NCBI GenBank assembly: GCA_963708515.1
Contig: CAVPSX010000012.1
Span: 341,247-405,246, forward strand
From: an uncultured delta proteobacterium
GTDB lineage: Bacteria > Desulfobacterota > Syntrophia > Syntrophales > Fen-1087
Direction of reading: 5' to 3'
DNA: 64,000 nt
In this document: piece after piece, positions 1 through 64,000 of the stretch
Layout of the letters: each line of letters opens with the position of its first letter
How positions within the stretch are numbered: position 1 is the stretch's first letter
The notes under the pieces: model-generated
Told to the model about the DNA's origin: nothing
Database searches by the model: none
What the model saw: only the letters and a program-made list of their open reading frames with translations
Translations under genes and position numbers: made by a program

Positions 1-41
1 GCCGCGGAGGCCATTTATTGAAAGCATCTTTAAGGTTTTTT

Positions 42-1307
42 ATGCAACCCATCACTGCGGTAAGAGGGTTCAAGGATATCCTGCCTGAAGAAACGGGCAG
101 GTGGCAGTTTATTGAACGCCGGGCACGCGAGGTTTTTGCCGCTTTCGGTTTCCGGGAAATCAGAGTCCCGATTCTCGAAAAGACAGACCTGTTCACGCGC
201 GGAATCGGCGATACCACCGATATCGTTGAGAAAGAAATGTATACGTTTCTCGACCGGGGCGAGGAATCCCTGACGCTGCGGCCGGAGGCGACGGCCTCCG
301 TCATCCGCGCTTATCTGGAGCACAGCCTGCATGCAGTGGATCCCGTCGCCAAGCTTTATACGATGGGTCCCATGTTCCGGCGGGAACGACCGCAGAAAGG
401 CCGATTCCGGCAGTTTCATCAGATCAATGCGGAGCTGCTGGGACTTGACGATCCGAGGACGGATGCGGAAGTCATGCTCATGCTGATTCATTTCCTGAAA
501 TGCGTCGGCTTGTCGGAACCGGCCCTGGAAATCAACACGCTGGGCTGCTTTGACTGCCGCCCCGCCTTCCGGGAAGCCATCACGGGCTTTCTGAAAGGAA
601 AAGAAGGTCAGCTCTGCGATGACTGCCGGCGGCGTATCCATACCAACCCGCTGCGTGTTTTCGACTGTAAAAATGAGGGTTGCGCCGATGTGATCCACGA
701 GGCCCCCCGTCTTATCGCGTACATCTGCGATGCCTGCCGGGATCATTTTGAGCAGGTCCAGTCCAGCCTGAATCTTTTCAACCTGTCATTTGTGATCAAT
801 TCGCTGATGGTGCGCGGGCTTGATTACTATACGAGAACGGCATTTGAAGTGACGACTCAGTCTCTGGGGGCGCAGAATGCCATCGCGGGGGGCGGACGTT
901 ATGACGGGCTGGTCGGGGATCTCGGCGGACCGGATATCCCCGGCATTGGATTCGCGGTCGGCTTTGAGCGGCTGGTCGCCCTGCTCCCTGCGGATGCCGC
1001 ATCGTTCCATCAGAATCCTGATCTTTTTATTGCCGCCCTGGGCCCGGATGCCCAGAAGTATGCATTCGAGCTCTGCAACAGGCTCCGCATGAAGGGAATA
1101 TACACGGAAATGGATTATCTCGGCAAAAGCCTGAAAAGCCAGATGAAACGGGCCGACAAGCTCAAGTGCCAGCACGCGCTGATCGTGGGTGACCGCGAGT
1201 TGTCAACGGGCCGGCTGGAACTCAGAAATATGGAAACGAGCGCACAGGAAACCATCGATCTGGACGAAATCGAAAACATAATCGAAGCCAATATCAAAGC
1301 GAGGTAA
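42..1307 (+). CDS. hisS: Histidine--tRNA ligase
   Basis: The N-terminus reads MQPITAVRGFKDILPEE, with class II motifs (FRQFHQINAELLG; GGGRYDGL). The ORF track begins at TTG 18, but ATG 42 matches the canonical HisS N-terminus. Confidence 0.93.
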   Translation: MQPITAVRGFKDILPEETGRWQFIERRAREVFAAFGFREIRVPILEKTDLFTRGIGDTTDIVEKEMYTFLDRGEESLTLRPEATASVIRAYLEHSLHAVDPVAKLYTMGPMFRRERPQKGRFRQFHQINAELLGLDDPRTDAEVMLMLIHFLKCVGLSEPALEINTLGCFDCRPAFREAITGFLKGKEGQLCDDCRRRIHTNPLRVFDCKNEGCADVIHEAPRLIAYICDACRDHFEQVQSSLNLFNLSFVINSLMVRGLDYYTRTAFEVTTQSLGAQNAIAGGGRYDGLVGDLGGPDIPGIGFAVGFERLVALLPADAASFHQNPDLFIAALGPDAQKYAFELCNRLRMKGIYTEMDYLGKSLKSQMKRADKLKCQHALIVGDRELSTGRLELRNMETSAQETIDLDEIENIIEANIKAR

Positions 1308-1315
1308 ACTTTTAA

Positions 1316-3094
1316 GTGTCAGAATTTATTACCGTAAAGAAAAGAACCCATTACTGTGGCGTTCTTCGGGCGGCCGATGCCGGCAAGACGGTCATCCTGA
1401 TGGGCTGGGTGCAGCGCCGCCGGGACCACGGCGGCGTCATCTTTGTTGATTTGAGAGACCGAGAAGGCCTGATCCAGGTCGTCTTCAACCCGGAACTCAA
1501 CCCGGCCGTTCATCAGGAGGCGCATCGCATCCGGAGTGAATATGTCCTGGCCGTCCAGGGCAAGGTTCGCAAAAGACCGGAAGGCATGGAGAATCCGGAC
1601 CTGTCAACCGGCCAGATCGAGGTGATGATCGATGACCTGGAAATTCTCAATGAATCAAAAACGCCTCCGTTTGTCCTCGATGCGGAGGAAGAGATTTCCG
1701 AGAATGTCCGTTTGAAATACCGGTATCTGGACTTGAGACGCCCGGAGATTCAAAAAAAGATCATCCTGCGCAGCCAGGCCGCGACGGCCACGAGGGAATA
1801 TTTTCATGGCCAGGGATTCATCGAAATCGAAACGCCTTTTCTGACCAAGAGCACGCCGGAAGGGGCGCGGGATTATCTTGTCCCGAGCCGCATCCATCAA
1901 GGCATGTTCTACGCGCTGCCGCAATCTCCCCAGCTCTTCAAGCAATTGCTGATGGTGTCGGGATTTGACCGCTATTACCAGATCGTCAAATGCTTCCGCG
2001 ATGAAGACCTGCGGGCGGATCGTCAGCCCGAATTTACCCAGGTCGATTGCGAAATGTCTTTTATCGATGAGAACGATATCATCACCGTCATGGAGGGGTA
2101 CATGGCGCACCTGTTCCGGAGCTGCCTTGGTTTGACCCTGAAGACCCCCTTCCCCAGGATGGCCTATCGGGACGCCATGGAGTGTTTCGGAAAGGACAAC
2201 CCGGATACGCGCTTTGCCATGGAATTGAAGGACCTGACGGACATCGTGAAGGACTCCAAGTTTACGCTCTTTCAGGAAGTTGCCGGCGGCGGCGGCGTCA
2301 TCAAGGCACTTAAGATTGAAGACGGCAGAAAGCTCTCGCGCAAGGATCTGGATGGTCTCAAGGATTACGTGGCCACTTATGGCGCCAGGGGACTGGCCTG
2401 GGCGCGTGTCAATCCGGACGGATGGACCTCGCCGATTTTCAAATATCTCAAGCCGCTCGAAGTCGAGAAGATCAATGCGCGGCTCGAGGTTCAGGAAGGG
2501 GACCTGATGGTTTTCGTAGCGGATAAGCCGGGGATTGTACACGATTCTCTCGGCAATCTGAGAATCCACCTGGCCAGACAGCTGAACCTTATTGATCCGG
2601 CGGCCTTCGCCTTCACCTGGGTCACGGAATTTCCGCTGATGGAATACAGCGACGCGGATAAACGATTCGTTTCCATGCACCATCCTTTCACTTCTCCCGT
2701 GATGGCGGATATTGGGTTTCTCGAAGCAGATCCCGGCCGGGTCAGGGCCAGGGCTTATGATCTTATCCTCAACGGATCGGAAATCGGCGGCGGCAGCATC
2801 CGGATTCATTCGCAAAAGGTGCAGGCCATGATCTTCAAGGCTCTCGGACTCGGAGAGGATGAGGCGCGGACAAAGTTCGGTTTTCTGCTGGATGCCCTGG
2901 AATATGGTACGCCTCCCCACGGCGGCATTGCCTTCGGTTTCGATCGCCTGATCATGTTGATGGCCGGAGCGGATTCAATCCGGGATGTCATCGCCTTTCC
3001 AAAAACACAGAAGGCCGCCTGCCTGCTGATGGATGCCCCCTCAAAGGTCAGCATCGAACAATTACTGGAGCTTTCACTGAAAGTTGTTCAATAA
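1316..3094 (+). CDS. aspS: Aspartate--tRNA ligase
   Basis: 592 aa with a GTG start preceded by GAGG. It has an OB-fold N-terminus, class II motifs ([16 protein letters not shown]; [18 protein letters not shown]; GGGSIRIH; [13 protein letters not shown]) and a bacterial-type insertion domain. Confidence 0.95.
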
Positions 3095-3180
3095 TAATGT
3101 CGGGCATGGAAGCCATTTTTCTATTGACATGGGGAAGTTAAAATGCCCTCTTTTGTTTACCGAAAATATGGAGCATGAAA

Positions 3181-5070
3181 ATGGCCAAATGGAACAAGAA
3201 CAAAAAAGTACTGGACCATGAGCATTCCCGTTTCTGGCAGTACGATCTGAAGGATATCGATCAGCCGAACCTGCAGAAGGATGTGTTTCCCTATGATGAG
3301 GTCAGCCGCATCGACTTCGATCATAAACTCATTCCTATTAATCCACCCGATGAAATCTTCATCACAGACACCACTTTCCGGGACGGTCAGCAGGCGCGGC
3401 CCCCGTATACGGTCAAACAGATCGTTGATTTATATACGTTCATGAGCAAATTGGGCGGTGATAACGGCGTGATCCGCCAGACGGAATTCTTCCTCTACAG
3501 CCAGAAGGACAAGGAGGCTGTCACCAGATGCCTGAGCCTGGGCTTGAGGTATCCGGAGGTGACCGGCTGGATCCGATCCACGCGGGAGGATGTAACTCTC
3601 GTCAAGGAGGCCGGCCTCAAGGAAACGGGCATTCTGACCTCCGTATCCGACTATCACATTTTCCTGAAGTTGAATCAGTCAAGGCGGCAGGTCATGGAGG
3701 ATTATCTCGATACGGTCCGCTCCATTCTTGATGCCGGGATCATTCCGCGCTGTCACTTCGAAGACGTTACGCGGGCCGACATTTACGGTTTTTGCATTCC
3801 CTTCGCCATTGAACTCATGAAGCTGTGCGCGGAAAGCGGCGTCGATATCAAGATCAGGCTCTGCGATACGATGGGATATGGCGTGACCTACCCGGGGGCG
3901 TCCCTGCCGCGCAGCGTTGATAAAATAATCCGCGCATTAATCGAGGAGGCGGGCGTTCCGGGTCATCTGTTGGAATGGCACGGCCACAACGACTTTCACA
4001 AGGCCCTGATCAACGCCACGAGCGCCTGGCTTTACGGCTGCAGCGGAGCCAACGGCACGCTGCTTGGTCTCGGGGAGCGGACCGGAAATCCGGCAGTGGA
4101 AGCCCTCATCATTGAGTACATCGGTCTTAAAGGTTCAACAAACGGCGTGGACACGACCGTCATCACGGACATTGCCCGCTACTTTGAGAAAGAGATCGGC
4201 TTCAAGATTCCCGCCAATTATCCTTTCGTGGGTGCGGATTTCAACGTGACGCGCGCAGGCATCCATGCCGACGGGCTCATCAAGTGCGAAGAGATCTATA
4301 ATATCTTTGATACCACCAAAATCCTGAAAAGACCCATCATACCCATGGTAACCGACAAATCCGGAAAGGCGGGCATTGCCTACTGGATCAACGGCCATCT
4401 GGGGTTGGCAGGCGATCATATGGTCGATAAGCGTCACCCCGGCATCTCAAAGATCCACAAATGGATCACCGAAGAGTATGAGTCCGGACGGGTAACGGGC
4501 ATTTCCAATGAAGAGATGGAAAAGCGCGTCCGTAAATATCTGCCCGAACTGTTCATGTCCAACCTGGAGAAGATCAAGCACATGGCTGCGCAAGCCGCCA
4601 TGACCGTGGTGAAGCAGGTCATCGAACACCCTGTCATGCGCAGTATGCAGCCGGATCTTCAGGAGCCCATCATGCTGCAGTGCATCGAGGAGAACCCGTC
4701 GATCCAATTTTCCTATGTTGTTGATATGAATGGCAAAAAAACAACGAGGAATATCACCAACATCGCCGACCGGGCGAAATATGAAAATTATGGCATTGGC
4801 ACCGATCAGTCGGATCGCGAGTGGTTTATCAAACCCCTGCAGACCGGCAAAATCCATGTTACCAATTTTTACATTTCCAAAATGACAGGCGCCCTTTGCA
4901 TCACCGTCTCCGCGCCCATTATGGACGACAAGGATGAAATGGTGGGTATCTTCGGCGTGGACATTAAGTTTGAGGACTGGGTGAAACGCGTCGAGGATAT
5001 TGCAGAAGCGACGCATATCGCCCTGCGGGAAGAGTATGAAAACAAGGAAAAGCGGGATCGCTGGTTGTAA
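3181..5070 (+). CDS. DRE-TIM metallolyase of the isopropylmalate/homocitrate/Re-citrate synthase family (Re-citrate-synthase-like), with a C-terminal Cache/PDC-like domain
   Basis: The catalytic motif is ITDTTFRDGQQ (F and Q where IPMS/HCS have L and E), with HGHNDF and GERTGN motifs and a long N-terminal extension. The C-terminal ~100 aa (DREWFIKPLQTGKIHVTNFYISKMTGALCITVSAPIMDDKDEMVGIFGVDIKFED) matches the Cache/PDC sensor signature. Start ATG 3181 has better GGAG spacing than ATG 3175. Confidence 0.7.
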   Translation: MAKWNKNKKVLDHEHSRFWQYDLKDIDQPNLQKDVFPYDEVSRIDFDHKLIPINPPDEIFITDTTFRDGQQARPPYTVKQIVDLYTFMSKLGGDNGVIRQTEFFLYSQKDKEAVTRCLSLGLRYPEVTGWIRSTREDVTLVKEAGLKETGILTSVSDYHIFLKLNQSRRQVMEDYLDTVRSILDAGIIPRCHFEDVTRADIYGFCIPFAIELMKLCAESGVDIKIRLCDTMGYGVTYPGASLPRSVDKIIRALIEEAGVPGHLLEWHGHNDFHKALINATSAWLYGCSGANGTLLGLGERTGNPAVEALIIEYIGLKGSTNGVDTTVITDIARYFEKEIGFKIPANYPFVGADFNVTRAGIHADGLIKCEEIYNIFDTTKILKRPIIPMVTDKSGKAGIAYWINGHLGLAGDHMVDKRHPGISKIHKWITEEYESGRVTGISNEEMEKRVRKYLPELFMSNLEKIKHMAAQAAMTVVKQVIEHPVMRSMQPDLQEPIMLQCIEENPSIQFSYVVDMNGKKTTRNITNIADRAKYENYGIGTDQSDREWFIKPLQTGKIHVTNFYISKMTGALCITVSAPIMDDKDEMVGIFGVDIKFEDWVKRVEDIAEATHIALREEYENKEKRDRWL

Positions 5071-5541
5071 CGAGAACGACAGGGCTGCAATCTGACAGGA
5101 TAAAATGAATCCTTTCAATTATTTGGACAATTTTATATCATATTTTACTTGACGTACCTGTTATTATGGGTTAGACAAGATAAATTGTCACCATGTCAAC
5201 ACAGACGGAGTAATTCATGAGCATGTGGCTTGGGAAATAATATAGCGACTTTGCCATGACATTGTTTGGAGGATAGAGAAGGACCGTTTTAAAAAATTTG
5301 ATATTTGTGTTGAATACGTCGGCTTTTCATTTTACCTGTGCTTTTCTCATTTACGCTCGTCTTATTCCTTGCCTGACCCTTTTTTCCTTTTCCCCCGGTA
5401 AGAATTATCTTCAGAAAGTCCGGGAAAGACTGTTCAACGCGAAAATAGACGATTGATAATTGTTATTATATATTTACAAAGCTTTACAGGCCAGGATTCT
5501 TAAGATTTGTGATGAATCCATGGCAATGGGAGGTAAAAGAA

Positions 5542-6201
5542 ATGCCACTTGTCATAAAATGGGAACAGGATACGTCAAAGATAATGCGATCGGCCGTCCT
5601 GTGGTTGACCCTTTTTGTCGTATTGCTGTTCATCGGAAGTCCAATGATCATTTCCGCCAAGCATCGACTGCAGGATTTGACGTCGGCATCCGACTTTCTG
5701 AAACAGCATGAAAACTACTGGCAGAAGAAACGTATTTTAAAGGTCCTCGGTCAAGCCGATCTGACACAAGGGCATGCGAAGACCATTGCCCGGGCCGTCA
5801 TTGAGGAATCCGGGAAGCACGACATCCCGGTTTCACTGTTTCTGGCGATCATGAAAAAGGAAAGTAATTTTAAGGTCCACGCCCGGTCACCGGTCAACGC
5901 CATGGGGATCATGCAGATCCACCCCGTCACATGGGACGCCTACACTAAGAAACTAAATCTCGACGTCTCAAGGAAGCATGCCTTTGAGCCTGCCCTAAAC
6001 ATCATGGTTTCTGCAGCCCTTATAAGCGACCTCAGGGATCGGTACACGAAAATGGGGCTCGAGGAAACGATTCTCTGGGATTACATTCTGGCGGCCTATT
6101 ATGCGGGTGGCGAATCACTCAAAAGTGGCCTTAAGAAGAACCACAAATACTATGTGAAAAAGGTCAGGGAATATGATGATCAGATCAGCAGCACCATTTA
6201 A
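5542..6201 (+). CDS. Lytic transglycosylase (SLT domain), membrane-anchored or secreted
   Basis: SLT catalytic motif KKESNF...AMGIMQI, followed by AAYYAG. There is an N-terminal hydrophobic segment (AVLWLTLFVVLLFIGS). GGGAGG lies 8 nt upstream of ATG 5542. Confidence 0.8.
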   Translation: MPLVIKWEQDTSKIMRSAVLWLTLFVVLLFIGSPMIISAKHRLQDLTSASDFLKQHENYWQKKRILKVLGQADLTQGHAKTIARAVIEESGKHDIPVSLFLAIMKKESNFKVHARSPVNAMGIMQIHPVTWDAYTKKLNLDVSRKHAFEPALNIMVSAALISDLRDRYTKMGLEETILWDYILAAYYAGGESLKSGLKKNHKYYVKKVREYDDQISSTI

Positions 6202-6396
6202 TGCCCGATTTCGGGCAACGGAATCATCCTTCCAAGGATATTCTTCCGACTTAGCCGGCCTACCACAGCTTTTTTCTTTTTTATTTATCTGAAATACGTT
6301 AGCATCTCTTCCACGGCATGATCTGATCCGTGATTCCATGAAAGTCCATCCACGATACGAAAAACCGAGTAGATCATCTTCCAAGGGAGGTCGTTT

Positions 6397-7770
6397 ATGA
6401 CTGACATTCTGTTATTTATGATCATTGCCCTGCTTCTCGTCGTTGCGGTCCTGCTGTTTTTCGTCCTGAAGCAGTCCTACCAGACCGATGCTTCGCTGCT
6501 TGCCCCTCGTCTGCTTGCCTTCGAAAAGGCGCAGGAACGTATCGAGCATACGCTCCGGGAAGAATTGGCATTAGGCAGGGACGAAACGGGCAAGGTGGCC
6601 AGAGAGCAACGGCAGGAACTCGCATCGGGCGCCAAACAACTGCGCGAAGAAATCGTGACGACGCTCAAGAGCATCTCCGAGACGATGGCCAGGACCATGG
6701 GCGAGTTGGCCAATCTTCAGAAAGCCCAGCTTGAGGCCATGTCGACCGTGATCGGGAAGCTTTCGGATTCAAATGAGAAGAAACTGGAGGCTCTGAGGGT
6801 CACAGTGGAAGATAAGCTCCAGAACATGCAGACCGACAACGCCAGGCAGCTTGAACAAATGCGTCAGACCGTGGACGAGAAACTCCAGGGAACACTGGAA
6901 AAGCGCCTGGGCGAATCCTTCCGGCAAGTCAGCGAACGTCTGGAGCTGGTGCACAGGGGACTCGGCGAGATGCAGACGCTTGCCACGGGCGTCGGCGACC
7001 TAAAAAAGGTGCTCACCAATGTCAAGACGCGCGGCACATGGGGGGAGGTGCAGCTCGGGGCGCTGTTGACGCAGGTGCTCAATCCTGATCAGTTCGCTGC
7101 CAATGTGGCCACGAAGGACGGTGGTGAACGCGTTGAGTTTGCCATCAAATTGCCGGGACAGGGAACTGACGGAGATGAGATCGTCTGGCTCCCGATTGAC
7201 GCCAAGTTCCCTGTCGAAGACTATCAACGGCTGCTCGAGGCGCAGGAAAGAGCCGACAGCGAAGGCGTTGAGGTGGCCGGAAAACAGTTGGAAAACCGTA
7301 TCAAGGCCTGTGCATGGGACATCTGCGGCAAGTACCTGAACCCGCCAAAGACGACGGATTTCGGCATTCTGTTCCTGCCGATAGAAGGCCTCTTTGCGGA
7401 AGTTATCCGCCGGACAGGCTTGACCGATGCTCTCCAGCGAGAGTGCCGCGTGGTCATTGCCGGCCCGACCACCTTATGGTCGATTCTAAACAGCCTCCAG
7501 ATGGGTTTTCGCACGCTTGCCATCCAGCAGCGTTCCAGCGAGGTCTGGAACCTCCTTGCCGCGGTCAAAGCCGAGTGGACAAAATACGGCGATGTTCTGG
7601 ACACCGTCCAGAAGAAACTGAATCAGGCATCAGACACCATCGATAAGGCCAAAATGAGGTCAAGGGCCGTTGGAAGAAAGCTCAAGGACGTGCAGGAACT
7701 ACCCTCCGGTGAGGCTGCCGCCTTGCTGTCCCTTGATGCGCCGGAAGATGATGGAGTGGCAACGCGATGA
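6397..7770 (+). CDS. rmuC: DNA recombination protein RmuC
   Basis: N-terminal TM helix, a long coiled coil, and a C-terminal RmuC nuclease-like region (VEFAIKLPG...WLPIDAKFPVEDY; FLPIEGLF). A GGGAGG RBS is present. Confidence 0.85.
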   Translation: MTDILLFMIIALLLVVAVLLFFVLKQSYQTDASLLAPRLLAFEKAQERIEHTLREELALGRDETGKVAREQRQELASGAKQLREEIVTTLKSISETMARTMGELANLQKAQLEAMSTVIGKLSDSNEKKLEALRVTVEDKLQNMQTDNARQLEQMRQTVDEKLQGTLEKRLGESFRQVSERLELVHRGLGEMQTLATGVGDLKKVLTNVKTRGTWGEVQLGALLTQVLNPDQFAANVATKDGGERVEFAIKLPGQGTDGDEIVWLPIDAKFPVEDYQRLLEAQERADSEGVEVAGKQLENRIKACAWDICGKYLNPPKTTDFGILFLPIEGLFAEVIRRTGLTDALQRECRVVIAGPTTLWSILNSLQMGFRTLAIQQRSSEVWNLLAAVKAEWTKYGDVLDTVQKKLNQASDTIDKAKMRSRAVGRKLKDVQELPSGEAAALLSLDAPEDDGVATR

Positions 7771-10700
7771 AAGATCAATCCAAGACAAAGCAGGCGCTGG
7801 TCCAGGAACTGGCTTCTCTGAGACGGAGAGTCGCAGACCTTGAAAAAATGGAAGCTGACAAAGATGTCATCATACACAGGGACGCCGAAAAAGCGCTCAG
7901 TGAAAGCGAAGAGCTGTACCGCACGCTGGTTGAAACATCACCCGATGCGATCCTCATGTATGCCCTGGACGGAACGATTCTTACGGTCAACAACCAGCTT
8001 GTCGTACGATATGGCGCAGCCAGCGCTGCCGAGTTTCATGCCGAGGTCAAGACCGTCTTCGATCTTCTCGACGAGCTTGACCAGACAACCACGTCAGCCA
8101 ATTTTCGGCGGACGATGATACAGGGGGGATCGCGAAAAATCGAGTATCGGGTGCGCCTGCGCGATGGACAATCTATCTCCGTGGAAACTAATTCATCCGT
8201 TGTAAGGACAGCGGACGGCAAGCCGAGGGCGTTCATCAGCGTGGTCAGGGACATTACCGACCGTAAACAGATGGAGAAAATTCTCCATGACAACAAGGAA
8301 AGGTACCGAAATATCTTCGAGAATGCCAACGAAGCCATATTTGTTGCACAGGACGGAAGGCTGGTCTTTCTCAACCCGATGACCGCCATGATGAGCGGCT
8401 ATTCCGCTGAGGATCTCATGTCAAAGCCATTTATTGAATTCATTCATCCCAACGACCGGGATATGGTGATCGACAGGCATATTAGAAGAATGAAAGGTGA
8501 AAAGATTTCTCACCGTTATGCTTTTCGGATTATTAATAGAGATGGTGACTCCAAGTGGATGGAACTCAATGCCGTCCTGATAAACTGGGAGGGGAGAGCA
8601 GCCACTCTGAATTTTATGAGCGACATCACCGACCGCAAGCGGATGGAGGAAGCGCTACGGGAGGGTGAGGAACGCTTCCGTTCGTTGATCCAGAGTTTAT
8701 CGGATATGATATTCATCATCGACCTCAGCGGCCAAATCACCTATGAGTCTCCTTCCGTGTCGCGGATTCTGGGCTACGAACCCGGCTATTTTATCAGCAA
8801 GTCACCATTTATTCATATTCATCCCGATGACCTTGATCAGGTTGCGAAAGAACTCGACGAGGTCTTTCGATCAGTCAATCCAGGCCTGCCGACGGCGTTA
8901 AGATATCAAAAAGCGGATAACACATGGATTTATCTGGAAGCCCTCGGAAGCAACCATTATGATAACCCGGGCATTCATGGTGTTGTGATCACGGCACGGG
9001 ACATCACCGAGCGTAAATGGGCAGACGCGGCCCTCAGAAAATCAGAGGCTGAGAAAACGGTCATTCTCGAGAGCGTCTCGGATATGATCTTATATATCGA
9101 TAGAGACATGCGGGTCATTTATTCCAACCTCGCCATGGAAAAGTTCTTCAATTTGCATACCGGTTGTTTAGTGGGCAAAGCCTGCCATCATGCCCTCCAT
9201 CATCTCGATACCCCCTGTTCCATCTGCCCTGCTATCATAGCGATGGAAACAGGAAAACCTCATGGGGTTTTCACATCGTCCCTCGGAAGACACTGGCGCT
9301 TGAATGCTTATCCCGTCAGAGACGAAAGCGGTACGATCGTTGGCGCCATCGAGGCCGTCTCAGATATCACGGACTTGCGGAATGCGGAAGAAAAATACCG
9401 GTCGATCTTTAATAATGCCATGGAAGGGATTTACCAGTCGACCTGCGATGGTCGCCTTATCAGCGTCAATCCCGCTCTGGCCAAGATATTTGGTTATGAG
9501 TCCCCCGAAATCATGATGAGCGAAGTGACAAATGTCATGCAGAGTCTCTACGCTGATCCGGAAAAACGGCAAGAGTTCATGCGACTGGTTGAACAGCATG
9601 AAATCGTGAGAAACTTCGAATTTGAGGGATTGAAAAAAGATTCAGAGCGTATTTATGTTTCCGACACCGCCCGTGCGGTCAAGGACAGCAAAGGGAATAC
9701 GATATACTATGAAGGCATTATTCAAGACATCACAGAGCGCAAGCGTTCAGTGGAGGCGCTGCAGCTCAGCGAGGAGCGCTTTCGGGCTTTAAGTGAGAAC
9801 GCACCGGATATTATCTATACCATGAATCCTGATGGAGCCATCTCTTATGTGAATCCGTCGTGGAAAAGGATTTTGGGGCATGATAAAGAAGAAATACGGG
9901 GTTTTTACTTCACCGATTTTGCCAGAGAGGAGGACAGGAGGACCTACCGGAAGCTGTTCAAAAGCATTCGGGACGAGGGAAAGATCGTCAGTAATTACAT
10001 CGGGATTATGATGACCAAGGACGGCGCGGAAAAGGTGTTCAATATGAACAGTGCCTTCAATCGGGATGCGGAAGGTCGTATCATCAGTGTTGTAGGCACC
10101 ATGACGGACGTCACGGACCAAAAAGAAATTGAGAAAAAGCTCCAGCAGGCACAGAAGTTGGAGGCGATCGGGACGCTGGCCGGGGGTATCGCACATGATT
10201 TCAACAATCTGCTGATGGGGATCCAGGGTTATGCCTCACTGACATTGCTGGATCTCGAGCCATCTCATCCCCATTATACGCGCCTGAAGCAGATCGAGCA
10301 GCAGGTGCAAAGCGGCGCCGATCTGACGAAGCAGCTTTTGGGATTTGCCCGGGGCGGGAGATATGAAGCCAAGCCCACGGATATGAATGAGATTGTCGAC
10401 CGGACGGCTGCCATGTTCGGCCGGACGAAGAAGGAAATTGCCCTTCAGCGGAGTCTGGATAAGGATCTCTGGACGGTAGATGTCGATCAGGGGCAGATGG
10501 AACAAGTATTCATGAATCTTTATGTGAATGCCTGGCAGGCCATGCCCGGAGGCGGTGTGCTTTATCTTCAGACGATCAATTTCCTGCTGGAGGGTGACCG
10601 ATTGATGTCCCATACGATCATGCCGGGAAGATATGTGAAGGTATCGATCACCGATACGGGTTCAGGGATGGACGAGAAGACCCGGGAGCGGATATTCGAT

Positions 10701-11273
10701 CCTTTTTTCACGACCAAGGCCATGGGACGGGGGACGGGATTGGGTCTGGCGATGGTTTACGGGATCATCAAGGGACACGGGGGCATGATTGACGTGACCA
10801 GTGAGCCCGGCCAGGGGACGACTTTTGATATCTATCTGCCGGCAATGGATAAGCCAATCGATAAGGGGAAGTCAGTTGCCGTTGAAATTTTGACGGGGAC
10901 GGAGACGGTGCTCCTCGTGGATGACGAGCAGATGGTTCTGGAGGTTACGAAGGAACTACTGGAATCCCTGGGATATCGGGTTCACGCGGCCGGCAGCGGT
11001 CAGGAGGCGATCGCCGTTTATCTGGAAAAGCGAAAGGAGATCGATTTGGTCATTCTGGACATGACCATGCCGGGTCTATCGGGTGGGGAAACTTTTGACC
11101 GCCTGCGGGAGATCGATCCGGAGATCCGAGTTCTTCTGTCCAGCGGCTACAGCATCGACGGTCAAGCACAGCAAATCCTGGAACGGGGCTGCAACGGCTT
11201 CCTCCAGAAACCCTTTCAACTGGGAAGACTATCACAAAAGGTACGGGACGTTCTCAGCGAGGAAGGGCCTTAA
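7767..11273 (+). CDS. Hybrid sensor histidine kinase (about six PAS domains, HisKA, HATPase and a C-terminal receiver)
   Basis: PAS starts of the form E(E)RYR..FEN/..SPD recur six times. The H-box is [11 protein letters not shown], with G-boxes DTGSGM and GTGLGL. The receiver reads VLLVDDE...[14 protein letters not shown]...LLSSGY. The start overlaps the rmuC stop (ATGA). Confidence 0.9.
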
Positions 11274-13237
11274 TACTCGTCGATCGTCCATTGTTCATAA
11301 GGGCGGTCTTTCGCTCTGATGGCGGCCGGGCTGAGCTCCTGGATAAAGCGCGACGGGCTTATGGGCAGGTTGCCCATGCCACGGCTGTAATCAAAAACGG
11401 GATAGCACAGGTAGAGCTGATCTTTTGCCCGCGTGGCGGCTACGTAAAACAAACGCCTTTCCTCCGCTTCTCCGTCCGGCTCCTTCAGCGCACGCTGGAG
11501 CGGCAGCATGCCTTCGGCGCACCAGATGATAAAGACAGCAGACCATTCCAGGCCCTTGGCCTGATGGATCGTGCTGAGCACCACCCGGTTGTCTGTCCTG
11601 GAATCCATTCCCGCATCACCCTCTTCGGCCATATTGGTCAGCAGGGCCAGCTGGTTGATGAATTCTTCCAGCGAACCGAACCTGTCCGCAAACAGGATGA
11701 ATTGCTCCAGGTCCTCCAAGCGTGACGCGCTGTCCGTGAAGCGTTGCTGCAGCAGGTCCCGGTAGCCGCCCTCCAGGATTTTGTCGATCATCCCGGCGGG
11801 ATCGTTTTCCGGGGAGGCGGACTCCAGAATTCGCCGGAAGGTGTTTTGACCGCTCTGAAGGCCGGGCTGGGCCGATTTATGGGCTGCTTTGGGAAACGCC
11901 TCCGTCAGGACCGCCGCAAGCGGCTCCTCCTGCCTGCGGATGAACAGCCACACCTTTTCCGCCGTGACCTTTCCCACTTTTGGATAAAGACCGAGGACGC
12001 GCTTCCATGCCAGTTCGTCAAAGGGATTCAAGACGATGCGCATGAAGGAGGTCACATCCTTGATATGGGCCTGTTCGAAGAAACGGATGCCGGAGCGGAT
12101 CTCGAAGGGAATTCCACGCCGCGTCATTTCCATCTGGAGTTCCATGGAATGATAGTGCGCCCGGTAGAGCACCGCCGTGTCGTGCAGGTCGATACCGTCA
12201 CGCATCAGTTCGAGGATCCGCTGGCAGACAAAATCGGCCTGCTGCAGAACATTGCGCGCCGGCGCCAGCACCGGACGGATGCCCCGGCCCCGCACCGCTT
12301 TCAACTCTTTCTGATACTGATTTTCGTTGTTGATGATGCTCAGATTGGCCAGGTTCAGGATTTCCGGCGTGCTGCGGTAGTTGGTTTCAAGCTTGAAAAT
12401 CCTACATTCCGGATACTTCTCCGGAAATTTCATGATGTTGGCAAAATGGGCGCCCCGGAATGAATAGATGCTCTGGGAATCATCTCCCACCACCATGAGG
12501 TTCCGATGCACCGACGCCAGCAGGTCCACCATATCCGCCTGGATGAGGTTTGTGTCCTGATATTCATCGACCAGGATATGCTCAAAGCGCCCGGCGTAGG
12601 TCTGTAAAACGACCGGATATTCCGCCAGCAGTTTCCGGCAGTTCAGTAGAAGGTCGTCAAAATCCATGATATTCAGGGCCTTTTTGCGCCGATGATACGC
12701 TGAAATCACAGACTGGATCCCCTCCATCTGATGGAAGAAAAAGGGATAGCGGCAGAAAACGACTTGTTCAAAAGATGACTCTGTGTTCGCAGCCAAACTG
12801 GCGATCTCCCGTAAAATATCCCCTCTGGGAAATTTGTCTCCGAGTGGATCGATCGCCGCCTCAGAGATACAAGCATTGATGAGCTGCCGGGCGTCTTCCG
12901 AATCCATGATGGTAAAATTGCGTGCGTAACCCAGAAGATGACTGTTCGCCCTCAGAATCCGGTGGGCGATATGATGAAATGTCCCCCCCCAGAGTCTTTC
13001 CGTTTCCTGCGCAAGAAGCTGGTTGACCCGGGATAGCATCGAGCGTGAAGCCTTGTTGGTAAAGGTCGCCAGCAGGATTCTCTCTGGCCTGACGCCGGAT
13101 TCGATCAGGCGGGCCACCCGGAAGGTGAGGGTCCGCGTCTTGCCGCTGCCGGCGCCTGCGATCACAAGCAGCGGCCCTCCCGCTTCCATGACGACCAGGC
13201 GCTGTTGTTCGTTGAGCTCTTTGGCGTAGTCGATCAT
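11270..13237 (-). CDS. UvrD/Rep/PcrA-family ATP-dependent DNA helicase
   Basis: Walker A motif AGAGSGKTRTLT, plus the SF1 motifs ILVDEYQDTN, VGDDSQSIYSFRGA, NYRS, TIHQAKGLEW and YVAATRAK. Confidence 0.88.
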   Translation of the reverse strand: MIDYAKELNEQQRLVVMEAGGPLLVIAGAGSGKTRTLTFRVARLIESGVRPERILLATFTNKASRSMLSRVNQLLAQETERLWGGTFHHIAHRILRANSHLLGYARNFTIMDSEDARQLINACISEAAIDPLGDKFPRGDILREIASLAANTESSFEQVVFCRYPFFFHQMEGIQSVISAYHRRKKALNIMDFDDLLLNCRKLLAEYPVVLQTYAGRFEHILVDEYQDTNLIQADMVDLLASVHRNLMVVGDDSQSIYSFRGAHFANIMKFPEKYPECRIFKLETNYRSTPEILNLANLSIINNENQYQKELKAVRGRGIRPVLAPARNVLQQADFVCQRILELMRDGIDLHDTAVLYRAHYHSMELQMEMTRRGIPFEIRSGIRFFEQAHIKDVTSFMRIVLNPFDELAWKRVLGLYPKVGKVTAEKVWLFIRRQEEPLAAVLTEAFPKAAHKSAQPGLQSGQNTFRRILESASPENDPAGMIDKILEGGYRDLLQQRFTDSASRLEDLEQFILFADRFGSLEEFINQLALLTNMAEEGDAGMDSRTDNRVVLSTIHQAKGLEWSAVFIIWCAEGMLPLQRALKEPDGEAEERRLFYVAATRAKDQLYLCYPVFDYSRGMGNLPISPSRFIQELSPAAIRAKDRPYEQWTIDEY

Positions 13238-13240
13238 GAG

Positions 13241-13888
13241 CTATCGGGACAAGGTTAAGCCGATCTGTGCAACCGTGTCCTTGCTGCTGAGCGAGAGGAA
13301 ATTTTGCAACAGGCCTTCGGCCTCATAAAAGCCGATGAGCGGAGAGGTTTTTCGATTATAGGTATCGAGGCGGTTCATAATCGCGGTCTCCGTCTCGTCA
13401 TCGCGCTGCACAACCGGCGTCCCGCACTTCCTGCATTTTCCGTCGGCCGTGGGTGGGTTGCTTTTGATATTGTATATCTCCTGGCATTCGGGGCTGGCGC
13501 ATGTCCGGCGCGTCGTCAGGCGATCCAGGATCACATCGGTTGGCACCTCGAGGTTGACGACGCAATCAAGATTGAGCTTCAGCGTTTCCAGAAGCTTGTT
13601 CAAGGCTTCGGCCTGGGGAATCGTGCGCGGAAACCCGTCCAGGATAAAACCTTTCCGGCAATCCGGCTGCTGCAGGCGGACTTCCATGATTTTCATGATC
13701 AGCGCATCCGGAACGAGATCGCCGCGATCCATATAACCCTTCGCTTCCCGGCCCAGCGCCGACCCTTCTTTGACCGCGGCGCGCAGGATGTCGCCGGTGG
13801 AAATCTGGACCGATCCGTCCATTTCGGTGAGCAGTTTGGCCACGGTGCCCTTCCCTGCTCCGGGCGCTCCCAATAAAATGATTTTCAT
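13241..13888 (-). CDS. adk: Adenylate kinase (Zn-lid type)
   Basis: Begins MKIILLGAPGAGKGT. The lid carries four Cys (CASPEC...CRKCG), followed by the QRDDD motif. Confidence 0.95.
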   Translation of the reverse strand: MKIILLGAPGAGKGTVAKLLTEMDGSVQISTGDILRAAVKEGSALGREAKGYMDRGDLVPDALIMKIMEVRLQQPDCRKGFILDGFPRTIPQAEALNKLLETLKLNLDCVVNLEVPTDVILDRLTTRRTCASPECQEIYNIKSNPPTADGKCRKCGTPVVQRDDETETAIMNRLDTYNRKTSPLIGFYEAEGLLQNFLSLSSKDTVAQIGLTLSR

Positions 13889-13938
13889 CTGATATGTCCT
13901 CCATGCTGTGAAATATTTTTATTTCCTGCTTCATCCCT

Positions 13939-14313
13939 TCACCCATACCCCAGTTCTGTCAGGCGGTCCTCCCCGATGCCGAGGAAATGGGCAATTTCAT
14001 GCACCACCGTGATCTCGATCTCCTGCTCCAGTTCTTCGAGGGTATCGCACATCTGTTCCAGAGGATTCTGAAAGATGAAAATGGTGTCCGGATAAAGAGG
14101 CGGGGCAAAGACGGAGCGCTCCATCAGGGAAGCGCCCTGGTAGAGGCCCAGCGGCGGATCATCCGGGGTCATGCCCAGTTCGTCCAGCATTTGCCTTGAT
14201 GGGCGCTTGCGTACCGTGATAACCACATTCTCCAGATGTTCCCGGATTTCACCGGGAATGCGGTCAATCGCACGCCGGACGGCCCGATCAAAATCCTTCT
14301 GGTTCAGTTTCAT
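13939..14313 (-). CDS. Small zinc metallopeptidase-family protein (HExxH; DUF1025-like)
   Basis: Contains VVHEIAHFLG (HExxH). I trimmed the start to ATG 14313, which forms an ATGA overlap with the upstream kinase stop. The 157-aa ORF-track version would overlap that gene by about 100 nt. Confidence 0.6.
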   Translation of the reverse strand: MKLNQKDFDRAVRRAIDRIPGEIREHLENVVITVRKRPSRQMLDELGMTPDDPPLGLYQGASLMERSVFAPPLYPDTIFIFQNPLEQMCDTLEELEQEIEITVVHEIAHFLGIGEDRLTELGYG

Positions 14314-15266
14314 TTCAACTGCCGGATACCGGCATCGATCCATCCACTGCAACCGTTCAATCGCAGGTTGAATTCTTCCGGGGAAAATCGGTATTCCTGC
14401 GTACCATAGCACTCGACAGCAAATGAGGCGCAGACGCTTCCCATCCTGGCGCTTTCTTCAAGGGTTTTGCCGCGGATCAGACCGCTGATGAGTCCGCCCC
14501 GGTAGGCGTCGCCCGCGCCTGTCGGATCCTCGACCTTTTTGGCCCGCACAACCGGAACGCCTGTGTCTCCATCGTGCGTGGAAATCAGCGAACCCTGCTC
14601 TCCGAGCGTCGTGATGATCGTTCCTGCCGTCTCCAGCAGCGATTTTTTGCCCATCCCGGTTTTGTGCATGATCAGATCCAGTTCATAGTCATTGACGATC
14701 AGGATCCGGCATCCTTCGATGGTATGAGTCAGGTCTTTAACATCCCACATGGGCAGGGACTGCCCTGGATCAAAAATATAGTCTATCCCCCTTGCTTTGC
14801 AGGCGCGAGGGTAGTTCACCATGTCTTCAAAATTGCCGGGCGCCACGATCACGAGTGTGTCTCTCGGTGCGAGTTTGTCCAAATCCAGCAAAGAAGAATA
14901 TTTCATCGCGCCCGGGTTGAATCCGGTGATCTGGTTGTCGGAGCGGTCGGTTGTAATATAGGCGCCCGCCGTGTATTCTTCTTCGACAATCCTGATGTTT
15001 TCTGTATCGATTCCATTCTTCGAAAACCAATCGAAGTAGCTGTGGTAATCGCGGCCGATCGCAGCGGATATGACAGGCTTCTCACCCATCATCATGAGCG
15101 CATAGGCGATATTGCCTGCCGTGCCACCGTATTTCTCCGTCATGCCGTTGACCTGAAAACAGACATTGATGACATGAATCTTCTCAGGCAGGATATGGTC
15201 CGAGAAATTTCCGGGAAAATCCATGATCCGATCGTATGCCAGCGATCCGGAAACAATGATATTCAT
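14310..15266 (-). CDS. PfkB-family carbohydrate/nucleoside kinase
   Basis: Has the PfkB signature DPTGAGDAYRGGLISG and an N-terminal GG dipeptide region (KYGGTAGNIAYAL). Confidence 0.8.
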   Translation of the reverse strand: MNIIVSGSLAYDRIMDFPGNFSDHILPEKIHVINVCFQVNGMTEKYGGTAGNIAYALMMMGEKPVISAAIGRDYHSYFDWFSKNGIDTENIRIVEEEYTAGAYITTDRSDNQITGFNPGAMKYSSLLDLDKLAPRDTLVIVAPGNFEDMVNYPRACKARGIDYIFDPGQSLPMWDVKDLTHTIEGCRILIVNDYELDLIMHKTGMGKKSLLETAGTIITTLGEQGSLISTHDGDTGVPVVRAKKVEDPTGAGDAYRGGLISGLIRGKTLEESARMGSVCASFAVECYGTQEYRFSPEEFNLRLNGCSGWIDAGIRQLK

Positions 15267-15514
15267 GACGGGTAATCCTTATTTAGTTCTTTCGGTGGTG
15301 GCCGACAAACCTTCCCTCTCGGGTTGTTAACTATAGGAAAAAGCGCCAGGGGTGTCAATGTTATTTTGCCGCAGATAAAATCCAAAGCTCATCCTGCTGC
15401 GCAAGTTGAGGCTTACAATTGCCATTTTATCGAGGGTCTCGGAATAGGCCTTGAAGGAACAGCGTACAGTATGATAGGACTTTCGCGGATTCAGATCAGG
15501 GAGCGCAGAAGCAG

Positions 15515-16840
15515 ATGAAAGAAGTGGATTTCGTTATTGCCGGCGGCACGGTCGTCGTCATGGATGAAAAAAATACGATCATCTCCAACGGCGCCGTGGC
15601 CATTGACGGCCCGGATATCACGGCCGTGGGAACGGCCGAAGAACTCGCGCTGAAATTCAAGGGGCGACGCGTCATCGATGCCAGGGGATCGCTCGTCATG
15701 CCTGGGCTGGTCAACAGCCATACCCATGCCGCCATGACCTGCTTCCGGGGTATCGCCGACGACATGGACCTGATGGACTGGTTGAGCAATTACATATTCC
15801 CCGCCGAGACCCGCAATGTGGACCCGGAGCTGGCCTACTGGGGAAGCCTCCTGGCCTGCGCGGAGATGATCCTGTCGGGAACCACCACCTTCTGCGACAT
15901 GTACATCTTCGAGGATGAGACGGCCCAGGCGGCCCGGCAGGCAGGCATGCGATGCCTGCTTGGGGAAGTCCTCTTCGACTTCCCCTCTCCCAACTTCAAG
16001 ACCCCCGGTGAGGGTCTGAAATATACGGAAATGCTCATTAGAAAATGGGCTGACGACCCCCTTGTGAAAATCGTGGTGGAGCCCCATGCCCTGTACACCT
16101 GCTCCCCCGCCCTGCTGAAAGACGCCAAGGCCCTGGCGGACGCCTATGCCGTCCCGGTGGCCACCCATTTCCTGGAAAACATGACGGAGCCCGGACTCAT
16201 CAAAGAGAAGCTGGGTCTGCGAGCTACGGAATTTCTACAAGATATCGGATATCTGGATGAGCGCTTTTTTGTCTTTCACGGCGTTTACATGGACGATGAG
16301 GATATCCGGATTTTCGCGGACCACGGCTGCAACGTGGTCCACAACCCGGAGAGCAACATGAAGCTGGCTTCCGGCGTAGCCCCCGTTTCCCGCATGCTCG
16401 AAGCGGGAATCGTCGTCGGTCTGGGAACCGACGGCTGCGCCAGCAACAACAACCTCGACATGTTCCAGGAAATGGACACGGCAGCCAAGCTGGAGAAGTC
16501 GGTTCGCCTGGACCCGACGATCATGCCGGCCCGGACGGTCCTCCGGATGGCCACATGCGACGGAGCGAAGGTTCTTGGGCTGGACAATATGGTGGGTTCG
16601 ATTCGCCCCGGTATGAAGGCGGATATTGTAATGATCGGGCTTGACAAGCCGCACCTGACCCCTATGTACAGCGAGTATTCCCATCTCGTTTACGCCGTGA
16701 ACGGCTCAGACGTCGACACCGTCTTCATCAACGGCAAGTTGGTCATGGAGAACAGGATGCTGCTCACGATCGACGTGCGCGAGGCGATGGAAAGGGTCCG
16801 GCGCATCGCCGAGCGCATCAAGCGGAGCATGACGTTATGA
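15515..16840 (+). CDS. Amidohydrolase, MtaD-like (5-methylthioadenosine/S-adenosylhomocysteine deaminase family), copy 1
   Basis: Motifs PGLVNSHTHAAMTCFRGIADDMDLMDWL; HNPESNMKLASG; GLGTDGCASNNNLDM. Confidence 0.8.
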   Translation: MKEVDFVIAGGTVVVMDEKNTIISNGAVAIDGPDITAVGTAEELALKFKGRRVIDARGSLVMPGLVNSHTHAAMTCFRGIADDMDLMDWLSNYIFPAETRNVDPELAYWGSLLACAEMILSGTTTFCDMYIFEDETAQAARQAGMRCLLGEVLFDFPSPNFKTPGEGLKYTEMLIRKWADDPLVKIVVEPHALYTCSPALLKDAKALADAYAVPVATHFLENMTEPGLIKEKLGLRATEFLQDIGYLDERFFVFHGVYMDDEDIRIFADHGCNVVHNPESNMKLASGVAPVSRMLEAGIVVGLGTDGCASNNNLDMFQEMDTAAKLEKSVRLDPTIMPARTVLRMATCDGAKVLGLDNMVGSIRPGMKADIVMIGLDKPHLTPMYSEYSHLVYAVNGSDVDTVFINGKLVMENRMLLTIDVREAMERVRRIAERIKRSMTL

Positions 16841-18195
16841 TCGGCAGCGCATCCCAGAGCCCCCTGGATCTGGTCGTCACGGGGGGGACCCTCCTGACGA
16901 TGAACCCGGCGATGGAGATCCTGGAAAACCCGGTAATCGGGATCCGGGAAGGAAGGATCATCTTTGTCCGGGCCGGCATGGCCGACGTTCCCGAAGCCCG
17001 GGAGAAGCTCGATGCAACCGGCTGTGCCGTGCTCCCGGGATTGGTGAACACCCACACTCACTCCCCGATGGTCTGTTTCCGCGGGTTGGCAGACGATCTG
17101 CCGCTCATGGAGTGGCTCCATCGGCACATCTGGCCCGCCGAAGCGAAATACGTGAACCGGGACATGGTCTATGCCGGGACAACTCTGGCCATGGCGGAGA
17201 TGCTTCTCTCCGGCACGACCACCTTCTGTGACAGCTACTTCTACGGAAGTTCCATCGCCAGGGCCGCCGTGGACGGCGGAATGCGGGCCATAGTCTGCCA
17301 GGGATTCATCGATTTCCCCACACCGGACAGCCCGGATCCGTCCCGGCAGATCGAGATCGCCGAGAAGTTCGTCGGGACCTGGCGGAACCGCTCGCCCCTG
17401 GTGACCCCGTCCCTCTTCTGCCACACCCCTTACACCTGCTCCACGGAGACCCTGAAGATAATCAAGGAGACGGCCCGGAGGATCGACGTTCCGTTTCAGA
17501 CGCACCTATCGGAAACCCGCGACGAGGTGAGCATCATCCGGGAGCGCTTCGGGAAATCTCCTGTGGCGTACCTGGAAGCCATCGGCGTTCTCGATGCAAA
17601 GACCGTCGCCGTTCACTGCAACTGGCTGGAAGAAGAGGAGCTGGACCTGTTGGCTGAACGTGGAGTAAAGGTTTCCCACAACCCTGAGAGCAACCTGAAA
17701 CTTGCAGCCGGCATGGCCAATGTTCCCCGAATGCTCCGCAAGGGGATTACCGTCGGCCTGGGGACGGATGGCTGTGCGAGCAACAACGACCTGGACCTGT
17801 TCGGGGAGATCGGCACGGCAGCGAAGATCCACAAGTTCACCGAGATGGACCCGACGGTCATGGACGCCGTAACGGTTCTGCGCATGGCCACCATCGAAGG
17901 GGCCAGGGTCCTCGGCCTGGAGCGCGAGATCGGGTCCATCGTGCCGGGGAAATGGGCCGACCTGATCCTCATCGACCTGGACAAACCCCATCTCACGCCC
18001 CTGTTCAATCTCTGCTCGCACCTGGTCTATGCCGCCCGCGGCGCCGATGTCACCACGGCCGTTGTCGGTGGGCGCATCGTCATGAAGGACCGTCGTCTTC
18101 TGACGATCGACCTTCCGGCGGCCATGGAAGCGGTGCGAAGGATCGGCCGCAATATCCTTGCGGATGGACTTAAAAAAAGCATGAGGCGGGACTGA
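16837..18195 (+). CDS. Amidohydrolase, MtaD-like deaminase family, copy 2 (tandem paralog)
   Basis: Carries the same motif set as copy 1 (PGLVNTHTHSPMVCFRGLADDLPLMEWL; HNPESNLKLAAG; GLGTDGCASNNDLDL). Its start forms an ATGA overlap with copy 1. Confidence 0.8.
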   Translation: MIGSASQSPLDLVVTGGTLLTMNPAMEILENPVIGIREGRIIFVRAGMADVPEAREKLDATGCAVLPGLVNTHTHSPMVCFRGLADDLPLMEWLHRHIWPAEAKYVNRDMVYAGTTLAMAEMLLSGTTTFCDSYFYGSSIARAAVDGGMRAIVCQGFIDFPTPDSPDPSRQIEIAEKFVGTWRNRSPLVTPSLFCHTPYTCSTETLKIIKETARRIDVPFQTHLSETRDEVSIIRERFGKSPVAYLEAIGVLDAKTVAVHCNWLEEEELDLLAERGVKVSHNPESNLKLAAGMANVPRMLRKGITVGLGTDGCASNNDLDLFGEIGTAAKIHKFTEMDPTVMDAVTVLRMATIEGARVLGLEREIGSIVPGKWADLILIDLDKPHLTPLFNLCSHLVYAARGADVTTAVVGGRIVMKDRRLLTIDLPAAMEAVRRIGRNILADGLKKSMRRD

Positions 18196-18229
18196 TTCCT
18201 GAAGGTATGGATAAGAAAGAGGCCCCTGT

Positions 18230-20932
18230 TTATGCCAGAGGTCGGCCTCCATTGAGCTTCTCATAGATCCGGATGTATTCGGCAATCATGCTGCTGAGGT
18301 CGTACCGCTGCCTGGCTTCTTTCATGATACGTTTCATCTGGGTCTCCCGGATATCATCGGGTTTGCGGTGAAAGGCCAGGCTTTTTTCCAGGGCATACCA
18401 GAGGCCGCCGGCGTCGAAGTCCCGAAAGAGAAATCCGTTGCCCACATCCTGCGGGGCGCCGTCCGCTTTCAGCCGCAGTTCCCGTATTTTATCATGGTAG
18501 CCGCCCGTGTCGCGGTTCGTGGCCGTGGCCCCGAAGAGATTGCCAACCTGGTCGATCTGACCGCAGGGTTCGTAGAGTGAAGCTCCGAAGACATCGCTGG
18601 CCGCGGCATAGCCCAGCATGGCCAGCGGTTCGCTGAAGGGCTGGTATGTAATTTTTCCCCGGGAGCTGTATGCGATGCGTCCGAGAATATCCGCATGCGT
18701 CCGGTCGTTGCCGACGCCGTCGGCGACAATGGCAATTTGAACATTTTCGTAAATGTTAATAAAATGCCCGCACACCGCCTCCAACAGCTCGACGCCTTTC
18801 TGAAACGGATCCAGCCGGGAAGGCCAGAAAAACAGGATGGCATGGGGGTTCGCATACAGGCCCGTTTTTTGCTGAAAGGCCACGAGATTCTCGCGCTTGG
18901 CCTCCAGCAGGGGATCATCCGGGCCGTATCTTCTGGCGAGATCATCACGGTTTTCCGGATACATACTGGAGGCTGGCGCGTTGATAATGGACCATGCGGA
19001 GTCGTGGTAATACTTGGCCTTGACTTCATTGCGGACACTTGCGGGCACCAGCGGACGATCCAGAAAATAGTCGTCCACCACTTCCCGCAGGAATCGCTCA
19101 CCCACAAAGTTGATGATCGTGGCATTTTTGATGGCCGTCGCCTGACAGTCAATGCATGCTTTGCCGTAAGCCTCCGAATAGTAAAGATTATTTTCAAAGT
19201 TTCGCAGATTAACCCCGCTTAGCATCTCTATCGGCAAATCAGCCGTGAAAACATTGTGAACCGTATGCAGCACAGGCAGGTCGGTGGACTTTGCATAGGC
19301 CGTGATCGCTCCGCCGGCCATCCAGTCGTGGCTGTGGACAATCAGCCTTCCCTCGTGTTTTGCACGAACCATTTTTATGATGTTATTTACAATTTCGCGC
19401 TGAAATTCGGCAGCTGTGGCAATCGGATCGCAGGAATAGGCGCTCAGATTCTCGGCAAAGATCGCCGAGCTGACAAGATGGATATTTTCTGAATCAATCT
19501 TGTAGCGGATCGCGCGCCAGCCCCGTTCATCGAGATCGCTCTCGCGTTGAAACCGCCTCTTCAAATTCAGCGTGACCAGATGGACATCGATGCCCCTTTC
19601 CCACAGACCTTCACAGAGTGCCGAAACGACCTCTCCCTGACCGCCGCTCTTCCCGGAAATGTATCTGGCCAGGGCGCCCATATCGTCCGGCAGTCTCCCC
19701 GTTTCCGGCGTGATCATCATGAGGGCCGTCCGCTCCTGTTTCCGTACGATCTCAAAACGCCTGATGGCCCAGTCCAGATAATCAATCTTGCGCGTCAGAA
19801 TATGCGAGGGCTGTGCGATAGAACCGCCATAGGGATTGAAATAAGCGTGGACAGCATGATCCTCTCCGATGCGTTCATGAATAAAATAAACATGGTCCGA
19901 TGTGGTCAGGTGCCGCCAGTTGGTCAGCAGATCCCCGCCGGCCCAGCGGGCATTCCGTTCCATGTTCTGAATGTCCTGAAAGAGTTCATACTGTGTCAGG
20001 GTGCCCAGCCAGCCGAAGGTATCCCGGCCGGCGTCAGCCCAGGAAGAGGTCGCCAGTCCGTGAATATCCAGTGTCGGACAATCGACATCCCTGAATTTTT
20101 CAGCAATCTCACTGGGGTTGGCGGCAACGATGTTCGCATGTCTGGCCAGGGCCTCCGGAAGTCCCCGCCAGAATTCGAAAATACCCTTGTCTTCCCAGAT
20201 GTGTTCACCGATATGTTCATAGTCGTAACCCAGCAGGACAGCCTCGCCGTCAATTTTGGCGATAAAGGCGGCGTACTGCTCCGGGGCGATAGGCTGATGC
20301 GGAAAACGGAAAGCTACGTCATCGCTGAGTTCGCGATTCCGGGGAATGACAGTCAAATGACTGTCCTTTGCCCTGAAGACGGCATTCGGCGAAACAGTGC
20401 GATCGGTCTGCGTGAACATGTCGTTCCGCTTTTCACACAGAATGGAAAGATAACCCATATCGGCCACGACATCGGCGATATGGTTGTTGAACATGAGCTC
20501 AGTATTTCGGAAAGATGTCGGGAAAATGCCGAAAAGCTTCCTGATCTTGTCCCGGTGCAGGGAGACCTGGTCACGGAATTCCTGCTTATGGGGATCCTCG
20601 AAAAGACTGCTTAGCGAGTGGTAGTAAGTCTCATCGAGGTATTCCACCTGGTTGTGCTCCCGGCCGGCGTCGAGCAGTTCCTGGAGGGCGCGGATGACGT
20701 CCGGCTGATAGATTTCCGCTTGCTCCAGAAACACACCGGACATGCTCAGGGTGATTTTGAACCCTTTGTTTTGCGCGATAAGCTCCGTAAACATGCGGGT
20801 TGCCGGCAGGTAGCATTTGTCTGATACCTTCAGAAATATCTCCCGGTTCGACGTGTTCCATAGGAACTTGTCCCGGTCCGGATGGAGGCGGAAAGGTTGA
20901 TGAAGCTGAAAGTAGAACGTGACCAGCGGCAT
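18230..20932 (-). CDS. Fusion protein: N-terminal glycoside hydrolase family 57 domain plus C-terminal glycogen-synthase-like glycosyltransferase
   Basis: The N-terminus MPLVTFYFQLHQPFRLHP is typical of GH57. The C-terminal half has GlgA-like motifs (SGKSGGQGEVVSAL; HSHDWMAGG; PSRLDPFQKG; ASLYEPCGQIDQVG...TGGYHD). Confidence 0.8.
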   Translation of the reverse strand: MPLVTFYFQLHQPFRLHPDRDKFLWNTSNREIFLKVSDKCYLPATRMFTELIAQNKGFKITLSMSGVFLEQAEIYQPDVIRALQELLDAGREHNQVEYLDETYYHSLSSLFEDPHKQEFRDQVSLHRDKIRKLFGIFPTSFRNTELMFNNHIADVVADMGYLSILCEKRNDMFTQTDRTVSPNAVFRAKDSHLTVIPRNRELSDDVAFRFPHQPIAPEQYAAFIAKIDGEAVLLGYDYEHIGEHIWEDKGIFEFWRGLPEALARHANIVAANPSEIAEKFRDVDCPTLDIHGLATSSWADAGRDTFGWLGTLTQYELFQDIQNMERNARWAGGDLLTNWRHLTTSDHVYFIHERIGEDHAVHAYFNPYGGSIAQPSHILTRKIDYLDWAIRRFEIVRKQERTALMMITPETGRLPDDMGALARYISGKSGGQGEVVSALCEGLWERGIDVHLVTLNLKRRFQRESDLDERGWRAIRYKIDSENIHLVSSAIFAENLSAYSCDPIATAAEFQREIVNNIIKMVRAKHEGRLIVHSHDWMAGGAITAYAKSTDLPVLHTVHNVFTADLPIEMLSGVNLRNFENNLYYSEAYGKACIDCQATAIKNATIINFVGERFLREVVDDYFLDRPLVPASVRNEVKAKYYHDSAWSIINAPASSMYPENRDDLARRYGPDDPLLEAKRENLVAFQQKTGLYANPHAILFFWPSRLDPFQKGVELLEAVCGHFINIYENVQIAIVADGVGNDRTHADILGRIAYSSRGKITYQPFSEPLAMLGYAAASDVFGASLYEPCGQIDQVGNLFGATATNRDTGGYHDKIRELRLKADGAPQDVGNGFLFRDFDAGGLWYALEKSLAFHRKPDDIRETQMKRIMKEARQRYDLSSMIAEYIRIYEKLNGGRPLA

Positions 20933-21271
20933 TGTTCAATAACCCTCGTAAAGAAAGACTTATGACGCAAGTCCCCTATCTGAGAGAAACTCTACTTATT
21001 TAATATCACTCTGAATATGCCTTCGCGCAGATCATCTGGTTACAGGCTGTCGCCAAAATCAATATGCTATCAGGTGCATAAAATTATCACAGGGATGGGC
21101 ATGAATGCAATGAAAATGAAGGAGGCGACGCCGATTTTTCACCCTAAACAGGATATCTGAACTTCGGAGGCATGTCACTTTTTCAACTCCATGGGTTACA
21201 TAAATATGAGTCAATGTGGTGATCTCCAGAGGCATTTACATATCGGGTTCTTCCTGATATTAACCCCGTAT

Positions 21272-21295
21272 TCAATTCGTGTGTCAATTCGTGTT
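21272..21295. repeat. Tandem 12-nt direct repeat (TCAATTCGTGTG / TCAATTCGTGTT) in an AT-rich 500-bp intergenic region
   Basis: Read directly from the sequence, about 135 nt upstream of the 21431 ORF. It is a possible regulator binding site. Confidence 0.4.
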
Positions 21296-21430
21296 GCATT
21301 TATGACCATATTACCTTAAAATAAACAATAAGCATCAAGAATCTTCAACTTCGGTTAGGCCTGTGGTCAAATTGCAAACAACCCGACAATGAATGTCAAA
21401 ATCTCTAAGCTTTAAGAAAGGAGCAGTAAA

Positions 21431-21703
21431 ATGGAACCCAAACAGATTGCAAAGCAGCTGATTCAGTTCAACAAGGCCGCTTTCGACAACACCTTTGACG
21501 CGATGACTGTGCTGCAGGAGCAGATGGAAAAAATGATGGACATGTATCTGGGACAGTCACCCCTGCTCCCCGCAGAGGGAAAAAAGGCGATCAGCGACTG
21601 GCTCAAGGCCTATAAGAAAGGCCGTGCGGACTTCAAGGCTGCAGCGGATGAAAATTACAAGAAGGTAGAGGAATTTTTTACAGGTTATGGCAAAGGGAAA
21701 TGA
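21431..21703 (+). CDS. Small helical protein, phasin-like in composition (function unknown)
   Basis: 90 aa with a strong RBS (AAAGGAG). The helical repeat composition (QLIQFNKAAFDNTFDAMTVLQEQMEKMM...DWLKAYKKGRADFKAAADENYKKVEEFF) resembles phasin-type granule proteins. This is a weak, by-eye call. Confidence 0.45.
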   Translation: MEPKQIAKQLIQFNKAAFDNTFDAMTVLQEQMEKMMDMYLGQSPLLPAEGKKAISDWLKAYKKGRADFKAAADENYKKVEEFFTGYGKGK

Positions 21704-21891
21704 AGATCCAGGAGATACGCAAGATTGCAAAGCCCTGGGGGGTTGATGCGCGGATAGGCCGTTCCAAGCAGGATATTATCCGGGATATTCAGATCCGCGA
21801 GGGTTATTCGCCCTGCTTCAGAACAAAGGAAACCTGCGAATATGACTGCTTGTGGAAGACAGACTGTTTATACAATTCCAGGCAGCGCTAA
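21700..21891 (+). CDS. Small protein with an N-terminal SAP/Rho_N-like helix-extended-helix and a C-terminal 4-Cys motif
   Basis: MKIQEIRKIAKPWGV...SKQDIIRDIQ resembles a Rho_N/SAP domain. This is followed by CF-x6-C-x3-C-x5-C. The start forms an ATGA overlap with the upstream ORF. Confidence 0.6.
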   Translation: MKIQEIRKIAKPWGVDARIGRSKQDIIRDIQIREGYSPCFRTKETCEYDCLWKTDCLYNSRQR

Positions 21892-22068
21892 GCCTCCGTC
21901 ATGAGCGGTGACGGGCAAGATTTAAACCCATCTTACATAACACCAGCGGGCTTCATCACTCAGTCAGATGGAGGTTTTGAAAAAAAGAGGCATCTGGCTA
22001 AGGCTGGAAACAGCGTCTTTATGCAAAAGAGGCACGCATGTTCTCGCCGCGAAGAAAGGAGACTGGAT

Positions 22069-22728
22069 ATGAGCATCCAAGAACAAATTGGGGAAATGCC
22101 TTTTTCAGAGCAGCATGACAAATGGCGCAATGAGAGTGCAGAACTAATGCGCAACGGGTTTAACATGTACAACAAAATGATCAATGCCTGGCTGAACACC
22201 GGCGGGGAGTCACCTGAAGAGAGATCCGGTGTTACGGTGGATGCCTGGTTTGAATGGTTTTCAGACTTTAACATGATCATGTATAATGCTCTCCCCGATC
22301 CTCTGAATATGACCCGGCATACAAGAACAACAGGGTCAGATTCCCGGGAAGCACTTTTCAATTACTGGAAGAAGTTTCTTCACGCATCGCCGTCAGATCC
22401 TGCTTTTTTGCAACATGGAATCGATGAATTCATCGAGCGTTCCAAAGCCTGGCAAAAGAATTATATCAAGTTTCACGACGCTTGGATAAAGTGCCTGGAA
22501 AAGGTCTCCGATGCCTATAAATCCGGCGGTGACAGCTCACAGCAGGCAAGAAAAGCCGTGAAGGCCTGTATGGAATCCTGTGAAGAATTCATGGGTCTCT
22601 GGCGTCAGTATGCGCAAAAACAGGCGGAGGAATTATTCAGATTCTCGAAGTCACTGCCGGAAAAGACGGAGGGAAAAGAAGTCACGCAAAAAACCATAAA
22701 GAAAGTAAATAAAGGCAAGTACGCATAA
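22069..22728 (+). CDS. Hypothetical Trp-rich protein (PhaE-like flavour only)
   Basis: AAAGGAGA lies 8 nt upstream of ATG 22069, and the longer 21901 start lacks an RBS. The protein is rich in W/F/Q helices and has a lysine-rich C-terminus. I recognised no domain confidently. Confidence 0.55.
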   Translation: MSIQEQIGEMPFSEQHDKWRNESAELMRNGFNMYNKMINAWLNTGGESPEERSGVTVDAWFEWFSDFNMIMYNALPDPLNMTRHTRTTGSDSREALFNYWKKFLHASPSDPAFLQHGIDEFIERSKAWQKNYIKFHDAWIKCLEKVSDAYKSGGDSSQQARKAVKACMESCEEFMGLWRQYAQKQAEELFRFSKSLPEKTEGKEVTQKTIKKVNKGKYA

Positions 22729-22807
22729 CAGCACTATCGTCAAAGAAGACGTCCTCCGCACATAATCCGGTAGAGTTATATCAGCGGTGAAGGGTGACAG
22801 GCTGCTC

Positions 22808-23824
22808 TCATGATCCGCGTATTTCCTTTGTTTCATAGCCCTGCGTTGTATAGAAAACGGCCTTGTCGAAGAAAATGACGATTCGTCGGTTCAGTTCCAG
22901 GGTCATATAAATATCGATTGTTTTTTGCCACATGCCCTGGGAGAGGGCAAATTCCCAGAGATGTTTCTTGATCAGGCTCAGGGTGCTCAGCACGTTGCTT
23001 AAGGCGATGCAGTCCTTCCGGCTTTCCTGTCCTAAAGCGCTGAAATACTCGCGAAACTCAGAGTCTTTATAGACACCACCCATCCAGCTTCCAAAATGGG
23101 AGAGGATGCTGCAAACATCCCCAAACAAACGCGAGTGATCAAAATGACGGAAACCCGCTGTGGAGGGGTTGGTCAGGGCGTCATTGATCCAGATCCGGGC
23201 AATGGTTTCCGCATTCCTTTCAATGACGTCCACCAGTTTGTCGGACAGGAGATTCTGTTCAACAGGCCTCGCGTTATCTTTGCCGAGAGACTTGCTGAAA
23301 GAGTCGATAATCGCCCAGTACTCGGATTTGCCGGCCACGTAATACTGCATGGCCTTCCTGTTTGAGGGAAATGCCAGGCGGGGAAGGTCATCAATGGGGA
23401 AAAATCCGGCCTTAACGGTATCGCTGCCGGGTTGCACGATCCCCCCGGTCTGTTCCACTTCAAAGGTGATGAATATAAGATCTCCGTAGAAGCGGCTCTT
23501 GTAGGAGTGTACGTCCACGAGACTCAGGATCCGGCCTTCGACGCCGGCTTCTTCCGTCAATTCCCGCAGAGCTGCATTCTGTATGCTCTCGCCGGTCTCG
23601 GCAAATCCGGAGGGCAGGCACCAGACCCCCTTGTAGGGTCGTTTCCCCCGCTTTACAAGCAGAACCTGACGATCTTGGGCGACGATCGTTGAGACAACGG
23701 GCAGCGGATTCATGTAAAAGAACAGATTACAGGTCGGGCAAAAATCCCGCTGAATGCCATCTTCTGTTTTCAGCGAGACGGACCCGCCACAGAAGTGGCA
23801 AAAAAGCCTGTTCCATTTTTTCAT
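22808..23824 (-). CDS. NUDIX hydrolase with an N-terminal zinc ribbon and an uncharacterised ~170-aa C-terminal domain
   Basis: Zinc ribbon CHFCG...CPTC. The NUDIX box is GFAETGESIQNAALRELTEEAGV. The C-terminal helical domain (NAETIARIWINDALTNPSTAGFRHF...) looks RsbRD_N-like, but only tentatively. Confidence 0.8.
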   Translation of the reverse strand: MKKWNRLFCHFCGGSVSLKTEDGIQRDFCPTCNLFFYMNPLPVVSTIVAQDRQVLLVKRGKRPYKGVWCLPSGFAETGESIQNAALRELTEEAGVEGRILSLVDVHSYKSRFYGDLIFITFEVEQTGGIVQPGSDTVKAGFFPIDDLPRLAFPSNRKAMQYYVAGKSEYWAIIDSFSKSLGKDNARPVEQNLLSDKLVDVIERNAETIARIWINDALTNPSTAGFRHFDHSRLFGDVCSILSHFGSWMGGVYKDSEFREYFSALGQESRKDCIALSNVLSTLSLIKKHLWEFALSQGMWQKTIDIYMTLELNRRIVIFFDKAVFYTTQGYETKEIRGS

Positions 23825-24669
23825 GCCTTAGCGCCTCCATACCGGGGCAATGAACAGATGAAAATACGGTCGTCCTTCGAGATGGTCATGCCGTTTCGCT
23901 CAGAGGAGGCCTGCCGAAGATTTTCGAGGAGCACGGGGAGGATGGCCTCCGCATCGAACCCCGCATCCGTCAGATAAAGGGGGCTTTTGAACCGGAAATA
24001 CGCAAGCAGATACTCGCTATCCTCCCTGGAGAAAACGAGCACATTGTTGAAGTCGATAACGCTTATTTTACTGAACCAGGGTTTAAGCAATGATTCTCCG
24101 TTGTCTGATGAGAACCTGTTGTTGATTATTTGCAACGGCAGGTCCTTCGCCTGCAACAGCCCATTTGCCTCAAGTATCGTTTTGGCCAGATCTATCAATT
24201 CGCCGGTGTTTCGCCGGCAGTGCGTAACAACGGCAAAAAAACCATCCGGGCGCAACAGGCGTGTGACTTCCGGAATCACCTCCGGGAAAAAATACAGGGC
24301 ATAAGAACACAGGACCAGATCAAAGGATTTCTCAGGAAAGGTTTTCAGGATCGGCGAGCCTGTCGAAAAAAACCGCCCCTGAATGGACGCTCTCCTGCAG
24401 GCCTCCAGGTAGAGGGGCTCATAGGCCGCGATGATATCAATGCCCGTAGCGGTCGCCTCCGGGGACACCCTGCCCTTGAGCTTCTCGGTGAAAGACCCGA
24501 AGGCACAGCCTAAATCGAGAACTTGCCGGCAGTTTGCGAGTTCAAGCCCTTCCAGGGCGATCTTCTGGACATTGCCTTTGTTTGTCGAAAATCGCTGGAT
24601 GAGATCAGCAACGCGCCGGTGTTCATGGACATCGCGGAAGACTTTTTCGATTTGAAGCTGTTCGGACAT
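23821..24669 (-). CDS. Class I SAM-dependent methyltransferase
   Basis: Motif I is VLDLGCAFGSF. The start is trimmed to MSEQLQIEK (ATG 24669), because the upstream 104 codons of the ORF-track version run through a repeat element. Its stop overlaps the NUDIX start (ATGA). Confidence 0.78.
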   Translation of the reverse strand: MSEQLQIEKVFRDVHEHRRVADLIQRFSTNKGNVQKIALEGLELANCRQVLDLGCAFGSFTEKLKGRVSPEATATGIDIIAAYEPLYLEACRRASIQGRFFSTGSPILKTFPEKSFDLVLCSYALYFFPEVIPEVTRLLRPDGFFAVVTHCRRNTGELIDLAKTILEANGLLQAKDLPLQIINNRFSSDNGESLLKPWFSKISVIDFNNVLVFSREDSEYLLAYFRFKSPLYLTDAGFDAEAILPVLLENLRQASSERNGMTISKDDRIFICSLPRYGGAKA

Positions 24670-24733
24670 CTTGCCGCTCCCTGAAGAGATTACTCCGGCA
24701 ACAATACAATATATGTCAAAGCCGTCATTCCCG

Positions 24734-24794
24734 CGAAGGGGGGAATCCAGAATTGGACTGGATGCCGGATCGAGTCCGGCATGACATTTGATAT
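24734..24794. repeat. 61-bp REP/MITE-like palindromic element (GTCATTCCCGCGAAGGGGGGAATCCAG...GATGCCGGATCGAGTCCGGCATGAC)
   Basis: It has terminal GTCAT/ATGAC inverted ends and three internal hairpins. Its reverse translation gives LDSPLRGNDG, the signature of a widespread intergenic repeat family that generates spurious ORFs. Confidence 0.7.
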
Positions 24795-25046
24795 GTTTAA
24801 TTGCCGAGGTAATAATACAAACGTTTTTCCACCGCACACTGCCCGATTGCTTCGCCTTGACGGATTCACCTTTTTGTGGTCGCATTATAGAGGCATGCTT
24901 TCTGCGTGTCAAGAAAATGACCTCATCTGAATCACTCCTGACGGTTCGGCAATATCTCGTCGTGCAATATCTCGTTGACACACAGGGTCATCGCTTTTAT
25001 ACTCATGACAAAAGCCTTATATAGCCGCCGAAAGCATGGGTGACCC

Positions 25047-26753
25047 ATGAGAATCATATACATCGCCGATATCCACGGGGCCTTTGACAGGATCGGGCAG
25101 CTTCTGGATGCGACAGACGCCGATACTTATATCATCGGCGGAGACCTGATCGACCTGCCCTTCTATACCATGAACACGGCCATGCATTATCACGATCTGC
25201 AAACCTATTTTCATGGTTTGCGGCGCAGGATGAACAAGCCGGACGATCTGCTGGAGGACTTTGTCGATCGCCTCCTGCTGACGCCCGACCTGCCTGACGA
25301 TATCCAGGAAAAAGGGGCGCGCTTTCAGCAGTACACCATCCGCGCCCGCCGTGTGATGCAGCAGAAATACAAGGTTCTGGAAAATATCCTCTCCCTGAAA
25401 ACGGAGGCTCCCTGCTTCTGTCTCCCGGGTAATTATGACATGGATCTCAAATACACCTCACTGCATCACCGTGATCTGCATCTTCAGAGCCGGTTCTTGG
25501 GTCATCTGAATATCAGTGGTTACGGCGGCGCCGGCGGCTGGACCCAGGGGATCCCCGAACGGTATGTGATCCGCAGTCGCTCCGACCATTCTTTTTCCGA
25601 AAGAGACCATGAAATGATCCGCTTTTTCGAAGCGGCCCAGCCGGATCTGATCGTCACCCATCAGCCCGCCCACGGTTTTCATGATCAGGTCACGCCGATG
25701 GGAGAAACGGGTTCCGCGGCGCTGCTGAATTACTGCGAAACCCATGACGTCCTGGCCCTTCTCACGGGGCACATCCATGAGCAATGGGGCTTTGCCGAAA
25801 GTGAGGGGACGATCTATCTGAACCCATCGAATTTCGGAGACGTTGCTCAGATCAGCGGTCGGGTTGCCGAAGGTGGATTCTTTCATGAGATCGAAGTCGA
25901 TAAAAAAAGAATCGAGCACGTGACCTATAAAAAACTGGCCGGTCGGGCTATTTATGACATCATGGTCTATGACCGCCACGAAGACGCCTGGCAAAGCCGG
26001 GTTGTTGACAAGGGGCGCTACGGCGCCCACCTGCGAGGCCAGACCTATGACCACCAACCGGCCTCGGGGGATCATGTGTCTGTCCCTGAATGGTCCGGGG
26101 ACGCACAGGCCCTTTACCGCGATTCTCTGGTTGATACCGGAGATGCCGTCGCCGAGCCTGTGAAAGAAGCCTTGCGGACCCTGGATACCAGGGAGAATCT
26201 CCCTTTTTCGCTGGACATCGTCGGATCGGCCCACGACGGGTTGAGCGATTCCCAATCGGAGCTTGACCTTGTGCTTTACCTGCGGTGCGGGAAATCCGAT
26301 GCGGATAAGACCTGTTTTCGCGGATCATTCTCGGACTGCCCCCATTTTGCCGCAGCGTGGGCGATGCTCCGGGAATGTATCGGCCCACGGATCGCCTTTG
26401 AAATCGCGGACTGCATCGACTTGAATCATGTGGAAAAGAGCATTCGCACCGGAAATTATGAATGTGAAATGACGCAACGTTTCGTTGTTTACCGCTCGAT
26501 GGGTCACCCGCTCCACGCCGCCCATCTGGCGCAGACGGAAGACCTGCTGAGCCGGAACAGCGACTTCAGGCAGGAGCTTGACGGCAGTATCCGTTCCTAT
26601 TTCCGCATTTTTATGACAACGGCCGGGCGCATCCCGTCGTTCAGCACATACGAATCGCATCTGCATGCCATCGGTATTCGTCTCCCCGGGGCGATGCGGG
26701 CGCGTATCCGGGCTTATCTGGAAAGACGGCATGCAGAGGGCGACAGATTGTAA
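25047..26753 (+). CDS. Fusion protein: N-terminal calcineurin-like metallophosphoesterase plus C-terminal Pol-beta-type nucleotidyltransferase-like domain
   Basis: The full MPE motif set is present (DIHG; GGDLID; GNYD; THQPAHG; GHIH). The C-terminal region has an NTase-like G-S...(S)ELDLVL motif (LDIVGSAHDGLSDSQSELDLVLYL) and a later acidic residue (FEIADCIDL). Confidence 0.68.
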   Translation: MRIIYIADIHGAFDRIGQLLDATDADTYIIGGDLIDLPFYTMNTAMHYHDLQTYFHGLRRRMNKPDDLLEDFVDRLLLTPDLPDDIQEKGARFQQYTIRARRVMQQKYKVLENILSLKTEAPCFCLPGNYDMDLKYTSLHHRDLHLQSRFLGHLNISGYGGAGGWTQGIPERYVIRSRSDHSFSERDHEMIRFFEAAQPDLIVTHQPAHGFHDQVTPMGETGSAALLNYCETHDVLALLTGHIHEQWGFAESEGTIYLNPSNFGDVAQISGRVAEGGFFHEIEVDKKRIEHVTYKKLAGRAIYDIMVYDRHEDAWQSRVVDKGRYGAHLRGQTYDHQPASGDHVSVPEWSGDAQALYRDSLVDTGDAVAEPVKEALRTLDTRENLPFSLDIVGSAHDGLSDSQSELDLVLYLRCGKSDADKTCFRGSFSDCPHFAAAWAMLRECIGPRIAFEIADCIDLNHVEKSIRTGNYECEMTQRFVVYRSMGHPLHAAHLAQTEDLLSRNSDFRQELDGSIRSYFRIFMTTAGRIPSFSTYESHLHAIGIRLPGAMRARIRAYLERRHAEGDRL

Positions 26754-26764
26754 GAAGAAAAAAA

Positions 26765-27766
26765 ATGGAAAATAAAACCGCTGGCATGATTGAAACAAAG
26801 ATGATCGCCAGGCTCGTGAATCGCTATCAGTTTTCACTGGCCATTGAAGAGGCTTATGCCGTGACGGCTCAGAGCCTGGGCACATTGCTGTCCGAAGACA
26901 GCGGCATCCTGTATCTGAAAGACGCTCGCCTGGATCTCTATCATCCCATCGCTACATGGGGAAAGACGGCGGAGCCGCCTAAATCCATCAGCAGCCAGGA
27001 TTGCTGGGCTCTGAGGCGCGGCCGCAGGCACAAGGTCGTTGCCGGTTCCGATGACATCCGCTGCAGTCACATGATCTCGCCGCCTGCCGACAGTTCTTCC
27101 CTGTGTGTGCCCATTATGACTTTCGGTGAACCCCTGGGTATGCTACATTTCTCGTCACGGCAGGACAATCATTGTTTCCCGGAAAAACAACAGACCGTAG
27201 GACTCATCGCCGATTTGCTCGCCATGGCCATCGTCAATATCCGCCTGCGCGACCGCATTCAGGACATGGTTGAACGCGATTATCTGACAGGGCTTTACAA
27301 TCGCAAGCATGCAGAGGAACACTTCAGCCGGCTTCTGAAAACAGCCTCCCGCGAAAACAAATCCATCGGCCTGATCATGATGGATATCGATCACTTCGGT
27401 TATTTCACAGAAAACTATGGTTATGGGACGGCGCATGCCGTTCTGCGTGACATAGGCGCCTTTTTGAACGAATACCTGCACAGTGAAGATCTGCCCTGCA
27501 AATTCGGCGGTGATGAGTTCCTGCTGATCCTTCCTGGGAATTCCCTGGAAGCCTCCCGAAAACGGGCCGAGCATATTTGTGATTTGCTAAAAGACCGGGC
27601 CCAGTACGAAGGCCATCGGCACATGCGACGAATTACGCTTTCGATCGGCGTGGCCGCCTTTCCCGATCATGGCACGACAACGGGCGACCTGATTCAGAGC
27701 GTCATCAACGCGGTCAAGCGGGCCAAGGAAGCCGGCCGCGATCGGGTTGCGGTTGCAGAGGAATAA
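26765..27766 (+). CDS. GAF-domain diguanylate cyclase (GGDEF)
   Basis: N-terminal GAF-like domain. The GGDEF domain has DYLTGLYNR, an intact GGDEF active site (CKFGGDEFLLIL), and RxxD absent or unclear. Confidence 0.88.
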   Translation: MENKTAGMIETKMIARLVNRYQFSLAIEEAYAVTAQSLGTLLSEDSGILYLKDARLDLYHPIATWGKTAEPPKSISSQDCWALRRGRRHKVVAGSDDIRCSHMISPPADSSSLCVPIMTFGEPLGMLHFSSRQDNHCFPEKQQTVGLIADLLAMAIVNIRLRDRIQDMVERDYLTGLYNRKHAEEHFSRLLKTASRENKSIGLIMMDIDHFGYFTENYGYGTAHAVLRDIGAFLNEYLHSEDLPCKFGGDEFLLILPGNSLEASRKRAEHICDLLKDRAQYEGHRHMRRITLSIGVAAFPDHGTTTGDLIQSVINAVKRAKEAGRDRVAVAEE

Positions 27767-27786
27767 GCGGTATATTAGGGGCAACG

Positions 27787-28296
27787 ATGATCCGCGGATT
27801 TGATCCGATAGCGGCGCTGGATGCGAAGGTGCTTGTGCTGGGAACGATCCCGGGCCGGCAGTCACTGGCCATGGGTCAGTACTATGCCAACCCTCAGAAT
27901 GCCTTCTGGTTCATTATGGAGCAGCTGTTCCAACCTAAGACGAAGTTAGACTACGAGGCGCGCGTCGCAATGGTCAAAGCTTCCGGGGTGGCCGTTTGGG
28001 ATGTACTGTTCATCGCCGAGCGAAACCGCAGCGTCGATTCGGCGATCATTGCCGGCTCTGAAGTTCTAAACGATTTCAGTGCGTTTTTCACCCTGCACAA
28101 GCAGATTCGCTCTGTATTCTTCAATGGCGCCAAAGCGGAGGCATTGTTCCGGCGGTTTGCCCTGCCGGGCCTGCCGCAAATCCGCAGCCTGCCTTTGCTG
28201 CGTCTGCCTTCAACCAGCCCTGCAAATGCCCGCCTCACGAGAAACGACAAACGGAAAGCGTGGCAGGCCGTCCGGGATGCCATGAAAGCTGTTTGA
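27787..28296 (+). CDS. DNA-deoxyinosine glycosylase-like (UDG superfamily, hypoxanthine-DNA glycosylase type)
   Basis: Motifs VLVLGTIPGRQSL, QYYANPQNAFW and LPSTSPANA are typical of this UDG family. Confidence 0.68.
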   Translation: MIRGFDPIAALDAKVLVLGTIPGRQSLAMGQYYANPQNAFWFIMEQLFQPKTKLDYEARVAMVKASGVAVWDVLFIAERNRSVDSAIIAGSEVLNDFSAFFTLHKQIRSVFFNGAKAEALFRRFALPGLPQIRSLPLLRLPSTSPANARLTRNDKRKAWQAVRDAMKAV

Positions 28297-28304
28297 CTTG
28301 ACTT

Positions 28305-28718
28305 TCAGTAATATATCTGAATCACTGCTGTCCAAAATAACCTGAAAAAGAGTTTGTTCTTGAACCGAAACCGGCGCTTGCCGAAATCCAATGACCGGCA
28401 TTTGCCCAGAAACTGATAAAAAGTCCTCTCGTATAACTGCCACGGTCGGTGTTCATTGGCATAGGACAAGGTCGATCGCTTTGGAGCCTTCTTCAACCCC
28501 AGATGCTTTGCCTTACCGAAACAGCTGGCCAGACCGCCACAGATCTCTCTCAATGAATGGGCCTGTCCACGCTGACAAAAAAGCATGGCCACAAACTGGT
28601 CCCAGCAACTGAACCCCTTGGCCCCACGTTCAGCCTGGGTCGCATAAACCGCTTCAAAAAACTCTCGTTTCGAAAAAAGGTGTAGAATTTGACCGAAAAT
28701 GCTGTTAAATCTGTTCAT
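28305..28718 (-). mobile_element. IS4-family (DUF4372-type) transposase, N-terminal remnant only
   Basis: MNRFNSIFGQILHLFSKREFFEAV...GFSCWDQFVAMLFCQRGQAHSLREICGGL...STLSYANEHRPW is the conserved DUF4372 / IS4 N-terminus, with a strong AGGAGG RBS. Homology ends after FRFKNKL (about 28330). No DDE catalytic region is present. Confidence 0.8.
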
Positions 28719-28849
28719 CAGGGATGCCTCCTTTTCAGGTGTTTGTCTTCTTATGGCAAAGAAACTCTGCCTGATTGTGTGCACCCTCTTCAATTTAAAA
28801 TCCATTTCGGACAGATGTGAACGAAAATAATGGTCCAAAAGGGGGTAAA

Positions 28850-29719
28850 ATGTGCGCCATCAGTCAGGTTATTCTTCATCATGCCTGCCGCATTGCCGGT
28901 GAGATCGGTGCAAAGGCCGTTCTTGTTTATGCCGCCGTAGCTGACGATCTTCCTGTTGCCGACGACCCCGGCCTATGCATGAATATTATTATCGTCACCA
29001 GGGGGGATGAGGAAATCCCATCGAAATTCAAGAATTGCGGCGTCCAGATTCAAGTCCCCAACGTTAATCTCACGCGTGTCGGACAAATTAAAATCGCGAT
29101 TACGAAGGGCATTGCATTAGGCCTTTTCACACAGGGAGACAAACTGGTGTGCGTAAGCGGCGTCCCGCGGTTTGGCTATGTCGATAGTATTTTCGTCATT
29201 GACGTAGGTAAGGAATTTGAAATTCTGGTTTCCGGCAACTTCAGAGATCTGGCCCAGGGGGTTTATCCGGAAGTTTTCGGCGCGGTTATAAATCTGGCCA
29301 TCGAACTGGCTGCTCAGGGCCGGGAAGGCCGGAAGGTGGGAACGATTTTTGTTCTGGGAGACCATGAAAAGGTCATGCAATTGTCCCGGCAGATGATTAT
29401 CAATCCTTTCATGGGATACACAGACGAGCAGCGAAACATTCTCAATCCGGAACTCAAAGAGACCATCAAGGAGTTTTCCGCCATTGATGGCTCCTTTATC
29501 GTCAAAGACAACGGCACGATTGTTACCGCCGGCAGGCATCTGAATGCCGCAATGGACAGCAGGGATTTTCCCCAGGGACTTGGCAGCCGGCATATCGCCG
29601 CCGCCGGGATCACGAGTATTACCAATGCCATTGCCGTCGTTTTATCCGAATCGACGGGAAACGTCAGCGTTTTTAAAGACGGTAAAATCCTCGTCAGCAT
29701 CGAAAAACCAATCGACTAA
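28850..29719 (+). CDS. DisA_N/DAC-domain protein (diadenylate-cyclase-like, CdaZ/DacZ-type architecture)
   Basis: The C-terminal DAC signature is DGSFIV...[14 protein letters not shown]...[14 protein letters not shown]. The N-terminal alpha/beta domain resembles a pyruvate-kinase C-terminal-like domain. A GGGGGT RBS precedes ATG 28850. Confidence 0.72.
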
Positions 29720-29730
29720 CAGGAGGCATT

Positions 29731-32310
29731 ATGAGGTTCGATAAATTTACCCTAAGAGTTCAGGAGGCGTTGCAAGCCGCGCAGGCTCTGGCGTCACAGC
29801 AGGGACACCAGGGGATTGAACCGGAGCATCTCCTGACGGCATTTCTTGAGCAACCGGAGGGGATTACAGGCGTCATCCTGAAAAAACTGGGCGCCGATCC
29901 CGGTCAGATTACCTCAGAACTCAAGAAAGCGCTTGGCAAACAACCCCGTGTCGAAGGCGCCGGCCTGGGGCAGCCGGGTATGACGGCGGGTTTGAATCGT
30001 GTTCTCGATCTGGCCATGACCGAAGCGGCTCGCCTGCGGGATGAATATGTCAGTGCCGAGCACGTCCTGATCGTTATTTCAGATGACAAGGATAGCCCCG
30101 CTGCTAGGATTCTGCGTGCAGCCGGTGTGACCAGGGACGGCATCTTCCGGGTTCTGGTCGATATTCGGGGGAATCAGCGAATCACCGATCCCAACCCCGA
30201 GGACAAATATCAGGCATTAAAGCGTTATGCAAGAGATTTCAATGAATTGGCCCGGAAAGGAACATTTGATCCGGTCATCGGCCGGGATGAGGAAATCCGG
30301 CGCGTCATGCAGGTCCTTTCCCGCAGGACAAAGAATAATCCGGCCCTGATCGGAGAACCTGGCGTTGGCAAAACGGCCATTGTGGAGGGGCTGGCTCAGA
30401 GAATCGTTAATGGCGACGTTCCGGAGAATCTCAAGAACAAACGTGTTGTGGCCCTCGATATCGGCGCCCTGGTGGCAGGCGCCAAGTACCGGGGTGAATT
30501 CGAAGACCGCCTGAAGGCCGTCCTTAAAGAAGTGACGGACGCCCAGGGGGAAATCATCCTGTTTATTGATGAGATTCACACGGTGGTCGGAGCCGGCGCT
30601 GCCGAAGGGTCGGTTGACGCCTCCAACATGCTGAAACCTGCCCTTGCACGGGGTGAATTGCGCTGCGTCGGCGCAACGACCCTCAACGAGTACCGGAAGT
30701 ATATTGAAAAGGATCCTGCTCTGGAGCGGCGTTTTCAGCCCATTGTGGTCAAGGAACCCTCTGTCGAGGATACGATCGCTATTCTTCGCGGCCTGAAGGA
30801 GCGCTACGAGGTTCATCACGGGGTAAGGATTAAGGATTCTGCCATCATTGCCGCAGCTACCCTCTCGAATCGCTATATCTCCGACCGTTTTCTTCCCGAT
30901 AAAGCTGTCGATCTGATTGACGAATCGGCTTCTCGCCTGAGGATCGAACTGGACAGCATGCCCGCCGAAATAGACGTCATTGACCGGAAAATCATCCAGA
31001 TGGAAATAGAAAAGCAGTCGCTCATCAAGGAAACGGATAAGACCTCCTGTCGAGAGACGCAGCAAGCTTGATCACGAACTGGCAGAACTCAGAGAATCCA
31101 TGGACCACATGAAACGCCAATGGACTATCCGAAAAGGAGGCGATAAAAAAAATTCAGGCGGTCAAGAGCCGCATTGAAGTCCTGCAAAACGGAGGAAATA
31201 AATGCCCAGCGGGAAGGGAATCTGGCTCGGGCAGCGGAGCTACGCTACGGTCAACTTGTTGAATTGAATAAAGAACTGGAAGCAGAACAGCTTAAGCTGA
31301 TGGAGGCCCAAAAGGATGAAAGAATGCTCAAGGAAGAGGTGGATGCAGAGGATGTGGCCGATGTCGTGGCCAACTGGACCGGCATCCCCGTGGCCCGTAT
31401 GCTGGAGAGCGATGTCCAGAAGCTGATCCACATGGAGGAAAGGCTCAAAGAGCGCGTGGTCGGCCAGGCAGAGGGAATCGCAGCCGTTTCCAGTGCGTTG
31501 CGCAGAGCCCGGTCCGGGCTGCAGGACCCGAACCGCCCCATCGGTTCATTTATCTTTTTGGGTCCCACAGGCGTTGGAAAAACAGAACTCGCCCGGGCGC
31601 TTGCCGAATTCATGTTTGACTCTGAACAGGCCATGATCCGGATCGATATGTCGGAATATCATGGAAAAACACGCCGTGGCCCGCCTGATCGGGGCGCCTC
31701 CGGGATATGTCGGCTATGATGAGGGCGGATATCTGACCGAAACGGTCCGACGAAAGCCCTATGCGGTCATTCTGTTTGACGAGATCGAAAAAGCCCACCA
31801 TGACGTATTCAACATTCTGCTGCAGATCCTCGACGACGGACGCCTGACCGACGGTCACGGACGGACGGTGGATTTCAAACATGCCATTGTGATCATGACC
31901 TCCAACATTGGCAGCCACTTCATGCAGGACACGGCCATCGATGACGAGGAAAGAAGAGCACGAACCATGGAAATGTTGCGGGCCGGTTTCAAGCCGGAAT
32001 TTCTCAACCGGATCGATGATATCATCACCTTCAGAGCCCTGGACATGGACGACATTGATCGGATATCTGGATCATCCAGTTGGATCTGATCCAGAAACGG
32101 TTGTCGGAGCGGAAAATAACGCTGACATTGACAGAGAAGGCAAAAAAATATATAGCGAAAATCGCCTATAGCCCGATTTATGGAGCAAGACCGTTAAAAC
32201 GGGCATTGCAGAAGATGATTCTGGATGACCTGTCCATGCTGATGTTGGATGGTACATTCGCTGACGGGGATAGCATCCGGGTTGATCTGTCCAAAAAGCG
32301 GTGTCCTTAA
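29731..32310 (+). pseudogene. clpB: Chaperone ClpB, interrupted by about 5 frameshifts in this sequence
   Basis: All ClpB segments are present in order but spread over four ORFs plus a short unlisted bridging frame: the N-domain, NBD1 ([15 protein letters not shown]), the M-domain, NBD2 ([15 protein letters not shown]; MSEY|[19 protein letters not shown]) and the C-terminus (YGARPLKRALQ). Frame changes occur near 31048, 31130, 31187, 31660 and 32065. Confidence 0.9.
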
Positions 32311-32426
32311 TTTTCAGAAAATCAATAAAATGTAGAATTTACATAAATATCTTGAGCTTACCTCCACCAAATAAGGAAAATTACAGACTGATCAAAAGTA
32401 TACAATCCGCATAAGAGGAGGAAAAA

Positions 32427-32855
32427 ATGGAAGAAAAGAAAGACAAATCCTTTATCATCCGCGACAGACGGATTTTTGGTGAAACAGGGGACCTGCGTCA
32501 AGACGGCGAATCTCAGCCGGAAGCAAACCCCGTCGAAACGCAGGATGAACCCGAACGGCGGCCTCCCGTGACGGAATCACTGGAATCTGAGCGTGAAGAA
32601 GCCTTCCCGGAGGTGAGTTTTGTCAATTTTATCTTATCATTGAGCACCACGGCCATGTATCATTTCGGAGATTTTCCCGATCCGGTATCCCAGAAGGCTC
32701 AAAGAAACCTGACTGCAGCCAAGCAGACCATCGATATTCTCGGCATGCTCAGATCCAAAACGGAGGGGAATCTCGATAACAATGAAAAATCCCTGATAGA
32801 CGGACTTCTGTTTGAGTTGAGGATGCGCTATGTCAAAGAAAAGGAGCATCCATGA
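32427..32855 (+). CDS. DUF1844-like protein
   Basis: The region FVNFILSLSTTAMYHFG...AKQTIDILGMLRSKTEGNLDNNEKSLIDGLLFELRMRY matches the DUF1844 pattern. The ORF is intact and its stop overlaps the ispE start (ATGA). Confidence 0.65.
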   Translation: MEEKKDKSFIIRDRRIFGETGDLRQDGESQPEANPVETQDEPERRPPVTESLESEREEAFPEVSFVNFILSLSTTAMYHFGDFPDPVSQKAQRNLTAAKQTIDILGMLRSKTEGNLDNNEKSLIDGLLFELRMRYVKEKEHP

Positions 32856-33695
32856 TCCGGAAACTATCGCCGGCCAAGGTCAACCTCTATCTGCGCGTCC
32901 TGCGCAAACGCCGGGACGGTTATCATGATATTGCCAGTCTCATGCAGCGGATCAGTCTCTGCGATGAAATGATATTCAGACCGGCAGCGGAGGGGATCCG
33001 GGTCCGATGCCCCGGCAGTTCCCTGCCCGAAAATGAGGGAAATATCGTTTTCCGGGCAGCGGAAGCCTTCTTTCACAGGCCGACCACGCAAATCAAGGCA
33101 TTGATATCACGATCAATAAAATAATCCCCGTCGCCGCCGGTCTGGGCGGAGGCAGCTCCAATGCGGCGACGACACTCATGACCTTGAACGAGATCTTCGG
33201 ATGTCATTACTCAACGGATGATCTCATGAAGATCGGGGTCACGCTGGGGGCGGATGTCCCCTTTTTTATTTTTGCAAAAACGGCATGGGCCTTCGGCATC
33301 GGTGAGCGCCTCCAGGTTGCCGCAGGCATCCCACTCCTTCTCGCTGCTCCTCGTTAATCCCCGCTTTGAACTCTCCACAAAATTGATTTATCAAAATCTT
33401 AATTTTAAATTGACAAACAAAAGAATTCGTTATAGCATCCCGCGATTTTTGACGGTCCATGACTTGGCAAAAGGGCTATTGAACGATCTGGAGAACCGTT
33501 TCGATCAGAATACATCCCGTGCTGGCGGATATTAAAGAATCATCTGATGCAATGCGGCGCCCTTGGGCGCTCTTATGTCCGGCAGCGGGCCCACCGTCTT
33601 CGGTCTTTTTGAAAAGGAATGAACAGGCCATCGCCGCCGAAAAAGCGTTGGCCGGCATGAGCGGCTGGTCTTTATTCAGAGCGGCGTCCATCTGA
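32852..33695 (+). pseudogene. ispE: 4-diphosphocytidyl-2-C-methyl-D-erythritol kinase, interrupted by about 6 frameshifts in this sequence
   Basis: IspE segments are recoverable across three frames: SPAKVNLYLRVL..RDGYHD; [17 protein letters not shown]; GADVPFF; [12 protein letters not shown]; NDLE; HPVLADIK; MSGSGPTVFGLF. Frame changes occur near 33097, 33330 and four times within 33500-33625. Confidence 0.85.
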
Positions 33696-33753
33696 CTTTC
33701 CTGATCATCCCTTGCGAAGATCCGGTTGAGCAATGCTCATATCAGAAGGCTTT

Positions 33754-33828
33754 TGGGGCGTCGTCAAGCGGTAAGACACAAGGTTTTGGTCCTTGCATTC
33801 GGGGGTTCGAATCCTCCCGCCCCAGCCA
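33754..33828 (+). tRNA. tRNA-Gln (anticodon UUG), CCA encoded
   Basis: Acceptor stem TGGGGCG/CGCCCCA, anticodon stem CAAGG/CCTTG with loop TTTTGGT, T-arm GGGGGTTCGAATCCTCC, and discriminator G plus CCA. Confidence 0.95.
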
Positions 33829-33862
33829 ATAGAAACATGGCGGCAGCCATGAGAGGAATTCA

Positions 33863-34805
33863 ATGCTTGAAAGAATCCGAGTTTTTTCGGGAAATTCAAA
33901 TGTAGTCCTGGCGGAAAAGATCTGCGAGCAATCTGGGCGTTCCCCTGGGAAAAGCCAGCGTGACCACCTTCAGCGACGGCGAGACCCGGGTGGAAATCAA
34001 CGAAAATGTCAGAGGCATGGATGTTTTCATTATCCAGTCCAGCTGCCCGCCCGTCAATGTCACGCTCATGGAACTGCTGATCATGATCGATGCCATGAAG
34101 CGGGCATCGGCAGACCGCATCACGGCCGTCATTCCCTATTACGGTTATGCCCGCCAGGATCGAAAAGTGGCGCCGCGGGCTCCCATTACGGCAAAGCTGA
34201 TCGCCGACCTGATCACGACGGCCGGCGCCCATCGCGTTCTGTCGATGGACCTTCACGCCGGTCAGATCCAGGGATTCTTCAACATTCCCGTGGATAATCT
34301 TTTCGCCACGCCGGTCCTTTTAGAATACATGAAAAAGAATTTTCAAAATGATATCGTTATCGTTTCTCCCGATACCGGTGGCGTGGAGCGGGCACGGGCC
34401 TTTGCATCACGCCTCGGGGCGAATCTTGCCATCATCGACAAACGCCGCGAAGGGCCGAACGAAGCACAGGTCATGAATATCATCGGCCATGTCAGAGATA
34501 AAAAGGTCATCATTCTGGATGACATGATCGATACGGCGGGAACGGTTGTCAGTGCCGTCTCCGCGTTGAAAGAGGCCGGCGCCGTTGAGGTATCCGTCTG
34601 CGCCACGCATCCGGTGCTTTCCGGACCGGCCATTGAAAGGCTTGAAAAATCCGACATCAAAGAGGTGATTGTAACGGACACGATTCCCATGAATGATGCG
34701 GCGCTGGCCTGCAAATGTATCAAGGTGCTCTCTGTTGCTTCATTGCTCAGCGAAGCGGTGAGGCGAATTTACTATAATGATTCCATAAGCTCATTATTCA
34801 TATAG
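33863..34805 (+). pseudogene. prs: Ribose-phosphate pyrophosphokinase, one frameshift near 33931
   Basis: The N-terminus [23 protein letters not shown] is in one frame and (LGVPLGKAS)[27 protein letters not shown]... continues in the next. Removing one base at about 33931 restores a canonical Prs. Confidence 0.9.
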
Positions 34806-34814
34806 GAGGATTGG

Positions 34815-35468
34815 ATGGAGGCGATTGCATTAAACGCCCTTATTCGCAAGGAAACCGGCAAGGGCCCGGCCCGAAGATTGAGAATGGCGGGAGGCGTACC
34901 GGCCGTATTTTACGGCCCCCATGCGGAGGCGATGCTTTTATCCGTCAATGCGTCGGATTTGCTCAAATTGCTGAGGAAGCGCGAAGAAAATGTGTTCATC
35001 CGCCTGATGATCGACGATGGCGACAAGAAGTATGAAAAAATGTCCATAGTCAGGGAAGTCCAGATGGAACCCGTTTCCAGGCGCTTCTATCATGCGGATT
35101 TTTACGAAATCAGCATGGACCGCCCGTTCACGTTCGATGTCCGTATTCATTTTAACGGCATACCGGCAGGGGTCGGCATCGGCGGTGAGCTGCAGCATGT
35201 GAAGCGTGAGCTCAAAGTGTCCTGCATTCCGACGAAACTTCCAGATTTTATCGCGGTGGACATCAGCGGCCTTAATATCGGAGATCAATTCAGAGTGAGC
35301 GATATCAAGGGGATGGATGACCTTACGCTGCTTGATGCCGGTGAGATCGTCATTGCCTCCATTTCAGCGCCGAGAGCAGCGGCTGTCAAAACCGAAGCGG
35401 AAGAGCCTGAAGCACCGGCCGAACCGGAGGTCGTCGGCCGAAAAGGTGCAAAAAGCGAGAGCGCATAA
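34815..35468 (+). CDS. rplY: 50S ribosomal protein L25 / general stress protein Ctc
   Basis: The N-terminus reads RKETGKGPARRLRMAGGVPAVFYG. It is the long Ctc form with an acidic, alanine-rich tail. Confidence 0.9.
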   Translation: MEAIALNALIRKETGKGPARRLRMAGGVPAVFYGPHAEAMLLSVNASDLLKLLRKREENVFIRLMIDDGDKKYEKMSIVREVQMEPVSRRFYHADFYEISMDRPFTFDVRIHFNGIPAGVGIGGELQHVKRELKVSCIPTKLPDFIAVDISGLNIGDQFRVSDIKGMDDLTLLDAGEIVIASISAPRAAAVKTEAEEPEAPAEPEVVGRKGAKSESA

Positions 35469-35510
35469 AGTACGCGACACTCAGGAGGAACAAGCGAGAG
35501 GATCACTGTT

Positions 35511-36101
35511 GTGAAACTGATCGCCGGTCTCGGAAATCCGGGAAGCAGATATCGGTTCAGCCGCCACAACATGGGCTTCCTGGTTCTGGATCGGCTGGCT
35601 GACCAGTATCAGATCAACATAGGTCAGCGGGGATTCGGCGCCTTTTTCGGAAAGGGAAGCATATCCGGTGATCCCGTCCTGCTCGTCAAGCCGCAGGATT
35701 ACATGAACCTGAGCGGCGGTCCAGTGAAAAAGTTCTTTGATTATTTCAGAATTGCTCTTGAGGATGTCATAGTCGTTCATGATGACCTGGACCTGCCATT
35801 CGGAACCATACGTATGAAGACCGGCGGCGGTCATGGAGGGCACAAGGGGTTGATCTCTATCATCGACCACCTGGGCGATGCGGATTTTAACCGGGTCAGG
35901 CTTGGCATCGGCAAACCTGAACGTAAGGAAATGGTGGATAGCTATGTACTTTCACCTTTTTCTGCAGAAGAGGCGGATCGATTGCCGCCCGTGATTGACA
36001 CTGCGGCTGAAATGCTGGGAGAAATGCTTTCTTCAGGGATTCAGGCGGCTATGAGCAAGTATCATGGTAAAACCATAAATAATTTTAAAGAGGAGGTTTA
36101 A
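35511..36101 (+). CDS. pth: Peptidyl-tRNA hydrolase
   Basis: GTG start, with KLIAGLGNPGSRYRFSRHNMGF and HDDLDLPFGTIRMK..GGHGGHKG. The ispE-prs-ctc-pth synteny is conserved. Confidence 0.95.
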   Translation: MKLIAGLGNPGSRYRFSRHNMGFLVLDRLADQYQINIGQRGFGAFFGKGSISGDPVLLVKPQDYMNLSGGPVKKFFDYFRIALEDVIVVHDDLDLPFGTIRMKTGGGHGGHKGLISIIDHLGDADFNRVRLGIGKPERKEMVDSYVLSPFSAEEADRLPPVIDTAAEMLGEMLSSGIQAAMSKYHGKTINNFKEEV

Positions 36102-36103
36102 TT

Positions 36104-38545
<2,442 letters not shown>

Positions 38546-38582
38546 CATTTGCCCTGCATTAATCAGGAAAGATTCATTAAAA

Positions 38583-38614
38583 AAGCGCTTCCTTAACGGG
38601 AGGCGCTTTTTTAA
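38583..38614 (+). terminator. Rho-independent terminator after hppA
   Basis: AGCGCTTCC-TTAAC-GGGAGGCGCT stem (9 bp including one G-U pair), followed by TTTTTT. Confidence 0.7.
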
Positions 38615-38670
38615 TGACCTTGACATCTCCGCAAAAAATCTTTATTTCAACACCGGAGAGCTTTGCATAA

Positions 38671-38826
38671 CCGGTGAAAAATGGTTCGCAAGCGGCGAAT
38701 GAAAGTTTTTTCGCATTTCCAGAAATTAGACTAATTTACTGATTTCAAACATATTTGAGCATCATAGTATTTCAAGCGAAAAAATTTTGAGCCGCGGCGA
38801 AGCCATTTTTCAAAGGTCTGCACCGG
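38671..38826. repeat. About 155-bp imperfect palindromic (MITE-like) element
   Basis: The arms CCGGTG..GAAAAATGGTTCGCAAGCGGC..AAAGTTTTTTCGC and GCGAAAAAATTTT..GCCGCGGCGAAGCCATTTTTC..CACCGG are reverse complements (about 45 nt, imperfect). They flank a roughly 60-nt AT-rich centre. Confidence 0.6.
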
Positions 38827-38924
38827 TGGATACGGAATTGCGGCGTCTGCCGTTTCATCAAGATTTATTAATAAATATATTCCAGGCATGCTGAACCGAA
38901 TCCATCCGGAGAAATGGTTTTTTT

Positions 38925-40016
38925 ATGGGTTTTTGTTGCGGCATTATCGGACTTCCCAATGTGGGGAAATCGACGATTTTTAACGCCCTGACGGCTGCCG
39001 GCGCCGAGGTGGCCAATTATCCCTTCTGCACCATCGATCCCAATATCGGCATTGTCCCTGTTCCGGACGAGCGGCTCGAAAAAATTGCGGCGATCGTCAA
39101 GCCTCCGAAAATCACGCATACCATGATCGAATTCCTTGATATTGCCGGGCTTGTGAAAGGCGCCAGCCGGGGTGAAGGCCTCGGGAACCGTTTTCTCGCT
39201 CATATCCGTGAAGTGGATGCCCTTCTGCACATTGTCCGCTGCTTTGATGATCCCAATATTGTTCATGTGGGCGGCTCGATCGATCCGGTCCGGGACATCG
39301 ACGTCATCAACACTGAGCTGATCCTGGCGGATCTGGAAACCATTGAAAAAAGGATTGAAAGAACGGAAAAACTGCTGAGAGCGGGCGACAAGTCCCTCCG
39401 CAAGGCTTTGGATGTCTATGCGCAATGCCGGGATGCGCTGGGGCGGGGCCTTGCGGTCAGAAATGTCCCGCTGGCCGATGGCAAAAACATTCTCGATGAA
39501 CTGGGTTTATTGACAGCCAAAAATACCCTGTACGTGGCCAACGTCAGCGAGGCCGTCCTGAAGGGAAAATCGGATTATGTACAGCGGGTTGAAGAAACAG
39601 CAAAGCGCCAGGAGGCAAAGGTCATCGTGATCTGCGGAGACATGGAAGCGGAGATGACAACGCTTGCAATAGAGGAACGTCAGGCTTTTCTTGAAGACCT
39701 GGGATTGCACGAATCAGGACTCCATCAACTGATCCGGACGGGTTATGAACTGCTGGGTCTGATTACTTTTTATACGACGGTTGGTCCGGAACTGCGCGCC
39801 TGGACGATCCCCTCCGGAACAAAGGCCCCGGTCGCCGCCGGAAAGATCCACAGCGACATGGAAAAAGGATTCATCCGGGCGGAAATCCTCCATTATAATG
39901 ATTTTATAAAAGCAGGGGGGCTGCCCCAGGCCAGGGAAAAGGGACTGCTGCACATCGAGGGCAAGGATTATGAGATCCGTGACGGAGATATTGTTCTGTT
40001 TCGTTTCAATGTGTAA
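38925..40016 (+). CDS. ychF: Redox-regulated ribosome-binding ATPase YchF
   Basis: Contains GIIGLPNVGKSTIFNALT and NTELILADLE, plus a C-terminal TGS-like region (FIRAEI...GKDYEIRDGDIVLFRFNV). Confidence 0.95.
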   Translation: MGFCCGIIGLPNVGKSTIFNALTAAGAEVANYPFCTIDPNIGIVPVPDERLEKIAAIVKPPKITHTMIEFLDIAGLVKGASRGEGLGNRFLAHIREVDALLHIVRCFDDPNIVHVGGSIDPVRDIDVINTELILADLETIEKRIERTEKLLRAGDKSLRKALDVYAQCRDALGRGLAVRNVPLADGKNILDELGLLTAKNTLYVANVSEAVLKGKSDYVQRVEETAKRQEAKVIVICGDMEAEMTTLAIEERQAFLEDLGLHESGLHQLIRTGYELLGLITFYTTVGPELRAWTIPSGTKAPVAAGKIHSDMEKGFIRAEILHYNDFIKAGGLPQAREKGLLHIEGKDYEIRDGDIVLFRFNV

Positions 40017-40060
40017 AAGGAGTCGTAGAACGAATTTCCGACAGATATGAGCGGTCGCCA

Positions 40061-42271
40061 ATGAATTCCAGCAACAACTCCCGGTGGTTGATCATAGCCG
40101 CCGTGGCATCCTTCTTCATAATCATCATCATAACCGCTTTTTCGTTCCGGGATCAATGGCCATTGGATCAAAGGGTTTTTGTGGTCGGCATTCTGGGCAT
40201 CGCAGTCGGTTTGCTGGCCGCTCTGGGTTTGGCCATGCACGTCATGATTCATCGCTACATCCGCCCTCTGAGGAAAATTGCCGAGGAAACCAACCTGATC
40301 ACATCGGTCAATCCGTCACACCGCATTGACATTAAAGGCGGAAAGGAAGTCCTGCGTCTCGCTCAAGTCATTAATGAAAAAGCGGACCGCTTCGAGGAAC
40401 TGCAAAAAGATGTATGGCGTAAGATTGAGCTTGCCACGGCGCAGTCCGAGGAGGAAAAGAATATCCTTGCGGCCATCGTGTCGGAACTACCGGAAGGGAT
40501 ATTGATCTGTAACGCGGAAGGCCAGATCCTTTTATACAACAAACAAGCCAGGCGCTATCTTGAAGGCGACGAGCAGAGAACTTTTCCCGACCTTGATTCA
40601 AACCACTCTGCAACCGGCGCCGGGAATCCCTTCATCGGCCTGGGACGATCCGTGTTTGGTGTGATTGACAAGAACCTCATTGTCCCTGCCCTTGACGAGA
40701 TAGCGGGCAAACTGGAACGCAGGGAAGTACAGGCAACGGCTCATTTTATCACGCCGGGGGCCCAAACCAGTCTGCTGCGTACGGAAGCGGTCCCGATCCT
40801 GAGCCATATCGGGCATCTCACAGGATTTGTCCTGATATTCCAGGATATTATAAAACAGATCGAAACTGGCAGCCATTGGAGTTTTCTGCTGCAATCTCTG
40901 GCAAAGGGCATCCGTCCTTCCCTGGCAAATATCAGGACAGCCATTGAAGCCGTCCTCGAACACCCGGATATGGACCCTTCACAACTGGATGGCTTCAAAA
41001 ATATCATACACAAAGAATCCTTAAAATCAGGCGCCACCCTGGATGAGATGGTTTTTGATTATTCCGGCCATACCGGCGCCGGACGGCCTCTTGTGCGGAT
41101 GCTCGGCAAGGATCTGCTGGAGACGATAAAAAGAAGGGCTGAAGACCGTTTCGGCATTGCTGTGAAAATTGTCTACTCTGCCGACCCCAACTGGATTAAA
41201 GTTGATGCTTATTCCATCGTCCTGGCCATTCTCTTTGTACTGAACCGGCTGCGGCGCGAGACCAAAGCCGATGAATTTACCTGCAAACTGGAAAGAGAGG
41301 GGAAATTCGCAAACCTTGATCTGATTTGGCAGGGGAAACCATTAAAAATCCAGACCCTGCGTGAATGGGAGACAGAGGCGGTCATGGTCGAAAAAGAGGG
41401 TATCCCGTCAACCCTCAGAGAGGTTATTGCGCATCACGGCGCAAAGATGTGGCCGGCGATTCTGAGGCAAACCGCCGGTAATAACCGTCCGGGAATATGG
41501 CCCCGCTCTTATGAGATGTCGCAGGATAAGTCCGGACTTCGTTTGTTTTTCCCGGATGTTGAAATGCCCGAACCGGATACGCTCCGAAAGATCATGGTCG
41601 TACCGGAAAGCCGGCCGGCGTTCTATGATTTTGACCTTTTCAGCCAAGCCGGCCAGACGCCTGAACTGGACAACCGCCCGTTAACGGAGCTGACTTGCAC
41701 CGTCTTCGATACGGAAGCTACGGGATTATTTCCACAAGTGGGAGATGAAATCATCTCCATCGGCGCCGTGCGCATCGTCAACGGCCGCTTGCTGCGCGAA
41801 GAGCAATTCGATCAACTGGTCAATCCGCAACGGGGTTACTGGCAACAATCCATACCCATCCATGGCATTCAGCCCGAAATGCTTGAAGATCAGCCTGCCA
41901 TCGACAAGGTGCTCCCCCTGTTCCACCGATTTGCCGAAGATAGCATTCTCGTCGCCCATAATGCGGCCTTCGATATGAACCTGCTCCGGATGAAAGAGGC
42001 CGTCTCCGGCGTGAAATTCATCAATCCCGTACTGGACACCCTGCTGCTTTCGGCGGTGGTTCATCCCGCCCAGAACCATCACACGCTGGAGGCGATTGCC
42101 GAGCGCCTTGGCGTCAGTATCGTGGGCAGACATACCGCGCTGGGAGATGCGCTGGCAACCGGAGAGATATTCCTGAAGCTGATTCCGCTGTTGGCACAAA
42201 TGGGCATACACACCCTGGGAGCGGCCCGACTGGCTTCTCAAAAGACCTACTATGCCCGTTTCAAGTATTGA
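40061..42271 (+). CDS. Membrane sensor (TM-HAMP-PAS-like, degenerate histidine-kinase-like core) fused to a DEDDh 3'-5' exonuclease (DnaQ/epsilon-like) domain
   Basis: Two N-terminal hydrophobic helices and a HAMP-like linker (IRPLRKIAEETNLI...). The HisKA-like helix SLAKGIRPSLANIRTAIEAVL has K where the phosphoacceptor H is expected. The exonuclease motifs are FDTEATG, HNAAFD and HTALGDALATGE. Confidence 0.75.
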   Translation: MNSSNNSRWLIIAAVASFFIIIIITAFSFRDQWPLDQRVFVVGILGIAVGLLAALGLAMHVMIHRYIRPLRKIAEETNLITSVNPSHRIDIKGGKEVLRLAQVINEKADRFEELQKDVWRKIELATAQSEEEKNILAAIVSELPEGILICNAEGQILLYNKQARRYLEGDEQRTFPDLDSNHSATGAGNPFIGLGRSVFGVIDKNLIVPALDEIAGKLERREVQATAHFITPGAQTSLLRTEAVPILSHIGHLTGFVLIFQDIIKQIETGSHWSFLLQSLAKGIRPSLANIRTAIEAVLEHPDMDPSQLDGFKNIIHKESLKSGATLDEMVFDYSGHTGAGRPLVRMLGKDLLETIKRRAEDRFGIAVKIVYSADPNWIKVDAYSIVLAILFVLNRLRRETKADEFTCKLEREGKFANLDLIWQGKPLKIQTLREWETEAVMVEKEGIPSTLREVIAHHGAKMWPAILRQTAGNNRPGIWPRSYEMSQDKSGLRLFFPDVEMPEPDTLRKIMVVPESRPAFYDFDLFSQAGQTPELDNRPLTELTCTVFDTEATGLFPQVGDEIISIGAVRIVNGRLLREEQFDQLVNPQRGYWQQSIPIHGIQPEMLEDQPAIDKVLPLFHRFAEDSILVAHNAAFDMNLLRMKEAVSGVKFINPVLDTLLLSAVVHPAQNHHTLEAIAERLGVSIVGRHTALGDALATGEIFLKLIPLLAQMGIHTLGAARLASQKTYYARFKY

Positions 42272-42331
42272 TTAAAATGGTATCGCTATGGCACTCAAAG
42301 CCGCATATCTAAAACAGCAAGGAGACTGATC

Positions 42332-44224
42332 ATGGGCCATGAAGCCTATCCATTTCTACAAAATCTGCCTCCGTTTTCTTTTCTGCCCGATGCGGAAGTT
42401 GAAAAGATCGTCGCGGACCTCGTCGCCGTGAACCATCCAAAGGACGTCTTTTTGCTCATTCAGGGCCGATCAAAAGTCGAACACCTCCATATTATAAAAA
42501 AGGGGGCTGTCGAACGGTATTACAGGGAGAGAAACGAGGAATTGATGCGCGCGCGGTTGCGGGAAAGAGACTTCTTCGGGGGTATCTCCATGCTTTTGCA
42601 CGACGGCATCTCCGTGTGTATGTTCAGAACGACCGAAGATTCCGAATTGTATTTGCTCCCCAAACAGAGGTTTCTCGATCTCTGTTCACGCTATCCGGTC
42701 TTTTCCGATTTTTTTACAGACATGCTGGGCAAGTGGATGCTCGATAAATCCTATGCAATGCCCATCGCCAAAACCATGCATCCGAAAGAAGAATTGCCGC
42801 AAATCTTCAACCAGAGCGTCGAAAACATATTTTCGAGAAAACTGGTTTCTTGCGATACCCATACGTCCATTCAGGAAGCCGCAGCCATGATGGGCAACAA
42901 CCGATGCAGCTCCATCCTTGTCAAGGAACCCCATGGCGATTTTACGGGCATCATGACCGACCGGGATTTGAGAAATAAAGTAATCATCCAGGCGACCTGC
43001 GACATGACCAGGACGGTTTCCCAAATCATGTCCTCCCCCTTGAGCACCGTCCCGGCCGCGGCCCCGGTCTCGGATGCGCTCATGATCATGATGATGAAAG
43101 ATATCAAACACCTTGCGGTCACGGACGCCGATGAAAAGGTGATTGGAATTGTCACCAACAAGGACATCCTCGGGGCCCATGGACAGTCGCCTTTTTTCCT
43201 GCTGCGGGAGATTCATGCAGCGGTGAGCCTTGAGGAGATAACGGACAAGCAGAGCCGGTTGCCCGGACTGATTCAGAGCCTCATCAGCAGCGGCGCCAAG
43301 GCCATGAATGTGGCCCGCATGGTATCCGTCATTTCAGATGCCATCCTGAACAGACTCATCGGCTTTGCAATCGCTGAGTTGGGCCCGCCGCCGGTCCGGT
43401 TTGCATTTATGATCGTGGGCAGCGAGGGCAGGCGGGAGCAGACGCTCAAGACAGACCAGGACAATGCCATCGTTTATGAAGATCCCCCGGGGGAAACGGA
43501 AGAGGCCGTCAGAGGCTACTTTCTGGCATTCGGAGAAAAGGTCTGCAACTGGCTGGATCAGGTGGGATATACCTTCTGCAACGGGGGCGTCATGGCAAAA
43601 AACCCCCAATGGTGCCAGCCCCTGTCCGTCTGGAAAAAATATTTTTCCACCTGGATCGGAACCGCGGAACCGGTGGCCCTGATGCAGTCGAGCATCTTCT
43701 TCGATTTCCGCTGCGGCTATGGCGATTTGGCCATCATCGACGAACTGCGCCAACATCTTTTTCATTCCCTTGGCGAGCATCCCAACTTTTTCCGATATCT
43801 GGCGGAAACCACTCTTGAACGCAAACCGCCGCTGGGCCTTTTCCGGACTTTTATCGTCGAATCGAAGGGCGAGCACCGCGATACCCTCGATGTGAAGAGC
43901 CCCATGATCACGATTGTCAACTATACCCGTCTCTATGCTCTCAGGAACGGCATTGAGGAAACGAATACCCAGGAAAGGATGTACCAGCTCTTCCTCAAGA
44001 AACGCCTCTCCTGGGAGGATTATCATGACTTCGAGCAGGCCTACAGTTTTCTCATGCAGCTGAGACTGGCCCGGCAGCTGACCGCACTGATCAGGGAAAA
44101 CGCGAAGCCTGATAATTATATCAATCCGAACAAGCTCTCACGCCTGGAGCAGACCATGCTCAAGGAAATCTTTAAGCGGATTGAAAAGTATCAGGAAAAG
44201 ATGGTCTTTGACTTCTGGAAATGA
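42332..44224 (+). CDS. cNMP-binding, tandem-CBS, DUF294 putative nucleotidyltransferase with a DUF294_C substrate-binding domain
   Basis: N-terminal cyclic-nucleotide-binding fold (FFGGISML), two CBS motifs, the NTase motif IVGSEGRREQTLKTDQDNAIV, and a helical C-terminal domain. Confidence 0.85.
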   Translation: MGHEAYPFLQNLPPFSFLPDAEVEKIVADLVAVNHPKDVFLLIQGRSKVEHLHIIKKGAVERYYRERNEELMRARLRERDFFGGISMLLHDGISVCMFRTTEDSELYLLPKQRFLDLCSRYPVFSDFFTDMLGKWMLDKSYAMPIAKTMHPKEELPQIFNQSVENIFSRKLVSCDTHTSIQEAAAMMGNNRCSSILVKEPHGDFTGIMTDRDLRNKVIIQATCDMTRTVSQIMSSPLSTVPAAAPVSDALMIMMMKDIKHLAVTDADEKVIGIVTNKDILGAHGQSPFFLLREIHAAVSLEEITDKQSRLPGLIQSLISSGAKAMNVARMVSVISDAILNRLIGFAIAELGPPPVRFAFMIVGSEGRREQTLKTDQDNAIVYEDPPGETEEAVRGYFLAFGEKVCNWLDQVGYTFCNGGVMAKNPQWCQPLSVWKKYFSTWIGTAEPVALMQSSIFFDFRCGYGDLAIIDELRQHLFHSLGEHPNFFRYLAETTLERKPPLGLFRTFIVESKGEHRDTLDVKSPMITIVNYTRLYALRNGIEETNTQERMYQLFLKKRLSWEDYHDFEQAYSFLMQLRLARQLTALIRENAKPDNYINPNKLSRLEQTMLKEIFKRIEKYQEKMVFDFWK

Positions 44225-44788
44225 TCAGTAACCGACGAGATAGATAAAACTTAAAATAAAGACGAAGGAGACCGCGACACAGGCCACGGCCCTTTTCATG
44301 GGAAAACCGGTGAGCAGGTGGAGCACCTTGGTCATCAGATACAGAAAATAGATGAAGGCGGAAAGCATGATCAGGACTGTGAGCGGGCTACCTGAAATCG
44401 ACCCTCCCGCCTGCCGTAAAAAGGTTAAATGCGTGTTGGCCGCCAGCAGCACGCCGTATGGAAGAAACGCATAGCCCACGGCAATAAAAACATCGATGAA
44501 ACGCGAGGGGGCTCCTCCGAGCACTTTGCCGATGCCCCACAGGAGCAGCGTAATGCCCAGCTGGGAAGCGATCACGGCCATATAGCCAAAAACAACATAA
44601 AAAGCGGCTTCTGCGGTATTAATCTGATCGGCGCCGACGACACTCCTGTAATAGAACATCGTCAGTCCGTGGATCTGTGCGACCGTAAAGACAATCAGCG
44701 GGGAAAGCAGCAGGCTCCTTTTATCGCGGATGCTGGCGGCGACTTTCCCATCCACGGCAGCGATGTCCCACAGCCAGTTCAATAACAT
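44225..44788 (-). CDS. Yip1-like polytopic membrane protein
   Basis: Five predicted TM segments with a Yip1-type layout. The start is trimmed to MLLNWLWDI, which has a GGAAGGGGAG RBS. The stop codon abuts the stop of the convergent DUF294 gene. Confidence 0.55.
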   Translation of the reverse strand: MLLNWLWDIAAVDGKVAASIRDKRSLLLSPLIVFTVAQIHGLTMFYYRSVVGADQINTAEAAFYVVFGYMAVIASQLGITLLLWGIGKVLGGAPSRFIDVFIAVGYAFLPYGVLLAANTHLTFLRQAGGSISGSPLTVLIMLSAFIYFLYLMTKVLHLLTGFPMKRAVACVAVSFVFILSFIYLVGY

Positions 44789-44822
44789 GTTCTCCCCTTC
44801 CCTTGTTCTCAATACTTATTTG

Positions 44823-44858
44823 CAATCAGGGGAACCGCCGCAGCGGTTCCCCTGATTG
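44823..44858 (-). other. Perfect 16-bp stem / 4-nt loop hairpin between the symporter and Yip1 genes
   Basis: CAATCAGGGGAACCGC-CGCA-GCGGTTCCCCTGATTG. There is no U-tract on the transcribed (minus) strand, so it is more likely an intercistronic processing or stability element or a partial terminator. Confidence 0.7.
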
Positions 44859-44899
44859 GATTGGTCTATAGCCCGAAATTTAGATATTTACCATTAGTT

Positions 44900-46568
44900 T
44901 TATAGCACAGCGAAGATGCAGAAAGCAAGCATAATCAGGCCGATGATGGCCGGGCCCACATCGCTGGCATAACGCGTGCTGTCCTTTCTGATCGCGTGGT
45001 CAGGCCAGCCGTGCATGAACTCCACCATTTTATCCGTCTTCTCGCGCGGAATCTTGGCGGCCAAAGCCGGAATCCGGTTGGTGATCATGGAAACGAAGAT
45101 CATCACGACAAAGGAAATCGGCACCGAAAAGACGCCCGGGAACGGCGTCGGCCCGTAGGGTGCAGCGCTTAGAACCGGACTCCAGGTGAAGGACGGGTGG
45201 GCGAATTTCGCATTGAAGAACAGAGCGAAAAACCCTCCGACCAGCATGCCGGCGATGACGCCGTACTTGTTCCCTCCCTTCCACCATATCCCCATGATCA
45301 GCGGGGCCGTAAAGACCGAAGCGGAAAGAATGATGGCCCAGATGACGCTGGCCAGTGCGAACGTGGGCGGGTTGATGGTCATGAACATGATGACCACGCC
45401 CGAGATGAAGATCGTGATGGGGCCCAGGATCTTCTTCTGCTTTTCCGTGAGTTCCCTGATGCCGCCGATAATGTCGTGGGCGATGCCCGTGCCGATGACC
45501 ATCAATGCCCCGGCGATCGTGGACATGCCCGCGGCGATGGCGCCGGCCAGGATCAGGGCCAGGGCCCAGTTGCCGACGAAGGCATCAGACAGGATGAAGA
45601 GCAGCTTGTCCGCCTGCACGGCCTTGATCGCCAGGCCCTTCGTCTGCGTGTAGATGACGCCCGCAAAACCGGCCGTGAAGGTCAGCACGTTGACGCAACC
45701 GATCATGAGTATGCCCAGCAGGAAGCCCATGCGGCCTTCGCGGGTGTTTTTCGCCGAAGAAATGCGGGACAGGTAATGGGGCACCGACATCGTGCCGAAC
45801 AATCATGGAGAACAGCACACCGATGTACCATTTGGGGCTCGCGTCATACAGGATCGAGAAGAACTTGGGGAACGCCTTGAGCATTTCAGGCGTCATGTTG
45901 CCGTATCCCCACATCGGCAGCCACCATAAGCTCGCGCCCAGGGCCTTGGCGATGGCCATGACCGGAAACAAAAGGAAGGCCACGCACATGAATCCCTGGA
46001 AGGCCTGGTTCCAGGTCACGCCGTACATTCCGCCGAACGTCACATAGAGGACGACGATGATGCCGCCGAGGAACAGGGCGGGTACGTAGGAGATGCCGAA
46101 GAGCAGCTCAAAGATGTGGGCAATGCCCTTCATCTGGCTGACGGAATACATGATCATGATGAAGATCATGAAGACGACCGCCACCAGACGGCCCGCGTTA
46201 GTCTGGAAACGCGTGAAAATGTATCCGGCCGCCGTATAGGTCCCGAGGCGGCGGATGGGGCCGGAAAAAAGGAAGATCATGATGCCGAAGCCGATCATCC
46301 AGGCCTGGGACATGATGGCAAGCAATGACTGGATGCCCCAGATAAAGGCCGTAAATCCGATGAACGTGGCCAGGCTCAGGTAGGCCGACACGATGGCAAA
46401 GGCGTTGACGACGGGTCCGACGGACGCGCCGGCCATGTAATAGTCGCCGCTGCTCTTCGTGGCGCGCTGCGCCATGACGCCCACAATGATAAACAAGACG
46501 ATGGACCCTAAAACGCTGATGAGGCCCGGTATGTACAACCCTTCTCTTTGGAAGAATTCCATGGTCAC
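44900..46568 (-). pseudogene. Sodium:solute symporter (SSS) large subunit, one frameshift near 45801
   Basis: Two ORFs (46568-45585 and 45802-44900) together give a roughly 555-aa SSS protein. The sense reading ...IGVLFSMI | FGTMSVPHYLSRISSAKNTREGRMGFLLG is restored by removing one base. Confidence 0.85.
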
Positions 46569-46849
46569 ACCTCCTTCTGCGCGTTGGCCTTAGCGTCATC
46601 GATTTTGGTCAAGACGCGGACAACGAAGTAGATGAAAGCGATGACACCAATATAGGCGATGAAGTTCTGATAAAAGAATGGAAACGGGAACCCCCAGACG
46701 TAGACGTCCAACAGGCCCGGGAAGGGAAGCATGAACAATACGCCCATGGCGGAACACATGCAGATCACCGTACTGACAGAGACAACGAAAAGCTCTTTTT
46801 TATAAATGCGATCATTGGCTTCCGTTGCACTACTTTTTTGTTGTGCCAT
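46565..46849 (-). CDS. DUF4212 small membrane protein (putative solute:sodium symporter small subunit)
   Basis: 94 aa with two TM helices and the WGFPFPFFYQNFIAYIGVIAFIYF motif. Its stop overlaps the SSS start (ATGA). Confidence 0.8.
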   Translation of the reverse strand: MAQQKSSATEANDRIYKKELFVVSVSTVICMCSAMGVLFMLPFPGLLDVYVWGFPFPFFYQNFIAYIGVIAFIYFVVRVLTKIDDAKANAQKEV

Positions 46850-47056
46850 TATATAAACCTCCTCATTTTAATAATAATGTTCAACCTTTCCCCTGAATTT
46901 CTTATCTAACCTCCTTATTTTCCAGGATTACTCCTCCTTTCGTCAATATTTTCAGGGGTCGGTAATAGCTGCTAAAAAATACAAATATCGATAAGATTTA
47001 AATCACTACGAACATGTCGGGGTAATGCTTAAGCGACTATATGCTTGAAGGGGGGG

Positions 47057-47098
47057 GTCGGCGGGCGGATAAGGAGGGATGGGAAACCACCCGCCGAC
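47057..47098. other. 9-bp GC-rich stem (GTCGGCGGG/CCCGCCGAC) with a 24-nt loop, in the leader upstream of the DUF4212/SSS genes
   Basis: Read directly from the sequence. It is flanked by a G7 run on one side and TTTATAAAAA on the other. Confidence 0.5.
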
Positions 47099-47146
47099 TT
47101 TATAAAAAGCGCACACTATTCGGGAAGAAAAAAATCAATGCTTTTT

Positions 47147-47326
47147 TTATTTTATGATGCCGTTTTTCAATGATTGCTTGTTTTTGTTATCCTTTCTTAA
47201 CACTTCCTCAGTGCCGTTACCATCGTCGGACACGAAAAAATTGTACTCGTCAACCTGATCTGTACCCGGTGCCTCTTTCTTCCCTCGAGACGTTTGCGCT
47301 GTTTTTTTCTTTGCTGATGTTGTCAT
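47147..47326 (-). CDS. Possible small basic protein (59 aa; doubtful)
   Basis: An ORF downstream of the candidate sigma-54 promoter (MTTSAKKKTAQTSRGKKEAPG...). It has no convincing RBS and low-complexity composition. Confidence 0.25.
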   Translation of the reverse strand: MTTSAKKKTAQTSRGKKEAPGTDQVDEYNFFVSDDGNGTEEVLRKDNKNKQSLKNGIIK

Positions 47327-47377
47327 CAGACGATTGACTCTACCCCCCATTTTTCTTTTGCGCTCGCGCTTTGTATC

Positions 47378-47392
47378 GCACATTGCATGCCA
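47378..47392 (-). promoter_or_regulatory. Candidate sigma-54 (-24/-12) promoter: TGGCAT-GCAAT-GTGC
   Basis: The minus strand reads aTGGCATGCAATGTGCg, with GG and GC at the canonical spacing. It lies about 245 nt downstream of the sigma-54 activator gene and upstream of the small ORF / DUF4212 / SSS genes. Confidence 0.4.
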
Positions 47393-47636
47393 TCGATCGG
47401 GATGCATCGCATGAATACCCTGTGAGTACTTTATTTACATGATATTATTTATGATTTTATTTGTTCTTTTGAGGGGAAAAAATTGAGGGAAATTATTTTG
47501 GCCCGACCGCGATGGCATAACTGTTCGCTATTCGCACAGCATTCGAGCAAAAATGATGACAATACTCAATTATATTAACTGCAAACTTACATGTGCTATT
47601 TACGCACGCACTGTGCGATTAACGCACGTTCTGTTT

Positions 47637-49772
47637 TCATCCCACAGGGCCGTTCACTTTGTTGAGCTCACGGATGAATTTATAACGTGAAATGTTAAGC
47701 AATTTTGCAGCCTTGGACTTGTTTCTGCCAGCCACATTGAGGGCATTTTCAAGAATGGCTTTGTTTATCTCCCGAGTCATGCTGCCGGTCACGCCTTCAT
47801 AATCCATACCTTCAGGCGTCACGGCAGGCGCCCATTGCATGATGGGTATCTTCGCTTCTTCCTGATCGATGGCTGCTTTCATTTCCACGGGGAGGTTTTC
47901 CGCTGTGATCATCTTACCGGACTGTTTGAGAATCATGACCCGCTCAATGATGTTCTTCAATTCCCTGACATTGCCCGGCCAGGTGTAGTTCTTCAGGCTC
48001 AACTCCGCATCCCGGCTGAACCCACGAATACTTTTCTTGAATTTCTTGTTGAATTCATCCACGTAATACTGAGCCAGCAGCATGATGTCCTCCGTCCTGT
48101 CCCTCAGCGGCGGAATCACGATGGGCACCACACTGACACGATAAAAAAGATCTTCCCGGAATGTTCCTTCAGCGACCATCCGGACAAGATCCTGATTGCT
48201 GGAAAAAATAAACCGCACATCGACGGGAATATTCTCCGTCCCGCCCAATCTGCGGATATAACCGTCTTCAAGCATTCTTAGAAACTTGGCCTGCAGGTGA
48301 ATATTCATATCCCCGACTTCGTCCAGCAGCAGCGTTCCCCCGCTGGCATACTCCAGCAGTCCGATTTTTCTCTTGCGTGCATCGGTAAAAGCGCCGGCTT
48401 CATATCCGAACAGCTCACTCTCAAGCAGCGTTCCCGGAATCGCGGCACAGTTCACATCAACGAAGTGTTTTGCGCGGCGGTCGCTATGACGGTGAATCGC
48501 CCGCGCAATGAGTTCCTTCCCTGTTCCGCTCTCCCCCTGAACCAGAACGTTCGTGTTGTGGTTGGCAACATTTTCGATCAAGCGGAAGATATCCGTCATT
48601 TTATCAGATTGACCAAGGATGTCATGGAATCCCAGCAGCATGTCCTCCCGCTGCTTGAGTGCCTCCACTTCGGTCTTGAGGTTTTTCGCCTCCAGGGAAA
48701 GCAGGGAATGCATAATCGCATTATCATAGGCCGTTGCGGCATTTCTTACAAGAACATCAAGAATATTGATTTGATCGGAGAGATAAGCCCCCGTCTTTTT
48801 CGCCAGATACAGGGCGCCCTTGAACTTGTCTTTGATCTGTAGGGGAATGGCGATCTCCGATGGAAAATCCGGAAACAACGGCAACAGGACAGAGGGATCC
48901 GACGAGGCGTTTCTGATGACATGGGTATTTTCATCAATGGCCCGGGCAATAATGCTCTGGCGGACGCGCTGATCACCCTCGGATTTGTCGCCGATCACGA
49001 CCTTTTCTCCGTCATAAATAAAACAACGGTTCCTGGTCATGTCCAGAAAATAGACAAAGGCCCCGTCCGCAGCAGAGATTTCCATGGCGCTTCGCGAGAG
49101 GAGCTTCAGGATGCGATTGTCGAGTACATAGCTCGAGTTCATATCGGAAACGGCCTGCTGCAGAATCAGCAGCATGCGAATCTTCTCGGCATTGGCCTCC
49201 AAAAGTCTGGCATTATGAATCATGATGCTGATCTGCCCGGCAAAGGCCTGAAAAAGGCTGATCTGCTCCGGATAGAATTTGGTTTCATTCTGCCACCAGG
49301 CGCCCAGAATCCCGATGACATCCTCTCCTGCTTTAAGCGGTGCAACGAAGATGGACCCATGATTGTAGATATTCGTCAGCATGCGGTCGGTATCCGTGAT
49401 GCGCGGATCTGTCGCCGCGTCCTCGATCGTGATCGGCTCACCGGATTTTACGACCTTGACGGCCAGGCCGTCATGCAGCGTCAGGTCCAAAGGCACCGCA
49501 AAGGCCCTCTGGGCTTCTTCGGGCGTGTAATTTTTTACAACCTTTGCAACCAGATACCGCTTGCTTTCATCGATGAGGCGGATGATGCCCCGGTGAAATC
49601 CGATCGCATCCACCACCTCGTCGAGAATATTTTTCAAAAACTCATTGACGCTCGCATGCCTGTTCATGAAGACGCTGATCCGGAAAATGCTCTCCAGCAA
49701 CTTGTCCTTGTCAAGAAGCGGGCGAGATGCAGCAAGCTCCACAGGTCTGTAGATATTTAACTCGGCATTCAT
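47637..49772 (-). CDS. Sigma-54-dependent transcriptional activator (GAF-GAF-AAA+-Fis HTH)
   Basis: Two N-terminal GAF-like domains. The AAA+ core has VLVQGESGTGKELIARAIH, the GAFTDA-type loop (ESELFGYEAGAFTDA) and a VRELKN-type motif (GNVRELKNIIER). The C-terminal HTH reads NKSKAAKLLNISRYKFIR. Confidence 0.9.
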   Translation of the reverse strand: MNAELNIYRPVELAASRPLLDKDKLLESIFRISVFMNRHASVNEFLKNILDEVVDAIGFHRGIIRLIDESKRYLVAKVVKNYTPEEAQRAFAVPLDLTLHDGLAVKVVKSGEPITIEDAATDPRITDTDRMLTNIYNHGSIFVAPLKAGEDVIGILGAWWQNETKFYPEQISLFQAFAGQISIMIHNARLLEANAEKIRMLLILQQAVSDMNSSYVLDNRILKLLSRSAMEISAADGAFVYFLDMTRNRCFIYDGEKVVIGDKSEGDQRVRQSIIARAIDENTHVIRNASSDPSVLLPLFPDFPSEIAIPLQIKDKFKGALYLAKKTGAYLSDQINILDVLVRNAATAYDNAIMHSLLSLEAKNLKTEVEALKQREDMLLGFHDILGQSDKMTDIFRLIENVANHNTNVLVQGESGTGKELIARAIHRHSDRRAKHFVDVNCAAIPGTLLESELFGYEAGAFTDARKRKIGLLEYASGGTLLLDEVGDMNIHLQAKFLRMLEDGYIRRLGGTENIPVDVRFIFSSNQDLVRMVAEGTFREDLFYRVSVVPIVIPPLRDRTEDIMLLAQYYVDEFNKKFKKSIRGFSRDAELSLKNYTWPGNVRELKNIIERVMILKQSGKMITAENLPVEMKAAIDQEEAKIPIMQWAPAVTPEGMDYEGVTGSMTREINKAILENALNVAGRNKSKAAKLLNISRYKFIRELNKVNGPVG

Positions 49773-49827
49773 AGCATCAATCTCTTAATTAAAGGCCGCT
49801 TACTCCTTTTAACAGAGAGGCTCAAAT

Positions 49828-51862
49828 TCAAATTTTATCAAACCTTAAAAATTGCATGGAAAAAACCGCCCTGCCTTGGGTTGCAGAGCGCAGATCGGTG
49901 GAATATCCAAATAACGCTTTCAAGGGGACCCTGGCCTTGATTTCACTGATGCTTCCCTTGGGGCTGACGGCTTGAATTTCTCCTCGTCTGGCGTGGATGT
50001 CGCCGATTACATCACCCATGAATTCGCCGGGCGTCAAAATATCCACATTCATAATCGGCTCTAGTGTTGCACGGATCAGCCTGCGCGCAAGCATCCTTGA
50101 ATGCAGAACTGGCGGCAACCTTATAGCCCAGGACCGTCGCCTCCCCTTCCCGGAAGGAGCCGCCCACAAGACTGACACGCACATCGACAACAGGGTACCC
50201 GGCCAGGCAACCACTGAGGGCTGATTCACGAACCCCCTCTTCAATGGCGCCGTAATATTCTTCGGGGATGACGGTCCCGTCAATCCGGCGGACGAATTGA
50301 AGACCGCTGCCCCTGCTTAAAGGCTCCAGTGCCAGGCGAACATGGCCGAAGTGTTTTCTTTCTCCCAGCTCCTTTTCAAAACGACCGTCAATTTCAGCTT
50401 TCTTCTGAATGGTCTCGCGATAGACCACGCGGGGCTGACCGATATTGACCCGCGTATTGAATTCGCGGATCAACCGGTCAATGATAATCTCCAGATGAAG
50501 TTCACCCATCCCCGATATCACGGTCTGGGCCGTCTCATCATCATATTTAACCAGGAGGGTCGGGTCCTCTTCCATAAACTTGGACAGCGCCAGGGACAAT
50601 TTCTCCTGATCTGCAGGGGTCTTGGCTTCGATGGCCTGGCTGATAACCGGCTCGTAAATATCAATCGGCTCAAGAAGAATGGGATGGTCTTCATCACATA
50701 TCGTATCGCCGGTGGTGGTTTCCTTGAGACCCATCACGGCAATGATCTCGCCGGCAACTGCCTTTTCGATCCGTTCCCGCTTGTTGGCATGCATTTTCAG
50801 AAGCCGCGCAATCTTTTCCTTTTTCTGTTTACTCGCATTGTATATTTCCTGGCCTGCCTGCATTTCCCCGGCATAAATCCTCAGGTAAGTGAGCTTGCGG
50901 CCTTCGTCCTGCATAATCTTGAAAGCCAGTGCTGTCAAAGGCTCCGTATGATTGCTCAGGCGGGTTTCTTCCGCATGCGTGACAGGATTAACACCCCTGA
51001 TCGAAGGGATATCCTCCGGAGAGGGAAGGTAGGCAACCACGGCATCCAAGATGGGCTGCACTCCCTTGTTTCGCAGGGCCGAACCGCACATAACGGGAAC
51101 TACTTTCAGGGACAGCGTTGCTTTCCGGATTGCACTTACGATGTCCCCGGCAGAAATGTCTCTCCCTTCTAAGTATTGATCGGCAAAGTTGTCATCAATT
51201 TCTGCCAAAGTTTCGATCATCTGCTCCCGGGATTGCCTGACCTGGGGAAGAAGATCAGCGGGTATGTCGGAATAACTGAATGACAATCCGAGTGTCGTAT
51301 GATCCCAGGTTACGAGCTGCCGATGGATCAGATCAACAACGCCTCTGAAGGTTTCCTCCTGGCCCCAGGGAATCTGGATCGGAAGGGGCCGGGAATTGAA
51401 TCGCTTTTGCATCATGCTGACTGTCGCGAAATAATCGGCGCCGACTCTATCCATTTTGTTTATGAAGGCAATTTTAGGGACGCCATATCTGTCTGCCTGG
51501 TGCCAGACCTTTTCAGACTGCGGTTCCACACCGCCCACGGCACAGAAAACCACCACGGCGCCATCCAAAACCCTCAGAGACCGTTCGACCTCAATCGTAA
51601 AGTCGACATGCCCTGGCGTATCGATGACATGAATCTCGTGATTTTTCCAGGAACAGGTCGTCACGGCAGAGGTAATGGTAATCCCTCTCTCCTGTTCCTG
51701 CGGCATCCAGTCCATGACGGCTTCGCCGTCATGGACCTCACCCATCTTGTAGGACCGGCCCGTATAAAAAAGGATGCGTTCGCTCACCGTGGTTTTACCG
51801 GCATCGATATGCGCAACAATCCCGATATTTCGTGTTCTTGAAAGTTTGGATTTTGAAGCCAT
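49828..51862 (-). pseudogene. Elongation factor G paralog (outside the str operon), one frameshift near 50071
   Basis: The G domain has [17 protein letters not shown] and NKMD. Domains II-IV are in the 616-aa ORF. Domain V and the C-terminus ([32 protein letters not shown]...) are in the overlapping 49828-50283 ORF. Confidence 0.85.
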
Positions 51863-51883
51863 CTGCTACCTTGCCTTCACGCG

Positions 51884-52507
51884 TCACGATTGGGAAACGG
51901 GTGCAATGAATTCCTTGTTGAAGGTAAAGGGATCCCGGATATCAATATGACCTTTGAGGGACTCCCGTTCCTTTCCTTCAATGAGAATCCTGACTTTCTT
52001 GATTTCCGGAATATTCGTGATGAGCGTATTGGTCAGCGAATAAATGGTCGCCATTTCGCTGGCGCTGCCACCGGGATGGTTTGCGGCAAGGTTTTGGCCG
52101 AAATTGATTCGGGCGGTTTGATCGGATTCGATTTTAACGCTGATAACATCTGCCTTGAGGGGGAAGGTATTCACCAGACCTGTCTTGGACCCGTCCACCA
52201 GGGCTTTAATGATTTCTTTCGCTTGCCCTTCCTGAGTCTTGTCTTTGGGGATATATCGCTTTTCCGGAAGCAGGAAGCGCTCGTTTGTATCCGAGAAATA
52301 GAGGATCACCTGCAGTCTCTCCCTGCTTCTTTCTTTCCCCCCCTTGCCGGTGACAGGCGGATAGACGGAATCAAAAAGGGTCAAAAAGAAAAAAACAAGA
52401 AAACCCAGCACGCCGGAAACGATCAGAGATAAAATGAAAACCCTGACGCCTTTTCTCTTCTTTTTATTTTTGATATCAACCGACCGAGTCTGCCTTTTCG
52501 ATCCCAC
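51884..52507 (-). CDS. GerMN-domain protein with an N-terminal membrane anchor
   Basis: K-rich N-terminus plus a TM helix, and a GerMN-like pattern (LQVILYFSD...FLLPEKRYIP...IIKALVDG...VRILIEGKE). Confidence 0.6.
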   Translation of the reverse strand: MGSKRQTRSVDIKNKKKRKGVRVFILSLIVSGVLGFLVFFFLTLFDSVYPPVTGKGGKERSRERLQVILYFSDTNERFLLPEKRYIPKDKTQEGQAKEIIKALVDGSKTGLVNTFPLKADVISVKIESDQTARINFGQNLAANHPGGSASEMATIYSLTNTLITNIPEIKKVRILIEGKERESLKGHIDIRDPFTFNKEFIAPVSQS

Positions 52508-52533
52508 TTAAACTCCCGTTTCCCCTATTCCAT

Positions 52534-53325
52534 CTATTTCAGATCTTTCAACCTTTTTTGTGCCTTAAGTCCGAATTCGGAGTCAGGCGCTGTTTTGACC
52601 AGGGCTTGAAACTGCGTTTTTGCCTCTTCCCAGTCTTTATTTTTTATATGGCATTCCGCAAGCCAATACTGGGCTTCAGCATAATCCGGCACGGCAGCAA
52701 GCGCTTGTTTAAAATCATACATCGCTTCAACAATATGGCCCATTCCATACCTTGCAAGGCCCCTGTTCTTGTAGATGAGAGGGGCCAACACCGTGTTGGG
52801 TTCGCGCATCAACGCTTCGTCATATTTTCTTACCGCCATGGGGTACTCGCCCTTCTGATAATAAGCCCAGCCCATATTGTAAAGGGCGGCCGCCGGGGTA
52901 TCGTAAACAATATTGGCGATAGCCCTGTTAAAAGAAGCGATGGCCATATCCCATTGCCCCGCATTGGAATAGATAATGCCCAGAAAATTGTGGGCCTCTG
53001 AATAATCCGGCTTCAAATCAATCGCTTTTTTAAACGCTTCGACGGCTTTATCGCTGAAGCCATTGCCATGATAGGCAATCCCGAGGTAAAAGTGGATACG
53101 CGCATCATCGGGGGTGTACTTTTCGGCCTGCAGGAGCTCCTTCAGAGCCGGTGTGTATTGATTTGCTTCGATGTACGCCATCCCAAGGTTCATATGAATG
53201 CCCGCTTGACGATAATCCCAGGGCGTCTTCAGACAGCCCGTCAGCAATAGAGATATCAGCAGGATGGCCGACAACACGTTCATCAACCGTTGTAAAAGGC
53301 TTCTATCTGCGATCATGATTTCCAT
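52534..53325 (-). CDS. TPR-repeat lipoprotein (PilW/PilF-like)
   Basis: Lipobox LLLTGC, with at least six TPR units (AxxYxxLGxxY patterns). The start is uncertain: M at 53325 or at 53283. Confidence 0.72.
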   Translation of the reverse strand: MEIMIADRSLLQRLMNVLSAILLISLLLTGCLKTPWDYRQAGIHMNLGMAYIEANQYTPALKELLQAEKYTPDDARIHFYLGIAYHGNGFSDKAVEAFKKAIDLKPDYSEAHNFLGIIYSNAGQWDMAIASFNRAIANIVYDTPAAALYNMGWAYYQKGEYPMAVRKYDEALMREPNTVLAPLIYKNRGLARYGMGHIVEAMYDFKQALAAVPDYAEAQYWLAECHIKNKDWEEAKTQFQALVKTAPDSEFGLKAQKRLKDLK

Positions 53326-53884
53326 TGATCCACCATTCATCCTTGTCCTTGAACCACCATTCCGAAGAATCCGTCCGCATGATGCACTCCGCCATTTTTT
53401 TTGCGTTTTCGGAACTAAGCCGTCTGCGCGCATAGTCGATCCATTCCGGGCTGTATTTATTTCCCAGATCGCCATATTCCTTCAGCAGAAGAATCAATGC
53501 CAATTGATCCGCATCGCGGGCAATGACCGATTCGGGCGTTTGCTGCGCATTGAACTCATCAATGGCAGACTTTATTTCATTTCCGAAAGGAAGTTTTTCT
53601 GTCAGTTCCAGGACAGCCTTGTCCTCATTAACGTCAACATATTTTTTGTTGACATAATTCATATCACCGGTCCTCGCTTCTGGAAGATCGTGAAAAAGAC
53701 ACAATTTCAAGACTTTATTTTCATCGGCATCCGGCAACATTTTACAGAGGGCAAAGGCCACAAAAAGGGTTGTGAGTATATGCTCAGCGACAGACTCACC
53801 CCCGGAACCCAGGAATTGAAACCCGGAACGCGGCGTTTTCTTCAACATGCCCGTTTCGAATAAAAAATTAACGATGTCCTTCAT
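53303..53884 (-). CDS. HD-domain phosphohydrolase (YfbR-like 5'-deoxynucleotidase family)
   Basis: Motifs ESVAEHIL and LFHDLPEARTGDMNYV. Confidence 0.78.
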   Translation of the reverse strand: MKDIVNFLFETGMLKKTPRSGFQFLGSGGESVAEHILTTLFVAFALCKMLPDADENKVLKLCLFHDLPEARTGDMNYVNKKYVDVNEDKAVLELTEKLPFGNEIKSAIDEFNAQQTPESVIARDADQLALILLLKEYGDLGNKYSPEWIDYARRRLSSENAKKMAECIMRTDSSEWWFKDKDEWWINGNHDRR

Positions 53885-53885
53885 G

Positions 53886-54104
53886 CTATTCCCGTTTTAA
53901 CATCTTGATGCGATTGCCCATCATTTCCGCGACTTTCCTGATATGCACCTGCAGGGCGGCAACGCCCTCAGGCTTCATCACCGCCAATTTGTCCAGATGT
54001 CCCTTCCATTGTTCAAGCATATCAATTTCATTTTCTTTCAGTTTCCGCTCAAAACGCGCCTGCACTTCTTTCATGAAAGCGGCCTGGTCTTTGAATTCGA
54101 CCAT
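53886..54104 (-). CDS. Hypothetical small helical protein
   Basis: 72 aa, ending 1 nt upstream of the HD gene start. I recognised no domain. Confidence 0.45.
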   Translation of the reverse strand: MVEFKDQAAFMKEVQARFERKLKENEIDMLEQWKGHLDKLAVMKPEGVAALQVHIRKVAEMMGNRIKMLKRE

Positions 54105-54532
54105 GGTTATATCCCCCGGTTACTGATGTTTCCAATGTAAATCAAAATGAACTCAACCTAATCTGCGTTATTATATCAATTATCCCGAAACTTGCAACCA
54201 TGAAATACATGCCGATACATAACTGACCAAGCTGACCCCTCGAATAAGAAATTCTTTTTCCCATAAATAACTTGACAGCCCCCTGACATTATAATATAGG
54301 CCCCACGGTTAATGCATTACCTTATCGTGTGCGTCACGGTTACAACGACTTCCATATATAATGAGAATGCTCAACAGCTTGAAACCATACATAAACTTTA
54401 TTCCCTTATTCCCGCCCCCACAGATCATTTCAGGGCTCCTAAATCGGTCAGGATGGACTTAATTGCTATGCTCGGTCATTTGCCGTCGGCAAATTGTGAA
54501 AATTTATTTTAATAAAGGGAGGTAAACAAGTT

Positions 54533-55729
54533 ATGGCGTTAGATTTTAATTTGACAGACGAACAAAGAATGCTTGAAGACAGTGTTTACAAATGGGCCGT
54601 TGCCTGGCTGGAGCCCCAGATGGAACACATGTACGAAGTGGACGAGATGCCCCCCACGATCTTCAAGGAAACAGCCAACCTGGGGATCAACGGGATTGTC
54701 TTTGAAGAGAAGTATGGCGGCACCGAAATGGGCTATGTGGAAACGCTGCTGGCCTATGAGACCATCGCCCGTGTGAGCAACGCCCTGTCCATGACCGTCG
54801 GCGCCAGCCAGACCCTGTGCTTCGACAACTTCCGCAGGAATGCGACGGAAGAGCAGAAAATGGCCGTCCTGCCCAAGTCCTGCACCGGTGAATGGATCGG
54901 TTGCCTCGGCATCACTGAGCCCAACGCCGGTTCCGATGCCATGAGCATGAAGACCACCGCCGTGAAAAAAGGCGACAAGTGGATTGTCAACGGCAGCAAG
55001 ATTTTTATCACCAATGCCCCGGTCGCACAGTTCATGCTGTTCTACGCAAAGACTGCTCCCGAAAAGGGGCCCCACGGCATCTCCACGTTCTTTTGCGAGA
55101 TCGACAAGGTGAAAGGTAAGGGCTGGTCCTGCGATAAGATCAAGAAATGGGGCATGCGCACATCCCCGACGGGGCTGACCACCTTTGAAGACATGGAGCT
55201 GCCCGAAGAAAATCTGGTCGGCGGCCTCAACAAGGGCGTCGCCGTCCTGACGAGCGGTCTGTGCACCGAGAGAATCACGCTGTCCGGCTGCACGCTCGGT
55301 TCACAGAGAAGCTGCCTCGAAATGAGCCTCAAGTACGCCAAGGAAAGGGTCCAGTTCGGCAAACCGATCATCTCCTTCCAGACCATTCAGGAAAAGATTG
55401 CGAATATGTACACCGGCTATCTGGCATCAAAGTGGATGGCCTACAGCGCCGCCGCGTTCTGCGACGCCCAGACCAGCAAATCCGGCGGTAAGGGAACAGA
55501 CCTCGACCGGATGGCTGCCGCCGCCCTGCTATATTGCGGCGAGATGGGCACCAAGATCGGCCTCGACGCCATTCAGATTCACGGCGGTTACGGATACTGC
55601 ACCGAATACGGCGTGACCCGTCACTTCCTGGATCAGAAACTCTGGGAAATCGGCGCCGGCACGTCCGAAATTCGCAGGATGATCATCGCCAGGGAGCTGA
55701 TGCGAGACGATTTCAAGAGCGGCCGTTAA
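54533..55729 (+). CDS. Acyl-CoA dehydrogenase
   Basis: 398 aa with an AGGGAGG RBS. ACAD motifs are present (GITEPNAGSD; KIFITNAP; QIHGGYGY; WEIGAGTSEIRR). Confidence 0.9.
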   Translation: MALDFNLTDEQRMLEDSVYKWAVAWLEPQMEHMYEVDEMPPTIFKETANLGINGIVFEEKYGGTEMGYVETLLAYETIARVSNALSMTVGASQTLCFDNFRRNATEEQKMAVLPKSCTGEWIGCLGITEPNAGSDAMSMKTTAVKKGDKWIVNGSKIFITNAPVAQFMLFYAKTAPEKGPHGISTFFCEIDKVKGKGWSCDKIKKWGMRTSPTGLTTFEDMELPEENLVGGLNKGVAVLTSGLCTERITLSGCTLGSQRSCLEMSLKYAKERVQFGKPIISFQTIQEKIANMYTGYLASKWMAYSAAAFCDAQTSKSGGKGTDLDRMAAAALLYCGEMGTKIGLDAIQIHGGYGYCTEYGVTRHFLDQKLWEIGAGTSEIRRMIIARELMRDDFKSGR

Positions 55730-55763
55730 TCCAGGTACATTCTTGATGTTCGATTATAAGTGT

Positions 55764-55802
55764 AAAAAAATGCCACTGCCCTGCGGTCGTGGCATTTTTT
55801 TC
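55764..55802 (+). terminator. Rho-independent terminator after the acyl-CoA dehydrogenase gene
   Basis: AAAAAAATGCCAC-(12 nt)-GTGGCATTTTTTT. Confidence 0.75.
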
Positions 55803-55884
55803 GTCTTTGCAGAAACAGGTTGTTTTTCATAGATGATTATGGCATATAGATACGCATTAATAACAGAAAGGAGGGGCATCATCC

Positions 55885-57027
55885 ATGGATATAGGCGTCT
55901 TTGAAGAGTATAAATTAGTGTTGAGCAAACTTGAACACCTCAAAGGCGATTGCACCGCACTTGCGTCCGGCCTGTCCGCGCTGGCAGATGATTTGCAAGA
56001 GGGTCGCCTTGGTCATCTGAAAGATATCGCAGACAGAATTCTTTTCCTGGAGAAGAATTTCAATATCTATAAAAAGGAGGCCCTGGCGCTCCCCGGAGCT
56101 GCTTCAGTACCTTTTGATGCCGACAAACTGACATCCATCGAAGACATTGAAATCCTCCTCAAGTCTTTCCATATCCATATGCGGCAGGATGCCTTGCAGA
56201 TCCTGGATGAAGTCCTGGCGATTATTCATAAGGAAAACAATGACTTTCAACCGCTCCAGAGTTGTCATGCCAAAGCAAAAGCTCTGCGGCAGGCCATTAT
56301 GGAGGTTGACATGTCGGGATTGTATCCGGATGTTCCAGCCCTTCTGAATGGCATCCACCCATTCAAAGAACTTCTTTTACTGGTTCGCCAGCATCGGAAT
56401 CTGGATGAAGAACGCATCGAGGAGCTCGAAGACCGCATACAGAATGCCTTTGGCCGTCTTCTGTTTCTCGCCATCGTGAGAGATAAACTGGATTTCTCCT
56501 CACGTCCGCTCGTGCAACCGGCTCTGGCGCCTTCTTCGTCGGAGAAAGAACAACTCGTAAAGAAGAAAACTGATGAACCTCAGAATATGAAGGATGCTTC
56601 CCCGCCGGCCCAGAAAAAGACGAGCGCCCTTGAGGATCCCGTCATCAATAAGGCCCCTGAGTTTCCCAGTGCAGAAACCATATTGCAGCAGCAACTATCG
56701 CCTGGCCGGCGCGAATCCGCGTCCAAGCCGCCGCTGAAGAAAGAAAAAACGGAGGAAAACAAAAATAATCTTCTAAAAGACCTTTCTCAAACGAGGGTTA
56801 AACTTGAAAGGTCTTTGAAATACGGTTTTATTCAGAAAAGCGAATACGGACGGTTAGCTGCCATCCTGCTGGAGATTGAAGCGTCGCTTCCGGAAAAGAT
56901 CGATTTTAAGGAGGCTCAGGAAAGTCTGTTATCGGTTCGCACAGCACTCGATGAACAAGAGGAGTCTGCCGTAGAAGGGAGACGGCTGGCCATGCGGGAG
57001 GAGTTTCAGCAAATCAGAAAAACTTAA
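55885..57027 (+). CDS. Hypothetical coiled-coil protein with a K/E/P-rich central linker
   Basis: 380 aa with an AAGGAGGGG RBS. I recognised no domain. Confidence 0.55.
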   Translation: MDIGVFEEYKLVLSKLEHLKGDCTALASGLSALADDLQEGRLGHLKDIADRILFLEKNFNIYKKEALALPGAASVPFDADKLTSIEDIEILLKSFHIHMRQDALQILDEVLAIIHKENNDFQPLQSCHAKAKALRQAIMEVDMSGLYPDVPALLNGIHPFKELLLLVRQHRNLDEERIEELEDRIQNAFGRLLFLAIVRDKLDFSSRPLVQPALAPSSSEKEQLVKKKTDEPQNMKDASPPAQKKTSALEDPVINKAPEFPSAETILQQQLSPGRRESASKPPLKKEKTEENKNNLLKDLSQTRVKLERSLKYGFIQKSEYGRLAAILLEIEASLPEKIDFKEAQESLLSVRTALDEQEESAVEGRRLAMREEFQQIRKT

Positions 57028-57150
57028 ATGTCTATCGCTGCTGCATCAGGCCGTCTCGGGTAAAGGAGCACATGAGAGAATAATCATGAATTCCCGGTCT
57101 GTCCGGTGCGGCTTTATCACAGGGGGCGCGTTATTCCTCCTGATAAAATA

Positions 57151-58122
57151 ATGAACTTCAGGGCCATCGCGTTATTTTCGGGCGGTCTGGACAGCCTTCT
57201 GGCGGTCAAGATCATCATGGGGATGGATATCGAGGTCGAGGGCATCACCTTCGAAACTCCTTTTTTCAGCTCCCAAAAAGCCAGGATGGCAGCCAAGGCC
57301 ATCGGACTGCCCCTTAGTGTGATCGACCTGACGGCCCCCCATCTGATCATGCTCAAAGCGCCCCGCTACGGATACGGCAAAAACATGAACCCCTGCATCG
57401 ATTGTCATACCCTGATGCTGAAAACAGCCGGTGCATACATGGAAACAGCAGGCGCTGATTTTATTTTAACGGGGGAGGTTTTGGGCCAGCGTCCCATGTC
57501 TCAGACGAGACAATCCCTCCATCTGGTGGCAAAGAATTCCGGTTACGGCGGCGCCATTTTGAGGCCTTTGAGCGCTCGGCTTCTCCCGGAAACAAAACCG
57601 GAGCGTGAGCGAATCGTCGATCGAACCAGACTGCTTGCCATTCAGGGCCGCGGCCGTAAAACGCAGATGGAGCTGGCCCGGCATTACGGCATTGCGGACT
57701 ATGCGCCTCCTGCCGGCGGCTGCCTGCTGACAGACCCCAATTTTTCCCGCCGGTTGCGTGATCTTTTCGATCATCAGCCGGATTGCCGGGTCCGTGACGT
57801 CGATATTTTAAAATTTGGAAGGCATTTCCGGATCCCGGATGGCGCTAAGATCATAGTCGGTCGCAACCAGAACGACAACGAGGCGATTCAATCTTTGATT
57901 GCGGGAAACGACGTGGTGATTCAGCTGGCCGACGTTGCGGGGCCGACTGTACTGGTTCCGGATGGCGGCAGCGACGAGGCGCTGGCTATCGCTGCGACGC
58001 TGTGCGTCCTCTACAGCGGAACATCGTCAGCAAGTAAAGTCCTATGCAAAGGTGCCGGTAGAGATGCTGTATTTATCGCAGAGGCCCTGTCGCGAAAGAT
58101 AGCACAACGAATGCTGATTTGA
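57151..58122 (+). CDS. PP-loop ATP pyrophosphatase, ThiI/MnmA-like predicted tRNA sulfurtransferase (no THUMP domain)
   Basis: PP-loop LFSGGLDS, then NPCIDCH, ILTGEVLGQRPMSQ and a late conserved Cys (PPAGGCLLTD). The start is trimmed to MNFRAIALFSGG. Confidence 0.65.
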   Translation: MNFRAIALFSGGLDSLLAVKIIMGMDIEVEGITFETPFFSSQKARMAAKAIGLPLSVIDLTAPHLIMLKAPRYGYGKNMNPCIDCHTLMLKTAGAYMETAGADFILTGEVLGQRPMSQTRQSLHLVAKNSGYGGAILRPLSARLLPETKPERERIVDRTRLLAIQGRGRKTQMELARHYGIADYAPPAGGCLLTDPNFSRRLRDLFDHQPDCRVRDVDILKFGRHFRIPDGAKIIVGRNQNDNEAIQSLIAGNDVVIQLADVAGPTVLVPDGGSDEALAIAATLCVLYSGTSSASKVLCKGAGRDAVFIAEALSRKIAQRMLI

Positions 58123-58135
58123 AAGGCCTAATCTG

Positions 58136-59680
58136 TCAGGCCCCTTGGCATGCCTGGTGGGCGGGCCTGAGCAAATCATAGATGGTTTTAACCGGATTAA
58201 ATGTTTCGAGGGGAACATCAATAAAGACCGTAATCCAGGAAGCCATGGCGCCATTCCAGAAACCCGGAAGTTCCAGCGCTCGCAGATCCCTGCCCTTCTC
58301 TGATTTTTTCACAATGGAAAAAGCCTGCTGATCGATAAACTTGTGCAGATCATATTTTTGACCCCGGTAATCCCTGATCCCGCAGACCAGATCCACCGGA
58401 TTGAAATGGGTAGCTTGAGACCAAACCCCCCGCTGGGCCTGGGAGTCTGCATTAACCTGATGCTCTTCTATGATCTGAAGCGAGTGCGTTCCATCTGCCT
58501 CATCTACCCAGAACGGCCCCCCACCGGGCTCTCCCTCATTTTTAACCATACCGCAAACGCGAATCGGCCGATTTAATTTTGCCAGGATCATGGCCCGTTT
58601 GTCCGCAAAAGACAGACCTGGAAAACCATGCGGGAATATAATAGAAAGCCTTTCCCTGCAAAACGACAGAATCTGCTCCATGTCGCCCTCATCAATGAGA
58701 CCGGTTGCAAGCCTTTGCACACACTCGAATATCCGCTCCTGAAGCGTAACCAGATAACCACCGAGGATTTTCTTGTAAAGAACCGTCGGAGCCCTGAGGT
58801 GATCGGGCACAACGTTGTCGATATTTTTCACAAAGACGATATCCCCTTCATCAAGCTGATTCAGGTTGGAGAGGAGTGCACCGTGCCCGCCCGGCCTCAG
58901 AACGAGGTTCCCTGCCTCATCAATGAAGGGGCGGTTTTGCATATCAACGGCGATGGTATCCGTGCTCTTGCCCTGGACCGATACCGCCATATCATAGTGG
59001 ACATGGTATTTTTGTTCATAATGCTTTCGGATACCGGAAAGGTAACATGCGATGTCATGCCGGTGCGCTTCGGAAACTGTAAAGTGGACACGGCAGACGC
59101 AGTTGCGATCCTGCGCATAAAGAGCTGCCTCAACGAGATGTTCCTCCAGGGCCGTACGGCTGCCCCAAGGGTATCTGTGAAACTTCAGCAGGGCTTTTGG
59201 AAGATGGCCGTAATTCAGACCGCTGGCCGTGAGGATTTCAGTCAGGATGTCTCGACAGCGCCCCTGCGCCGTCCATTCTGCGAGGCGGTTACCTTTTCGG
59301 GAGATCAAATCATCGAGATCATCATAAAAGGCAAATTTCTCTATTTCCGTGGCAAAGGCCTGCGCTGCAGCGTCTGTGTCAAAACTGTCGTTTTCGAGAC
59401 GGCGAAACCATTCCCTGAACATGCGACTGGCGGCCCCGGATGCCGGAACAAACTTCATGAATCGGCCGCAGGCCGCTTCACATTCGTGACGGCTGACATA
59501 AGCCTCAGTATCCCCGGCGGAAATGGATAAAATGCCGTCCCCGACGGTGCATGGCCGGTTCAGCCGGATCGGTGCGGCGCCGCTTTTGAACCGTTCAATC
59601 TGTTCCAAAACCTGTATTTCGGTCAGGCCGTGCGCCCTGATCTGGCAGATATGGTCAGCGGAAAACAAGTTATCAGGCAT
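58136..59680 (-). CDS. DUF4301-family protein (nucleotide-sugar pyrophosphorylase-like fold suspected)
   Basis: The N-terminus (GLTEIQVLEQIERFKSGAAPIRLNRPCTVGDGIL) and KFVPASGAASRMF are characteristic of DUF4301, as far as I recall. Confidence 0.6.
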   Translation of the reverse strand: MPDNLFSADHICQIRAHGLTEIQVLEQIERFKSGAAPIRLNRPCTVGDGILSISAGDTEAYVSRHECEAACGRFMKFVPASGAASRMFREWFRRLENDSFDTDAAAQAFATEIEKFAFYDDLDDLISRKGNRLAEWTAQGRCRDILTEILTASGLNYGHLPKALLKFHRYPWGSRTALEEHLVEAALYAQDRNCVCRVHFTVSEAHRHDIACYLSGIRKHYEQKYHVHYDMAVSVQGKSTDTIAVDMQNRPFIDEAGNLVLRPGGHGALLSNLNQLDEGDIVFVKNIDNVVPDHLRAPTVLYKKILGGYLVTLQERIFECVQRLATGLIDEGDMEQILSFCRERLSIIFPHGFPGLSFADKRAMILAKLNRPIRVCGMVKNEGEPGGGPFWVDEADGTHSLQIIEEHQVNADSQAQRGVWSQATHFNPVDLVCGIRDYRGQKYDLHKFIDQQAFSIVKKSEKGRDLRALELPGFWNGAMASWITVFIDVPLETFNPVKTIYDLLRPAHQACQGA

Positions 59681-59815
59681 CCTTTCTATCCCTTTGAGGA
59701 ATTTATTTCTTTTTTATTTTCTTGACCTTATTTTTTGAAATGGCCTTCTTTTCGCGCAATAATCGGGAAATGTCCTTCTGTCTCCGGGTCACATTTTCCT
59801 TGGCCATCGCGACCC

Positions 59816-60106
59816 TCACATGCTTTCTTCCATCGGCAGCATGAAAGCCTTCACGCCTGCACGCGGGTGGTTTTCCTTTAGGTATTTGACAACATCCTTG
59901 ACCGTATCGCTCTGGTCGGTCGGAATGGCCACGAACAGGACATTGTTTTTACCGGGCCAGGTATGCGTCCCGAGTTTCGGCTCGTGGTCATTGCCCTCCC
60001 CATGCGCCTCCTCCATCTTGGTATAGCGTTTGATCCCGGCCTTTTTAAACTGGGCGATGACGTCATAATCGGCCGCCTGCGAATAAACGATCATGAACAT
60101 TTTCAT
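59816..60106 (-). CDS. Small transporter-associated protein (PII/ferredoxin-like; resembles the PG0541-type family found next to RND pumps)
   Basis: 96 aa. Its start overlaps the RND permease stop (ATGA). It has a beta-alpha-beta composition. Confidence 0.5.
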   Translation of the reverse strand: MKMFMIVYSQAADYDVIAQFKKAGIKRYTKMEEAHGEGNDHEPKLGTHTWPGKNNVLFVAIPTDQSDTVKDVVKYLKENHPRAGVKAFMLPMEESM

Positions 60107-63100
60107 GGGGTCTGTTCTCCTTTCCTGAACCTTTTAAATTTTTCAATCCATTCATCGAACAGGTCGTAGGCGGACGGAACGACCACCAATGTCAAGAAGA
60201 GTGAAGTTATCAGGCCGCCGATGACGGCAATGCCCATGGGTGAGCGGGTTTCCGCCCCTTCGCCAAGGCCGAGAGCCACCGGCAGCATCCCGAATACCAT
60301 CGCCAGGGTCGTCATGAGGATTGGCCGCAGACGGACCGGGCCGGCCTGCAGGATGGCTTCGCGCTTCGTGAGGCCTCTTTCTCGCAGGACATTCGTGTAA
60401 TCCACCAGCAGGATCGCGTTTTTCTTTACAAGCCCCATCAACAGAATCAGGCCGATGAGGCTGAAGATGCTGATCGTTTTTCCGGCCAGCAGCAGCGCCC
60501 CGAAGGCTCCGATAAAGGACAAGGGCATGGAAAGCAGCACAAGAACAGGATTGCTGAAGCTTTCATACTGTGCAGCGAGCACCATATAGGCCATGACGAT
60601 CCCCAGAAAGAGTGCAAAAAGCAGATATTTGAAGGATTCCTTCATGGTGTCGGCTGCACCCTTGTATCGTGCGGTATATCCCGGCGTCAAAACCTTCGCG
60701 GAAATAGCATCCAGCTCCGACATGGCCTGAGCCAGTGGCTTTTTTTCAAGACTCGCATAAACAATCGTCGCCCGCTGGCGATCCACACGGTAGACGACAC
60801 TGGGACCGCCGCCTTCCTGTATCCGGATCACGCTGGCCAGCTCGACCAGCCGGCCGTCTCTTGCCCGTACATAAAGCCTGCCCAGGTCATCGGGATTGAC
60901 GCGGTCTTCAGGATTCAGCCGGACCCTGACGTCGTATCGCCTGCCCTTTGCCTCATCCTTGTACTTCGTAATATCCACTTCGCCGCTCATGAGGATATTG
61001 GCGGCGTCGGCAATACTGCCCACGCTGACCCCCAGATCGGCCGCCTTGTTGCGGTCAACATAGACTTTCAGCTCCGGCTTACCCGCCTCCAGCGACGTGT
61101 CCACATCGACGATCCCAGGCACCTTGGCTAATTCCGTCGTAATCTGACGGGTGTAGTTTTGTAAAACGTCGAGATCGAGCCCCCGGATGGCATACTGGAT
61201 CGGCACATTCCGGATTCCCCCTCCGATCAGCGATATGTCCTCCGCCGTGGCTTTCAGGCCGGGGATCTGGTTGAGTTTCTGCCGGATCTCGGCCTTGAGC
61301 TGCTCCTGGTTCTTGTTTCTTTCCGCCTTGCTCTTGAGGCCTGTGAATATGATTGCCTTGTTGATCTGTCCGGACCCGCCGGCGCCGAACCCCTGAAGAT
61401 AGAAGAACCGGTTCGCTTCCGGAAACGACTGGACGATGCTCTCGCCCTGTCTGAATAGTGCGTCGGCCTGATCTATCGAATGGTCCATCGGCGCCTCCAT
61501 GCGTACAATGAACTGGCCCTGGTCTTCGGCCGGAACAAATTCCTTGCCGATGAATTTAGTAATATAGAGGCTGAAGGCAAAAATCAGCAGTGCGAGCATC
61601 AGCACTGTTTTTCGATAGCCCAGGGAAAAGTAAGGATACGATGGTAGGCAGATCTCAGTTTTTTTATAAGCCCGCTCCAGGGCATCTCCGATTCCCACGA
61701 GAAAGGAAAAACGGACAGGAACCACGTCCGTCTTTTCTCTTTTCTTCTGCTTCAAGAGAATTGACGCCATCATCGGCGTCAGCGTGAACGACACGAGCAG
61801 TGAAACCATGACCGAAAACACGACGGTCATTGCAAACTGCCAGAAAAATCGGCCGATGATGCCTTTCATGAATGCCACGGGCAGAAAGATGGCGACAATC
61901 GCCAGCGTGGTCGCCGTGACGGCCATCCCGATTTCCGAGGTTGCAAAGGCGGCCGCTTCCCGCGGTTCCATGCCCTCTTCGATATGCCTGTAGATATTCT
62001 CGATGACAATGATCGCGTCGTCGATGAGAATTCCCACAGAGAGCGAAAGCGCCAGCATGCTCATGTTGTTGAAGGTGAAGTCGAAGGCCTTCATGATGGT
62101 GAACGTGGCGATGATGGACACGGGCAGCGCCAGGGCGCTGATCAGAGTCGTCCGCCAGTTTCTCAAAAAGAGAAAAACGGCCAGAATGGCAAAAAAACCG
62201 CCGATGATCAGATGCCCCTTGACTTCATCAATGGAGCGGTTGATAAAGGTTGATTGGTCGAAGGCAATGCCAAGATCCATGCCTGGAGGGAGGGTTTTGC
62301 GAATGTTGACGAGTTCCCGTTTAACCCGGTCGATGATGGCGACGGTATTGCTGCCGGACTGCTTCTGAATCCCAACGCTGACACAGGGTTTGCCGTTGAA
62401 TCGGGCCAGATTCCTTTTTTCCTCCATGCCGTCTTCCGCGCGGCCGATATCGCGGATGCGCACGGGGGCGCCCCGGTAATAGGCAACGATCAGGTCATTA
62501 AAATCCTGAATCCGCTGGAACTCTCCCTTGATCTTGATGGAATATTCCTTGGTGTCGCTCTCGATCCGGCCGCCGGGAATCTCTACGTTTTCAAGCCGCA
62601 AGGCCTGGGCAACGTCGCCGGGGGCAATCTGATAGGCTCGGAGCTTGTCTGCATCAAGCCAGATCCGGCCCTGCCGCAGCCGCATGCCGGCGATACGCAG
62701 GGCGCCGACACCCTCGATGCGCTGCAGTTGTTCTTTCAGGATTTCATTTGTATAGGTGGACAGATCGCGAACCGACTGGGGACCGGTCACGGCGACCCAC
62801 AAAATAGGCACGGCATCGGGATCAACCTTCTGGATCACCGGCTCCAGAATATCCGTGGGCAGCTTTGACCGGATCGATGAGACCTTTTCGCGGACATCCT
62901 GCGCGGCAAGATCAATGTTTCGTTCCAACTCAAATTCCACGGTAATGCTGGAAAAACCCTCCAGGCTTGAGGATGTGATCGTTTTGACCCCATTGATCGT
63001 ACTGATGGCTTCCTCGATCTTGTCGGTGACATCGATGTCCATGATCTCGGGACTGGCGCCCCTGAGTTGCGTGTAGATGCTGACAATGGGAAAGTCGATC

Positions 63101-63216
63101 TTCGGATACAGGTCCACGCCGATTGAGGGATAGCTGACAATGCCCAGTACGACCAGCGCGGCGATAAACATCGTTGCAAAAACGGGGCGCTTGATGGAGG
63201 TCTCAGCGAGCCACAT
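60103..63216 (-). CDS. RND efflux transporter permease (AcrB/HAE1 family)
   Basis: 1037 aa with 12 TM segments and two large periplasmic loops, and typical N-terminal (KRPVFATMF) and TM4 (LSVGILIDDAIIVIEN) motifs. Confidence 0.9.
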   Translation of the reverse strand: MWLAETSIKRPVFATMFIAALVVLGIVSYPSIGVDLYPKIDFPIVSIYTQLRGASPEIMDIDVTDKIEEAISTINGVKTITSSSLEGFSSITVEFELERNIDLAAQDVREKVSSIRSKLPTDILEPVIQKVDPDAVPILWVAVTGPQSVRDLSTYTNEILKEQLQRIEGVGALRIAGMRLRQGRIWLDADKLRAYQIAPGDVAQALRLENVEIPGGRIESDTKEYSIKIKGEFQRIQDFNDLIVAYYRGAPVRIRDIGRAEDGMEEKRNLARFNGKPCVSVGIQKQSGSNTVAIIDRVKRELVNIRKTLPPGMDLGIAFDQSTFINRSIDEVKGHLIIGGFFAILAVFLFLRNWRTTLISALALPVSIIATFTIMKAFDFTFNNMSMLALSLSVGILIDDAIIVIENIYRHIEEGMEPREAAAFATSEIGMAVTATTLAIVAIFLPVAFMKGIIGRFFWQFAMTVVFSVMVSLLVSFTLTPMMASILLKQKKREKTDVVPVRFSFLVGIGDALERAYKKTEICLPSYPYFSLGYRKTVLMLALLIFAFSLYITKFIGKEFVPAEDQGQFIVRMEAPMDHSIDQADALFRQGESIVQSFPEANRFFYLQGFGAGGSGQINKAIIFTGLKSKAERNKNQEQLKAEIRQKLNQIPGLKATAEDISLIGGGIRNVPIQYAIRGLDLDVLQNYTRQITTELAKVPGIVDVDTSLEAGKPELKVYVDRNKAADLGVSVGSIADAANILMSGEVDITKYKDEAKGRRYDVRVRLNPEDRVNPDDLGRLYVRARDGRLVELASVIRIQEGGGPSVVYRVDRQRATIVYASLEKKPLAQAMSELDAISAKVLTPGYTARYKGAADTMKESFKYLLFALFLGIVMAYMVLAAQYESFSNPVLVLLSMPLSFIGAFGALLLAGKTISIFSLIGLILLMGLVKKNAILLVDYTNVLRERGLTKREAILQAGPVRLRPILMTTLAMVFGMLPVALGLGEGAETRSPMGIAVIGGLITSLFLTLVVVPSAYDLFDEWIEKFKRFRKGEQTP

Positions 63217-64000
63217 TGACTTTCACCCCTTCCGCGAGGTTGTTCTGTCCTACAACAATCAACTGCTCACCGCCCTTCAAACCCTCAACGATCTCCATGG
63301 ATTCGTCGTATTTCGCGCCGATCCGGATGATCCGCTCCTTCGCCTGGTCACCTTCAACCACAAAGACCTTGACCTTGTTATTCTCATAGAGGAGCGATGT
63401 GATGGGCACTATGACTTTCTCCACCGCATCACCGGTGTAAAGCGTCACACGGGCAAATAGTCCCGGCTTCAGCAGCAGCTGCGGATTCGGCACCAGCGCC
63501 TCCACTTGCAGGGAACGGGTCCTTTCTTCAAGGTTCGGATAAATGACGCTCAATGTGCCTTTGAATTCGCGGTCGGGAAAGGCGTCTACCTTGAATAGGC
63601 ATTCCTGGCCGGTTTTCAGGCGGGCAACATCCCTCTCGGTGACGGTAAAGTTCAGTTTGACCGGATTGTTGAGGGTCAGCTGCAGCAACGGTGTTCCGTT
63701 CCGGATATAGTCGCCGGGTGTGACCTTTTTTTCCTTGACGGCGCCAACCATCGGCGCATGGATCTTCGTTTTGGTCAGCCTCTCCCTGGCCATATCGAGC
63801 GCTGCTTTGGCGCGCTCCACCTCACCCTCGGCCAGCAGTCGCCGCATGACGATGTCATCATACTGCTGACGGCTGACAAGCCCCTCTTTATAAAGCGCAT
63901 CCTTCCGCTCAAATTCAACCTTCAGATTGGCGAGGCTCGCCTCCATTTGACGCATGGCCGCCTCAACCCGGCTCAGTTCCAGGCGATAATCCGTGTCATC
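63203..64000 (-). CDS. RND efflux periplasmic adaptor (membrane fusion protein); 5' end lies beyond the window
   Basis: Coiled-coil hairpin plus beta-barrel motifs (IHAPMVGAV; VDAFPDREFKGTL). The reading frame stays open to position 64000. It overlaps the RND permease start. Confidence 0.85.
   Translation of the reverse strand, partial: DDTDYRLELSRVEAAMRQMEASLANLKVEFERKDALYKEGLVSRQQYDDIVMRRLLAEGEVERAKAALDMARERLTKTKIHAPMVGAVKEKKVTPGDYIRNGTPLLQLTLNNPVKLNFTVTERDVARLKTGQECLFKVDAFPDREFKGTLSVIYPNLEERTRSLQVEALVPNPQLLLKPGLFARVTLYTGDAVEKVIVPITSLLYENNKVKVFVVEGDQAKERIIRIGAKYDESMEIVEGLKGGEQLIVVGQNNLAEGVKVNVAR

Follow-up and report, generated by a model that had tools for sequence, protein, structure and literature searches.

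The DRE-TIM enzymes LeuA and CimA carry a C-terminal add-on behind their post-barrel subdomain, and this domain, built from LeuA_dimer beta-beta-beta-alpha repeats, binds the end product of the pathway. The Re-face citrate synthase of S. aciditrophicus, SYN_02536, on which Kim and colleagues worked in 2013, is said to be a homotetramer, and the full-length enzyme is reportedly active without added effector. In C. kluyveri the corresponding enzyme, CKL_0973 (Li et al. 2007, J Bacteriol 189:4299), is shorter and finishes at the domain boundary. In the literature that we could search, we found nothing on the regulation of Re-citrate synthases, and no paper mentioning a PDC domain of SYN_02536 or a citrate synthase-Cache fusion. 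Cache domains have been described in a different setting: 78% of them are extracellular, and all of their partners in a 2016 architecture census were signal-transduction outputs (PMC4822843). Here we analyse a gene in a 64,000-nucleotide window (the whole stretch of DNA examined) whose product joins a catalytic half of the Re-citrate synthase type to a C-terminal PDC module.

The gene occupies positions 3181..5070 and encodes 629 amino acids plus a stop codon; all coordinates are those of the window, and all features described lie on its + strand. The same intact reading frame can be read from an alternative in-frame ATG at 3175 (3175..5070, 631 amino acids). ATG 3181 is probably the true start, because a Shine-Dalgarno-like GGAG, read directly from the sequence at 3170..3173, lies 7 nt upstream of it, as against only 1 nt upstream of ATG 3175, and because 629-residue homologs begin MAKWN. 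Residue numbers below follow the 631-residue frame and are two higher than those of the 629-residue protein. Around the gene, no promoter or terminator match rose above chance level, and an Rfam scan of the window placed no RNA element near it, the sole match being a tRNA elsewhere.

We compared the protein with both described citrate synthases. SYN_02536 aligned end to end with residues 3-631 at 75.6% identity and CKL_0973 with residues 22-466 at 49%, both values being lower bounds because the reference sequences, taken from Table S1 of PMC12016533, come from a machine-read PDF and carry small OCR errors. SYN_02536 (Kim et al. 2013, J Bacteriol 195:1689), from a different species of the same order (Syntrophales), resembles the window protein throughout: it too has the N-terminal extension and the HMGL barrel, followed by the post-barrel subdomain, the PDC module with its pocket residues, and the C-terminal helix. 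CKL_0973 has the FRDGQQ and EWHGHND motifs and the N-terminal extension, but stops at an LPE-type motif without a PDC module. The closest relative of all comes from an uncultured Syntrophales MAG (L001, 94%).

The N-terminal extension (residues 1-57, 3175..3345), which precedes the TIM barrel, is family-specific: CKL_0973 has it, its residue 5 pairing with window residue 22 in blastp, while LeuA, NifV and the HM1_2993 type lack it. Among long forms, that is, proteins with the PDC module, its pairwise identity is 37%. The HMGL-like barrel of the DRE-TIM metallolyases follows (residues 62-335, 3358..4179; Pfam PF00682, E 1e-28) and contains two motifs that are invariant in the family alignment, the substrate/metal motif DTTFRDGQQ (residues 65-73, 3367..3393), which is a family-specific variant of D-T-T-L-R-D-G-E-Q, and the metal-binding histidine motif EWHGHND (residues 267-273, 3973..3993). 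The patterns used in searching for the family were ITDTTFRD and EWHGHND. Behind the barrel lies a helical subdomain (residues 336-455, 4180..4539) with a pairwise identity of 58%, in which one homolog gave a weak HCS_D2 match. The features by which we tested family membership, the HMGL-like barrel, FRDGQQ, EWHGHND and an N-terminal extension of ~45-55 residues, were all present. Indeed, a first-pass annotation of this DNA had pointed to the long extension and the DTTFRDGQQ variant as marks of the Re-citrate synthase branch, and both were found, as was the C-terminal string that it quoted.

In a neighbour-joining tree of the catalytic domain (358 columns), Re-citrate synthases of the C. kluyveri/S. 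aciditrophicus type formed a clade with bootstrap support of 100/100, and the window protein grouped with SYN_02536 and other Syntrophales sequences at 96/100. The clade was separate from isopropylmalate, homocitrate and citramalate synthases (IPMS, HCS and CMS), and from a second type of Re-citrate synthase found in Heliomicrobium and Dehalococcoides. The protein could instead be one of these other enzymes that condense a 2-oxo acid with acetyl-CoA, since the best PDB sequence relatives of the barrel are citramalate, isopropylmalate and homocitrate synthases (E 1e-21 to 1e-9) and the JGI labels of many homologs say the same. We consider this very improbable, because those matches are only ~25-30% identical, as is the catalytic domain of LeuA and CimA, whereas identity to a characterized Re-citrate synthase is ~76%, in a clade with bootstraps of 96-100. 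In addition, the NCBIfam/TIGRFAM equivalog models for IPMS, HCS and CimA scored 57-141 bits, all far below their cutoffs (>400; the best, 141 bits, compares with 485 for TIGR02090), and the protein has no LeuA_dimer domain. The first-pass annotation had likewise kept the protein apart from classical IPMS and homocitrate synthase. These comparisons argue that the gene is an ortholog of SYN_02536 and encodes a predicted Re-face citrate synthase (EC 2.3.3.3). The window protein is a close relative of a characterized enzyme, and its architecture is already present in SYN_02536, a point that goes beyond the earlier annotation. In support of the catalytic assignment, neighbours from the TCA cycle occur in other lineages: aconitase begins 3 nt downstream of the Re-citrate synthase gene in one locus (L020), and sucCD follows the short form of Kuenenia.

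Database names obscure the family. Many homologs are called 'histone-lysine N-methyltransferase' at NCBI, so that a citrate synthase is hidden in metabolic reconstructions of MAGs, and many are labelled 'isopropylmalate/homocitrate/citramalate synthase' by JGI.

The catalytic half passes into the C-terminal module through an LPELFxS junction, in which P457, F460 and S462 vary hardly or not at all, and the long N-terminal PDC helices (residues 456-505, 4540..4689, as placed by the AF2 model). The beta-sheet core of the PDC/Cache module (residues 506-602, 4690..4980) was recognized by Pfam, AF2 and Foldseek alike. The MCP-like_PDC_1 family (PF22673) matched residues 503-601 with a score of 50.4 bits (gathering cutoff 27), and the isolated tail with 53.5 bits; dCache_1 scored 32.7-36 bits, under its cutoff of 45, and matched only with its first-PDC part (positions 62-153 of 240). 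The AF2 model of the module (mean pLDDT 89.3, pTM 0.81) has the order of a PDC fold, a long N-terminal helix and then a PAS-like antiparallel sheet flanked by helices (H9-29, H39-52, E56-63, H76-82, H95-103, E120-129 and E135-144 in module numbering), and the helices H9-29, H32-36 and H39-52 were modelled with pLDDT of 87-97. With one sheet in ~150-175 residues, the module is a single PDC and not a double one. Foldseek returned 147 PDB matches at E<=1e-3, and the best 50 of these 147 were all PDC/Cache-type sensor domains; the probability was 1.0 to KinD, Tlp3, WalK, PctA, DctB and YkuI, and KinD of B. subtilis (PDB 4jgo/4jgp), PctA, Tlp3 and Mlp37 matched best (E 5e-8 to 1e-5). The protein ends in an amphipathic helix (residues 603-631, 4981..5067; module helix H145-176, pLDDT 68-77), which is limited to Syntrophales and a few other lineages, most long forms stopping at about residue 605.

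We found no Pfam match to LeuA_dimer in the protein and no Foldseek match of the module to LeuA regulatory domains. The assignment of the tail to Cache/PDC by the first-pass annotation therefore stands, and the two checks that it had proposed, of fold and of phylogeny, gave a tail that is not a LeuA regulatory domain and a catalytic domain outside the IPMS and citramalate clades. A full-length AlphaFold model, with its poor catalytic half and shallow full-length MSA (mean pLDDT 62.3, pTM 0.41), was left out of the fold search and of interdomain geometry, the domain-domain interface being beyond its quality.

The protein has no recognizable transmembrane helix or signal peptide, since the Kyte-Doolittle mean over 19 residues peaked at 1.31 and the protein starts with a strongly hydrophilic stretch; it is, as the earlier annotation had it, predicted to be soluble and cytoplasmic. 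The typical traits of Cache domains, an extracytoplasmic position between two transmembrane helices and a signal-transduction output, are thus both absent. KinD, PctA, Tlp3 and Mlp37 are extracellular double-PDC domains between transmembrane helices that feed kinases or chemoreceptors, whereas the module described here is single, cytoplasmic and fused to an enzyme. Closer counterparts are found inside the cell. YkuI_C (PDB 2bas/2w27) is a cytoplasmic single PDC and was matched by both Foldseek and profile, and the non-enzyme relatives that come nearest (26-36% identity) are PDC domains at the C-terminus of chemoreceptors, with which the module has the signature R-x-W-F...Y-x-S-x-x-[TS]...D in common. 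This signature places the module in a cytoplasmic PDC subtype together with the chemoreceptor C-terminal domains. The other hosts of the subtype also have it in the cytoplasm, C-terminal to MCPsignal in chemoreceptors or as YkuI_C-like domains, so the module is not a displaced extracellular domain. The first-pass annotation, which describes the Cache/PDC domain as normally extracellular, had missed this. The partners of PDC in YkuI and the chemoreceptors are signalling domains (EAL and MCP, respectively); here the partner is a metabolic enzyme.

The architecture is widespread, which the earlier annotation had not noted. Of the 80 species genomes that matched best, most have the HMGL barrel and the PDC module together, across more than 10 phyla; counts of the fusion run to thousands of database entries and at least 60 species genomes. 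Recurrence in thousands of entries argues that the two-domain protein is not due to chance. The window does contain other frameshifted genes (clpB is broken into four pieces, and an SSF symporter is split), which might suggest that the reading frame is an artefact of assembly or gene calling that joins two genes; the identical fusion in so many independent sequences effectively refutes this. A profile search for stand-alone PDC genes returned mostly fragments at contig ends, and the only candidate examined, P0314 on a long contig, was rejected as a frameshift split of a fused gene.

A short form without PDC is found in C. kluyveri, anammox Planctomycetota, clostridia, Elusimicrobia and others, and stops 8-22 residues beyond the post-barrel subdomain, just past the LPELF motif. 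As the short form is a functional enzyme, the module must be dispensable for catalysis. Neither the long nor the short forms were monophyletic (0/100 each), in a tree whose backbone bootstraps were below 50.

We aligned the module with KinD and PctA and located a putative ligand pocket, formed by R548, W550, F551, Y566, S568, T571 and D596 (4816..4962). R548 pairs with KinD R131, the residue mutated in R131A PDB entries, and R548, W550, F551, Y566 and D596 pair with PctA R126, W128, Y129, Y144 and D173. Across 59 long forms, which are ~50% divergent in the PDC module, W550, F551, S568 and D596 were conserved in 59 of 59, R548 and T571 in 57 and Y566 in 50. The same residues are ~90-100% conserved in ~53 cytoplasmic PDC domains of chemoreceptors. 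This conservation strengthens the case for an allosteric role, which the first-pass annotation had put forward as a possibility. The module could instead serve a purely structural end, with its helices mediating a dimer or tetramer, or stabilizing the protein, and with no physiological ligand. Short forms that lack the module are bona fide enzymes, the long N-terminal helices (H9-52 in the model) are of the kind that mediates receptor dimerization, and the S. aciditrophicus enzyme, as noted, is said to be tetrameric and active without effector. We regard a role of this kind as unlikely, however, because conservation in the module is highest at the residues that pair with the ligand contacts of KinD and PctA, because it is lowest in the linker helices (pairwise identity among long forms 36%, compared with 49% in the core), and because the pocket is conserved in chemoreceptor domains, where sensing is expected.

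The pocket also bears on what a sensing module might bind. Amino-acid receptors of the dCache_1AA family have an AA_motif consisting of Y121, R126, W128, Y144 and D173, with 13-17 residues between its two parts, and D173 of PctA contacts the ligand's amino group (PMC8915833). The window protein has four of the five positions (R548, W550, Y566 and D596), the W-to-Y spacing being 16, and T543 in place of Y121; in addition, F551 replaces Y129 of PctA. The full YRWYD motif was present in 5 of 59 long forms, all from Desulfovibrionaceae. An assignment to the dCache_1AA amino-acid sensors was rejected, given the missing Y121 and the single PDC where those sensors have two, one membrane-distal and one membrane-proximal, and with the motif incomplete at T543 and F551 an amino-acid ligand is not secured. 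Our literature search on KinD ligand contacts and cytoplasmic Cache domains yielded nothing relevant, and none of the window genes surveyed was a pathway neighbour that would hint at the ligand.

KinD, the closest solved homolog, was crystallized with pyruvate (PDB 4jgp), and its YSSRITG is nearly identical to YxSRITG of the module. A substrate-side signal (pyruvate, oxaloacetate, aspartate or acetyl-CoA status) could thus activate the enzyme in a feed-forward manner, with no feedback inhibition by an end product. The position of aspS, immediately upstream in 33 of 80 loci, is consistent with this, and it is plausible that chemoreceptors with the same pocket would track a central catabolic metabolite. 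We nevertheless give feed-forward activation a low probability: R, W, Y and D make up four-fifths of the amino-acid motif, the equivalent of D596 contacts an amino group that 2-oxo acids lack, and the shared position of aspS seems to reflect vertical descent within Desulfobacterota-type lineages.

The reading that we prefer, if with modest confidence, is a Re-face citrate synthase whose PDC module binds a carboxylate metabolite and modulates activity or oligomeric state. The enzyme would condense acetyl-CoA with oxaloacetate to citrate, opening the oxidative TCA branch that supplies 2-oxoglutarate and glutamate in such anaerobes. A small carboxylate-bearing metabolite, at best guess an amino acid (glutamate) or a 2-oxo acid (2-oxoglutarate or pyruvate), would bind in the pocket, and a conformational change would then travel along the long N-terminal helix of the PDC, whose start comes right behind LPELF, the last conserved motif in the catalytic domain, to alter activity or oligomeric state. 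The module would thus be a functional analogue of the feedback domain of LeuA and CimA, built from an unrelated fold. In a bolder form, which we put forward tentatively and think somewhat more apt to fail than to hold, the PDC tail would be an intracellular metabolite sensor that in many anaerobes allosterically gates how acetyl-CoA enters the oxidative TCA branch; with the same cassette at the C-terminus of cytoplasmic chemoreceptors, one intracellular metabolite (an amino acid or a 2-oxo/carboxylic acid) would control both carbon flux and metabolism-dependent taxis.

Many strict anaerobes, among them syntrophs, sulfate reducers and the gut bacteria Desulfovibrio and Bilophila, enter glutamate biosynthesis through Re-citrate synthase. 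Most family members among the closest species genomes sampled carry the conserved cytoplasmic PDC module, and the C. kluyveri enzyme of the textbooks represents the shorter form. If a metabolite does bind to the module, the Cache/PDC superfamily would extend from signal transduction to direct enzyme allostery, and the citrate synthase would offer a way towards the ligand for a whole class of sensors in cytoplasmic chemoreceptors. Should the sensor reading prove true, a Cache/PDC domain would be coupled straight to an enzyme of central metabolism, and no signalling output domain would stand between the two.

We found an intact open reading frame at 3175..5070 (+), encoding 631 residues. A GGAG at 3170-3173 lies 7 nt from the second in-frame ATG (3181) and 1 nt from the first, and close homologues are nearly all 629 aa long and begin MAKWN; the true gene is thus very likely 3181..5070, with the start where the first-pass annotation had placed it (residue numbers here follow the 631-aa frame). 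Hydropathy analysis of the protein (calculated mass 71.9 kDa) shows no hydrophobic segment (19-residue Kyte-Doolittle mean no higher than 1.31), and its N-terminus is strongly hydrophilic; it is therefore predicted to be cytoplasmic, in agreement with the intracellular location proposed earlier.

The HMGL-like (DRE-TIM) barrel occupies residues 62-335 (Pfam, E 1e-28). The features on which the first-pass annotation had based an assignment to the Re-citrate synthase (Re-CS) branch, rather than to classical isopropylmalate or homocitrate synthases, are indeed present: DTTFRDGQQ at residues 65-73 and a long N-terminal extension, of about 57 residues, ahead of the barrel. The assignment itself also held. 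NCBIfam models of isopropylmalate, homocitrate and citramalate synthases all scored far under their cutoffs (best 141 bits vs 485), and the nearest solved structures by sequence, which are enzymes of these three kinds, matched at E 1e-21 or weaker. Characterised Re-CS sequences are given in the supplement of PMC12016533; since we used them as machine-read text with small errors, the identities to them are lower bounds, namely at least 75.6% to Syntrophus aciditrophicus SYN_02536 over residues 3-631, essentially the full length, at least 49% to Clostridium kluyveri CKL_0973 over residues 22-466, and at least 28-29% to Re-CS enzymes of the second kind (Dehalococcoides, Heliomicrobium). When the catalytic regions of 85 sequences (358 columns) were placed in a bootstrapped neighbour-joining tree, the family typified by CKL_0973 and SYN_02536 formed a clade (100/100) that excluded LeuA, NifV and the second type of Re-CS, and so lay outside the isopropylmalate and citramalate synthases; within it, the window protein grouped with SYN_02536 and other Syntrophales (96/100). 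We are confident that the catalytic half is a Re-citrate synthase, and consider a different substrate specificity very improbable.

CKL_0973 and all other short forms stop 8-22 residues past LPE(L/Y)F, a conserved motif at roughly residues 457-461, so that the extra module of the window protein comprises residues ~463-631. The C-terminal string quoted in the first-pass annotation was found here, and its reading as Cache/PDC was borne out by profile and structure searches. MCP-like_PDC_1 (PF22673) matches the tail at 50.4 bits against a Pfam cutoff of 27, and a dCache_1 match, under cutoff, is confined to the first-PDC portion of that profile. An AlphaFold2 model of residues 455-631, built from a 58-sequence alignment (18-90% identity), was confident (mean pLDDT 89.3, pTM 0.81) and has PDC topology, in which long N-terminal helices lead into a PAS-like sheet. 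Foldseek returned 147 PDB matches at E<=1e-3, of which the top 50 listed were PDC/Cache-type sensor domains without exception, among them KinD (including its pyruvate complex), Tlp3, WalK, Mlp37, PctA, DctB and the cytoplasmic YkuI C-terminal domain; none of these 50 was a LeuA regulatory domain. The characterised SYN_02536 carries the same tail, identical residue for residue within conserved stretches, so this two-domain architecture has already been purified and assayed as a Re-CS.

When the module was searched exhaustively with phmmer in 1.84 billion cluster representatives, only 460 matches reached E<=1e-3, and those examined, other than Re-CS fragments, were chemoreceptors. Their PDC lies C-terminal to the MCP signalling domain, a position that makes it cytoplasmic, and some also match YkuI_C. 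According to the census of Upadhyay et al. 2016 (PMC4822843), 78% of Cache domains lie outside the cell, a mainly intracellular location is confined to the small YkuI_C and Diacid_rec families, and the partners of Cache domains are signal-transduction outputs. The earlier description of the domain as normally extracellular is thus right for the superfamily but not for this subtype, for which a cytoplasmic site, unusual among Cache domains at large, is normal. What is unusual about the PDC of the window protein is its partner, a central metabolic enzyme.

Aligning a profile of 32 diverse modules to PDB sequences placed R548 at KinD R131 (ADRSFF in the wild-type chain, ADASFF in the R131A chain) and YtSRITG at KinD YSSRITG, and matched R548, W550, F551, Y566 and D596 to PctA R126, W128, Y129, Y144 and D173. 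In the published amino-acid motif, whose two parts are separated by 13-17 residues, Y121, R126 and W128 touch the ligand carboxyl group and Y144 and D173 its amino group, and binding is severely impaired by R126A and by D173A (PMC8915833). Four of the five motif positions are present in the window protein, with a spacing of 16, but T543 stands in place of Y121; the full YRWYD motif occurs in 5 of 59 long forms, all Desulfovibrionaceae. W550, F551, S568 and D596 are conserved in all 59, R548 and T571 in 57 and Y566 in 50, and mean pairwise identity falls from 66% in the TIM barrel to 49% in the PDC core and 36% in the linker helices. In an alignment of 53 C-terminal PDC domains from the phmmer matches, mostly chemoreceptors but including Re-CS fragments (P0157 at least, with P0158 and P0171 recognised as such from their Desulfovibrio-type sequence), the same signature recurs: R 50/53, W 53/53, F 47/53, Y 50/53, S 53/53, T or S 53/53 and D 53/53. 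Chemoreceptors with a single C-terminal cytoplasmic PDC form a class of their own (P0168, P0175, P0187, P0195, P0207, P0224, P0231, P0264 and about 40 more), in which R-x-W-F...Y-x-S-x-x-[TS]...D, identical to the Re-CS module signature, is almost invariant.

A putative pocket conserved beyond its scaffold and common to bona fide sensors is the pattern that ligand binding predicts. The arginine and tryptophan suggest a carboxylate ligand, and D596 points to an amino group, or some other donor of hydrogen bonds, on it; by pathway logic only, candidates would be glutamate, 2-oxoglutarate and pyruvate. We propose that a small carboxylate or amino-acid metabolite binds the C-terminal PDC of this cytoplasmic Re-CS, and that the signal would pass to the enzyme via the helix starting directly after the last catalytic-domain motif. 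The module would then be a functional analogue of the LeuA/CimA feedback domain, although of unrelated fold. Taken as a whole, this chain of steps seems to us somewhat better than an even bet. A variant, feed-forward or substrate sensing instead of end-product feedback, is less likely. We also regard as unlikely a module serving purely for oligomerization or stability: it would fit with the short forms being active enzymes without it, but does not predict a pocket that is conserved beyond the scaffold and common to sensors.

The database search returned at least 8000 relatives, the best 120 of which are 615-651 aa long (almost all 629 aa) and all combine PF00682 with PF22673; we give practically no weight to the two-domain frame being an assembly artefact. 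At least 476 genomes encode a relative in one-genome-per-species data. Among the best 80 loci, a ranking that favours relatives of the long-form query and is not a census, the long form occurs in about 60 (Syntrophales, other Thermodesulfobacteriota, Syntrophorhabdus, Desulfomonilales, Desulfovibrio/Bilophila/Mailhella, Nitrospirae, Omnitrophota, Armatimonadota, Spirochaetales, Elusimicrobia, Lentisphaerae and Termititenax) and the short form in about 17 (anammox Planctomycetota, clostridia, Firestonebacteria, Endomicrobiales, Auribacterota and others). Both architectures were confirmed by scanning five diverse members with Pfam. Neither form was monophyletic in any bootstrap replicate, and the poorly supported backbone does not allow a single gain with repeated losses to be asserted. 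The Re-CS modules share family-specific features, namely a junction motif, an IQF motif, F551 and S568 (59/59) and T571 (57/59), and no other PDC comes nearly as close to them as they do to one another; we read this as pointing to one fusion event. In another assembly (L081, 2767-4654), gene calling divides this enzyme into an HMGL gene (413 aa) and a PDC gene (217 aa) that overlap by 8 nt; as uvrD is likewise split on that contig, we attribute the division to a frameshift in the assembly rather than to a PDC protein that naturally stands alone.

The gene lies in a housekeeping stretch of a Syntrophales chromosome (best species-level match L001, 94%), where the genes follow in the order hisS, aspS, the Re-CS gene, an SLT transglycosylase gene, rmuC, a multi-PAS hybrid kinase gene, uvrD and adk, with others besides; the 64-kb window holds no TCA or glutamate genes. 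Promoter and terminator matches around the gene were at chance level, and no Rfam element was found near it. aspS is directly upstream in 33 of the best 80 loci (18-3094 and 3181-5070 in the window; loci L001-L049), with hisS also there in about 25 of the 33. Essentially all are in Desulfobacterota-type lineages, and the order looks like inherited synteny. Aspartate and oxaloacetate are one transamination apart. An Asp/Asn-type synthetase is also found upstream in one Spirochaetales genome. The family is linked to the TCA cycle at operon level in one Nitrospirae genome, where aconitase begins 3 nt past a long-form gene (L020, 7797-8453), and in Kuenenia, where a short-form gene is followed by sucCD, encoding succinyl-CoA synthetase beta and alpha subunits (L072, 7418-9458).

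Elsewhere in the window, clpB is in four ORFs in different frames (29731-32310, +): Clp_N, AAA1 and lid (29731-31071), the beginning (31174-31719) and remainder (31661-32089) of AAA_2, and D2-small (32080-32310); it is either a pseudogene or the product of assembly indel errors. An apparent second frameshift splits a sodium:solute symporter (SSF; 44900-46568, -) into two overlapping ORFs, one matching positions 1-171 of the profile and the other positions 213-406. At 28817-29719 (+), a gene for a diadenylate cyclase that carries a DacZ_P sensor domain N-terminal to its DAC domain is adjoined by one for a GAF-GGDEF protein (26765-27766). Other ORFs encode a 900-aa fusion of GH57 glycoside hydrolase and starch-synthase-like GT4/GT5 glycosyltransferase domains (18230-20932, -), a cNMP-binding, CBS and DUF294 nucleotidyltransferase protein (42332-44224, +) and a 513-aa protein matching DUF4301 end to end (58136-59680, -; E 4e-201). 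The sole Rfam match in the window, a tRNA gene (33754-33825, +), neighbours a PRPP synthetase ORF (33960-34805, +), whose match to its N-terminal profile does not begin until position 30, so that the true start is probably upstream of the mechanical one.

The window gene is a further member of a known, characterised enzyme family with known domain composition, and Pfam, InterPro and NCBI already label its tail a PDC sensor domain. At NCBI, many full-length members bear the name 'histone-lysine N-methyltransferase' (for example P0035, P0049, P0050 and P0100), one is called 'triose-phosphate isomerase', and tail fragments appear as 'PDC sensor domain-containing protein'; the JGI names are 'citrate (Re)-synthase' or the generic IPMS/HCS/CMS one. 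The propagated NCBI misannotation conceals citrate synthase in MAG reconstructions. We found no paper on the function of the tail in the literature searched, which excluded most subscription-journal papers and both primary enzyme papers. The enzyme was already known, and regulation by its tail is only proposed; the finding is real, well defined and, for sensor-domain specialists, would be moderately surprising. What our analysis adds is that the long form is the majority among the closest species genomes sampled, that its module is a cytoplasmic PDC subtype common to chemoreceptors, and that a near-invariant putative pocket turns regulation of this citrate synthase into a directly testable hypothesis.

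Follow-up and report, generated by a model that had tools for sequence, protein, structure and literature searches.

A gene for a two-module phosphoesterase-nucleotidyltransferase protein

The window analysed here, a 64,000-nucleotide stretch of DNA from a member of the Syntrophales, contains on its forward strand an open reading frame for a metallophosphoesterase (MPE) joined to a nucleotidyltransferase (NTase) of the Pol-beta type, with a candidate promoter upstream and a diguanylate cyclase gene immediately downstream:

24975..25003, forward strand: sigma-70-like promoter candidate, TTGACA-17-TATACT, matching at 11 of 12 positions (a consensus match only) and ending 44 nt before the ATG
25047..26753, forward strand: the whole gene for the MPE-NTase fusion protein, 568 aa plus stop codon, with an ATG start
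26765..27766, forward strand: GAF-GGDEF diguanylate cyclase gene, 11 nt after the MPE-NTase stop codon

The fusion protein aligns end to end with homologues of ~560 aa, the full-length homologues ranging from 98% to 47% identity and one relative being 98% identical across its full length; the AF2 model of the full-length protein has a pLDDT of 83 and a pTM of 0.86. The product of the downstream gene is matched by Pfam (1.2e-34) and TIGR00254 (5.7e-38) and carries the motif KFGGDEF. No terminator-like site was found between the two genes, and they are probably co-transcribed. Elsewhere in the window, clpB (29731-32310) carries frameshifts and is broken into four ORFs, a sign that this stretch does contain indel errors or pseudogenes.

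The preliminary description had read the frame at 25047-26753 as an MPE joined to a Pol-beta-type NTase, and this reading is borne out, the NTase assignment holding at the level of the family. The gene encodes a cytosolic two-module enzyme whose family is conserved, chromosomal and uncharacterised.

The N-terminal module is a predicted metallophosphodiesterase with a helical cap

Conservation was assessed in an alignment of 89 sequences, the window protein and 88 homologues, in which 75 sequences form the main clade and 14 the clade of the window protein. The N-terminal module and the bridge that follows it contain these elements:

25047..25871, forward strand: metallophosphoesterase domain of the TT1561/aq_1956/Icc-related type, residues 1-275 (PF00149, Foldseek, PADLOC)
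25068..25076, forward strand: MPE motif I, D8-I-H10, invariant in the 89 sequences
25140..25145, forward strand: MPE motif II, G32-D33, invariant
25158..25400, forward strand: conserved helical cap insert between motifs II and III, residues 38-118, including QQYTIRARRVMQQKYK
25428..25439, forward strand: MPE motif III, G128-N-Y-D131, in which Tyr replaces the usual His
25659..25661, forward strand: MPE motif IV, H205, conserved in at least 90%
25767..25778, forward strand: MPE motif V, G241-H-I-H244, with G241, H242 and H244 invariant
25872..26036, forward strand: beta-sheet bridge after the MPE core, residues 276-330, four long strands

PF00149 (Pfam Metallophos) matches the window protein with 42.7 bits against a cut-off of 21.5 (E 1.1e-10) and was matched by 20 of the 20 family members tested. 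None of the seven metal ligands (D8, H10, D33, N129, H205, H242 and H244) is missing, each being invariant or almost invariant, and the ordered five-block motif was seen in 0.005% of shuffles of the window protein. PGNYDM, around motif III, is invariant in 89/89 sequences; its Tyr stands at the position of a non-ligand His.

In the AF2 model, the N-terminal half adopts the MPE sandwich fold (pLDDT around 90), the cap is predicted to form helices at 42-61, 69-77 and 84-116 (pLDDT around 90), and the bridge strands lie at 278-285, 288-298, 301-311 and 314-319 (pLDDT 87-96). Many residues of the cap are invariant, and it is found also in the split MPE of the Leptospirales described below. A Foldseek comparison with the PDB gave 57 matches at E<=1e-3, all those listed being MPEs; 2yvt was best (E 2.4e-8, TMt 0.67), followed by Rv0805, GpdQ and TT1561 (1uf3, 1.1e-6). 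PDB sequence searches with the single protein and with the full-length profile gave weak matches to the MPE MPPED2 only. The PADLOC model PDC-S10 matches the window MPE at 2.4e-14, and JGI annotates family members as 'Icc-related predicted phosphoesterase'. PF14582 (Metallophos_3) gave no match at E<=1 to the window protein; the split Leptospira MPE orthologue scores 38.6 bits with it against a cut-off of 28.2.

The claim of an N-terminal metallophosphoesterase with every motif in place is thus confirmed by a Pfam score above cut-off, the seven ligands and the structural match to 2yvt. Sequence and model together identify module 1 as a predicted binuclear metallophosphodiesterase of the TT1561/aq_1956 (Icc-related) type, whose helical cap is ~80 residues long and whose motif III reads GNYD instead of GNHD.

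The C-terminal module belongs to a family of putative Pol-beta-type nucleotidyltransferases

Beyond the bridge, the protein continues with the following elements:

26037..26201, forward strand: linker and first NTase helix, residues 331-385, of low pLDDT, where the sub-clade is unalignable to the rest of the family
26202..26456, forward strand: Pol-beta-type NTase core, residues 386-470 (family-level PF22600/PF01909; AF2 topology)
26223..26228, forward strand: NTase G393-S394, invariant or nearly invariant
26259..26267, forward strand: NTase carboxylate pair E405-L-D407, for which the family consensus is D-[IV]-D
26409..26411, forward strand: third NTase carboxylate, D455, on predicted strand 451-458, invariant in alignment A4, standalone forms included
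26457..26750, forward strand: C-terminal helical bundle, residues 471-568, with invariant F479, Y482, R483, S531 and Y535

The motif V392-G-S394-x10-E405-L-D407-L of the window protein lies on predicted strands 388-393 and 406-412. Of the shuffles of the window protein, 39% contain a loose form of it, G[GS]x9-13[DE]x[DE], which is therefore uninformative alone; a strict form, hG[GS]x10[DE]h[DE]h, was seen in 0.26%. The real support for the NTase call is homology, not the motif. PF22600 (MTPAP-like_central) is matched by 18 of 20 members (best 6e-7) and PF01909 (NTP_transf_2) by 15 of 20 (best 2.5e-6), and the standalone protein P0145 scores 26.6 bits with PF01909, for which the gathering score is 21. 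The window protein itself gave no match to an NTase HMM even at E<=1, and is tied to the NTase-matching homologues by clear-cut homology, with 50% identity over the full length. GS-x10-D-x-D and the third Asp are invariant in the 75 fused main-clade proteins (alignment A2) and in the 17 standalone NTase forms included in A4, and the helical bundle region is common to standalone NTase proteins of 225-240 aa.

The alpha-beta-alpha-beta-alpha-beta topology predicted by AF2 puts GS, ExD and D455 at the expected places. Foldseek searches of the C-terminal model against the PDB and BFVD returned no significant match; the top matches are almost all Pol-beta NTases (best E 0.25, TM<=0.27, non-significant), the weak ones including MntA, DrrA, GlnE, AadA and LinB. 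When the PDB was searched by sequence with the broad A4 profile, eight entries were matched, all of them Cid1 or the TUTase MEAT1 (E 0.08-0.11), in alignments that cover the N-terminal helix and GS..SDxD; the narrower C-terminal profile found none for the NTase module. The PAP-associated domain PF03828 is absent from the window protein and from 20 members, and no recognised RNA-binding domain was detected.

These data argue that module 2 is, at family level, a Pol-beta-superfamily NTase made up of a palm and a C-terminal helical bundle, and that its nearest detectable sequence relatives, at borderline significance, are terminal ribonucleotidyltransferases of the Cid1/TUTase/MTPAP type. What the preliminary description had called a C-terminal NTase, and had proposed to follow by HMM and structure searches, stands for the family by its PF22600/PF01909 matches, D455 and the predicted topology; it carries over less well to the window copy, which has ExD and lacks an HMM match of its own, and the structure searches gave nothing significant.

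The two modules are fused in two phyla and adjacent in Leptospirales

About 263 genomes at species level, from Syntrophales and Spirochaetota, encode the fused protein, the fusion being found in many of the Spirochaetota and the family being ~50% identical across the two phyla, and the fused architecture of 555-590 aa recurs in hundreds of independent assemblies (JGI, ENA, NCBI, Logan). In the Leptospirales, cultured Leptospira included, an MPE gene (333-350 aa) is directly followed by an NTase gene (225-233 aa) with a 4-nt overlap or a 1-nt gap. This MPE is 36% identical to residues 1-298 of the window protein, cap and GNYD included, and the NTase gives a match with an hhalign probability of 100 (E 7e-64); the pair lies in two contexts that differ in their flanks. 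Among more distant relatives there are standalone NTases with no MPE next to them. Since the modules are fused elsewhere and encoded by adjacent genes in Leptospirales, they are functionally coupled, a conclusion that we hold, together with the domain identities, with high confidence.

The layout that defines the family, a capped GNYD MPE followed by a GS-x10-DxD...D NTase with an RFxxYR / SFxKY bundle, was recovered, and the window copy is a divergent member of this MPE-NTase family. For the pairing, our searches brought up neither a curated family nor a solved structure nor a publication: there is no NCBIfam model of the architecture, Pfam model of the C-terminal module or PDB relative among those searched, and nothing in the literature searched describes the fusion or what the TT1561/aq_1956 subfamily does. 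The initial remark that the architecture was not recognisable as characterised was therefore correct. Both catalytic folds are well known; it is their obligate pairing that is undescribed in the curated families, structures and papers found.

The window copy is a derived variant

All 75 main-clade sequences have D at position 405, whereas in the window clade (n=14) nine sequences have D, three have E and one has N, the remaining one having a shifted DKLD. Residues 331-385 of this clade are 7-18% identical to the main clade, and in the NTase N-terminal helix/linker region of the window protein 12 of 15 main-clade-invariant positions are changed. The proportion of such positions kept is 25% in the helix/linker, compared with 89% in the MPE, 86% in the NTase core and 77% in the helical bundle; GS, D407 and D455 are retained. 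The alignments thus indicate that an NTase N-terminal helix motif conserved in the family has been lost in the window sub-clade, and that the sub-clade is derived.

In MntA, a double D39E/D41E change in the GSX10DXD motif abolishes activity (PMC7641770). With ExD in place of DxD and the N-terminal helix motif lost, the transferase activity predicted for the window copy is uncertain. These two changes, taken with the apparent co-transcription with the GGDEF gene, suggest that the window copy may be mainly a phosphodiesterase whose transferase is weakened or altered. It is a natural variant of use, not the best representative of the family.

The genomic context is varied and chromosomal

The GGDEF neighbour occurs only beside relatives of 63-79% identity (L001/L012, L011 and L013); the 70 other loci with callable neighbours lack it, and it was found in no main-clade or Leptospira context. 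The intact cyclase gene 11 nt downstream, to which the preliminary description had drawn attention, is thus a real feature of the window and not of the family; the link is lineage-specific and lies outside the family module. GGDEF, Nudix, methyltransferase and UDG neighbours are all confined to close relatives of the window gene. Neighbourhood analysis across genomes, which had been put forward as a check, showed no conserved operon partner in nine long-contig contexts, and clustering of the ORFs of 73 loci gave no neighbour family in more than 10 of them. Likewise, no RNA ligase, RtcB, Hen1 or tRNA gene recurs nearby in these contexts and 73 loci.

Two candidate components were rejected. ORFs of 130-147 aa considered as a conserved third, small downstream component are unrelated between lineages, and a GT4 glycosyltransferase gene lying ahead of the split pair is missing from Leptospira sp. 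WS92.C1 and therefore reflects only local synteny. Among 72,556 plasmid and 50,697 phage records, none matched the family. From this result and the lack of conserved neighbours in the 73 loci, we conclude that the family is housekeeping and not mobile.

Possible functions

The best overall explanation that we can offer, and we do so tentatively, is that the MPE and the NTase are coupled on the same nucleotide-bearing 3' end. Both active sites would act on one such end, most likely the 3' end of an RNA or oligonucleotide: the MPE would expose a hydroxyl by hydrolysing a phosphodiester at the terminus, whether a 2',3'-cyclic phosphate, a 3'-phosphate or the last nucleotide, and the NTase would then attach to this hydroxyl an NMP from an NTP ('heal and tail'). 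The bacterial CCA-adding enzyme follows the same logic with an HD phosphohydrolase and an NTase. That the modules share some nucleotide-linked substrate is reasonably probable; that they specifically heal and tail RNA 3' ends is considerably more doubtful, and the closest structural neighbours of the MPE, which are small-molecule diesterases (Rv0805, GpdQ and MPPED2) and not members of the RNA-end-healing lambda-phosphatase/Pnkp clade, argue against an RNA-end role. The borderline Cid1/TUTase matches, the absence of PF03828 and of recurring RNA ligase, RtcB, Hen1 or tRNA genes, and the distant standalone NTases that lack a neighbouring MPE also count against the heal-and-tail reading. In its broadest form, and only speculatively, the family may be an unrecognised bifunctional end-processing enzyme, a capped MPE with a Cid1-like NTase, that provides RNA 3' heal-and-tail activity independent of the CCA-adding enzyme, PAP I and Pnkp, or that writes and erases a new nucleotidyl mark, rewired in the window lineage to GAF-GGDEF and c-di-GMP signalling. 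As the MPE/NTase pair is present in cultured, genetically tractable Leptospira, its function is directly testable there.

A rather unlikely alternative is that the NTase modifies a hydroxyl of some protein or small molecule with an NMP, which the MPE takes off again, as GlnD writes and erases with its NTase and HD domains and GlnE with its AT and AR domains. The bond made by an NTase is of exactly the type that an MPE cleaves, the MPE resembles small-molecule diesterases, the modelled NTase-plus-helical-bundle layout is like that of ANT/LinB-type enzymes, and MntA, DrrA, GlnE, AadA and LinB, all AMPylators or adenylyltransferases, are among the weak C-terminal Foldseek matches. All of those fold matches are non-significant, however, while the relatives detected by sequence are RNA-specific TUTases and not ANT or MNT enzymes; a sensor or regulatory domain is absent, and no conserved target gene adjoins the family in 73 loci. 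We give similarly low weight to the NTase of the window copy, and perhaps of its whole sub-clade, being non-catalytic, with a nucleotide-binding or structural role, so that the protein would be a phosphodiesterase only. The first carboxylate deviates (E, N or DKLD) in 5/14 clade members against 0/75 in the main clade, the helix/linker has kept so much less than the MPE (25% against 89% of main-clade-invariant positions), the window protein has no NTase HMM match, and D39E/D41E inactivates MntA (PMC7641770); but the MntA change is a double substitution in a different family, Glu is still able to bind metal, D-x-D is kept in 9/14 clade members, and GS, D407 and D455 remain, as do most of the invariant residues, 86% in the core and 77% in the bundle.

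It is improbable that the protein is a Rel/SpoT-like synthase-hydrolase of a second messenger or short oligonucleotide, read in this lineage by the GAF domain of the downstream cyclase. The 11-nt gap without a terminator, the adjacency kept in relatives of 63-79% identity, the relationship of the MPE to the cNMP phosphodiesterases Rv0805 and MPPED2, and a weak PADLOC 'oligonucleotide cyclase' match in one homologue (0.0022) all fit such a role, yet the GGDEF link is missing at 70 other loci and from every main-clade and Leptospira context, there is no conserved receptor or effector gene, a CD-NTase or OAS signature was not found, and the clade with the GGDEF neighbour is the very one whose NTase looks degraded. 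An anti-phage defence gene, with a PDC-S10-like phosphoesterase and a CD-NTase-like module, is far less probable still: the PDC-S10 match of the MPE part (1e-14 to 6e-18) spans the generic MPE core only, and the gene is single-copy and chromosomal, lies in varied housekeeping contexts that are not like defence islands, is ~50% identical across two phyla and is missing from the plasmid and phage records. Among known defence-system models, PADLOC gave only PDC-S10 on the MPE core and the 'Cyclase' match at 0.0022 in one homologue, with no conserved partner. Finally, the four-ORF clpB made it plausible that an assembly indel had joined two genes; this is refuted by the same fused architecture in hundreds of independent assemblies and 263 species-level genomes and by the relative that is 98% identical over the full length, and its probability is negligible.

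Comparison with known systems

The best structural matches to the N-terminal module, TT1561 (PDB 1uf3) and aq_1956 (PDB 2yvt) of COG2129, are standalone proteins of about 230-260 aa that are themselves uncharacterised; compared with them, the window protein adds the ~80-residue helical cap, the beta-sheet extension and the fused NTase. With Cid1, the trypanosomal TUTase MEAT1 and MTPAP, the family has in common the N-terminal helix, hGS-x10-DxD, a third Asp and a following helical domain. In contrast to Cid1/TUTase, PF03828 was not detected in the family, and the NTase module is only ~230 aa long and carries, between strand 2 and helix 3, an insert that contains Cys; furthermore, ExD stands in the window copy, the E-values of 0.08-0.11 are borderline and no structural match is significant. 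The minimal NTases of the MntA type (MNT/HEPN antitoxins) carry the GSX10DXD motif and provide the top non-significant Foldseek matches (7ae9, 7bxo and 6m6u), but they are about 100-140 aa long and paired with a HEPN toxin, whereas the family has no HEPN partner, an extra helical bundle of ~100 aa and a coupled MPE.

In Clostridium thermocellum Pnkp and Pnkp-Hen1, RNA ends are processed by a binuclear MPE that is both a 2',3'-cyclic phosphodiesterase and a phosphatase (PMC2190708, PMC4411300). The likeness lies in an MPE that shares a chain with a nucleotidyl-transferring module. The other modules of Pnkp, however, are a P-loop kinase and a covalent ligase-type adenylyltransferase, where the family has a Pol-beta NTase, and the Pnkp MPE is of the lambda-phosphatase type, outside the top 50 structural neighbours of the window MPE. 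Pfam, NCBIfam and PDB searches found no P-loop kinase or ligase module in the window protein, only the MPE and the Pol-beta NTase, and no Hen1 or ligase gene lies near the window gene. The resemblance to RNA-end healing and sealing enzymes that was drawn at the outset is thus not of the Pnkp/Hen1 type, and we retain the RNA-end analogy as a working hypothesis.

The family can also be compared in its logic with the CCA-adding enzyme, GlnD and Rel/SpoT, in which one chain likewise combines a nucleotidyl- or pyrophosphoryl-transferase with a metal-dependent phosphohydrolase. In those enzymes an NTase-fold domain is fused to an HD phosphohydrolase, and the hydrolase prepares the substrate or reverses the transfer. 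The hydrolase of the present family is instead a calcineurin-like MPE, and it lacks a tRNA-binding body and an ACT or TGS domain. The likeness is an analogy of logic only, homology having been shown for no more than the NTase fold. Each of the known NTase-phosphohydrolase fusions controls a central process, namely tRNA end repair (the CCA-adding enzyme), nitrogen signalling (GlnD) and the stringent response (Rel/SpoT); a fourth, MPE-based one could mark an unknown RNA-end or nucleotidylation pathway.

Two catalytic modules in one chain

The open reading frame and the cyclase gene behind it are exactly as the preliminary description had them:

25047-26753 (+), target ORF, ATG start, 568 aa
26765-27766, intact GAF-GGDEF cyclase, starting 11 nt past the target stop codon (PF00990 1.2e-34, TIGR00254 5.7e-38)

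The window protein aligns end to end with ~560-aa homologues, and its full-length AF2 structure model is confident (pLDDT 83, pTM 0.86). Its N-terminal half is, as proposed, a calcineurin-like phosphoesterase: every motif block is found (D8-x-H10, G32-D33, G128-N-Y-D131, H205 and G241-H-I-H244), an ordered set that 0.005% of shuffled versions of the protein reproduce, and Pfam Metallophos scores 42.7 bits (cut-off 21.5). The PDB neighbours listed for this module are metallophosphoesterases (MPEs) throughout, headed by aq_1956 (2yvt, 2.4e-8) and followed by Rv0805, GpdQ, TT1561, purple acid phosphatases, Vps29, MPPED2, Mre11 and LpxH. Between motifs II and III lies a ~80-residue insert, predicted to form three helices, that ranks among the family's most conserved parts (QQYTIRARRVMQQKYK), and beyond the MPE core come four long strands (residues 278-319).

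The C-terminal motifs are V-G393-S394-x10-E405-L-D407-L, then D455. By itself the motif is weak evidence for a nucleotidyltransferase (NTase), since its loose form occurs in 39% and its strict form in 0.26% of shuffles; the case for NTase identity rests on homology. At the family level the proposed NTase stands, with PF22600 (MTPAP-like central palm) matching 18 of 20 homologues (best 6e-7) and PF01909 (NTP_transf_2) 15 of 20 (best 2.5e-6), although the window protein's own C-terminal module has no match in Pfam, NCBIfam or PDB sequence searches. In the PDB, the profile of A4, a broad NTase alignment including standalone forms, finds only the TUTases Cid1 and MEAT1, at borderline E-values (0.08-0.11) and in alignments spanning the N-terminal helix and GS..SDxD. 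The predicted order of elements (helix 370-381, strand 388-393 with GS, strand 406-412 with ExD, helix 432-445, strand 451-458 with D455) is that of the Pol-beta NTase topology, and residues 474-567 are a helical bundle in the AF2 model. Foldseek with a separate C-terminal model (pLDDT 74) gave no significant match; its non-significant top list is almost all Pol-beta NTases (MntA, HalB, AadA, LinB, DrrA, GlnE, TUT4).

We also note a Cys-rich insert, C414-x8-C423-x7-C431-x-H433 (residues 414-433, nt 26286-26345), between NTase strand 2 and helix 3, which may be a metal site. C414 and C431 are near-invariant across the family, and Leptospirales forms have three to four Cys.

Fused and split forms

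Among 1.84 billion proteins, a profile of the C-terminal module found only 96 cluster representatives, some of them fused (520-565 aa) and the others standalone (213-240 aa). When one genome per species was scanned, 263 genomes encoded a relative; the best 80 of these are all MAGs, from Syntrophales (Syntrophaceae, Smithellaceae) or Spirochaetota. Leptospirales are the source of the standalone NTases, and on three long contigs these lie directly 3' of a 347-350-aa MPE gene, with a 4-nt overlap in two of the three. Over window residues 1-298 this MPE shows 36% identity, cap and GNYD included, and the NTase aligns to residues 388-559. The standalone MPE is common in Leptospiraceae, cultured Leptospira species among them; in the cultured Leptospira sp. 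WS92.C1 the NTase homologue (hhalign probability 100, E 7e-64) begins 1 nt past the MPE stop codon, in flanks that differ from those of the other Leptospirales contigs:

4201-9258 of CP162130.1 (L095), one strand: hypothetical 229-aa ORF, MPE, NTase, overlapping hypothetical 140-aa ORF, and, downstream, recG

The existence of one pair in fused and split forms is the strongest evidence here that both activities work jointly. Neither of two more distant standalone NTases, P0161 and P0167, has an MPE gene beside it:

L091 263-904, L092 226-888, L093 159-821: distant standalone NTase relatives

P0161 lies near a caspase-domain gene, and P0167 directly after the 3' end of a gene encoding a protein with a tail that is, by eye, putatively PhoU-like.

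A derived copy in the window

The motif GSxNxG..SD[IVL]D is present in all 75 fused sequences of the main clade. In the window's clade (14 sequences, each at least 64% identical), the first carboxylate is E in three, the window protein included, D in nine, N in one and shifted (DKLD) in one.

Table. Main-clade positions at least 95% conserved that the window's clade keeps
MPE: 89%
NTase core: 86%
C-terminal helical bundle: 77%
NTase N-terminal helix/linker (residues 331-385): 25%

In residues 331-385 the window protein is changed at 12 of 15 main-clade-conserved positions, in a region that standalone forms keep (IKxFFRxxET). In MntA, a double D-to-E change in the corresponding motif abolished adenylylation (PMC7641770). 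Given this result, the carboxylate variation and the helix/linker loss, NTase catalysis seems to have come under relaxed or altered constraint in the very lineage that gained the GGDEF neighbour. The MPE of the window copy is intact.

Genomic context

Upstream of the target, 44 nt from its ATG, there is a strong sigma-70-like site, and no terminator-like site was found between the target and the GGDEF gene. Comparison across genomes bore out this pairing for close relatives only: a GAF-GGDEF gene lies 3' of the target in L001/L012 (79% identity), L011 (78%) and L013 (63%). Neither in nine long-contig contexts nor among 73 loci whose ORFs were clustered did any neighbour family recur at more than 10 loci. 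The MPE-NTase gene is chromosomal and without a conserved partner.

The cyclase orthologue of L013 (7680-8708, +) reads GADEF in place of GGDEF. One sub-lineage alone carries, convergent and immediately 3' of the fused gene, a zinc-ribbon-like (CxxC...CxxC) ORF with no Pfam match. The coordinates of this ORF, and then of further genes in the window, are:

L005 7793-8233 (-), L007 7698-8141 (-) and 9-10 further Smithellaceae loci: ~146-aa zinc-ribbon-like ORF
18230-20932 (-), GH57 glycoside hydrolase and GT5 starch/glycogen-synthase-like fusion, 900 aa, kept in L001
22808-23824 (-), Zn-ribbon Nudix protein with ~170 extra C-terminal residues, divergent from the target
23821-24981 (-), SAM methyltransferase, divergent from the target
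28305-28838 (-), shortened DUF4372 ORF (IS4-type transposase N-terminus, 9.5e-21)
28817-29719 (+), DacZ-type diadenylate cyclase (DAC 1.8e-23, DacZ_P sensor domain)
29731-32310 (+), clpB in four consecutive ORFs (29731-31071, 31174-31719, 31661-32089, 32080-32310)

The mechanically called methyltransferase ORF (386 aa) is over-extended (282 aa in the L001 orthologue), and a perfect TTGACA-17-TATAAT lies within it at 24912-24884 (-). The DUF4372 ORF sits between a UDG-like gene and the diadenylate cyclase, where L001 has a HrpA-like helicase after the UDG gene. The DacZ-type cyclase, ~1 kb beyond the GGDEF/UDG genes on their 3' side, and the upstream Nudix gene belong to a stretch rich in nucleotide-signalling genes, an arrangement not kept in relatives. 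Pfam profile coordinates run on through the clpB ORFs (AAA_2 1-43, then 43-166, then ClpB_D2-small); this implies at least three frameshifts, hence a pseudogene or assembly indel errors.

Candidate functions

The two catalytic modules have complete or near-complete active sites and are coupled across fused and split forms, and we infer that both act on one nucleotide-bearing substrate. We tentatively favour a scheme in which the MPE would heal an RNA or oligonucleotide 3' end and the NTase would then add an NMP to it, because at sequence level the NTase is related only to terminal RNA NTases, the conserved basic cap hints at a polyanionic substrate and the lack of any partner gene hints at a ubiquitous one. 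Against an RNA substrate, the MPE's neighbours are small-molecule diesterases, neither a PAP-associated nor an RNA-binding domain was detected, and no repair genes lie nearby.

Rather less probable is a writer-eraser of nucleotidylation, and we give about the same weight to an NTase that is catalytically silent in the window copy, which overlaps with 3'-end healing and addition. A second-messenger synthase-hydrolase whose messenger is read by the GAF-GGDEF protein is unlikely. Anti-phage defence is very improbable: the PADLOC match is confined to the MPE core (candidate PDC-S10), and plasmids and phages gave no family matches. An assembly artefact as the source of the fusion is refuted, its likelihood being negligible. 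The preliminary interpretation as a whole is supported in part.

NCBIfam has no family for the fusion, and we found nothing in the literature on it or on what the TT1561/aq_1956 subfamily does, in agreement with the earlier view that the architecture is uncharacterised. Cultured Leptospira make the family testable. MPE-NTase is an uncharacterised family assembled from known kinds, and the window holds a divergent member.

Follow-up and report, generated by a model that had tools for sequence, protein, structure and literature searches.

Reading frames of clpB, ispE and prs

Within the 64,000-nucleotide stretch of DNA analyzed here (the window), three neighboring genes, clpB, ispE and prs, are broken by frameshifts, while a DUF1844 gene and a tRNA gene lying among them are unbroken. 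At least two of the three are normally essential, and the locus raises the question whether the organism has lost these genes or whether the frameshifts belong to the sequence as it was assembled. The features concerned are the following:

29731–32335, + strand: clpB, frame broken by 7 insertions, 865 aa when repaired
32427–32855, + strand: DUF1844 gene (PF08899), unbroken, identical protein on at least 15 other contigs
32852–33695, + strand: ispE (GHMP kinase), frame broken by 5 insertions and 1 deletion, 279 aa when repaired
33754–33828, + strand: tRNA-Gln (UUG), unbroken (RF00005, 56.6 bits)
33863–34805, + strand: prs (ribose-phosphate pyrophosphokinase), frame broken by 1 insertion at 33926, 313 aa when repaired

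As given, clpB is distributed over the ORFs 29731–31071, 31174–31719, 31661–32089 and 32080–32310, ispE over 32852–33124, 33178–33357 and smaller pieces, and prs over two ORFs, one from 33863 and one at 33960–34805. Taking out 15 bases and putting one G back restores full-length ORFs for ClpB, IspE and Prs (865, 279 and 313 aa), which bears out the view of an initial annotation of this DNA that all three can be reconstructed. The repaired ClpB has the same length as that of the population contig L001 and differs from it in 13 amino acids; the repaired IspE and Prs differ in 6 and 1 amino acids, respectively, from the near-identical genes of L001 and L002, again at equal length. In these genes the domains Clp_N, AAA, AAA_2 and ClpB_D2-small are found in ClpB, GHMP_kinases_N and _C in IspE, and Pribosyltran_N and Pribosyl_synth in Prs; once the frame is restored, the identity of each protein is given by a full-length family-domain match.

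For comparison, the window was aligned with 19 independent contigs from short-read metagenomes (JGI, Logan and ENA) that represent the same population. This reference set reveals 16 single-base indels that are private to the window, 15 of them insertions and 1 a deletion, all located from 31046 to 33926:

31046 C, 31125 C, 31177 A, 31660 C, 32065 A, 32074 A, 32291 C: insertions in clpB
32375 G: intergenic insertion
one G after 33073: deletion in ispE
33335 T, 33493 G, 33534 A, 33568 C, 33618 A: insertions in ispE
33726 T: intergenic insertion
33926 G: insertion in prs

The frameshifts reported by the initial annotation are thus real and clustered; its count of about 12 (5, 6 and 1 in clpB, ispE and prs) was slightly understated, as 7, 6 and 1 indels lie in these genes and 2 in intergenic DNA. 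It had missed 32074, 32291 and both intergenic events, and had placed the others to within ~25 nt. Its description of the events as mostly 1-nt insertions agrees with the 15:1 excess (p=5e-4); the homopolymer involvement that it also proposed does not stand, since no indel lies in the CAAAAC and AAGG runs to which it pointed, and among the 15 inserted bases 8 are unlike either neighboring base. Local enrichment is pronounced, at ~5.6 indels per kb in the patch versus ~0.05 per kb elsewhere in the window, where we found three comparable events, a lower bound, compared with about four claimed before; at the window-wide rate, at least 16 indels in 2.88 kb have a Poisson probability of 2e-15.

Each of the 16 indels is missing in every contig covering its site (3–9 contigs per site), and the population contigs encode unbroken ClpB, IspE and Prs of 865, 279 and 313 aa. 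The comparison with the orthologous region in close relatives, one of the checks proposed at the outset, hence favors a localized problem of sequence quality, consensus or assembly over decay, as had been suspected. Genuine pseudogenization, in which the strain would have lost clpB, ispE and prs and would survive via second copies or by another route, accounts for the broken state of the genes in the sequence as given; against it stand the unbroken genes in all other sampled members of the population, the presence of indels in intergenic DNA as well (32375, 33726), and an insertion bias of 15:1 that is opposite to the deletion bias of bacteria. Such a deletion bias in bacterial pseudogenes was reportedly described by Mira, Ochman and Moran in 2001. 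Programmed frameshifting and transcriptional slippage were rejected: the orthologs form one uninterrupted frame each in the close contigs, as they do in the majority of the 80 related loci, and a search for a common motif among the 16 indel sites found none.

Private substitutions and a second haplotype

The indels are accompanied by substitutions that are equally private to the window, and both are confined to one tract, which contains a clean sub-segment:

30642–34127: tract of ~3.5 kb with 66 private substitutions and all 16 indels
32376–32990: clean sub-segment (intergenic DNA, DUF1844 gene and start of ispE) with 0 indels and 1 private substitution (32579)

Beyond the limits of the tract, several population contigs show 100% identity to the window: there are zero differences to L001 at 29540–30434, all 2483 of 2483 positions are identical to L091 at 34334–36816, and L097 and L099 are likewise at 100%. 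Within the genes, the substitutions are 40 synonymous and 14 non-synonymous in clpB, 10 and 1 in prs, and 57 and 21 when clpB, ispE and prs are pooled; in clpB and prs, third positions are strongly over-represented. Substitutions that are mainly synonymous and at third positions point to real alleles from a functional gene rather than to random errors or neutral decay. For pseudogenization this is a further difficulty: 16 indels stand beside only ~66 substitutions in which purifying selection is still visible, whereas neutral decay that yields 16 indels should bring far more substitutions and no codon-position bias. We therefore regard a true loss of the three genes as very improbable.

The source of the private alleles can be narrowed down considerably. 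Of the 66 private alleles, 63 are present in L011, a different species from the window organism, and L012 has all but one of those within its coverage; other outgroups match only ~50–80% of them. Across this region, L011 and L012 are ~87–88% identical. The imbalance of 63 matching versus 3 non-matching alleles (binomial p=1e-15) means that the window is essentially without a branch of its own and lies between two known haplotypes, like a mixture and unlike a real lineage; only 3 sites match neither haplotype. Moreover, the foreign alleles occur singly among the common ones (125 runs versus 130 expected at random). A 39-mer with four private alleles (31545–31583), searched in the JGI metagenome contigs, had no match, and thus no clean copy of the private haplotype was found there.

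The insertions themselves bear the mark of the same two haplotypes. In 13 of the 15, a single SNP column is represented twice in tandem, by the common allele and by that of L011/L012, as in GGA[C][T]ATCC at 31125, GGA[A][T]GAAC at 33618 and TGC[G][A]GCAAT at 33926; among 20,000 simulated random insertions, which served as the null, 13.2% fit this pattern (p=3e-10). The indels outside these 13 cases are also at polymorphic columns: L011 has two extra bases at 33726, one of which corresponds to the insertion; the G lost after 33073 takes a polymorphic column with it; and for the insertion at 32065 a simple doubling does not fit.

These observations weigh on the explanation by plain long-read noise, according to which random indels would have survived in a thinly covered or unpolished stretch without any second haplotype. 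The private and strongly clustered nature of the indels and the isolated insertions elsewhere in the window are what such noise would produce, and gene-breaking indels in long-read consensus sequences are well known (PMC9262707). Random errors, however, would not hit SNP columns and supply the other haplotype's allele for 13 of 15 insertions where 13% are expected; nor would they bring along 66 substitutions, most of them synonymous, that agree with one particular related species, with the near absence of substitutions that match neither haplotype. We consider noise of this kind unlikely.

The two unbroken elements are explained by the same comparison. L011-like alleles make up 3.6% in the DUF1844 gene versus 15–17% in the affected part of clpB (Fisher p=0.003), and DUF1844 is clean because its sub-segment is nearly free of admixture. 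The common haplotype and L011 show 0 differences in tRNA-Gln, which was spared because there was no SNP to double. Both elements had been described as unbroken before, and they are so at 32427–32855 and 33754–33828.

A mixed read pile-up as the proposed origin

From the sequence comparisons we conclude that the patch is, with high probability, an artefact of consensus or polishing that arose from a mixed pile-up of reads from two organisms, and that the frameshifts would be consensus errors and not mutations. The consensus of the ~3.5 kb patch (30642–34127) would have been computed from two kinds of reads: those of the organism itself, which carry the common haplotype of many short-read metagenomes, and those of the orthologous locus of a related, L011/L012-like species. 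At the ~584 sites at which the two differ, the own allele would have been chosen in ~87% and the foreign allele in ~13% of the cases, site by site and at random; at 13–16 sites both alleles would have been written consecutively, or in one case neither, whereby one base was gained or lost. Where the haplotypes are identical, as in tRNA-Gln, nothing could go wrong, and few foreign reads at 32376–32990 would have left the DUF1844 region clean. A mechanism by which the own haplotype is blended with L011/L012-like alleles would be more specific than the low coverage that had been suggested initially.

The contig, whose probable length is 549,320 bp, probably stems from a long-read or hybrid assembly of a metagenome, a sequencing and assembly technology that we infer, and the patch may mark the stretch covered by one mis-recruited read or a few of them. 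Because the foreign haplotype is visible only through the sites that it won, its exact sequence is likewise inferred; its contributor looks like a different species and would be L011/L012-like or a closer, unsampled relative. The preference of foreign alleles for locally conserved contexts that short-read cross-mapping would lead one to expect was not seen. The patch limits do not correspond to the local divergence between both species, and divergence in the flanks does not exceed that in the patch.

A biological route to the same mixture would be a real fine-scale recombinant between species, in which patchy mismatch repair of L011/L012-like donor DNA produced a mosaic. The private alleles are indeed donor-like, and L011 is unusually close to the window (96.6%) at 38823–42272, a few kb from the patch, so exchange between the lineages may happen. 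The donor alleles are, however, random singletons at about every seventh differing site and not contiguous tracts, recombination does not leave the two alleles of a SNP next to each other, and three genes would be inactivated, of which at least two are normally essential. Such a recombinant is hardly to be expected. The same holds for the wider idea of a true biological mosaic of ultra-fine grain with allele duplications, whose bearer would live with inactivated clpB, ispE and prs by means of other copies or cross-feeding; we give it very little credence. The tandem-allele structure is without a mutational explanation also in the case of pseudogenization. With a mixed pile-up as the preferred origin, clpB, ispE and prs are almost certainly normal in the organism, and second copies that compensate for their loss are not needed as an explanation.

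Related artefacts and isolated events elsewhere in the window

Consensus indels and frameshifts that split genes in long-read data have been described (PMC9262707), and the patch resembles such nanopore or PacBio errors in that private single-base indels split conserved genes and are gone in comparison with short-read data. Classic long-read errors are homopolymer-associated and genome-wide, whereas those of the patch are 15:1 insertions, mostly outside homopolymers, restricted to 2.9 kb and located on inter-haplotype SNP columns. The second relative is strain collapse in strain-oblivious metagenome assemblers, where related genomes are merged and the consensus matches neither parent: Flye collapses strains of 97.6–98.7% identity into consensus contigs, and SNVs and indels in assembly evaluation can stem from strain differences (Strainberry paper, PMC8302730). 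Here, the contributor, at ~81–87% identity within the patch, looks like a different species and not like a co-existing strain, and only ~3.5 kb are affected by the collapse. A tandem retention of the two alleles, a specific signature of the patch, was not found described in PMC9262707 or PMC8302730. With the pseudogene clusters of decaying, for example host-restricted, genomes the locus shares several adjacent frameshifted genes; unlike true decay, it lacks sharing with sister genomes, relaxed selection and deletion bias, and its indels pick the SNP columns of another species.

Among the 80 related loci, split copies of these genes in the interior of contigs occur mostly in Microflora Danica (MFD) MAGs (L083, L072 and L078), which we take to be nanopore assemblies; L016 is the one clear case outside MFD. 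In L083, ClpB, IspE and Prs each contain multiple frameshifts as well. The patch has no biological significance, and its value lies in quality control: an annotation pipeline would take all three genes, two of which are normally essential, for pseudogenes, and completeness estimates or metabolic reconstructions would wrongly drop the MEP pathway kinase and PRPP synthase. Tools for frameshift repair in long-read assemblies exist, for example proovframe. The signature observed here is visible by sequence comparison alone and has three parts (private SNPs of a related species, their random interspersion, and insertions with both alleles in tandem), which could help to spot chimeric-consensus patches in long-read MAGs and to correct them.

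Elsewhere in the window, two suspected split genes, 13939–14412/14310–15266 and 52534–53475/53303–53884, were rejected, each being two different genes. Exact-protein look-ups for 46565–46849, 47637–49772 and 42332–44224 gave no match, probably owing to differing called start codons. The three comparable events outside the patch concern EF-G (50071), an SSF symporter (near 45803) and intergenic DNA (54232), and a tie of these isolated insertions to the tandem-allele mechanism was not found. For EF-G, the alleles in relatives give no simple doubling. The SSF case, at a site that no relative covers, resembles a G/T doubling (ATT-G-TTC-GGC).

Gene row and independent contigs

At this locus a Syntrophales/Syntrophaceae-like bacterium has a conserved row of genes, in which a DAC-domain protein is followed by clpB, DUF1844, ispE, tRNA-Gln, prs, L25, pth and an H+-pyrophosphatase. 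As given, the window has four ORFs in place of clpB, two in place of prs and several in place of ispE, while two interleaved genes are whole:

32427-32855, DUF1844 gene, intact
33754-33828, tRNA-Gln, intact

ORF and RNA inspection thereby bears out in substance the initial annotation, which had described clpB, ispE and prs as broken and these two genes as intact. The tRNA-Gln is the sole RNA family match in the full 64 kb at Rfam gathering thresholds, at which the larger non-coding gaps (5070-5509, 20932-21431, 46849-47637, 53884-54533) contain no known RNA family.

For the orthologous region in close relatives, exact-protein matching with DUF1844 and then L25 yielded 19 short contigs belonging to unrelated metagenome assemblies (JGI, Logan and ENA). 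Given their identity of 96.3-100% to the window, most are assigned to the same population. ClpB (865 aa), IspE (279 aa) and Prs (313 aa) are each encoded there by one gene with the expected Pfam domains. At 16 sites, base-by-base alignment revealed a single-base indel that sets the window apart from every covering contig (3-9 contigs per site); these sites lie in clpB (7), ispE (6), prs (1) and intergenic sequence (2):

Insertions (15): 31046, 31125, 31177, 31660, 32065, 32074, 32291, 32375, 33335, 33493, 33534, 33568, 33618, 33726, 33926
Deletion (1): one G, after 33073

The flanks that these contigs cover (29540-31045 and 33927-36816) showed no indels, and taking out the 15 bases and putting back the G yields ORFs of exactly 865, 279 and 313 aa. 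Comparable events in the rest of the 64 kb number three as a lower bound (50071, ~45803 and 54232); the indel excess in the patch is ~100-fold, and the Poisson probability of at least 16 events within 2.88 kb at the window-wide rate is p=2e-15. Real pseudogenisation of clpB, ispE and prs is contradicted by these data: the genes are whole in all other population members, some indels are intergenic, and the 15:1 excess of insertions is opposite to the known indel bias, which is toward deletion. Judged by these alignments, the frameshift cluster is not a real biological feature. Programmed frameshifting was excluded because the orthologues are uninterrupted and no motif is common to the 16 sites.

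Private substitutions and doubled alleles

Between 30642 and 34127 the window has 66 substitutions that set it apart from all contigs; outside this tract it equals several of them exactly, with zero differences to L001 over 29540-30434, 2483/2483 matching bases in L091 and 100% identity to L097 and L099. The private substitutions are mainly third-position and synonymous (clpB, 40 synonymous and 14 non-synonymous; prs, 10 and 1), and are therefore neither random sequencing errors nor changes accumulated in a dead gene. They are best read as alleles of a functional gene, and the purifying-selection signature they keep likewise speaks against pseudogenisation.

The 66 sites were polarised by the nearest other genomes from a species-representative collection. 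The private allele is present at 63 of them in L011 (MAG MFD05942.bin.2.78) and at all covered sites but one in L012 (binchicken_co255_383), two MAG loci of related but different species that share only ~87-88% identity with the window in this region; other outgroups agree at only ~50-80% of the private sites. L011 and the common haplotype, the version shared by the independent contigs, differ at 584 sites inside the tract, where the window carries the common allele at 507, that of L011 at 74 and neither at 3. The L011-like sites are singly scattered (125 runs versus 130 expected at random), and no dependence of their placement on local sequence context was found. In a genuine lineage 2.2% from its sisters, roughly half of the differences are expected to be alleles derived on its own branch; the observed split is 63 shared with L011 versus 3 own (p=1e-15). 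Real inter-species recombination was rejected, as it predicts contiguous donor tracts instead of random singletons and never puts both alleles side by side. By its alleles, the tract lies on a straight line between two existing haplotypes, which marks it as a mixture and not as a product of descent or recombination tracts. A 39-mer of the private haplotype had no match among JGI metagenome contigs; exactly which genome was the second contributor is inferred from the sites at which its allele won.

Local alignments place the insertions on columns where the common haplotype differs from L011/L012, with both alleles held in tandem by the window.

Examples of tandem alleles (window sequence; common allele; L011 allele)
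31125: GGA[C][T]ATCC; T; C
32291: TC[C][A]AAAA; A; C
33493: GGA[G][A]ACC; A; G
33534: AA[A][G]AAT; G; A
33618: GGA[A][T]GAAC; T; A
33926: TGC[G][A]GCAAT; A; G

A strict tandem-allele test that allows for gap-placement ambiguity was passed by 13 of the 15 insertions, versus 13.2% of 20,000 simulated random insertions on the same background (binomial p=3e-10). The two exceptions also coincide with polymorphism: L011 carries two additional bases at 33726, one of which is the base inserted in the window, and the insertion at 32065 falls among four clustered columns that differ. The lone deletion takes away a polymorphic column. Plain random low-coverage noise does not explain this placement on SNP columns, nor the species-specific synonymous substitutions, and pseudogenisation offers no mutational explanation for tandem alleles. 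The local assembly or consensus problem favoured by the initial annotation is supported, and sharpened, by the tandem-allele structure together with the absence of all 16 indels from the independent contigs.

The tRNA-Gln was spared because the two haplotypes are identical there (0 differences), leaving no SNP to double. DUF1844 lies within sub-segment 32376-32990, where the L011-like fraction is 3.6% versus 15-17% in the affected part of clpB (Fisher p=0.003); with the foreign share near nil, the patch therefore consists of two affected stretches and a clean one between them. Positional chance alone would spare both genes with p ~0.05.

Proposed mechanism and apparent recurrence

Most simply, the patch would have arisen when a consensus was called or polished from a pile-up into which reads of a related species' orthologous locus had been drawn. 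Reads would agree wherever the haplotypes are identical; at differing columns the minority allele would win now and then, and if the aligner splits a mismatch into an insertion and a deletion, both alleles could be output. The assembly is probably long-read or hybrid, and the 3.5 kb patch may reflect the extent of one or a few mis-recruited reads. Compatible with this mechanism are the probable length of the source contig, 549 kb, and the fact that a de Bruijn graph assembler cannot emit k-mers absent from all reads. Also compatible, split ClpB, IspE or Prs in contig interiors among 80 related loci occur mostly in 'MFD' MAGs, presumably nanopore assemblies, with L016 the one clear non-MFD case.

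At L083 (MFD00709.bin.2.122, 6367-12384) ClpB is in six frame pieces and IspE and Prs in two each; one split gene each is present in L072 and L078, also MFD MAGs, and in L016. Artefacts of the same class seem to affect this locus in other MAGs too. The proposed mechanism also agrees with published descriptions of indel-driven frameshifts in long-read assemblies (PMC9262707) and of related genomes collapsed into consensus contigs (PMC8302730). Sequence similarity between the two haplotypes gave no explanation for the patch boundaries. The pattern provides a recognisable quality-control signature for chimeric-consensus patches in MAGs.

Isolated insertions and structural differences elsewhere

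Two further genes are split:

49828-51862, minus strand, EF-G, two ORFs: 50012-51862 (PF00009 through EFG_IV) and 49828-50283 (EFG_C)
44900-46568, minus strand, sodium:solute symporter (SSF, PF00474), two ORFs: profile positions 1-171 and 212-406

Compared with L103, a JGI short-read contig, EF-G has one extra base at 50071 (CCG[T]GCAACA), which splits the gene; no simple allele-doubling pattern was found there. The symporter ORFs, split near 45803, match consecutive halves of PF00474, and at their junction (ATG ATT G TTC GGC) the first base of a codon seems to have been written twice, as G and T. The event at 54232 is a single intergenic C (GACCAAG[C]TGACC) that is lacking in Logan contig L100, elsewhere 99.9% identical. 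These three insertions were not traced to the mixed pile-up mechanism.

A ~9.8 kb segment (40017-49817), encoding an RNase_T exonuclease-domain protein, a cNMP/CBS/DUF294 nucleotidyltransferase, a Yip1 protein, the SSF symporter and a GAF sigma-54 activator, is missing from the related loci L013 and L103, in which ychF is directly followed by EF-G; a contig of JGI 3300059473 has a matching arrangement, judged from gene layout alone. Either the segment is a variable island or the strains differ structurally here. Window positions 38823-42272 align gap-free to L011:16222-19671 at 96.6% identity, versus 87-88% upstream and 79% downstream, which could reflect recent inter-species exchange of ychF and the exonuclease gene or another assembly mixture. 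Finally, contig L092 matches the window almost exactly as far as ~35900 and is then ~13% divergent with small indels (window 35903-36307) across the pth 3' end and the start of the H+-pyrophosphatase gene, where other contigs remain identical; this switch looks like a strain-level recombination breakpoint.

Follow-up and report, generated by a model that had tools for sequence, protein, structure and literature searches.

A membrane-anchored pseudokinase-exonuclease fusion paired with a DUF294 nucleotidyltransferase beside a symporter gene in an uncultured delta proteobacterium

Results

Organization of the locus

The window, by which we mean the whole stretch of 64,000 nucleotides that was analysed, contains two consecutive genes on the plus strand whose coordinates and content had been given correctly in an initial annotation made from the sequence alone, as judged by sequence and Pfam analysis. 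ORF1 (40061..42271, 736 aa) has the layout TM-TM-HAMP-like-PAS-pseudoDHp-pseudoCA-DEDDh exonuclease, assigned from sequence, Pfam, an AF2 model, Foldseek and hhalign. ORF2 (42332..44224, 630 aa) combines a cyclic-nucleotide-binding (CNB)-like domain, a CBS pair, a DUF294 nucleotidyltransferase (NTase) and a DUF294_C domain; its start lies 60 nt beyond the stop of ORF1, behind an AAGGAG ribosome-binding site. All features of these two ORFs described below lie on the plus strand.

The neighbours lie on the minus strand. A gene for a Yip1-like membrane protein (44225..44812) converges on ORF2 and abuts its stop; it is conserved in a close relative (L081), and at the equivalent position locus L083 has an unannotated 184-aa gene. 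There follow an SSS-family symporter gene (44900..46568), most similar to the groups of VC_2705 and ActP, which is split in the window by a 1-nt insertion near 45801 and is intact (553 aa) in L081, and, upstream of it with a 4-nt overlap, a small membrane ORF of 94 aa (46565..46849) with weak resemblance to DUF4212 and DUF997. As a correction to the initial annotation, this small ORF matches DUF4212 only below threshold (E 0.007). A GAF-domain sigma-54 activator (47637..49772), conserved in L081, may, to judge from its context, control transcription of the symporter operon. Receiver (REC) and histidine kinase (HK) genes next to ORF1 are absent in the window's lineage, and the only partners of ORF1 in the window are ORF2 and the convergent Yip1-SSS-small-subunit operon.

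ORF1 carries a degenerate sensor kinase

Two TM helices (residues 9-29 and 39-63; 40085..40249) are evident in the sequence and correspond to helices 4-28 and 36-82 of the AF2 model, whose confidence is moderate (pLDDT 75, pTM 0.49). The predicted topology is N-in, C-in, and because the periplasmic loop between the helices has only about 9 residues, the external signal that had been suggested as input is unlikely. The HAMP-like helix-connector-helix (residues 64-141; 40250..40483) is indicated by a sub-threshold Pfam HAMP match (residues 63-106, E 0.038), by the WalK and VicK folds and by a connector, N84-P-S-H87-R88...G93, that is invariant among ORF1 relatives. For the cytoplasmic PAS-like domain (residues 142-262; 40484..40846) there is a sub-threshold PAS_4 match (residues 136-171, E 5.6e-4), a PAS fold with five-strand topology at 146-262 of the AF2 model, and precomputed PAS-family Pfam entries on several homologues. 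The model continues with a helical hairpin (263-335) and an alpha/beta domain (345-499).

These last two elements form the middle of ORF1, which is a true histidine-kinase homologue, descended from a sensor HK of HAMP-PAS-DHp-CA type: a DHp-like helical hairpin (40847..41065) and a degenerate, GHKL-like CA domain (41093..41557), the latter defined by AF2, hhalign and family columns. Pfam gave no HisKA or HATPase_c match in ORF1 even at E<=1, whereas residues 255-505, compared by hhalign with bona fide HisKA+HATPase_c sequences, gave 98.3% probability (E 1e-13), and the Foldseek matches include WalK (E 2.5e-19, 500 columns), VicK, YF1 and HK853, as well as the NifL-NifA complex. Judging from aligned residues, the scaffold has lost both the His that would accept the phosphate and the conserved motifs for ATP binding. 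The acceptor position falls on K282 (codon 40904-40906), the same Lys that had been picked out by eye, and this column contains His in none of 67 relatives, the residue varying among E, K, R and Q; R285 in the same hairpin is invariant. The N-box Asn is replaced by R396 and the G1 Asp by W423, a Trp kept in 66 of the 67 relatives, while an alignment gap runs across most of the G2 box, which is mostly deleted. Other residues of the CA-like domain, W436, H459 and W464, are conserved in the family. Neither the H-box nor the ATP-binding site is thus intact, as the initial annotation had it in calling ORF1 a pseudokinase-DEDDh fusion rather than an ordinary kinase.

The exonuclease domain is complete

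The kinase-like part is followed by a linker motif, S-R-P-x-[FY]-Y-D-F-D-L-F (residues 517-529; 41609..41647), that is invariant in the family, and by a DEDDh 3'-5' exonuclease domain (residues 546-736; 41696..42268). Pfam finds RNase_T at 548-704 (E 1.7e-33), PDB 2p1j is matched in sequence at E 6e-32, and the exonuclease structures of PolC, epsilon and DnaQ superpose with an rmsd of about 2-3 A (Foldseek). D550, E552, D638, H691 and D696 are invariant, in 74 sequences of one set and in 67/67 of another; in its residues the domain is catalytically complete, as had been claimed.

One may ask whether a more ordinary annotation would suffice, namely a Pol III epsilon-type proofreading or repair exonuclease, a working kinase, or a pair of anti-phage defence genes. 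Relatives are named "DNA polymerase III subunit epsilon" in public sources, and ORF1 matches PADLOC's generic DEDDh model. Yet two TM helices, HAMP, PAS and pseudokinase domains and a transporter/two-component context are unlike a replisome subunit, a working kinase is at odds with catalytic residues that are replaced family-wide, and PADLOC finds no defence-system match for ORF2, in a neighbourhood that is metabolic. Contradicted as they are by both domain and context data, we regard these readings as highly improbable.

The nucleotidyltransferase of ORF2 has a GlnE/DrrA-type structure

ORF2 begins with a CNB-like beta-barrel (residues 12-125; 42365..42706), seen by Pfam (cNMP_binding at 36-121, E 5e-11) and in alignments with SthK and Bd1971. 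In these alignments the Glu and Arg of the phosphate-binding cassette are absent, G84 and I93/S94 being found instead, and the cNMP gating initially attributed to ORF2 is therefore doubtful. The CBS pair (residues 160-283; 42809..43180) is detected as two stretches by Pfam (E 1e-20) and by similarity to CBS-pair structures (Foldseek, TMt 0.8-0.87). The remainder (43256..44212) consists of the DUF294 NTase core (residues 309-447, E 2e-49) and the DUF294_C helical domain (485-627, E 1e-40). The NTase motif G363-S364...D375-x-D377 (nt 43418-43465) and D458 are invariant in the family, all catalytic carboxylates being kept after alignment. Structurally, the nucleotidyltransferase that follows the CNB-like domain and CBS pair belongs to the GlnE/DrrA type, the fold of its AF2 model matching the protein AMPylases GlnE (1v4a, 3k7d) and DrrA (6yx5).

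The folds of the two enzymes bear on two alternatives in which their common substrate is not a protein. In the first, DUF294 would tail mRNA, sRNA or tRNA, as do poly(A) polymerase, the CCA-adding enzyme or MenT-type NTases, and the DEDDh domain would trim the tails much like RNase T, the two together setting the stability or translation of symporter and acs transcripts. The Pol-beta NTase superfamily does include RNA-tailing enzymes, every known DEDDh enzyme works on the 3' end of a nucleic acid, the ORF1 domain is matched best, in sequence and in fold, by nucleic-acid exonucleases, and Henriquez et al. speculate that the exonuclease degrades mRNA. What makes us doubt this explanation, while leaving it an appreciable chance, is that the NTase half of ORF2 matches protein AMPylases, that no CCA, PAP or MenT structure is among its top 50 PDB matches (Foldseek), that Pfam recognises no RNA-binding domain in either ORF, and that a membrane-anchored nuclease would be unusual for RNA processing. 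In the second alternative, DUF294 would make a linear or cyclic oligonucleotide that tunes transport, and the DEDDh domain would degrade it, as Orn/NrnC do with pGpG. The Pol-beta NTase fold is common to cGAS/DncV-type synthases, some DEDDh enzymes degrade dinucleotides, and both ORFs have sensor domains, but the top Foldseek matches of ORF2 contain no cGAS/DncV/CD-NTase structure, PADLOC gives no match for it, and no candidate receptor was recognised among recurrent neighbour genes; we therefore consider a second messenger very unlikely.

Gene neighbourhoods and module swapping

A search of a species-genome collection gave at least 579 matched stretches, the best 80 of which span five phyla according to their record titles; the pseudokinase module is present in 521 clusters at 50% identity. 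In 70 of 80 related loci a stand-alone REC gene abuts the exonuclease gene, the strongest association in the family and one that the initial annotation missed. In about 89% of relatives the exonuclease gene comes directly after REC, often with a 4-nt overlap (extrapolated gap: median 21 nt, 10th-90th percentile -18 to +59 nt). REC in turn usually sits behind an SSS-like histidine kinase, present in 50/80 loci and equipped with canonical HisKA and HATPase_c domains (Pfam), and the resulting SSS-HK, REC, EXO operon was confirmed by Pfam in a Pseudomonas locus (L051).

Starting from the exonuclease, 46 of the 80 loci have DUF294 no more than 8 kb away, and starting from DUF294, 29 of 46 loci have an exonuclease nearby, a co-occurrence well above chance; SSS is found in 45/80 and acs in 34/80. 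Both genes are members of a conserved island whose core is formed by SSS monocarboxylate symporters and acs. That the pair is linked to SSS and acetate genes, and that its biochemical function is undemonstrated, had both been stated beforehand, in agreement with the literature (10.1101/072470, PMC9927547, PMC5715377, PMC9765439). The island is widespread and lies beside transporters of acetate/pyruvate-type monocarboxylates. DUF294 is a frequent, not an obligate, partner, and since it is absent from about 40% of loci the exonuclease can work where no writer gene lies next to it.

The pseudokinase module also occurs apart from the exonuclease. Locus L168 has SSS-HK, REC and then, with a 4-nt overlap, a soluble PAS-pseudoHK without nuclease, and in two proteins (P0258 and P0380, 52% identical, with an identical junction) the module is joined to DUF294, which takes the place of the exonuclease; the RPxFYDFDLF linker motif decays in such fusions. 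A module that can stand alone or drive DUF294 suggests that exonuclease and nucleotidyltransferase are two outputs of a single pathway, used either together or one instead of the other.

One may also consider that the two are independent outputs or mere neighbours, the exonuclease being the output of SSS-HK/REC and DUF294 acting on a separate target, with no common substrate. The exonuclease is tied far more closely to REC than to DUF294, which is missing at 34/80 exonuclease loci, just as the exonuclease is missing at 17/46 DUF294 loci, and in P. putida the phenotypes of the two mutants differ (PMC9927547). Set against this are co-occurrence of about 60% both ways, extending from the exonuclease side over several phyla, same-strand adjacency in 27/80 loci, the short spacing in the window, and a single sensor module that drives either enzyme. 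On balance, such independence seems to us unlikely.

Discussion

We conclude that the pair represents a genuine variant, and an unusual one, of two-component signalling. Since a REC gene abuts the exonuclease gene in most loci, the pseudokinase module is most likely a receiver-docking device, and by this synteny it may both dock and sense, in analogy to DivL reading DivK~P. The gene order, with REC directly before the exonuclease and usually behind an SSS-like kinase, makes it likely that the signal would pass from the transporter-like kinase through REC~P and the pseudokinase to exonuclease activity. Least certain is the chemistry: ORF2 would transfer an NMP onto some protein of the uptake or activation machinery, under control of CBS-bound adenine nucleotides and a CNB ligand, and the DEDDh domain would hydrolyse the protein-NMP phosphodiester, releasing 5'-NMP and restoring transporter function. 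Such de-NMPylation would be the same chemical step as removal of a 3'-terminal nucleotide.

We put forward this whole pathway, with ORF2 as writer and the DEDDh domain as eraser, as a tentative explanation that falls somewhat short of an even chance. To our knowledge every characterised DEDDh enzyme acts on nucleic acids or oligonucleotides and none on protein-NMP adducts, and it counts against a protein-NMP eraser that in sequence the ORF1 domain stands closest to DNA proofreading domains (PolC and epsilon). The absence of DUF294 from many loci, the lack of REC and kinase partners in the window and the short, non-fused form of the P. putida genes, which are in the opposite order, weigh against the proposal as well. 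Writing and erasing would fit the GlnE/DrrA-like fold of ORF2 and the asymmetry between P. putida mutants, in which delta-pp_0353 (exonuclease) phenocopies delta-actP-I on pyruvate while delta-pp_0354 (DUF294) does not (PMC9927547). In other published data the small transporter subunit (DUF4212) shows cofitness both with its RNase T/COG2905 neighbour and with the large SSS subunit (10.1101/072470), and PA3232-3235 are induced together (PMC9765439).

Comparison with known systems

The exonuclease domain resembles that of T. maritima PolC (about 40% identity in the Foldseek alignment) and shares all five catalytic residues with PolC and DnaQ (epsilon). Unlike these, ORF1 is not part of a polymerase, its exonuclease is membrane-tethered behind signalling domains, and the domain is preceded by the family-specific linker motif. 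In ORF2 the NTase core and helical substrate-binding domain superpose on those of GlnE and DrrA/SidM (1v4a, 415 columns, E 9e-8; 3k7d; 6yx5_B, TMt 0.67), and the G-S...D-x-D motif is present, although sequence identity is only 12-14% and the regulatory domains of ORF2 are CNB-like plus CBS. GlnE reverses its own mark via a second NTase domain, not an exonuclease.

BceS/LiaS-type intramembrane-sensing histidine kinases have two TM helices and a minimal extracytoplasmic loop. ORF1 shares this layout, which suggests that it may sense via a partner membrane protein, e.g. a transporter; in contrast to those kinases it is, by its residues, devoid of kinase activity, and any partner transporter would be of SSS rather than ABC type.

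Close counterparts among known systems are the CBS/DUF294 + RNase_T pairs PP_0354/PP_0353, PA3233/PA3232 (P. aeruginosa) and Pflu5625 of the MxtR/ErdR (CrbS/R) regulon (PMC9927547, PMC5715377, PMC9765439). There the same two Pfam enzyme families stand side by side, next to or co-regulated with ActP-type SSS symporters and acs, under control of an SSS-domain histidine kinase system. The P. putida pair pp_0353/pp_0354 is a short, non-fused form in the opposite order to the window, where the exonuclease gene comes first. ORF1 further differs from the PP_0353 type in its 540-residue TM-HAMP-PAS-pseudokinase extension, no CrbR-type regulator lies near the window pair, and the host of the window is related to Syntrophales-like Desulfobacterota.

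The pseudokinase itself invites comparison with DivL of Caulobacter and with NifL, an HK-like, non-phosphorylating sensor. In DivL a Tyr replaces the His and the ATP-binding CA domain is kept, whereas in the ORF1 family the position holds E, K, R or Q, and other residues stand in for the N-box Asn and the G1 Asp. Like ORF1, both DivL and NifL keep a DHp+CA scaffold from which kinase function is gone, with PAS domains upstream, and DivL is a repurposed kinase sensing a phosphorylated receiver (PMC4211667). The ORF1 family shares the pairing with a single-domain receiver, docking being suggested by synteny, but its output would be the fused DEDDh exonuclease (or DUF294) instead of control over another kinase.

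Layout of the locus

Both genes lie exactly where the initial annotation had placed them, ORF1 at 40061-42271 on the forward strand (736 aa) and ORF2 at 42332-44224 on the same strand (630 aa). Sixty nucleotides separate the ORF1 stop from the start of ORF2, which is preceded by an AAGGAG ribosome-binding site, and ORF1 itself starts 44 nt after the end of ychF, the last in a run of forward-strand genes consisting of prs, the L25 gene, pth, the H+-pyrophosphatase gene and ychF. A terminator scan found no terminator-like site between ychF, ORF1 and ORF2, and the sigma-70 and terminator scans did no better than on shuffled sequence. The sigma-54 promoter consensus had fewer matches than expected by chance, none of them upstream of the symporter operon.

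Downstream of ORF2 and convergent with it are genes for a Yip1-like membrane protein, an SSS-family symporter, a 94-aa membrane ORF, a GAF/sigma-54 activator and an EF-G paralogue. The window has the gene arrangement of the CrbS/R (MxtR/ErdR)-regulon pair, which recurs across loci, with adjacent DUF294 and RNase_T genes and an SSS gene convergent directly downstream; no CrbR-like gene was recognised among the annotated genes of the window, the GAF/sigma-54 activator being found nearby instead. The large SSS subunit, taken from the intact copy in a related locus (L081, about 90-95% identical to the window), best matched the VC_2705 family TIGR03648 (212 bits vs a cut-off of 320.75) and then ActP (147 bits, also below the curated cut-off), while the 94-aa ORF matched PF13937 (DUF4212) with an E-value of 0.007 and 17 bits vs a cut-off of 30. 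Judged by these scores, the DUF4212/VC_2705 two-subunit symporters appear to be the family closest to the SSS gene and the small ORF, yet membership is not certified by the cut-offs. Both proteins are also found as called genes on a single NCBI/ENA contig, and the nearest relatives are labelled as Syntrophales or "Deltaproteobacteria" MAGs.

Several genes of the window differ from L081 by single-base indels. A 1-base insertion near 45801 splits the symporter gene (44900-46568, reverse strand), a single-base indel splits the EF-G paralogue (49828-51862, reverse strand) and leaves EFG_C as a separate ORF (49828-50283), and another indel at about 33927 shortens prs. Assembly or sequencing errors are the probable cause, though real pseudogenes are possible. 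An EF-G paralogue like that of the window (50012-51862, reverse strand) is also found close to the exonuclease gene in 11 of the 80 best loci (L003, L014, L019, L022-L026, L030, L032 and L072). The membrane H+-pyrophosphatase gene (36104-38545) shares the orientation of ORF1 and lies two genes upstream of it, a synteny kept in L081; linking it to pyrophosphate from nucleotidyl transfer or from Acs would be pure speculation. Farther away, the region 5509-13237 contains an RmuC gene (6397-7770), a hybrid histidine kinase of 1168 aa with at least six PAS domains and a C-terminal receiver (7767-11273), and a convergent UvrD-like helicase gene (11270-13237), all of which are, as far as we have seen, unconnected with ORF1 and ORF2.

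The DEDDh exonuclease of ORF1

The sole domain that Pfam recognises in ORF1 is RNase_T (PF00929), at residues 548-704 (E-value 1.7e-33; 116.9 bits vs a cut-off of 24). Residues D550, E552, D638, H691 and D696, which constitute the ExoI D-x-E, the ExoII D and the ExoIII H-x4-D, are invariant in homologues, and a Foldseek search with the C-terminus retrieved the PolC, epsilon and DnaQ exonucleases at an rmsd of about 2 A. The C-terminus is thus a complete DEDDh exonuclease domain, as had been annotated, and since its five signature residues are invariant the nuclease is expected to be active. Many public records appear to be misnamed for proteins of this type, the name "DNA polymerase III subunit epsilon" given to relatives of ORF1 being very probably wrong. 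We also considered an anti-phage defence system and rejected it, because the PADLOC matches of ORF1 (a generic DEDDh model and two PDC-S48 candidate models) were confined to the exonuclease domain, and PADLOC gave no match to ORF2.

Just before the exonuclease there is a motif, S-R-P-x-[FY]-Y-D-F-D-L-F (residues 517-529, window 41609-41647), that is invariant in 67 of 67 diverse members of the family. It decays in the two fusion proteins described below in which DUF294 replaces the exonuclease, so the motif belongs with the nuclease. Its resemblance to a beta-clamp-binding pentapeptide is loose, and such a role is speculation.

A histidine-kinase-derived pseudokinase

In the remainder of ORF1, matches to HAMP and PAS were both sub-threshold in Pfam, HisKA and HATPase_c were not matched at all, and residues 271-540 had no match in Pfam or NCBIfam, the kinase homology being visible only by profile-profile and fold comparison. 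In the AlphaFold model, for which 74 homologues were used (pLDDT 75), a long helix-connector-helix is followed by a PAS fold (146-262), a helical hairpin (263-335) and an alpha/beta domain (345-499), after which a poorly ordered linker leads to the exonuclease (546-735). Two hydrophobic helices, at residues 9-29 and 39-63, are separated by only about 9 residues, and since a loop this short cannot hold an extracytoplasmic sensor domain, ORF1 is predicted to have none; the transmembrane helices may contact a membrane partner. The HAMP-like connector N84-P-S-H87-R88-I...G93 (residues 84-93, window 40310-40339) is invariant family-wide, which is atypical of HAMP connectors, and it may be a functional site.

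When the first 500 residues of ORF1 were compared with the PDB by Foldseek, complete sensor kinases were retrieved, namely WalK (E-value 2.5e-19, 500 columns), VicK, the YF1 LOV-kinase and HK853. In agreement, hhalign of residues 255-505 plus 73 homologues against genuine HisKA+HATPase_c sequences, taken from kinases encoded beside members of this family in other genomes, gave a probability of 98.3% and an E-value of 1e-13. This alignment sets the ORF1 sequence SLAKGIRPSL against TVTHELRTPL in the H-box of the kinases, so that the lysine initially read at the phospho-acceptor position is indeed there (K282, codon 40904-40906). Across 67 sequences from several phyla the same column holds Glu (28), Lys (10), Arg (9), Gln (6) and other residues, with His in 0 of 67; a His four positions earlier (i-4) is present in only 18 of the 67 and is absent from ORF1. 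The impression that N and G boxes were not obvious was also correct: the N-box Asn is replaced by R396 (a column with 44 Arg and 10 Gln among the 67), the G1 Asp by W423 (Trp in 66 of 67), and most of the G2 box is deleted in the alignment.

ORF1 thus keeps the DHp hairpin and GHKL fold homology of a sensor kinase but has lost the phospho-acceptor His, the N-box Asn, the G1 Asp and most of the G2 box, and it is not an ordinary kinase; neither profile nor structure analysis reveals an intact H-box or ATP-binding site in it. The family has conserved residues of its own, R285 being invariant across the 67 sequences and W436, H459 and W464 conserved as family-specific positions. The pseudokinase domain is therefore selected for a function other than ATP-dependent phosphorylation.

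The nucleotidyltransferase partner

In ORF2 the cNMP_binding, two CBS, DUF294 and DUF294_C domains were all above the Pfam thresholds, with 167.5 bits for PF03445 (DUF294) and 139.4 bits for PF10335 (DUF294_C). Five residues, G363, S364, D375, D377 and D458, are invariant in 60 homologues and represent the Pol-beta nucleotidyltransferase signature and its third carboxylate; the catalytic carboxylates of DUF294 (D375, D377 and D458) are hence kept after alignment. The AlphaFold model (pLDDT 82) matched CBS pairs and PKG-type CNB domains, and its catalytic half matched both GlnE domains (1v4a, 415 columns, E-value 9e-8; 3k7d) as well as the AMPylation domain of DrrA (6yx5_B). Given these matches, and with no RNA-tailing enzyme or cGAS-type synthase among the top 50 Foldseek matches, the modelled fold points to a protein-nucleotidylating enzyme. 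No DUF294 relative of solved structure turned up when the PDB was searched by sequence.

ORF2 had initially been described as gated by cyclic nucleotides, and of this description the barrel stands: PF00027 scores 42.8 bits vs a cut-off of 27.5, and the PKG CNB domain is matched with a TMt of 0.82-0.87 (Foldseek). The cNMP-contacting Glu and Arg of the phosphate-binding cassette are absent, ORF2 having FFGG...GISV (G84, I93/S94) vs FFGE...PRTA in SthK and FGE...NRSA in Bd1971, in comparisons that are pairwise alignments only, with E-values of about 0.006. Gating by cNMP is therefore doubtful.

Family spread and genomic context

The full-length ORF1 architecture is common, with 407 database clusters at E-value <= 1e-5 and relatives encoded in at least 579 of 600 matched stretches of a species-genome collection. 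According to record labels, the best 80 of these loci include Desulfobacterota, Rhodocyclales and Burkholderiales (including Accumulibacter, Zoogloea, Thauera and Azoarcus), Competibacter, Pseudomonas, Chloroflexota, one Spirochaetia MAG and one Thermoleophilia MAG. We typed the genes within 8 kb of the exonuclease gene in the best 80 of the at least 579 loci. A DUF294 homologue was present in 46 of the 80 (in 27 directly downstream on the same strand), an SSS symporter in 45, acs in 34, and an SSS-like sensor kinase of about 920 aa with canonical HisKA and HATPase_c domains in 50. Most regular was a stand-alone receiver gene directly upstream of the exonuclease gene, observed in 70 of the 80 loci, and in 67 of the 75 whose upstream DNA is long enough. 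The receiver keeps the DD, D, T and K residues usual for such domains, and the extrapolated gap between the end of its gene and the exonuclease start has a median of 21 nt (10th-90th percentile -18 to +59 nt), many pairs overlapping by 4 nt. A typical betaproteobacterial locus, such as L035, reads acs, SSS-like kinase, receiver, exonuclease, DUF294, SSS, and the order kinase, receiver, exonuclease was confirmed by Pfam in one Pseudomonas locus.

Searching from the DUF294 side, in 80 metagenome loci, we observed an exonuclease gene nearby in 29 of the 46 that had enough flanking DNA, and many of the remaining loci have a divergent SSS-like kinase. The two genes that had been proposed to form a pair thus do co-occur when approached from either side, DUF294 being a frequent but non-obligate partner of the exonuclease and the receiver a tighter one.

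A spore-photoproduct-lyase-like radical SAM gene (PF20903; e.g. L022 10184-11997) follows the exonuclease or DUF294 gene in 14 of the 80 best loci, mostly Desulfobacterales and Desulfosarcina MAGs, usually with a staphylococcal-nuclease-like gene alongside (9 loci).

A portable module, and the lineage of this window

Scanning 1.84 billion representatives by HMMER with ORF1 residues 255-505 returned 521 clusters, most of about 720 aa and of the same architecture. The best 150 matches, domain-typed by local BLAST, include two further arrangements beside the standard one. The first comprises soluble PAS-pseudokinase proteins of about 330 aa without a nuclease or other output domain and with Glu at the His position (P0342, P0346, P0357, P0377 and P0388); P0357 lies in a cassette of SSS-like kinase, receiver and pseudokinase with a 4-nt overlap (L168, SRR8272534 contig, 1-3662), and the contigs of P0346 and P0388 are too short to show gene context. 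In the second, a HAMP-PAS-pseudokinase is followed by DUF294 and DUF294_C in the place of the exonuclease, with no transmembrane helices, CNB or CBS domains (P0258, L085 2313-4748, and P0380). These two proteins are 52% identical and align without gaps across an identical junction, located where the exonuclease would begin, so the junction is an architecture that has been maintained, as opposed to an artefact of assembly. The conserved core is, on all these observations, the receiver plus the pseudokinase, with the exonuclease and the nucleotidyltransferase as interchangeable or paired outputs of one pathway.

Beside ORF1, receiver and kinase genes are absent in the window and in its relatives L081, L082 (like L081, at about 90-95% nucleotide identity to the window) and L083 (a Syntrophales MAG whose ORF1 homologue is 68% identical). 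In this lineage the exonuclease gene and DUF294 follow an unrelated gene, which is ychF in the window, L081 and L082 and a hydrolase gene in L083. Convergent with them is an operon that comprises a small membrane gene (of Yip1-like type in the window and L081), the SSS gene and a small ORF; this operon is duplicated in L083. All family-conserved pseudokinase residues are retained, so the module is still under selection, and a receiver partner of the window's ORF1, if there is one, would have to be encoded elsewhere.

Possible mechanism

It is highly probable, in our view, that these genes form a signalling module tied to monocarboxylate transport and built on a pseudokinase scaffold. Within it, the SSS-like kinase would yield the phosphorylated receiver and the pseudokinase would serve as its docking and sensing module, a step that we propose with moderate confidence; that the pseudokinase reads the phosphorylated receiver in the family generally is an assumption to which we lean slightly.

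The biochemical output is harder to assign. DUF294 might mark an uptake-system protein with an inhibitory NMP, which the DEDDh domain might then take off, both tentative steps, and the resulting protein-NMP writer/eraser, a variant of what the initial annotation had suggested, we regard as rather unlikely. What speaks for it is that the nucleotidyltransferase fold is of the AMPylase type, that release of 5'-NMP from 3'-O-P and Tyr-O-P bonds is chemically equivalent, and that there is an asymmetry in the published phenotypes, in that losing the eraser is harmful and losing the writer silent. In Pseudomonas putida, ErdR binds the operon that consists of pp_0354 (CBS/DUF294) and pp_0353 (RNase_T); deletion of pp_0353 impaired growth on pyruvate, as did deletion of actP-I, whereas deletion of pp_0354 did not affect it (PMC9927547). 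P. putida thus needs the exonuclease partner of DUF294 for normal pyruvate use.

The main rival is a pair that tails and trims RNA 3' ends and thereby controls symporter or acs transcripts. It gains from the fact that every characterised DEDDh enzyme known to us acts on nucleic acids, which also counts against an eraser of protein-bound NMP, while the nucleotidyltransferase half resembles GlnE and DrrA. As for the NMP-mark reading in its most complete form, an unrecognised three-component route from SSS histidine kinase to stand-alone receiver to pseudokinase, whose non-transcriptional, enzymatic output is a DEDDh protein de-nucleotidylase opposing a GlnE-like DUF294 on a component of monocarboxylate uptake or activation, we consider it improbable as a whole. 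If true, it would provide the first DEDDh enzyme acting on a protein-NMP bond and the first function given to COG2905/DUF294.

Accumulibacter, Competibacter, Zoogloea and Syntrophales-related bacteria, all among the recovered relatives, are groups of wastewater and anaerobic acetate-converting communities, and the family therefore bears on the control of acetate and pyruvate uptake in those organisms.

Comparison with known systems

Earlier papers already describe, as unknowns, the pairing of DUF294 with an exonuclease and the association of this pair with acetate and pyruvate transporters. Aravind and Koonin (cited in PMC5715377) predicted in 1999 that DUF294/COG2905 is a regulatory nucleotidyltransferase, and the literature searched contained no paper assigning it a biochemical function; nor was a molecular function found for the short-form pair pp_0354/pp_0353 (PMC9927547). 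PA3232-PA3235 are co-induced on propionate (PMC9765439), and in fitness data DUF4212 small subunits are cofit with their own SSS large subunits, some of them also with a neighbouring "COG2905 (RNase T domain protein)" (10.1101/072470).

Three points appear to be new: that the long form seen in ORF1 truly derives its pseudokinase from a histidine kinase, that it is coupled almost universally to a stand-alone receiver and an SSS-like kinase (the literature searched contained no paper connecting SLC5/STAC kinases, a stand-alone receiver and an exonuclease), and that the same pseudokinase module also drives DUF294. In the long form, then, a dead kinase scaffold, almost always behind a stand-alone receiver, ties the exonuclease to two-component signalling, and the same scaffold is able to drive a nucleotidyltransferase in the exonuclease's stead. 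DivL-DivK (PMC4211667) sets the precedent of a kinase scaffold turned to reading a phosphorylated receiver, and in the ORF1 system, too, a histidine-kinase scaffold has been repurposed within two-component signalling, here with an enzymatic output that is unusual.
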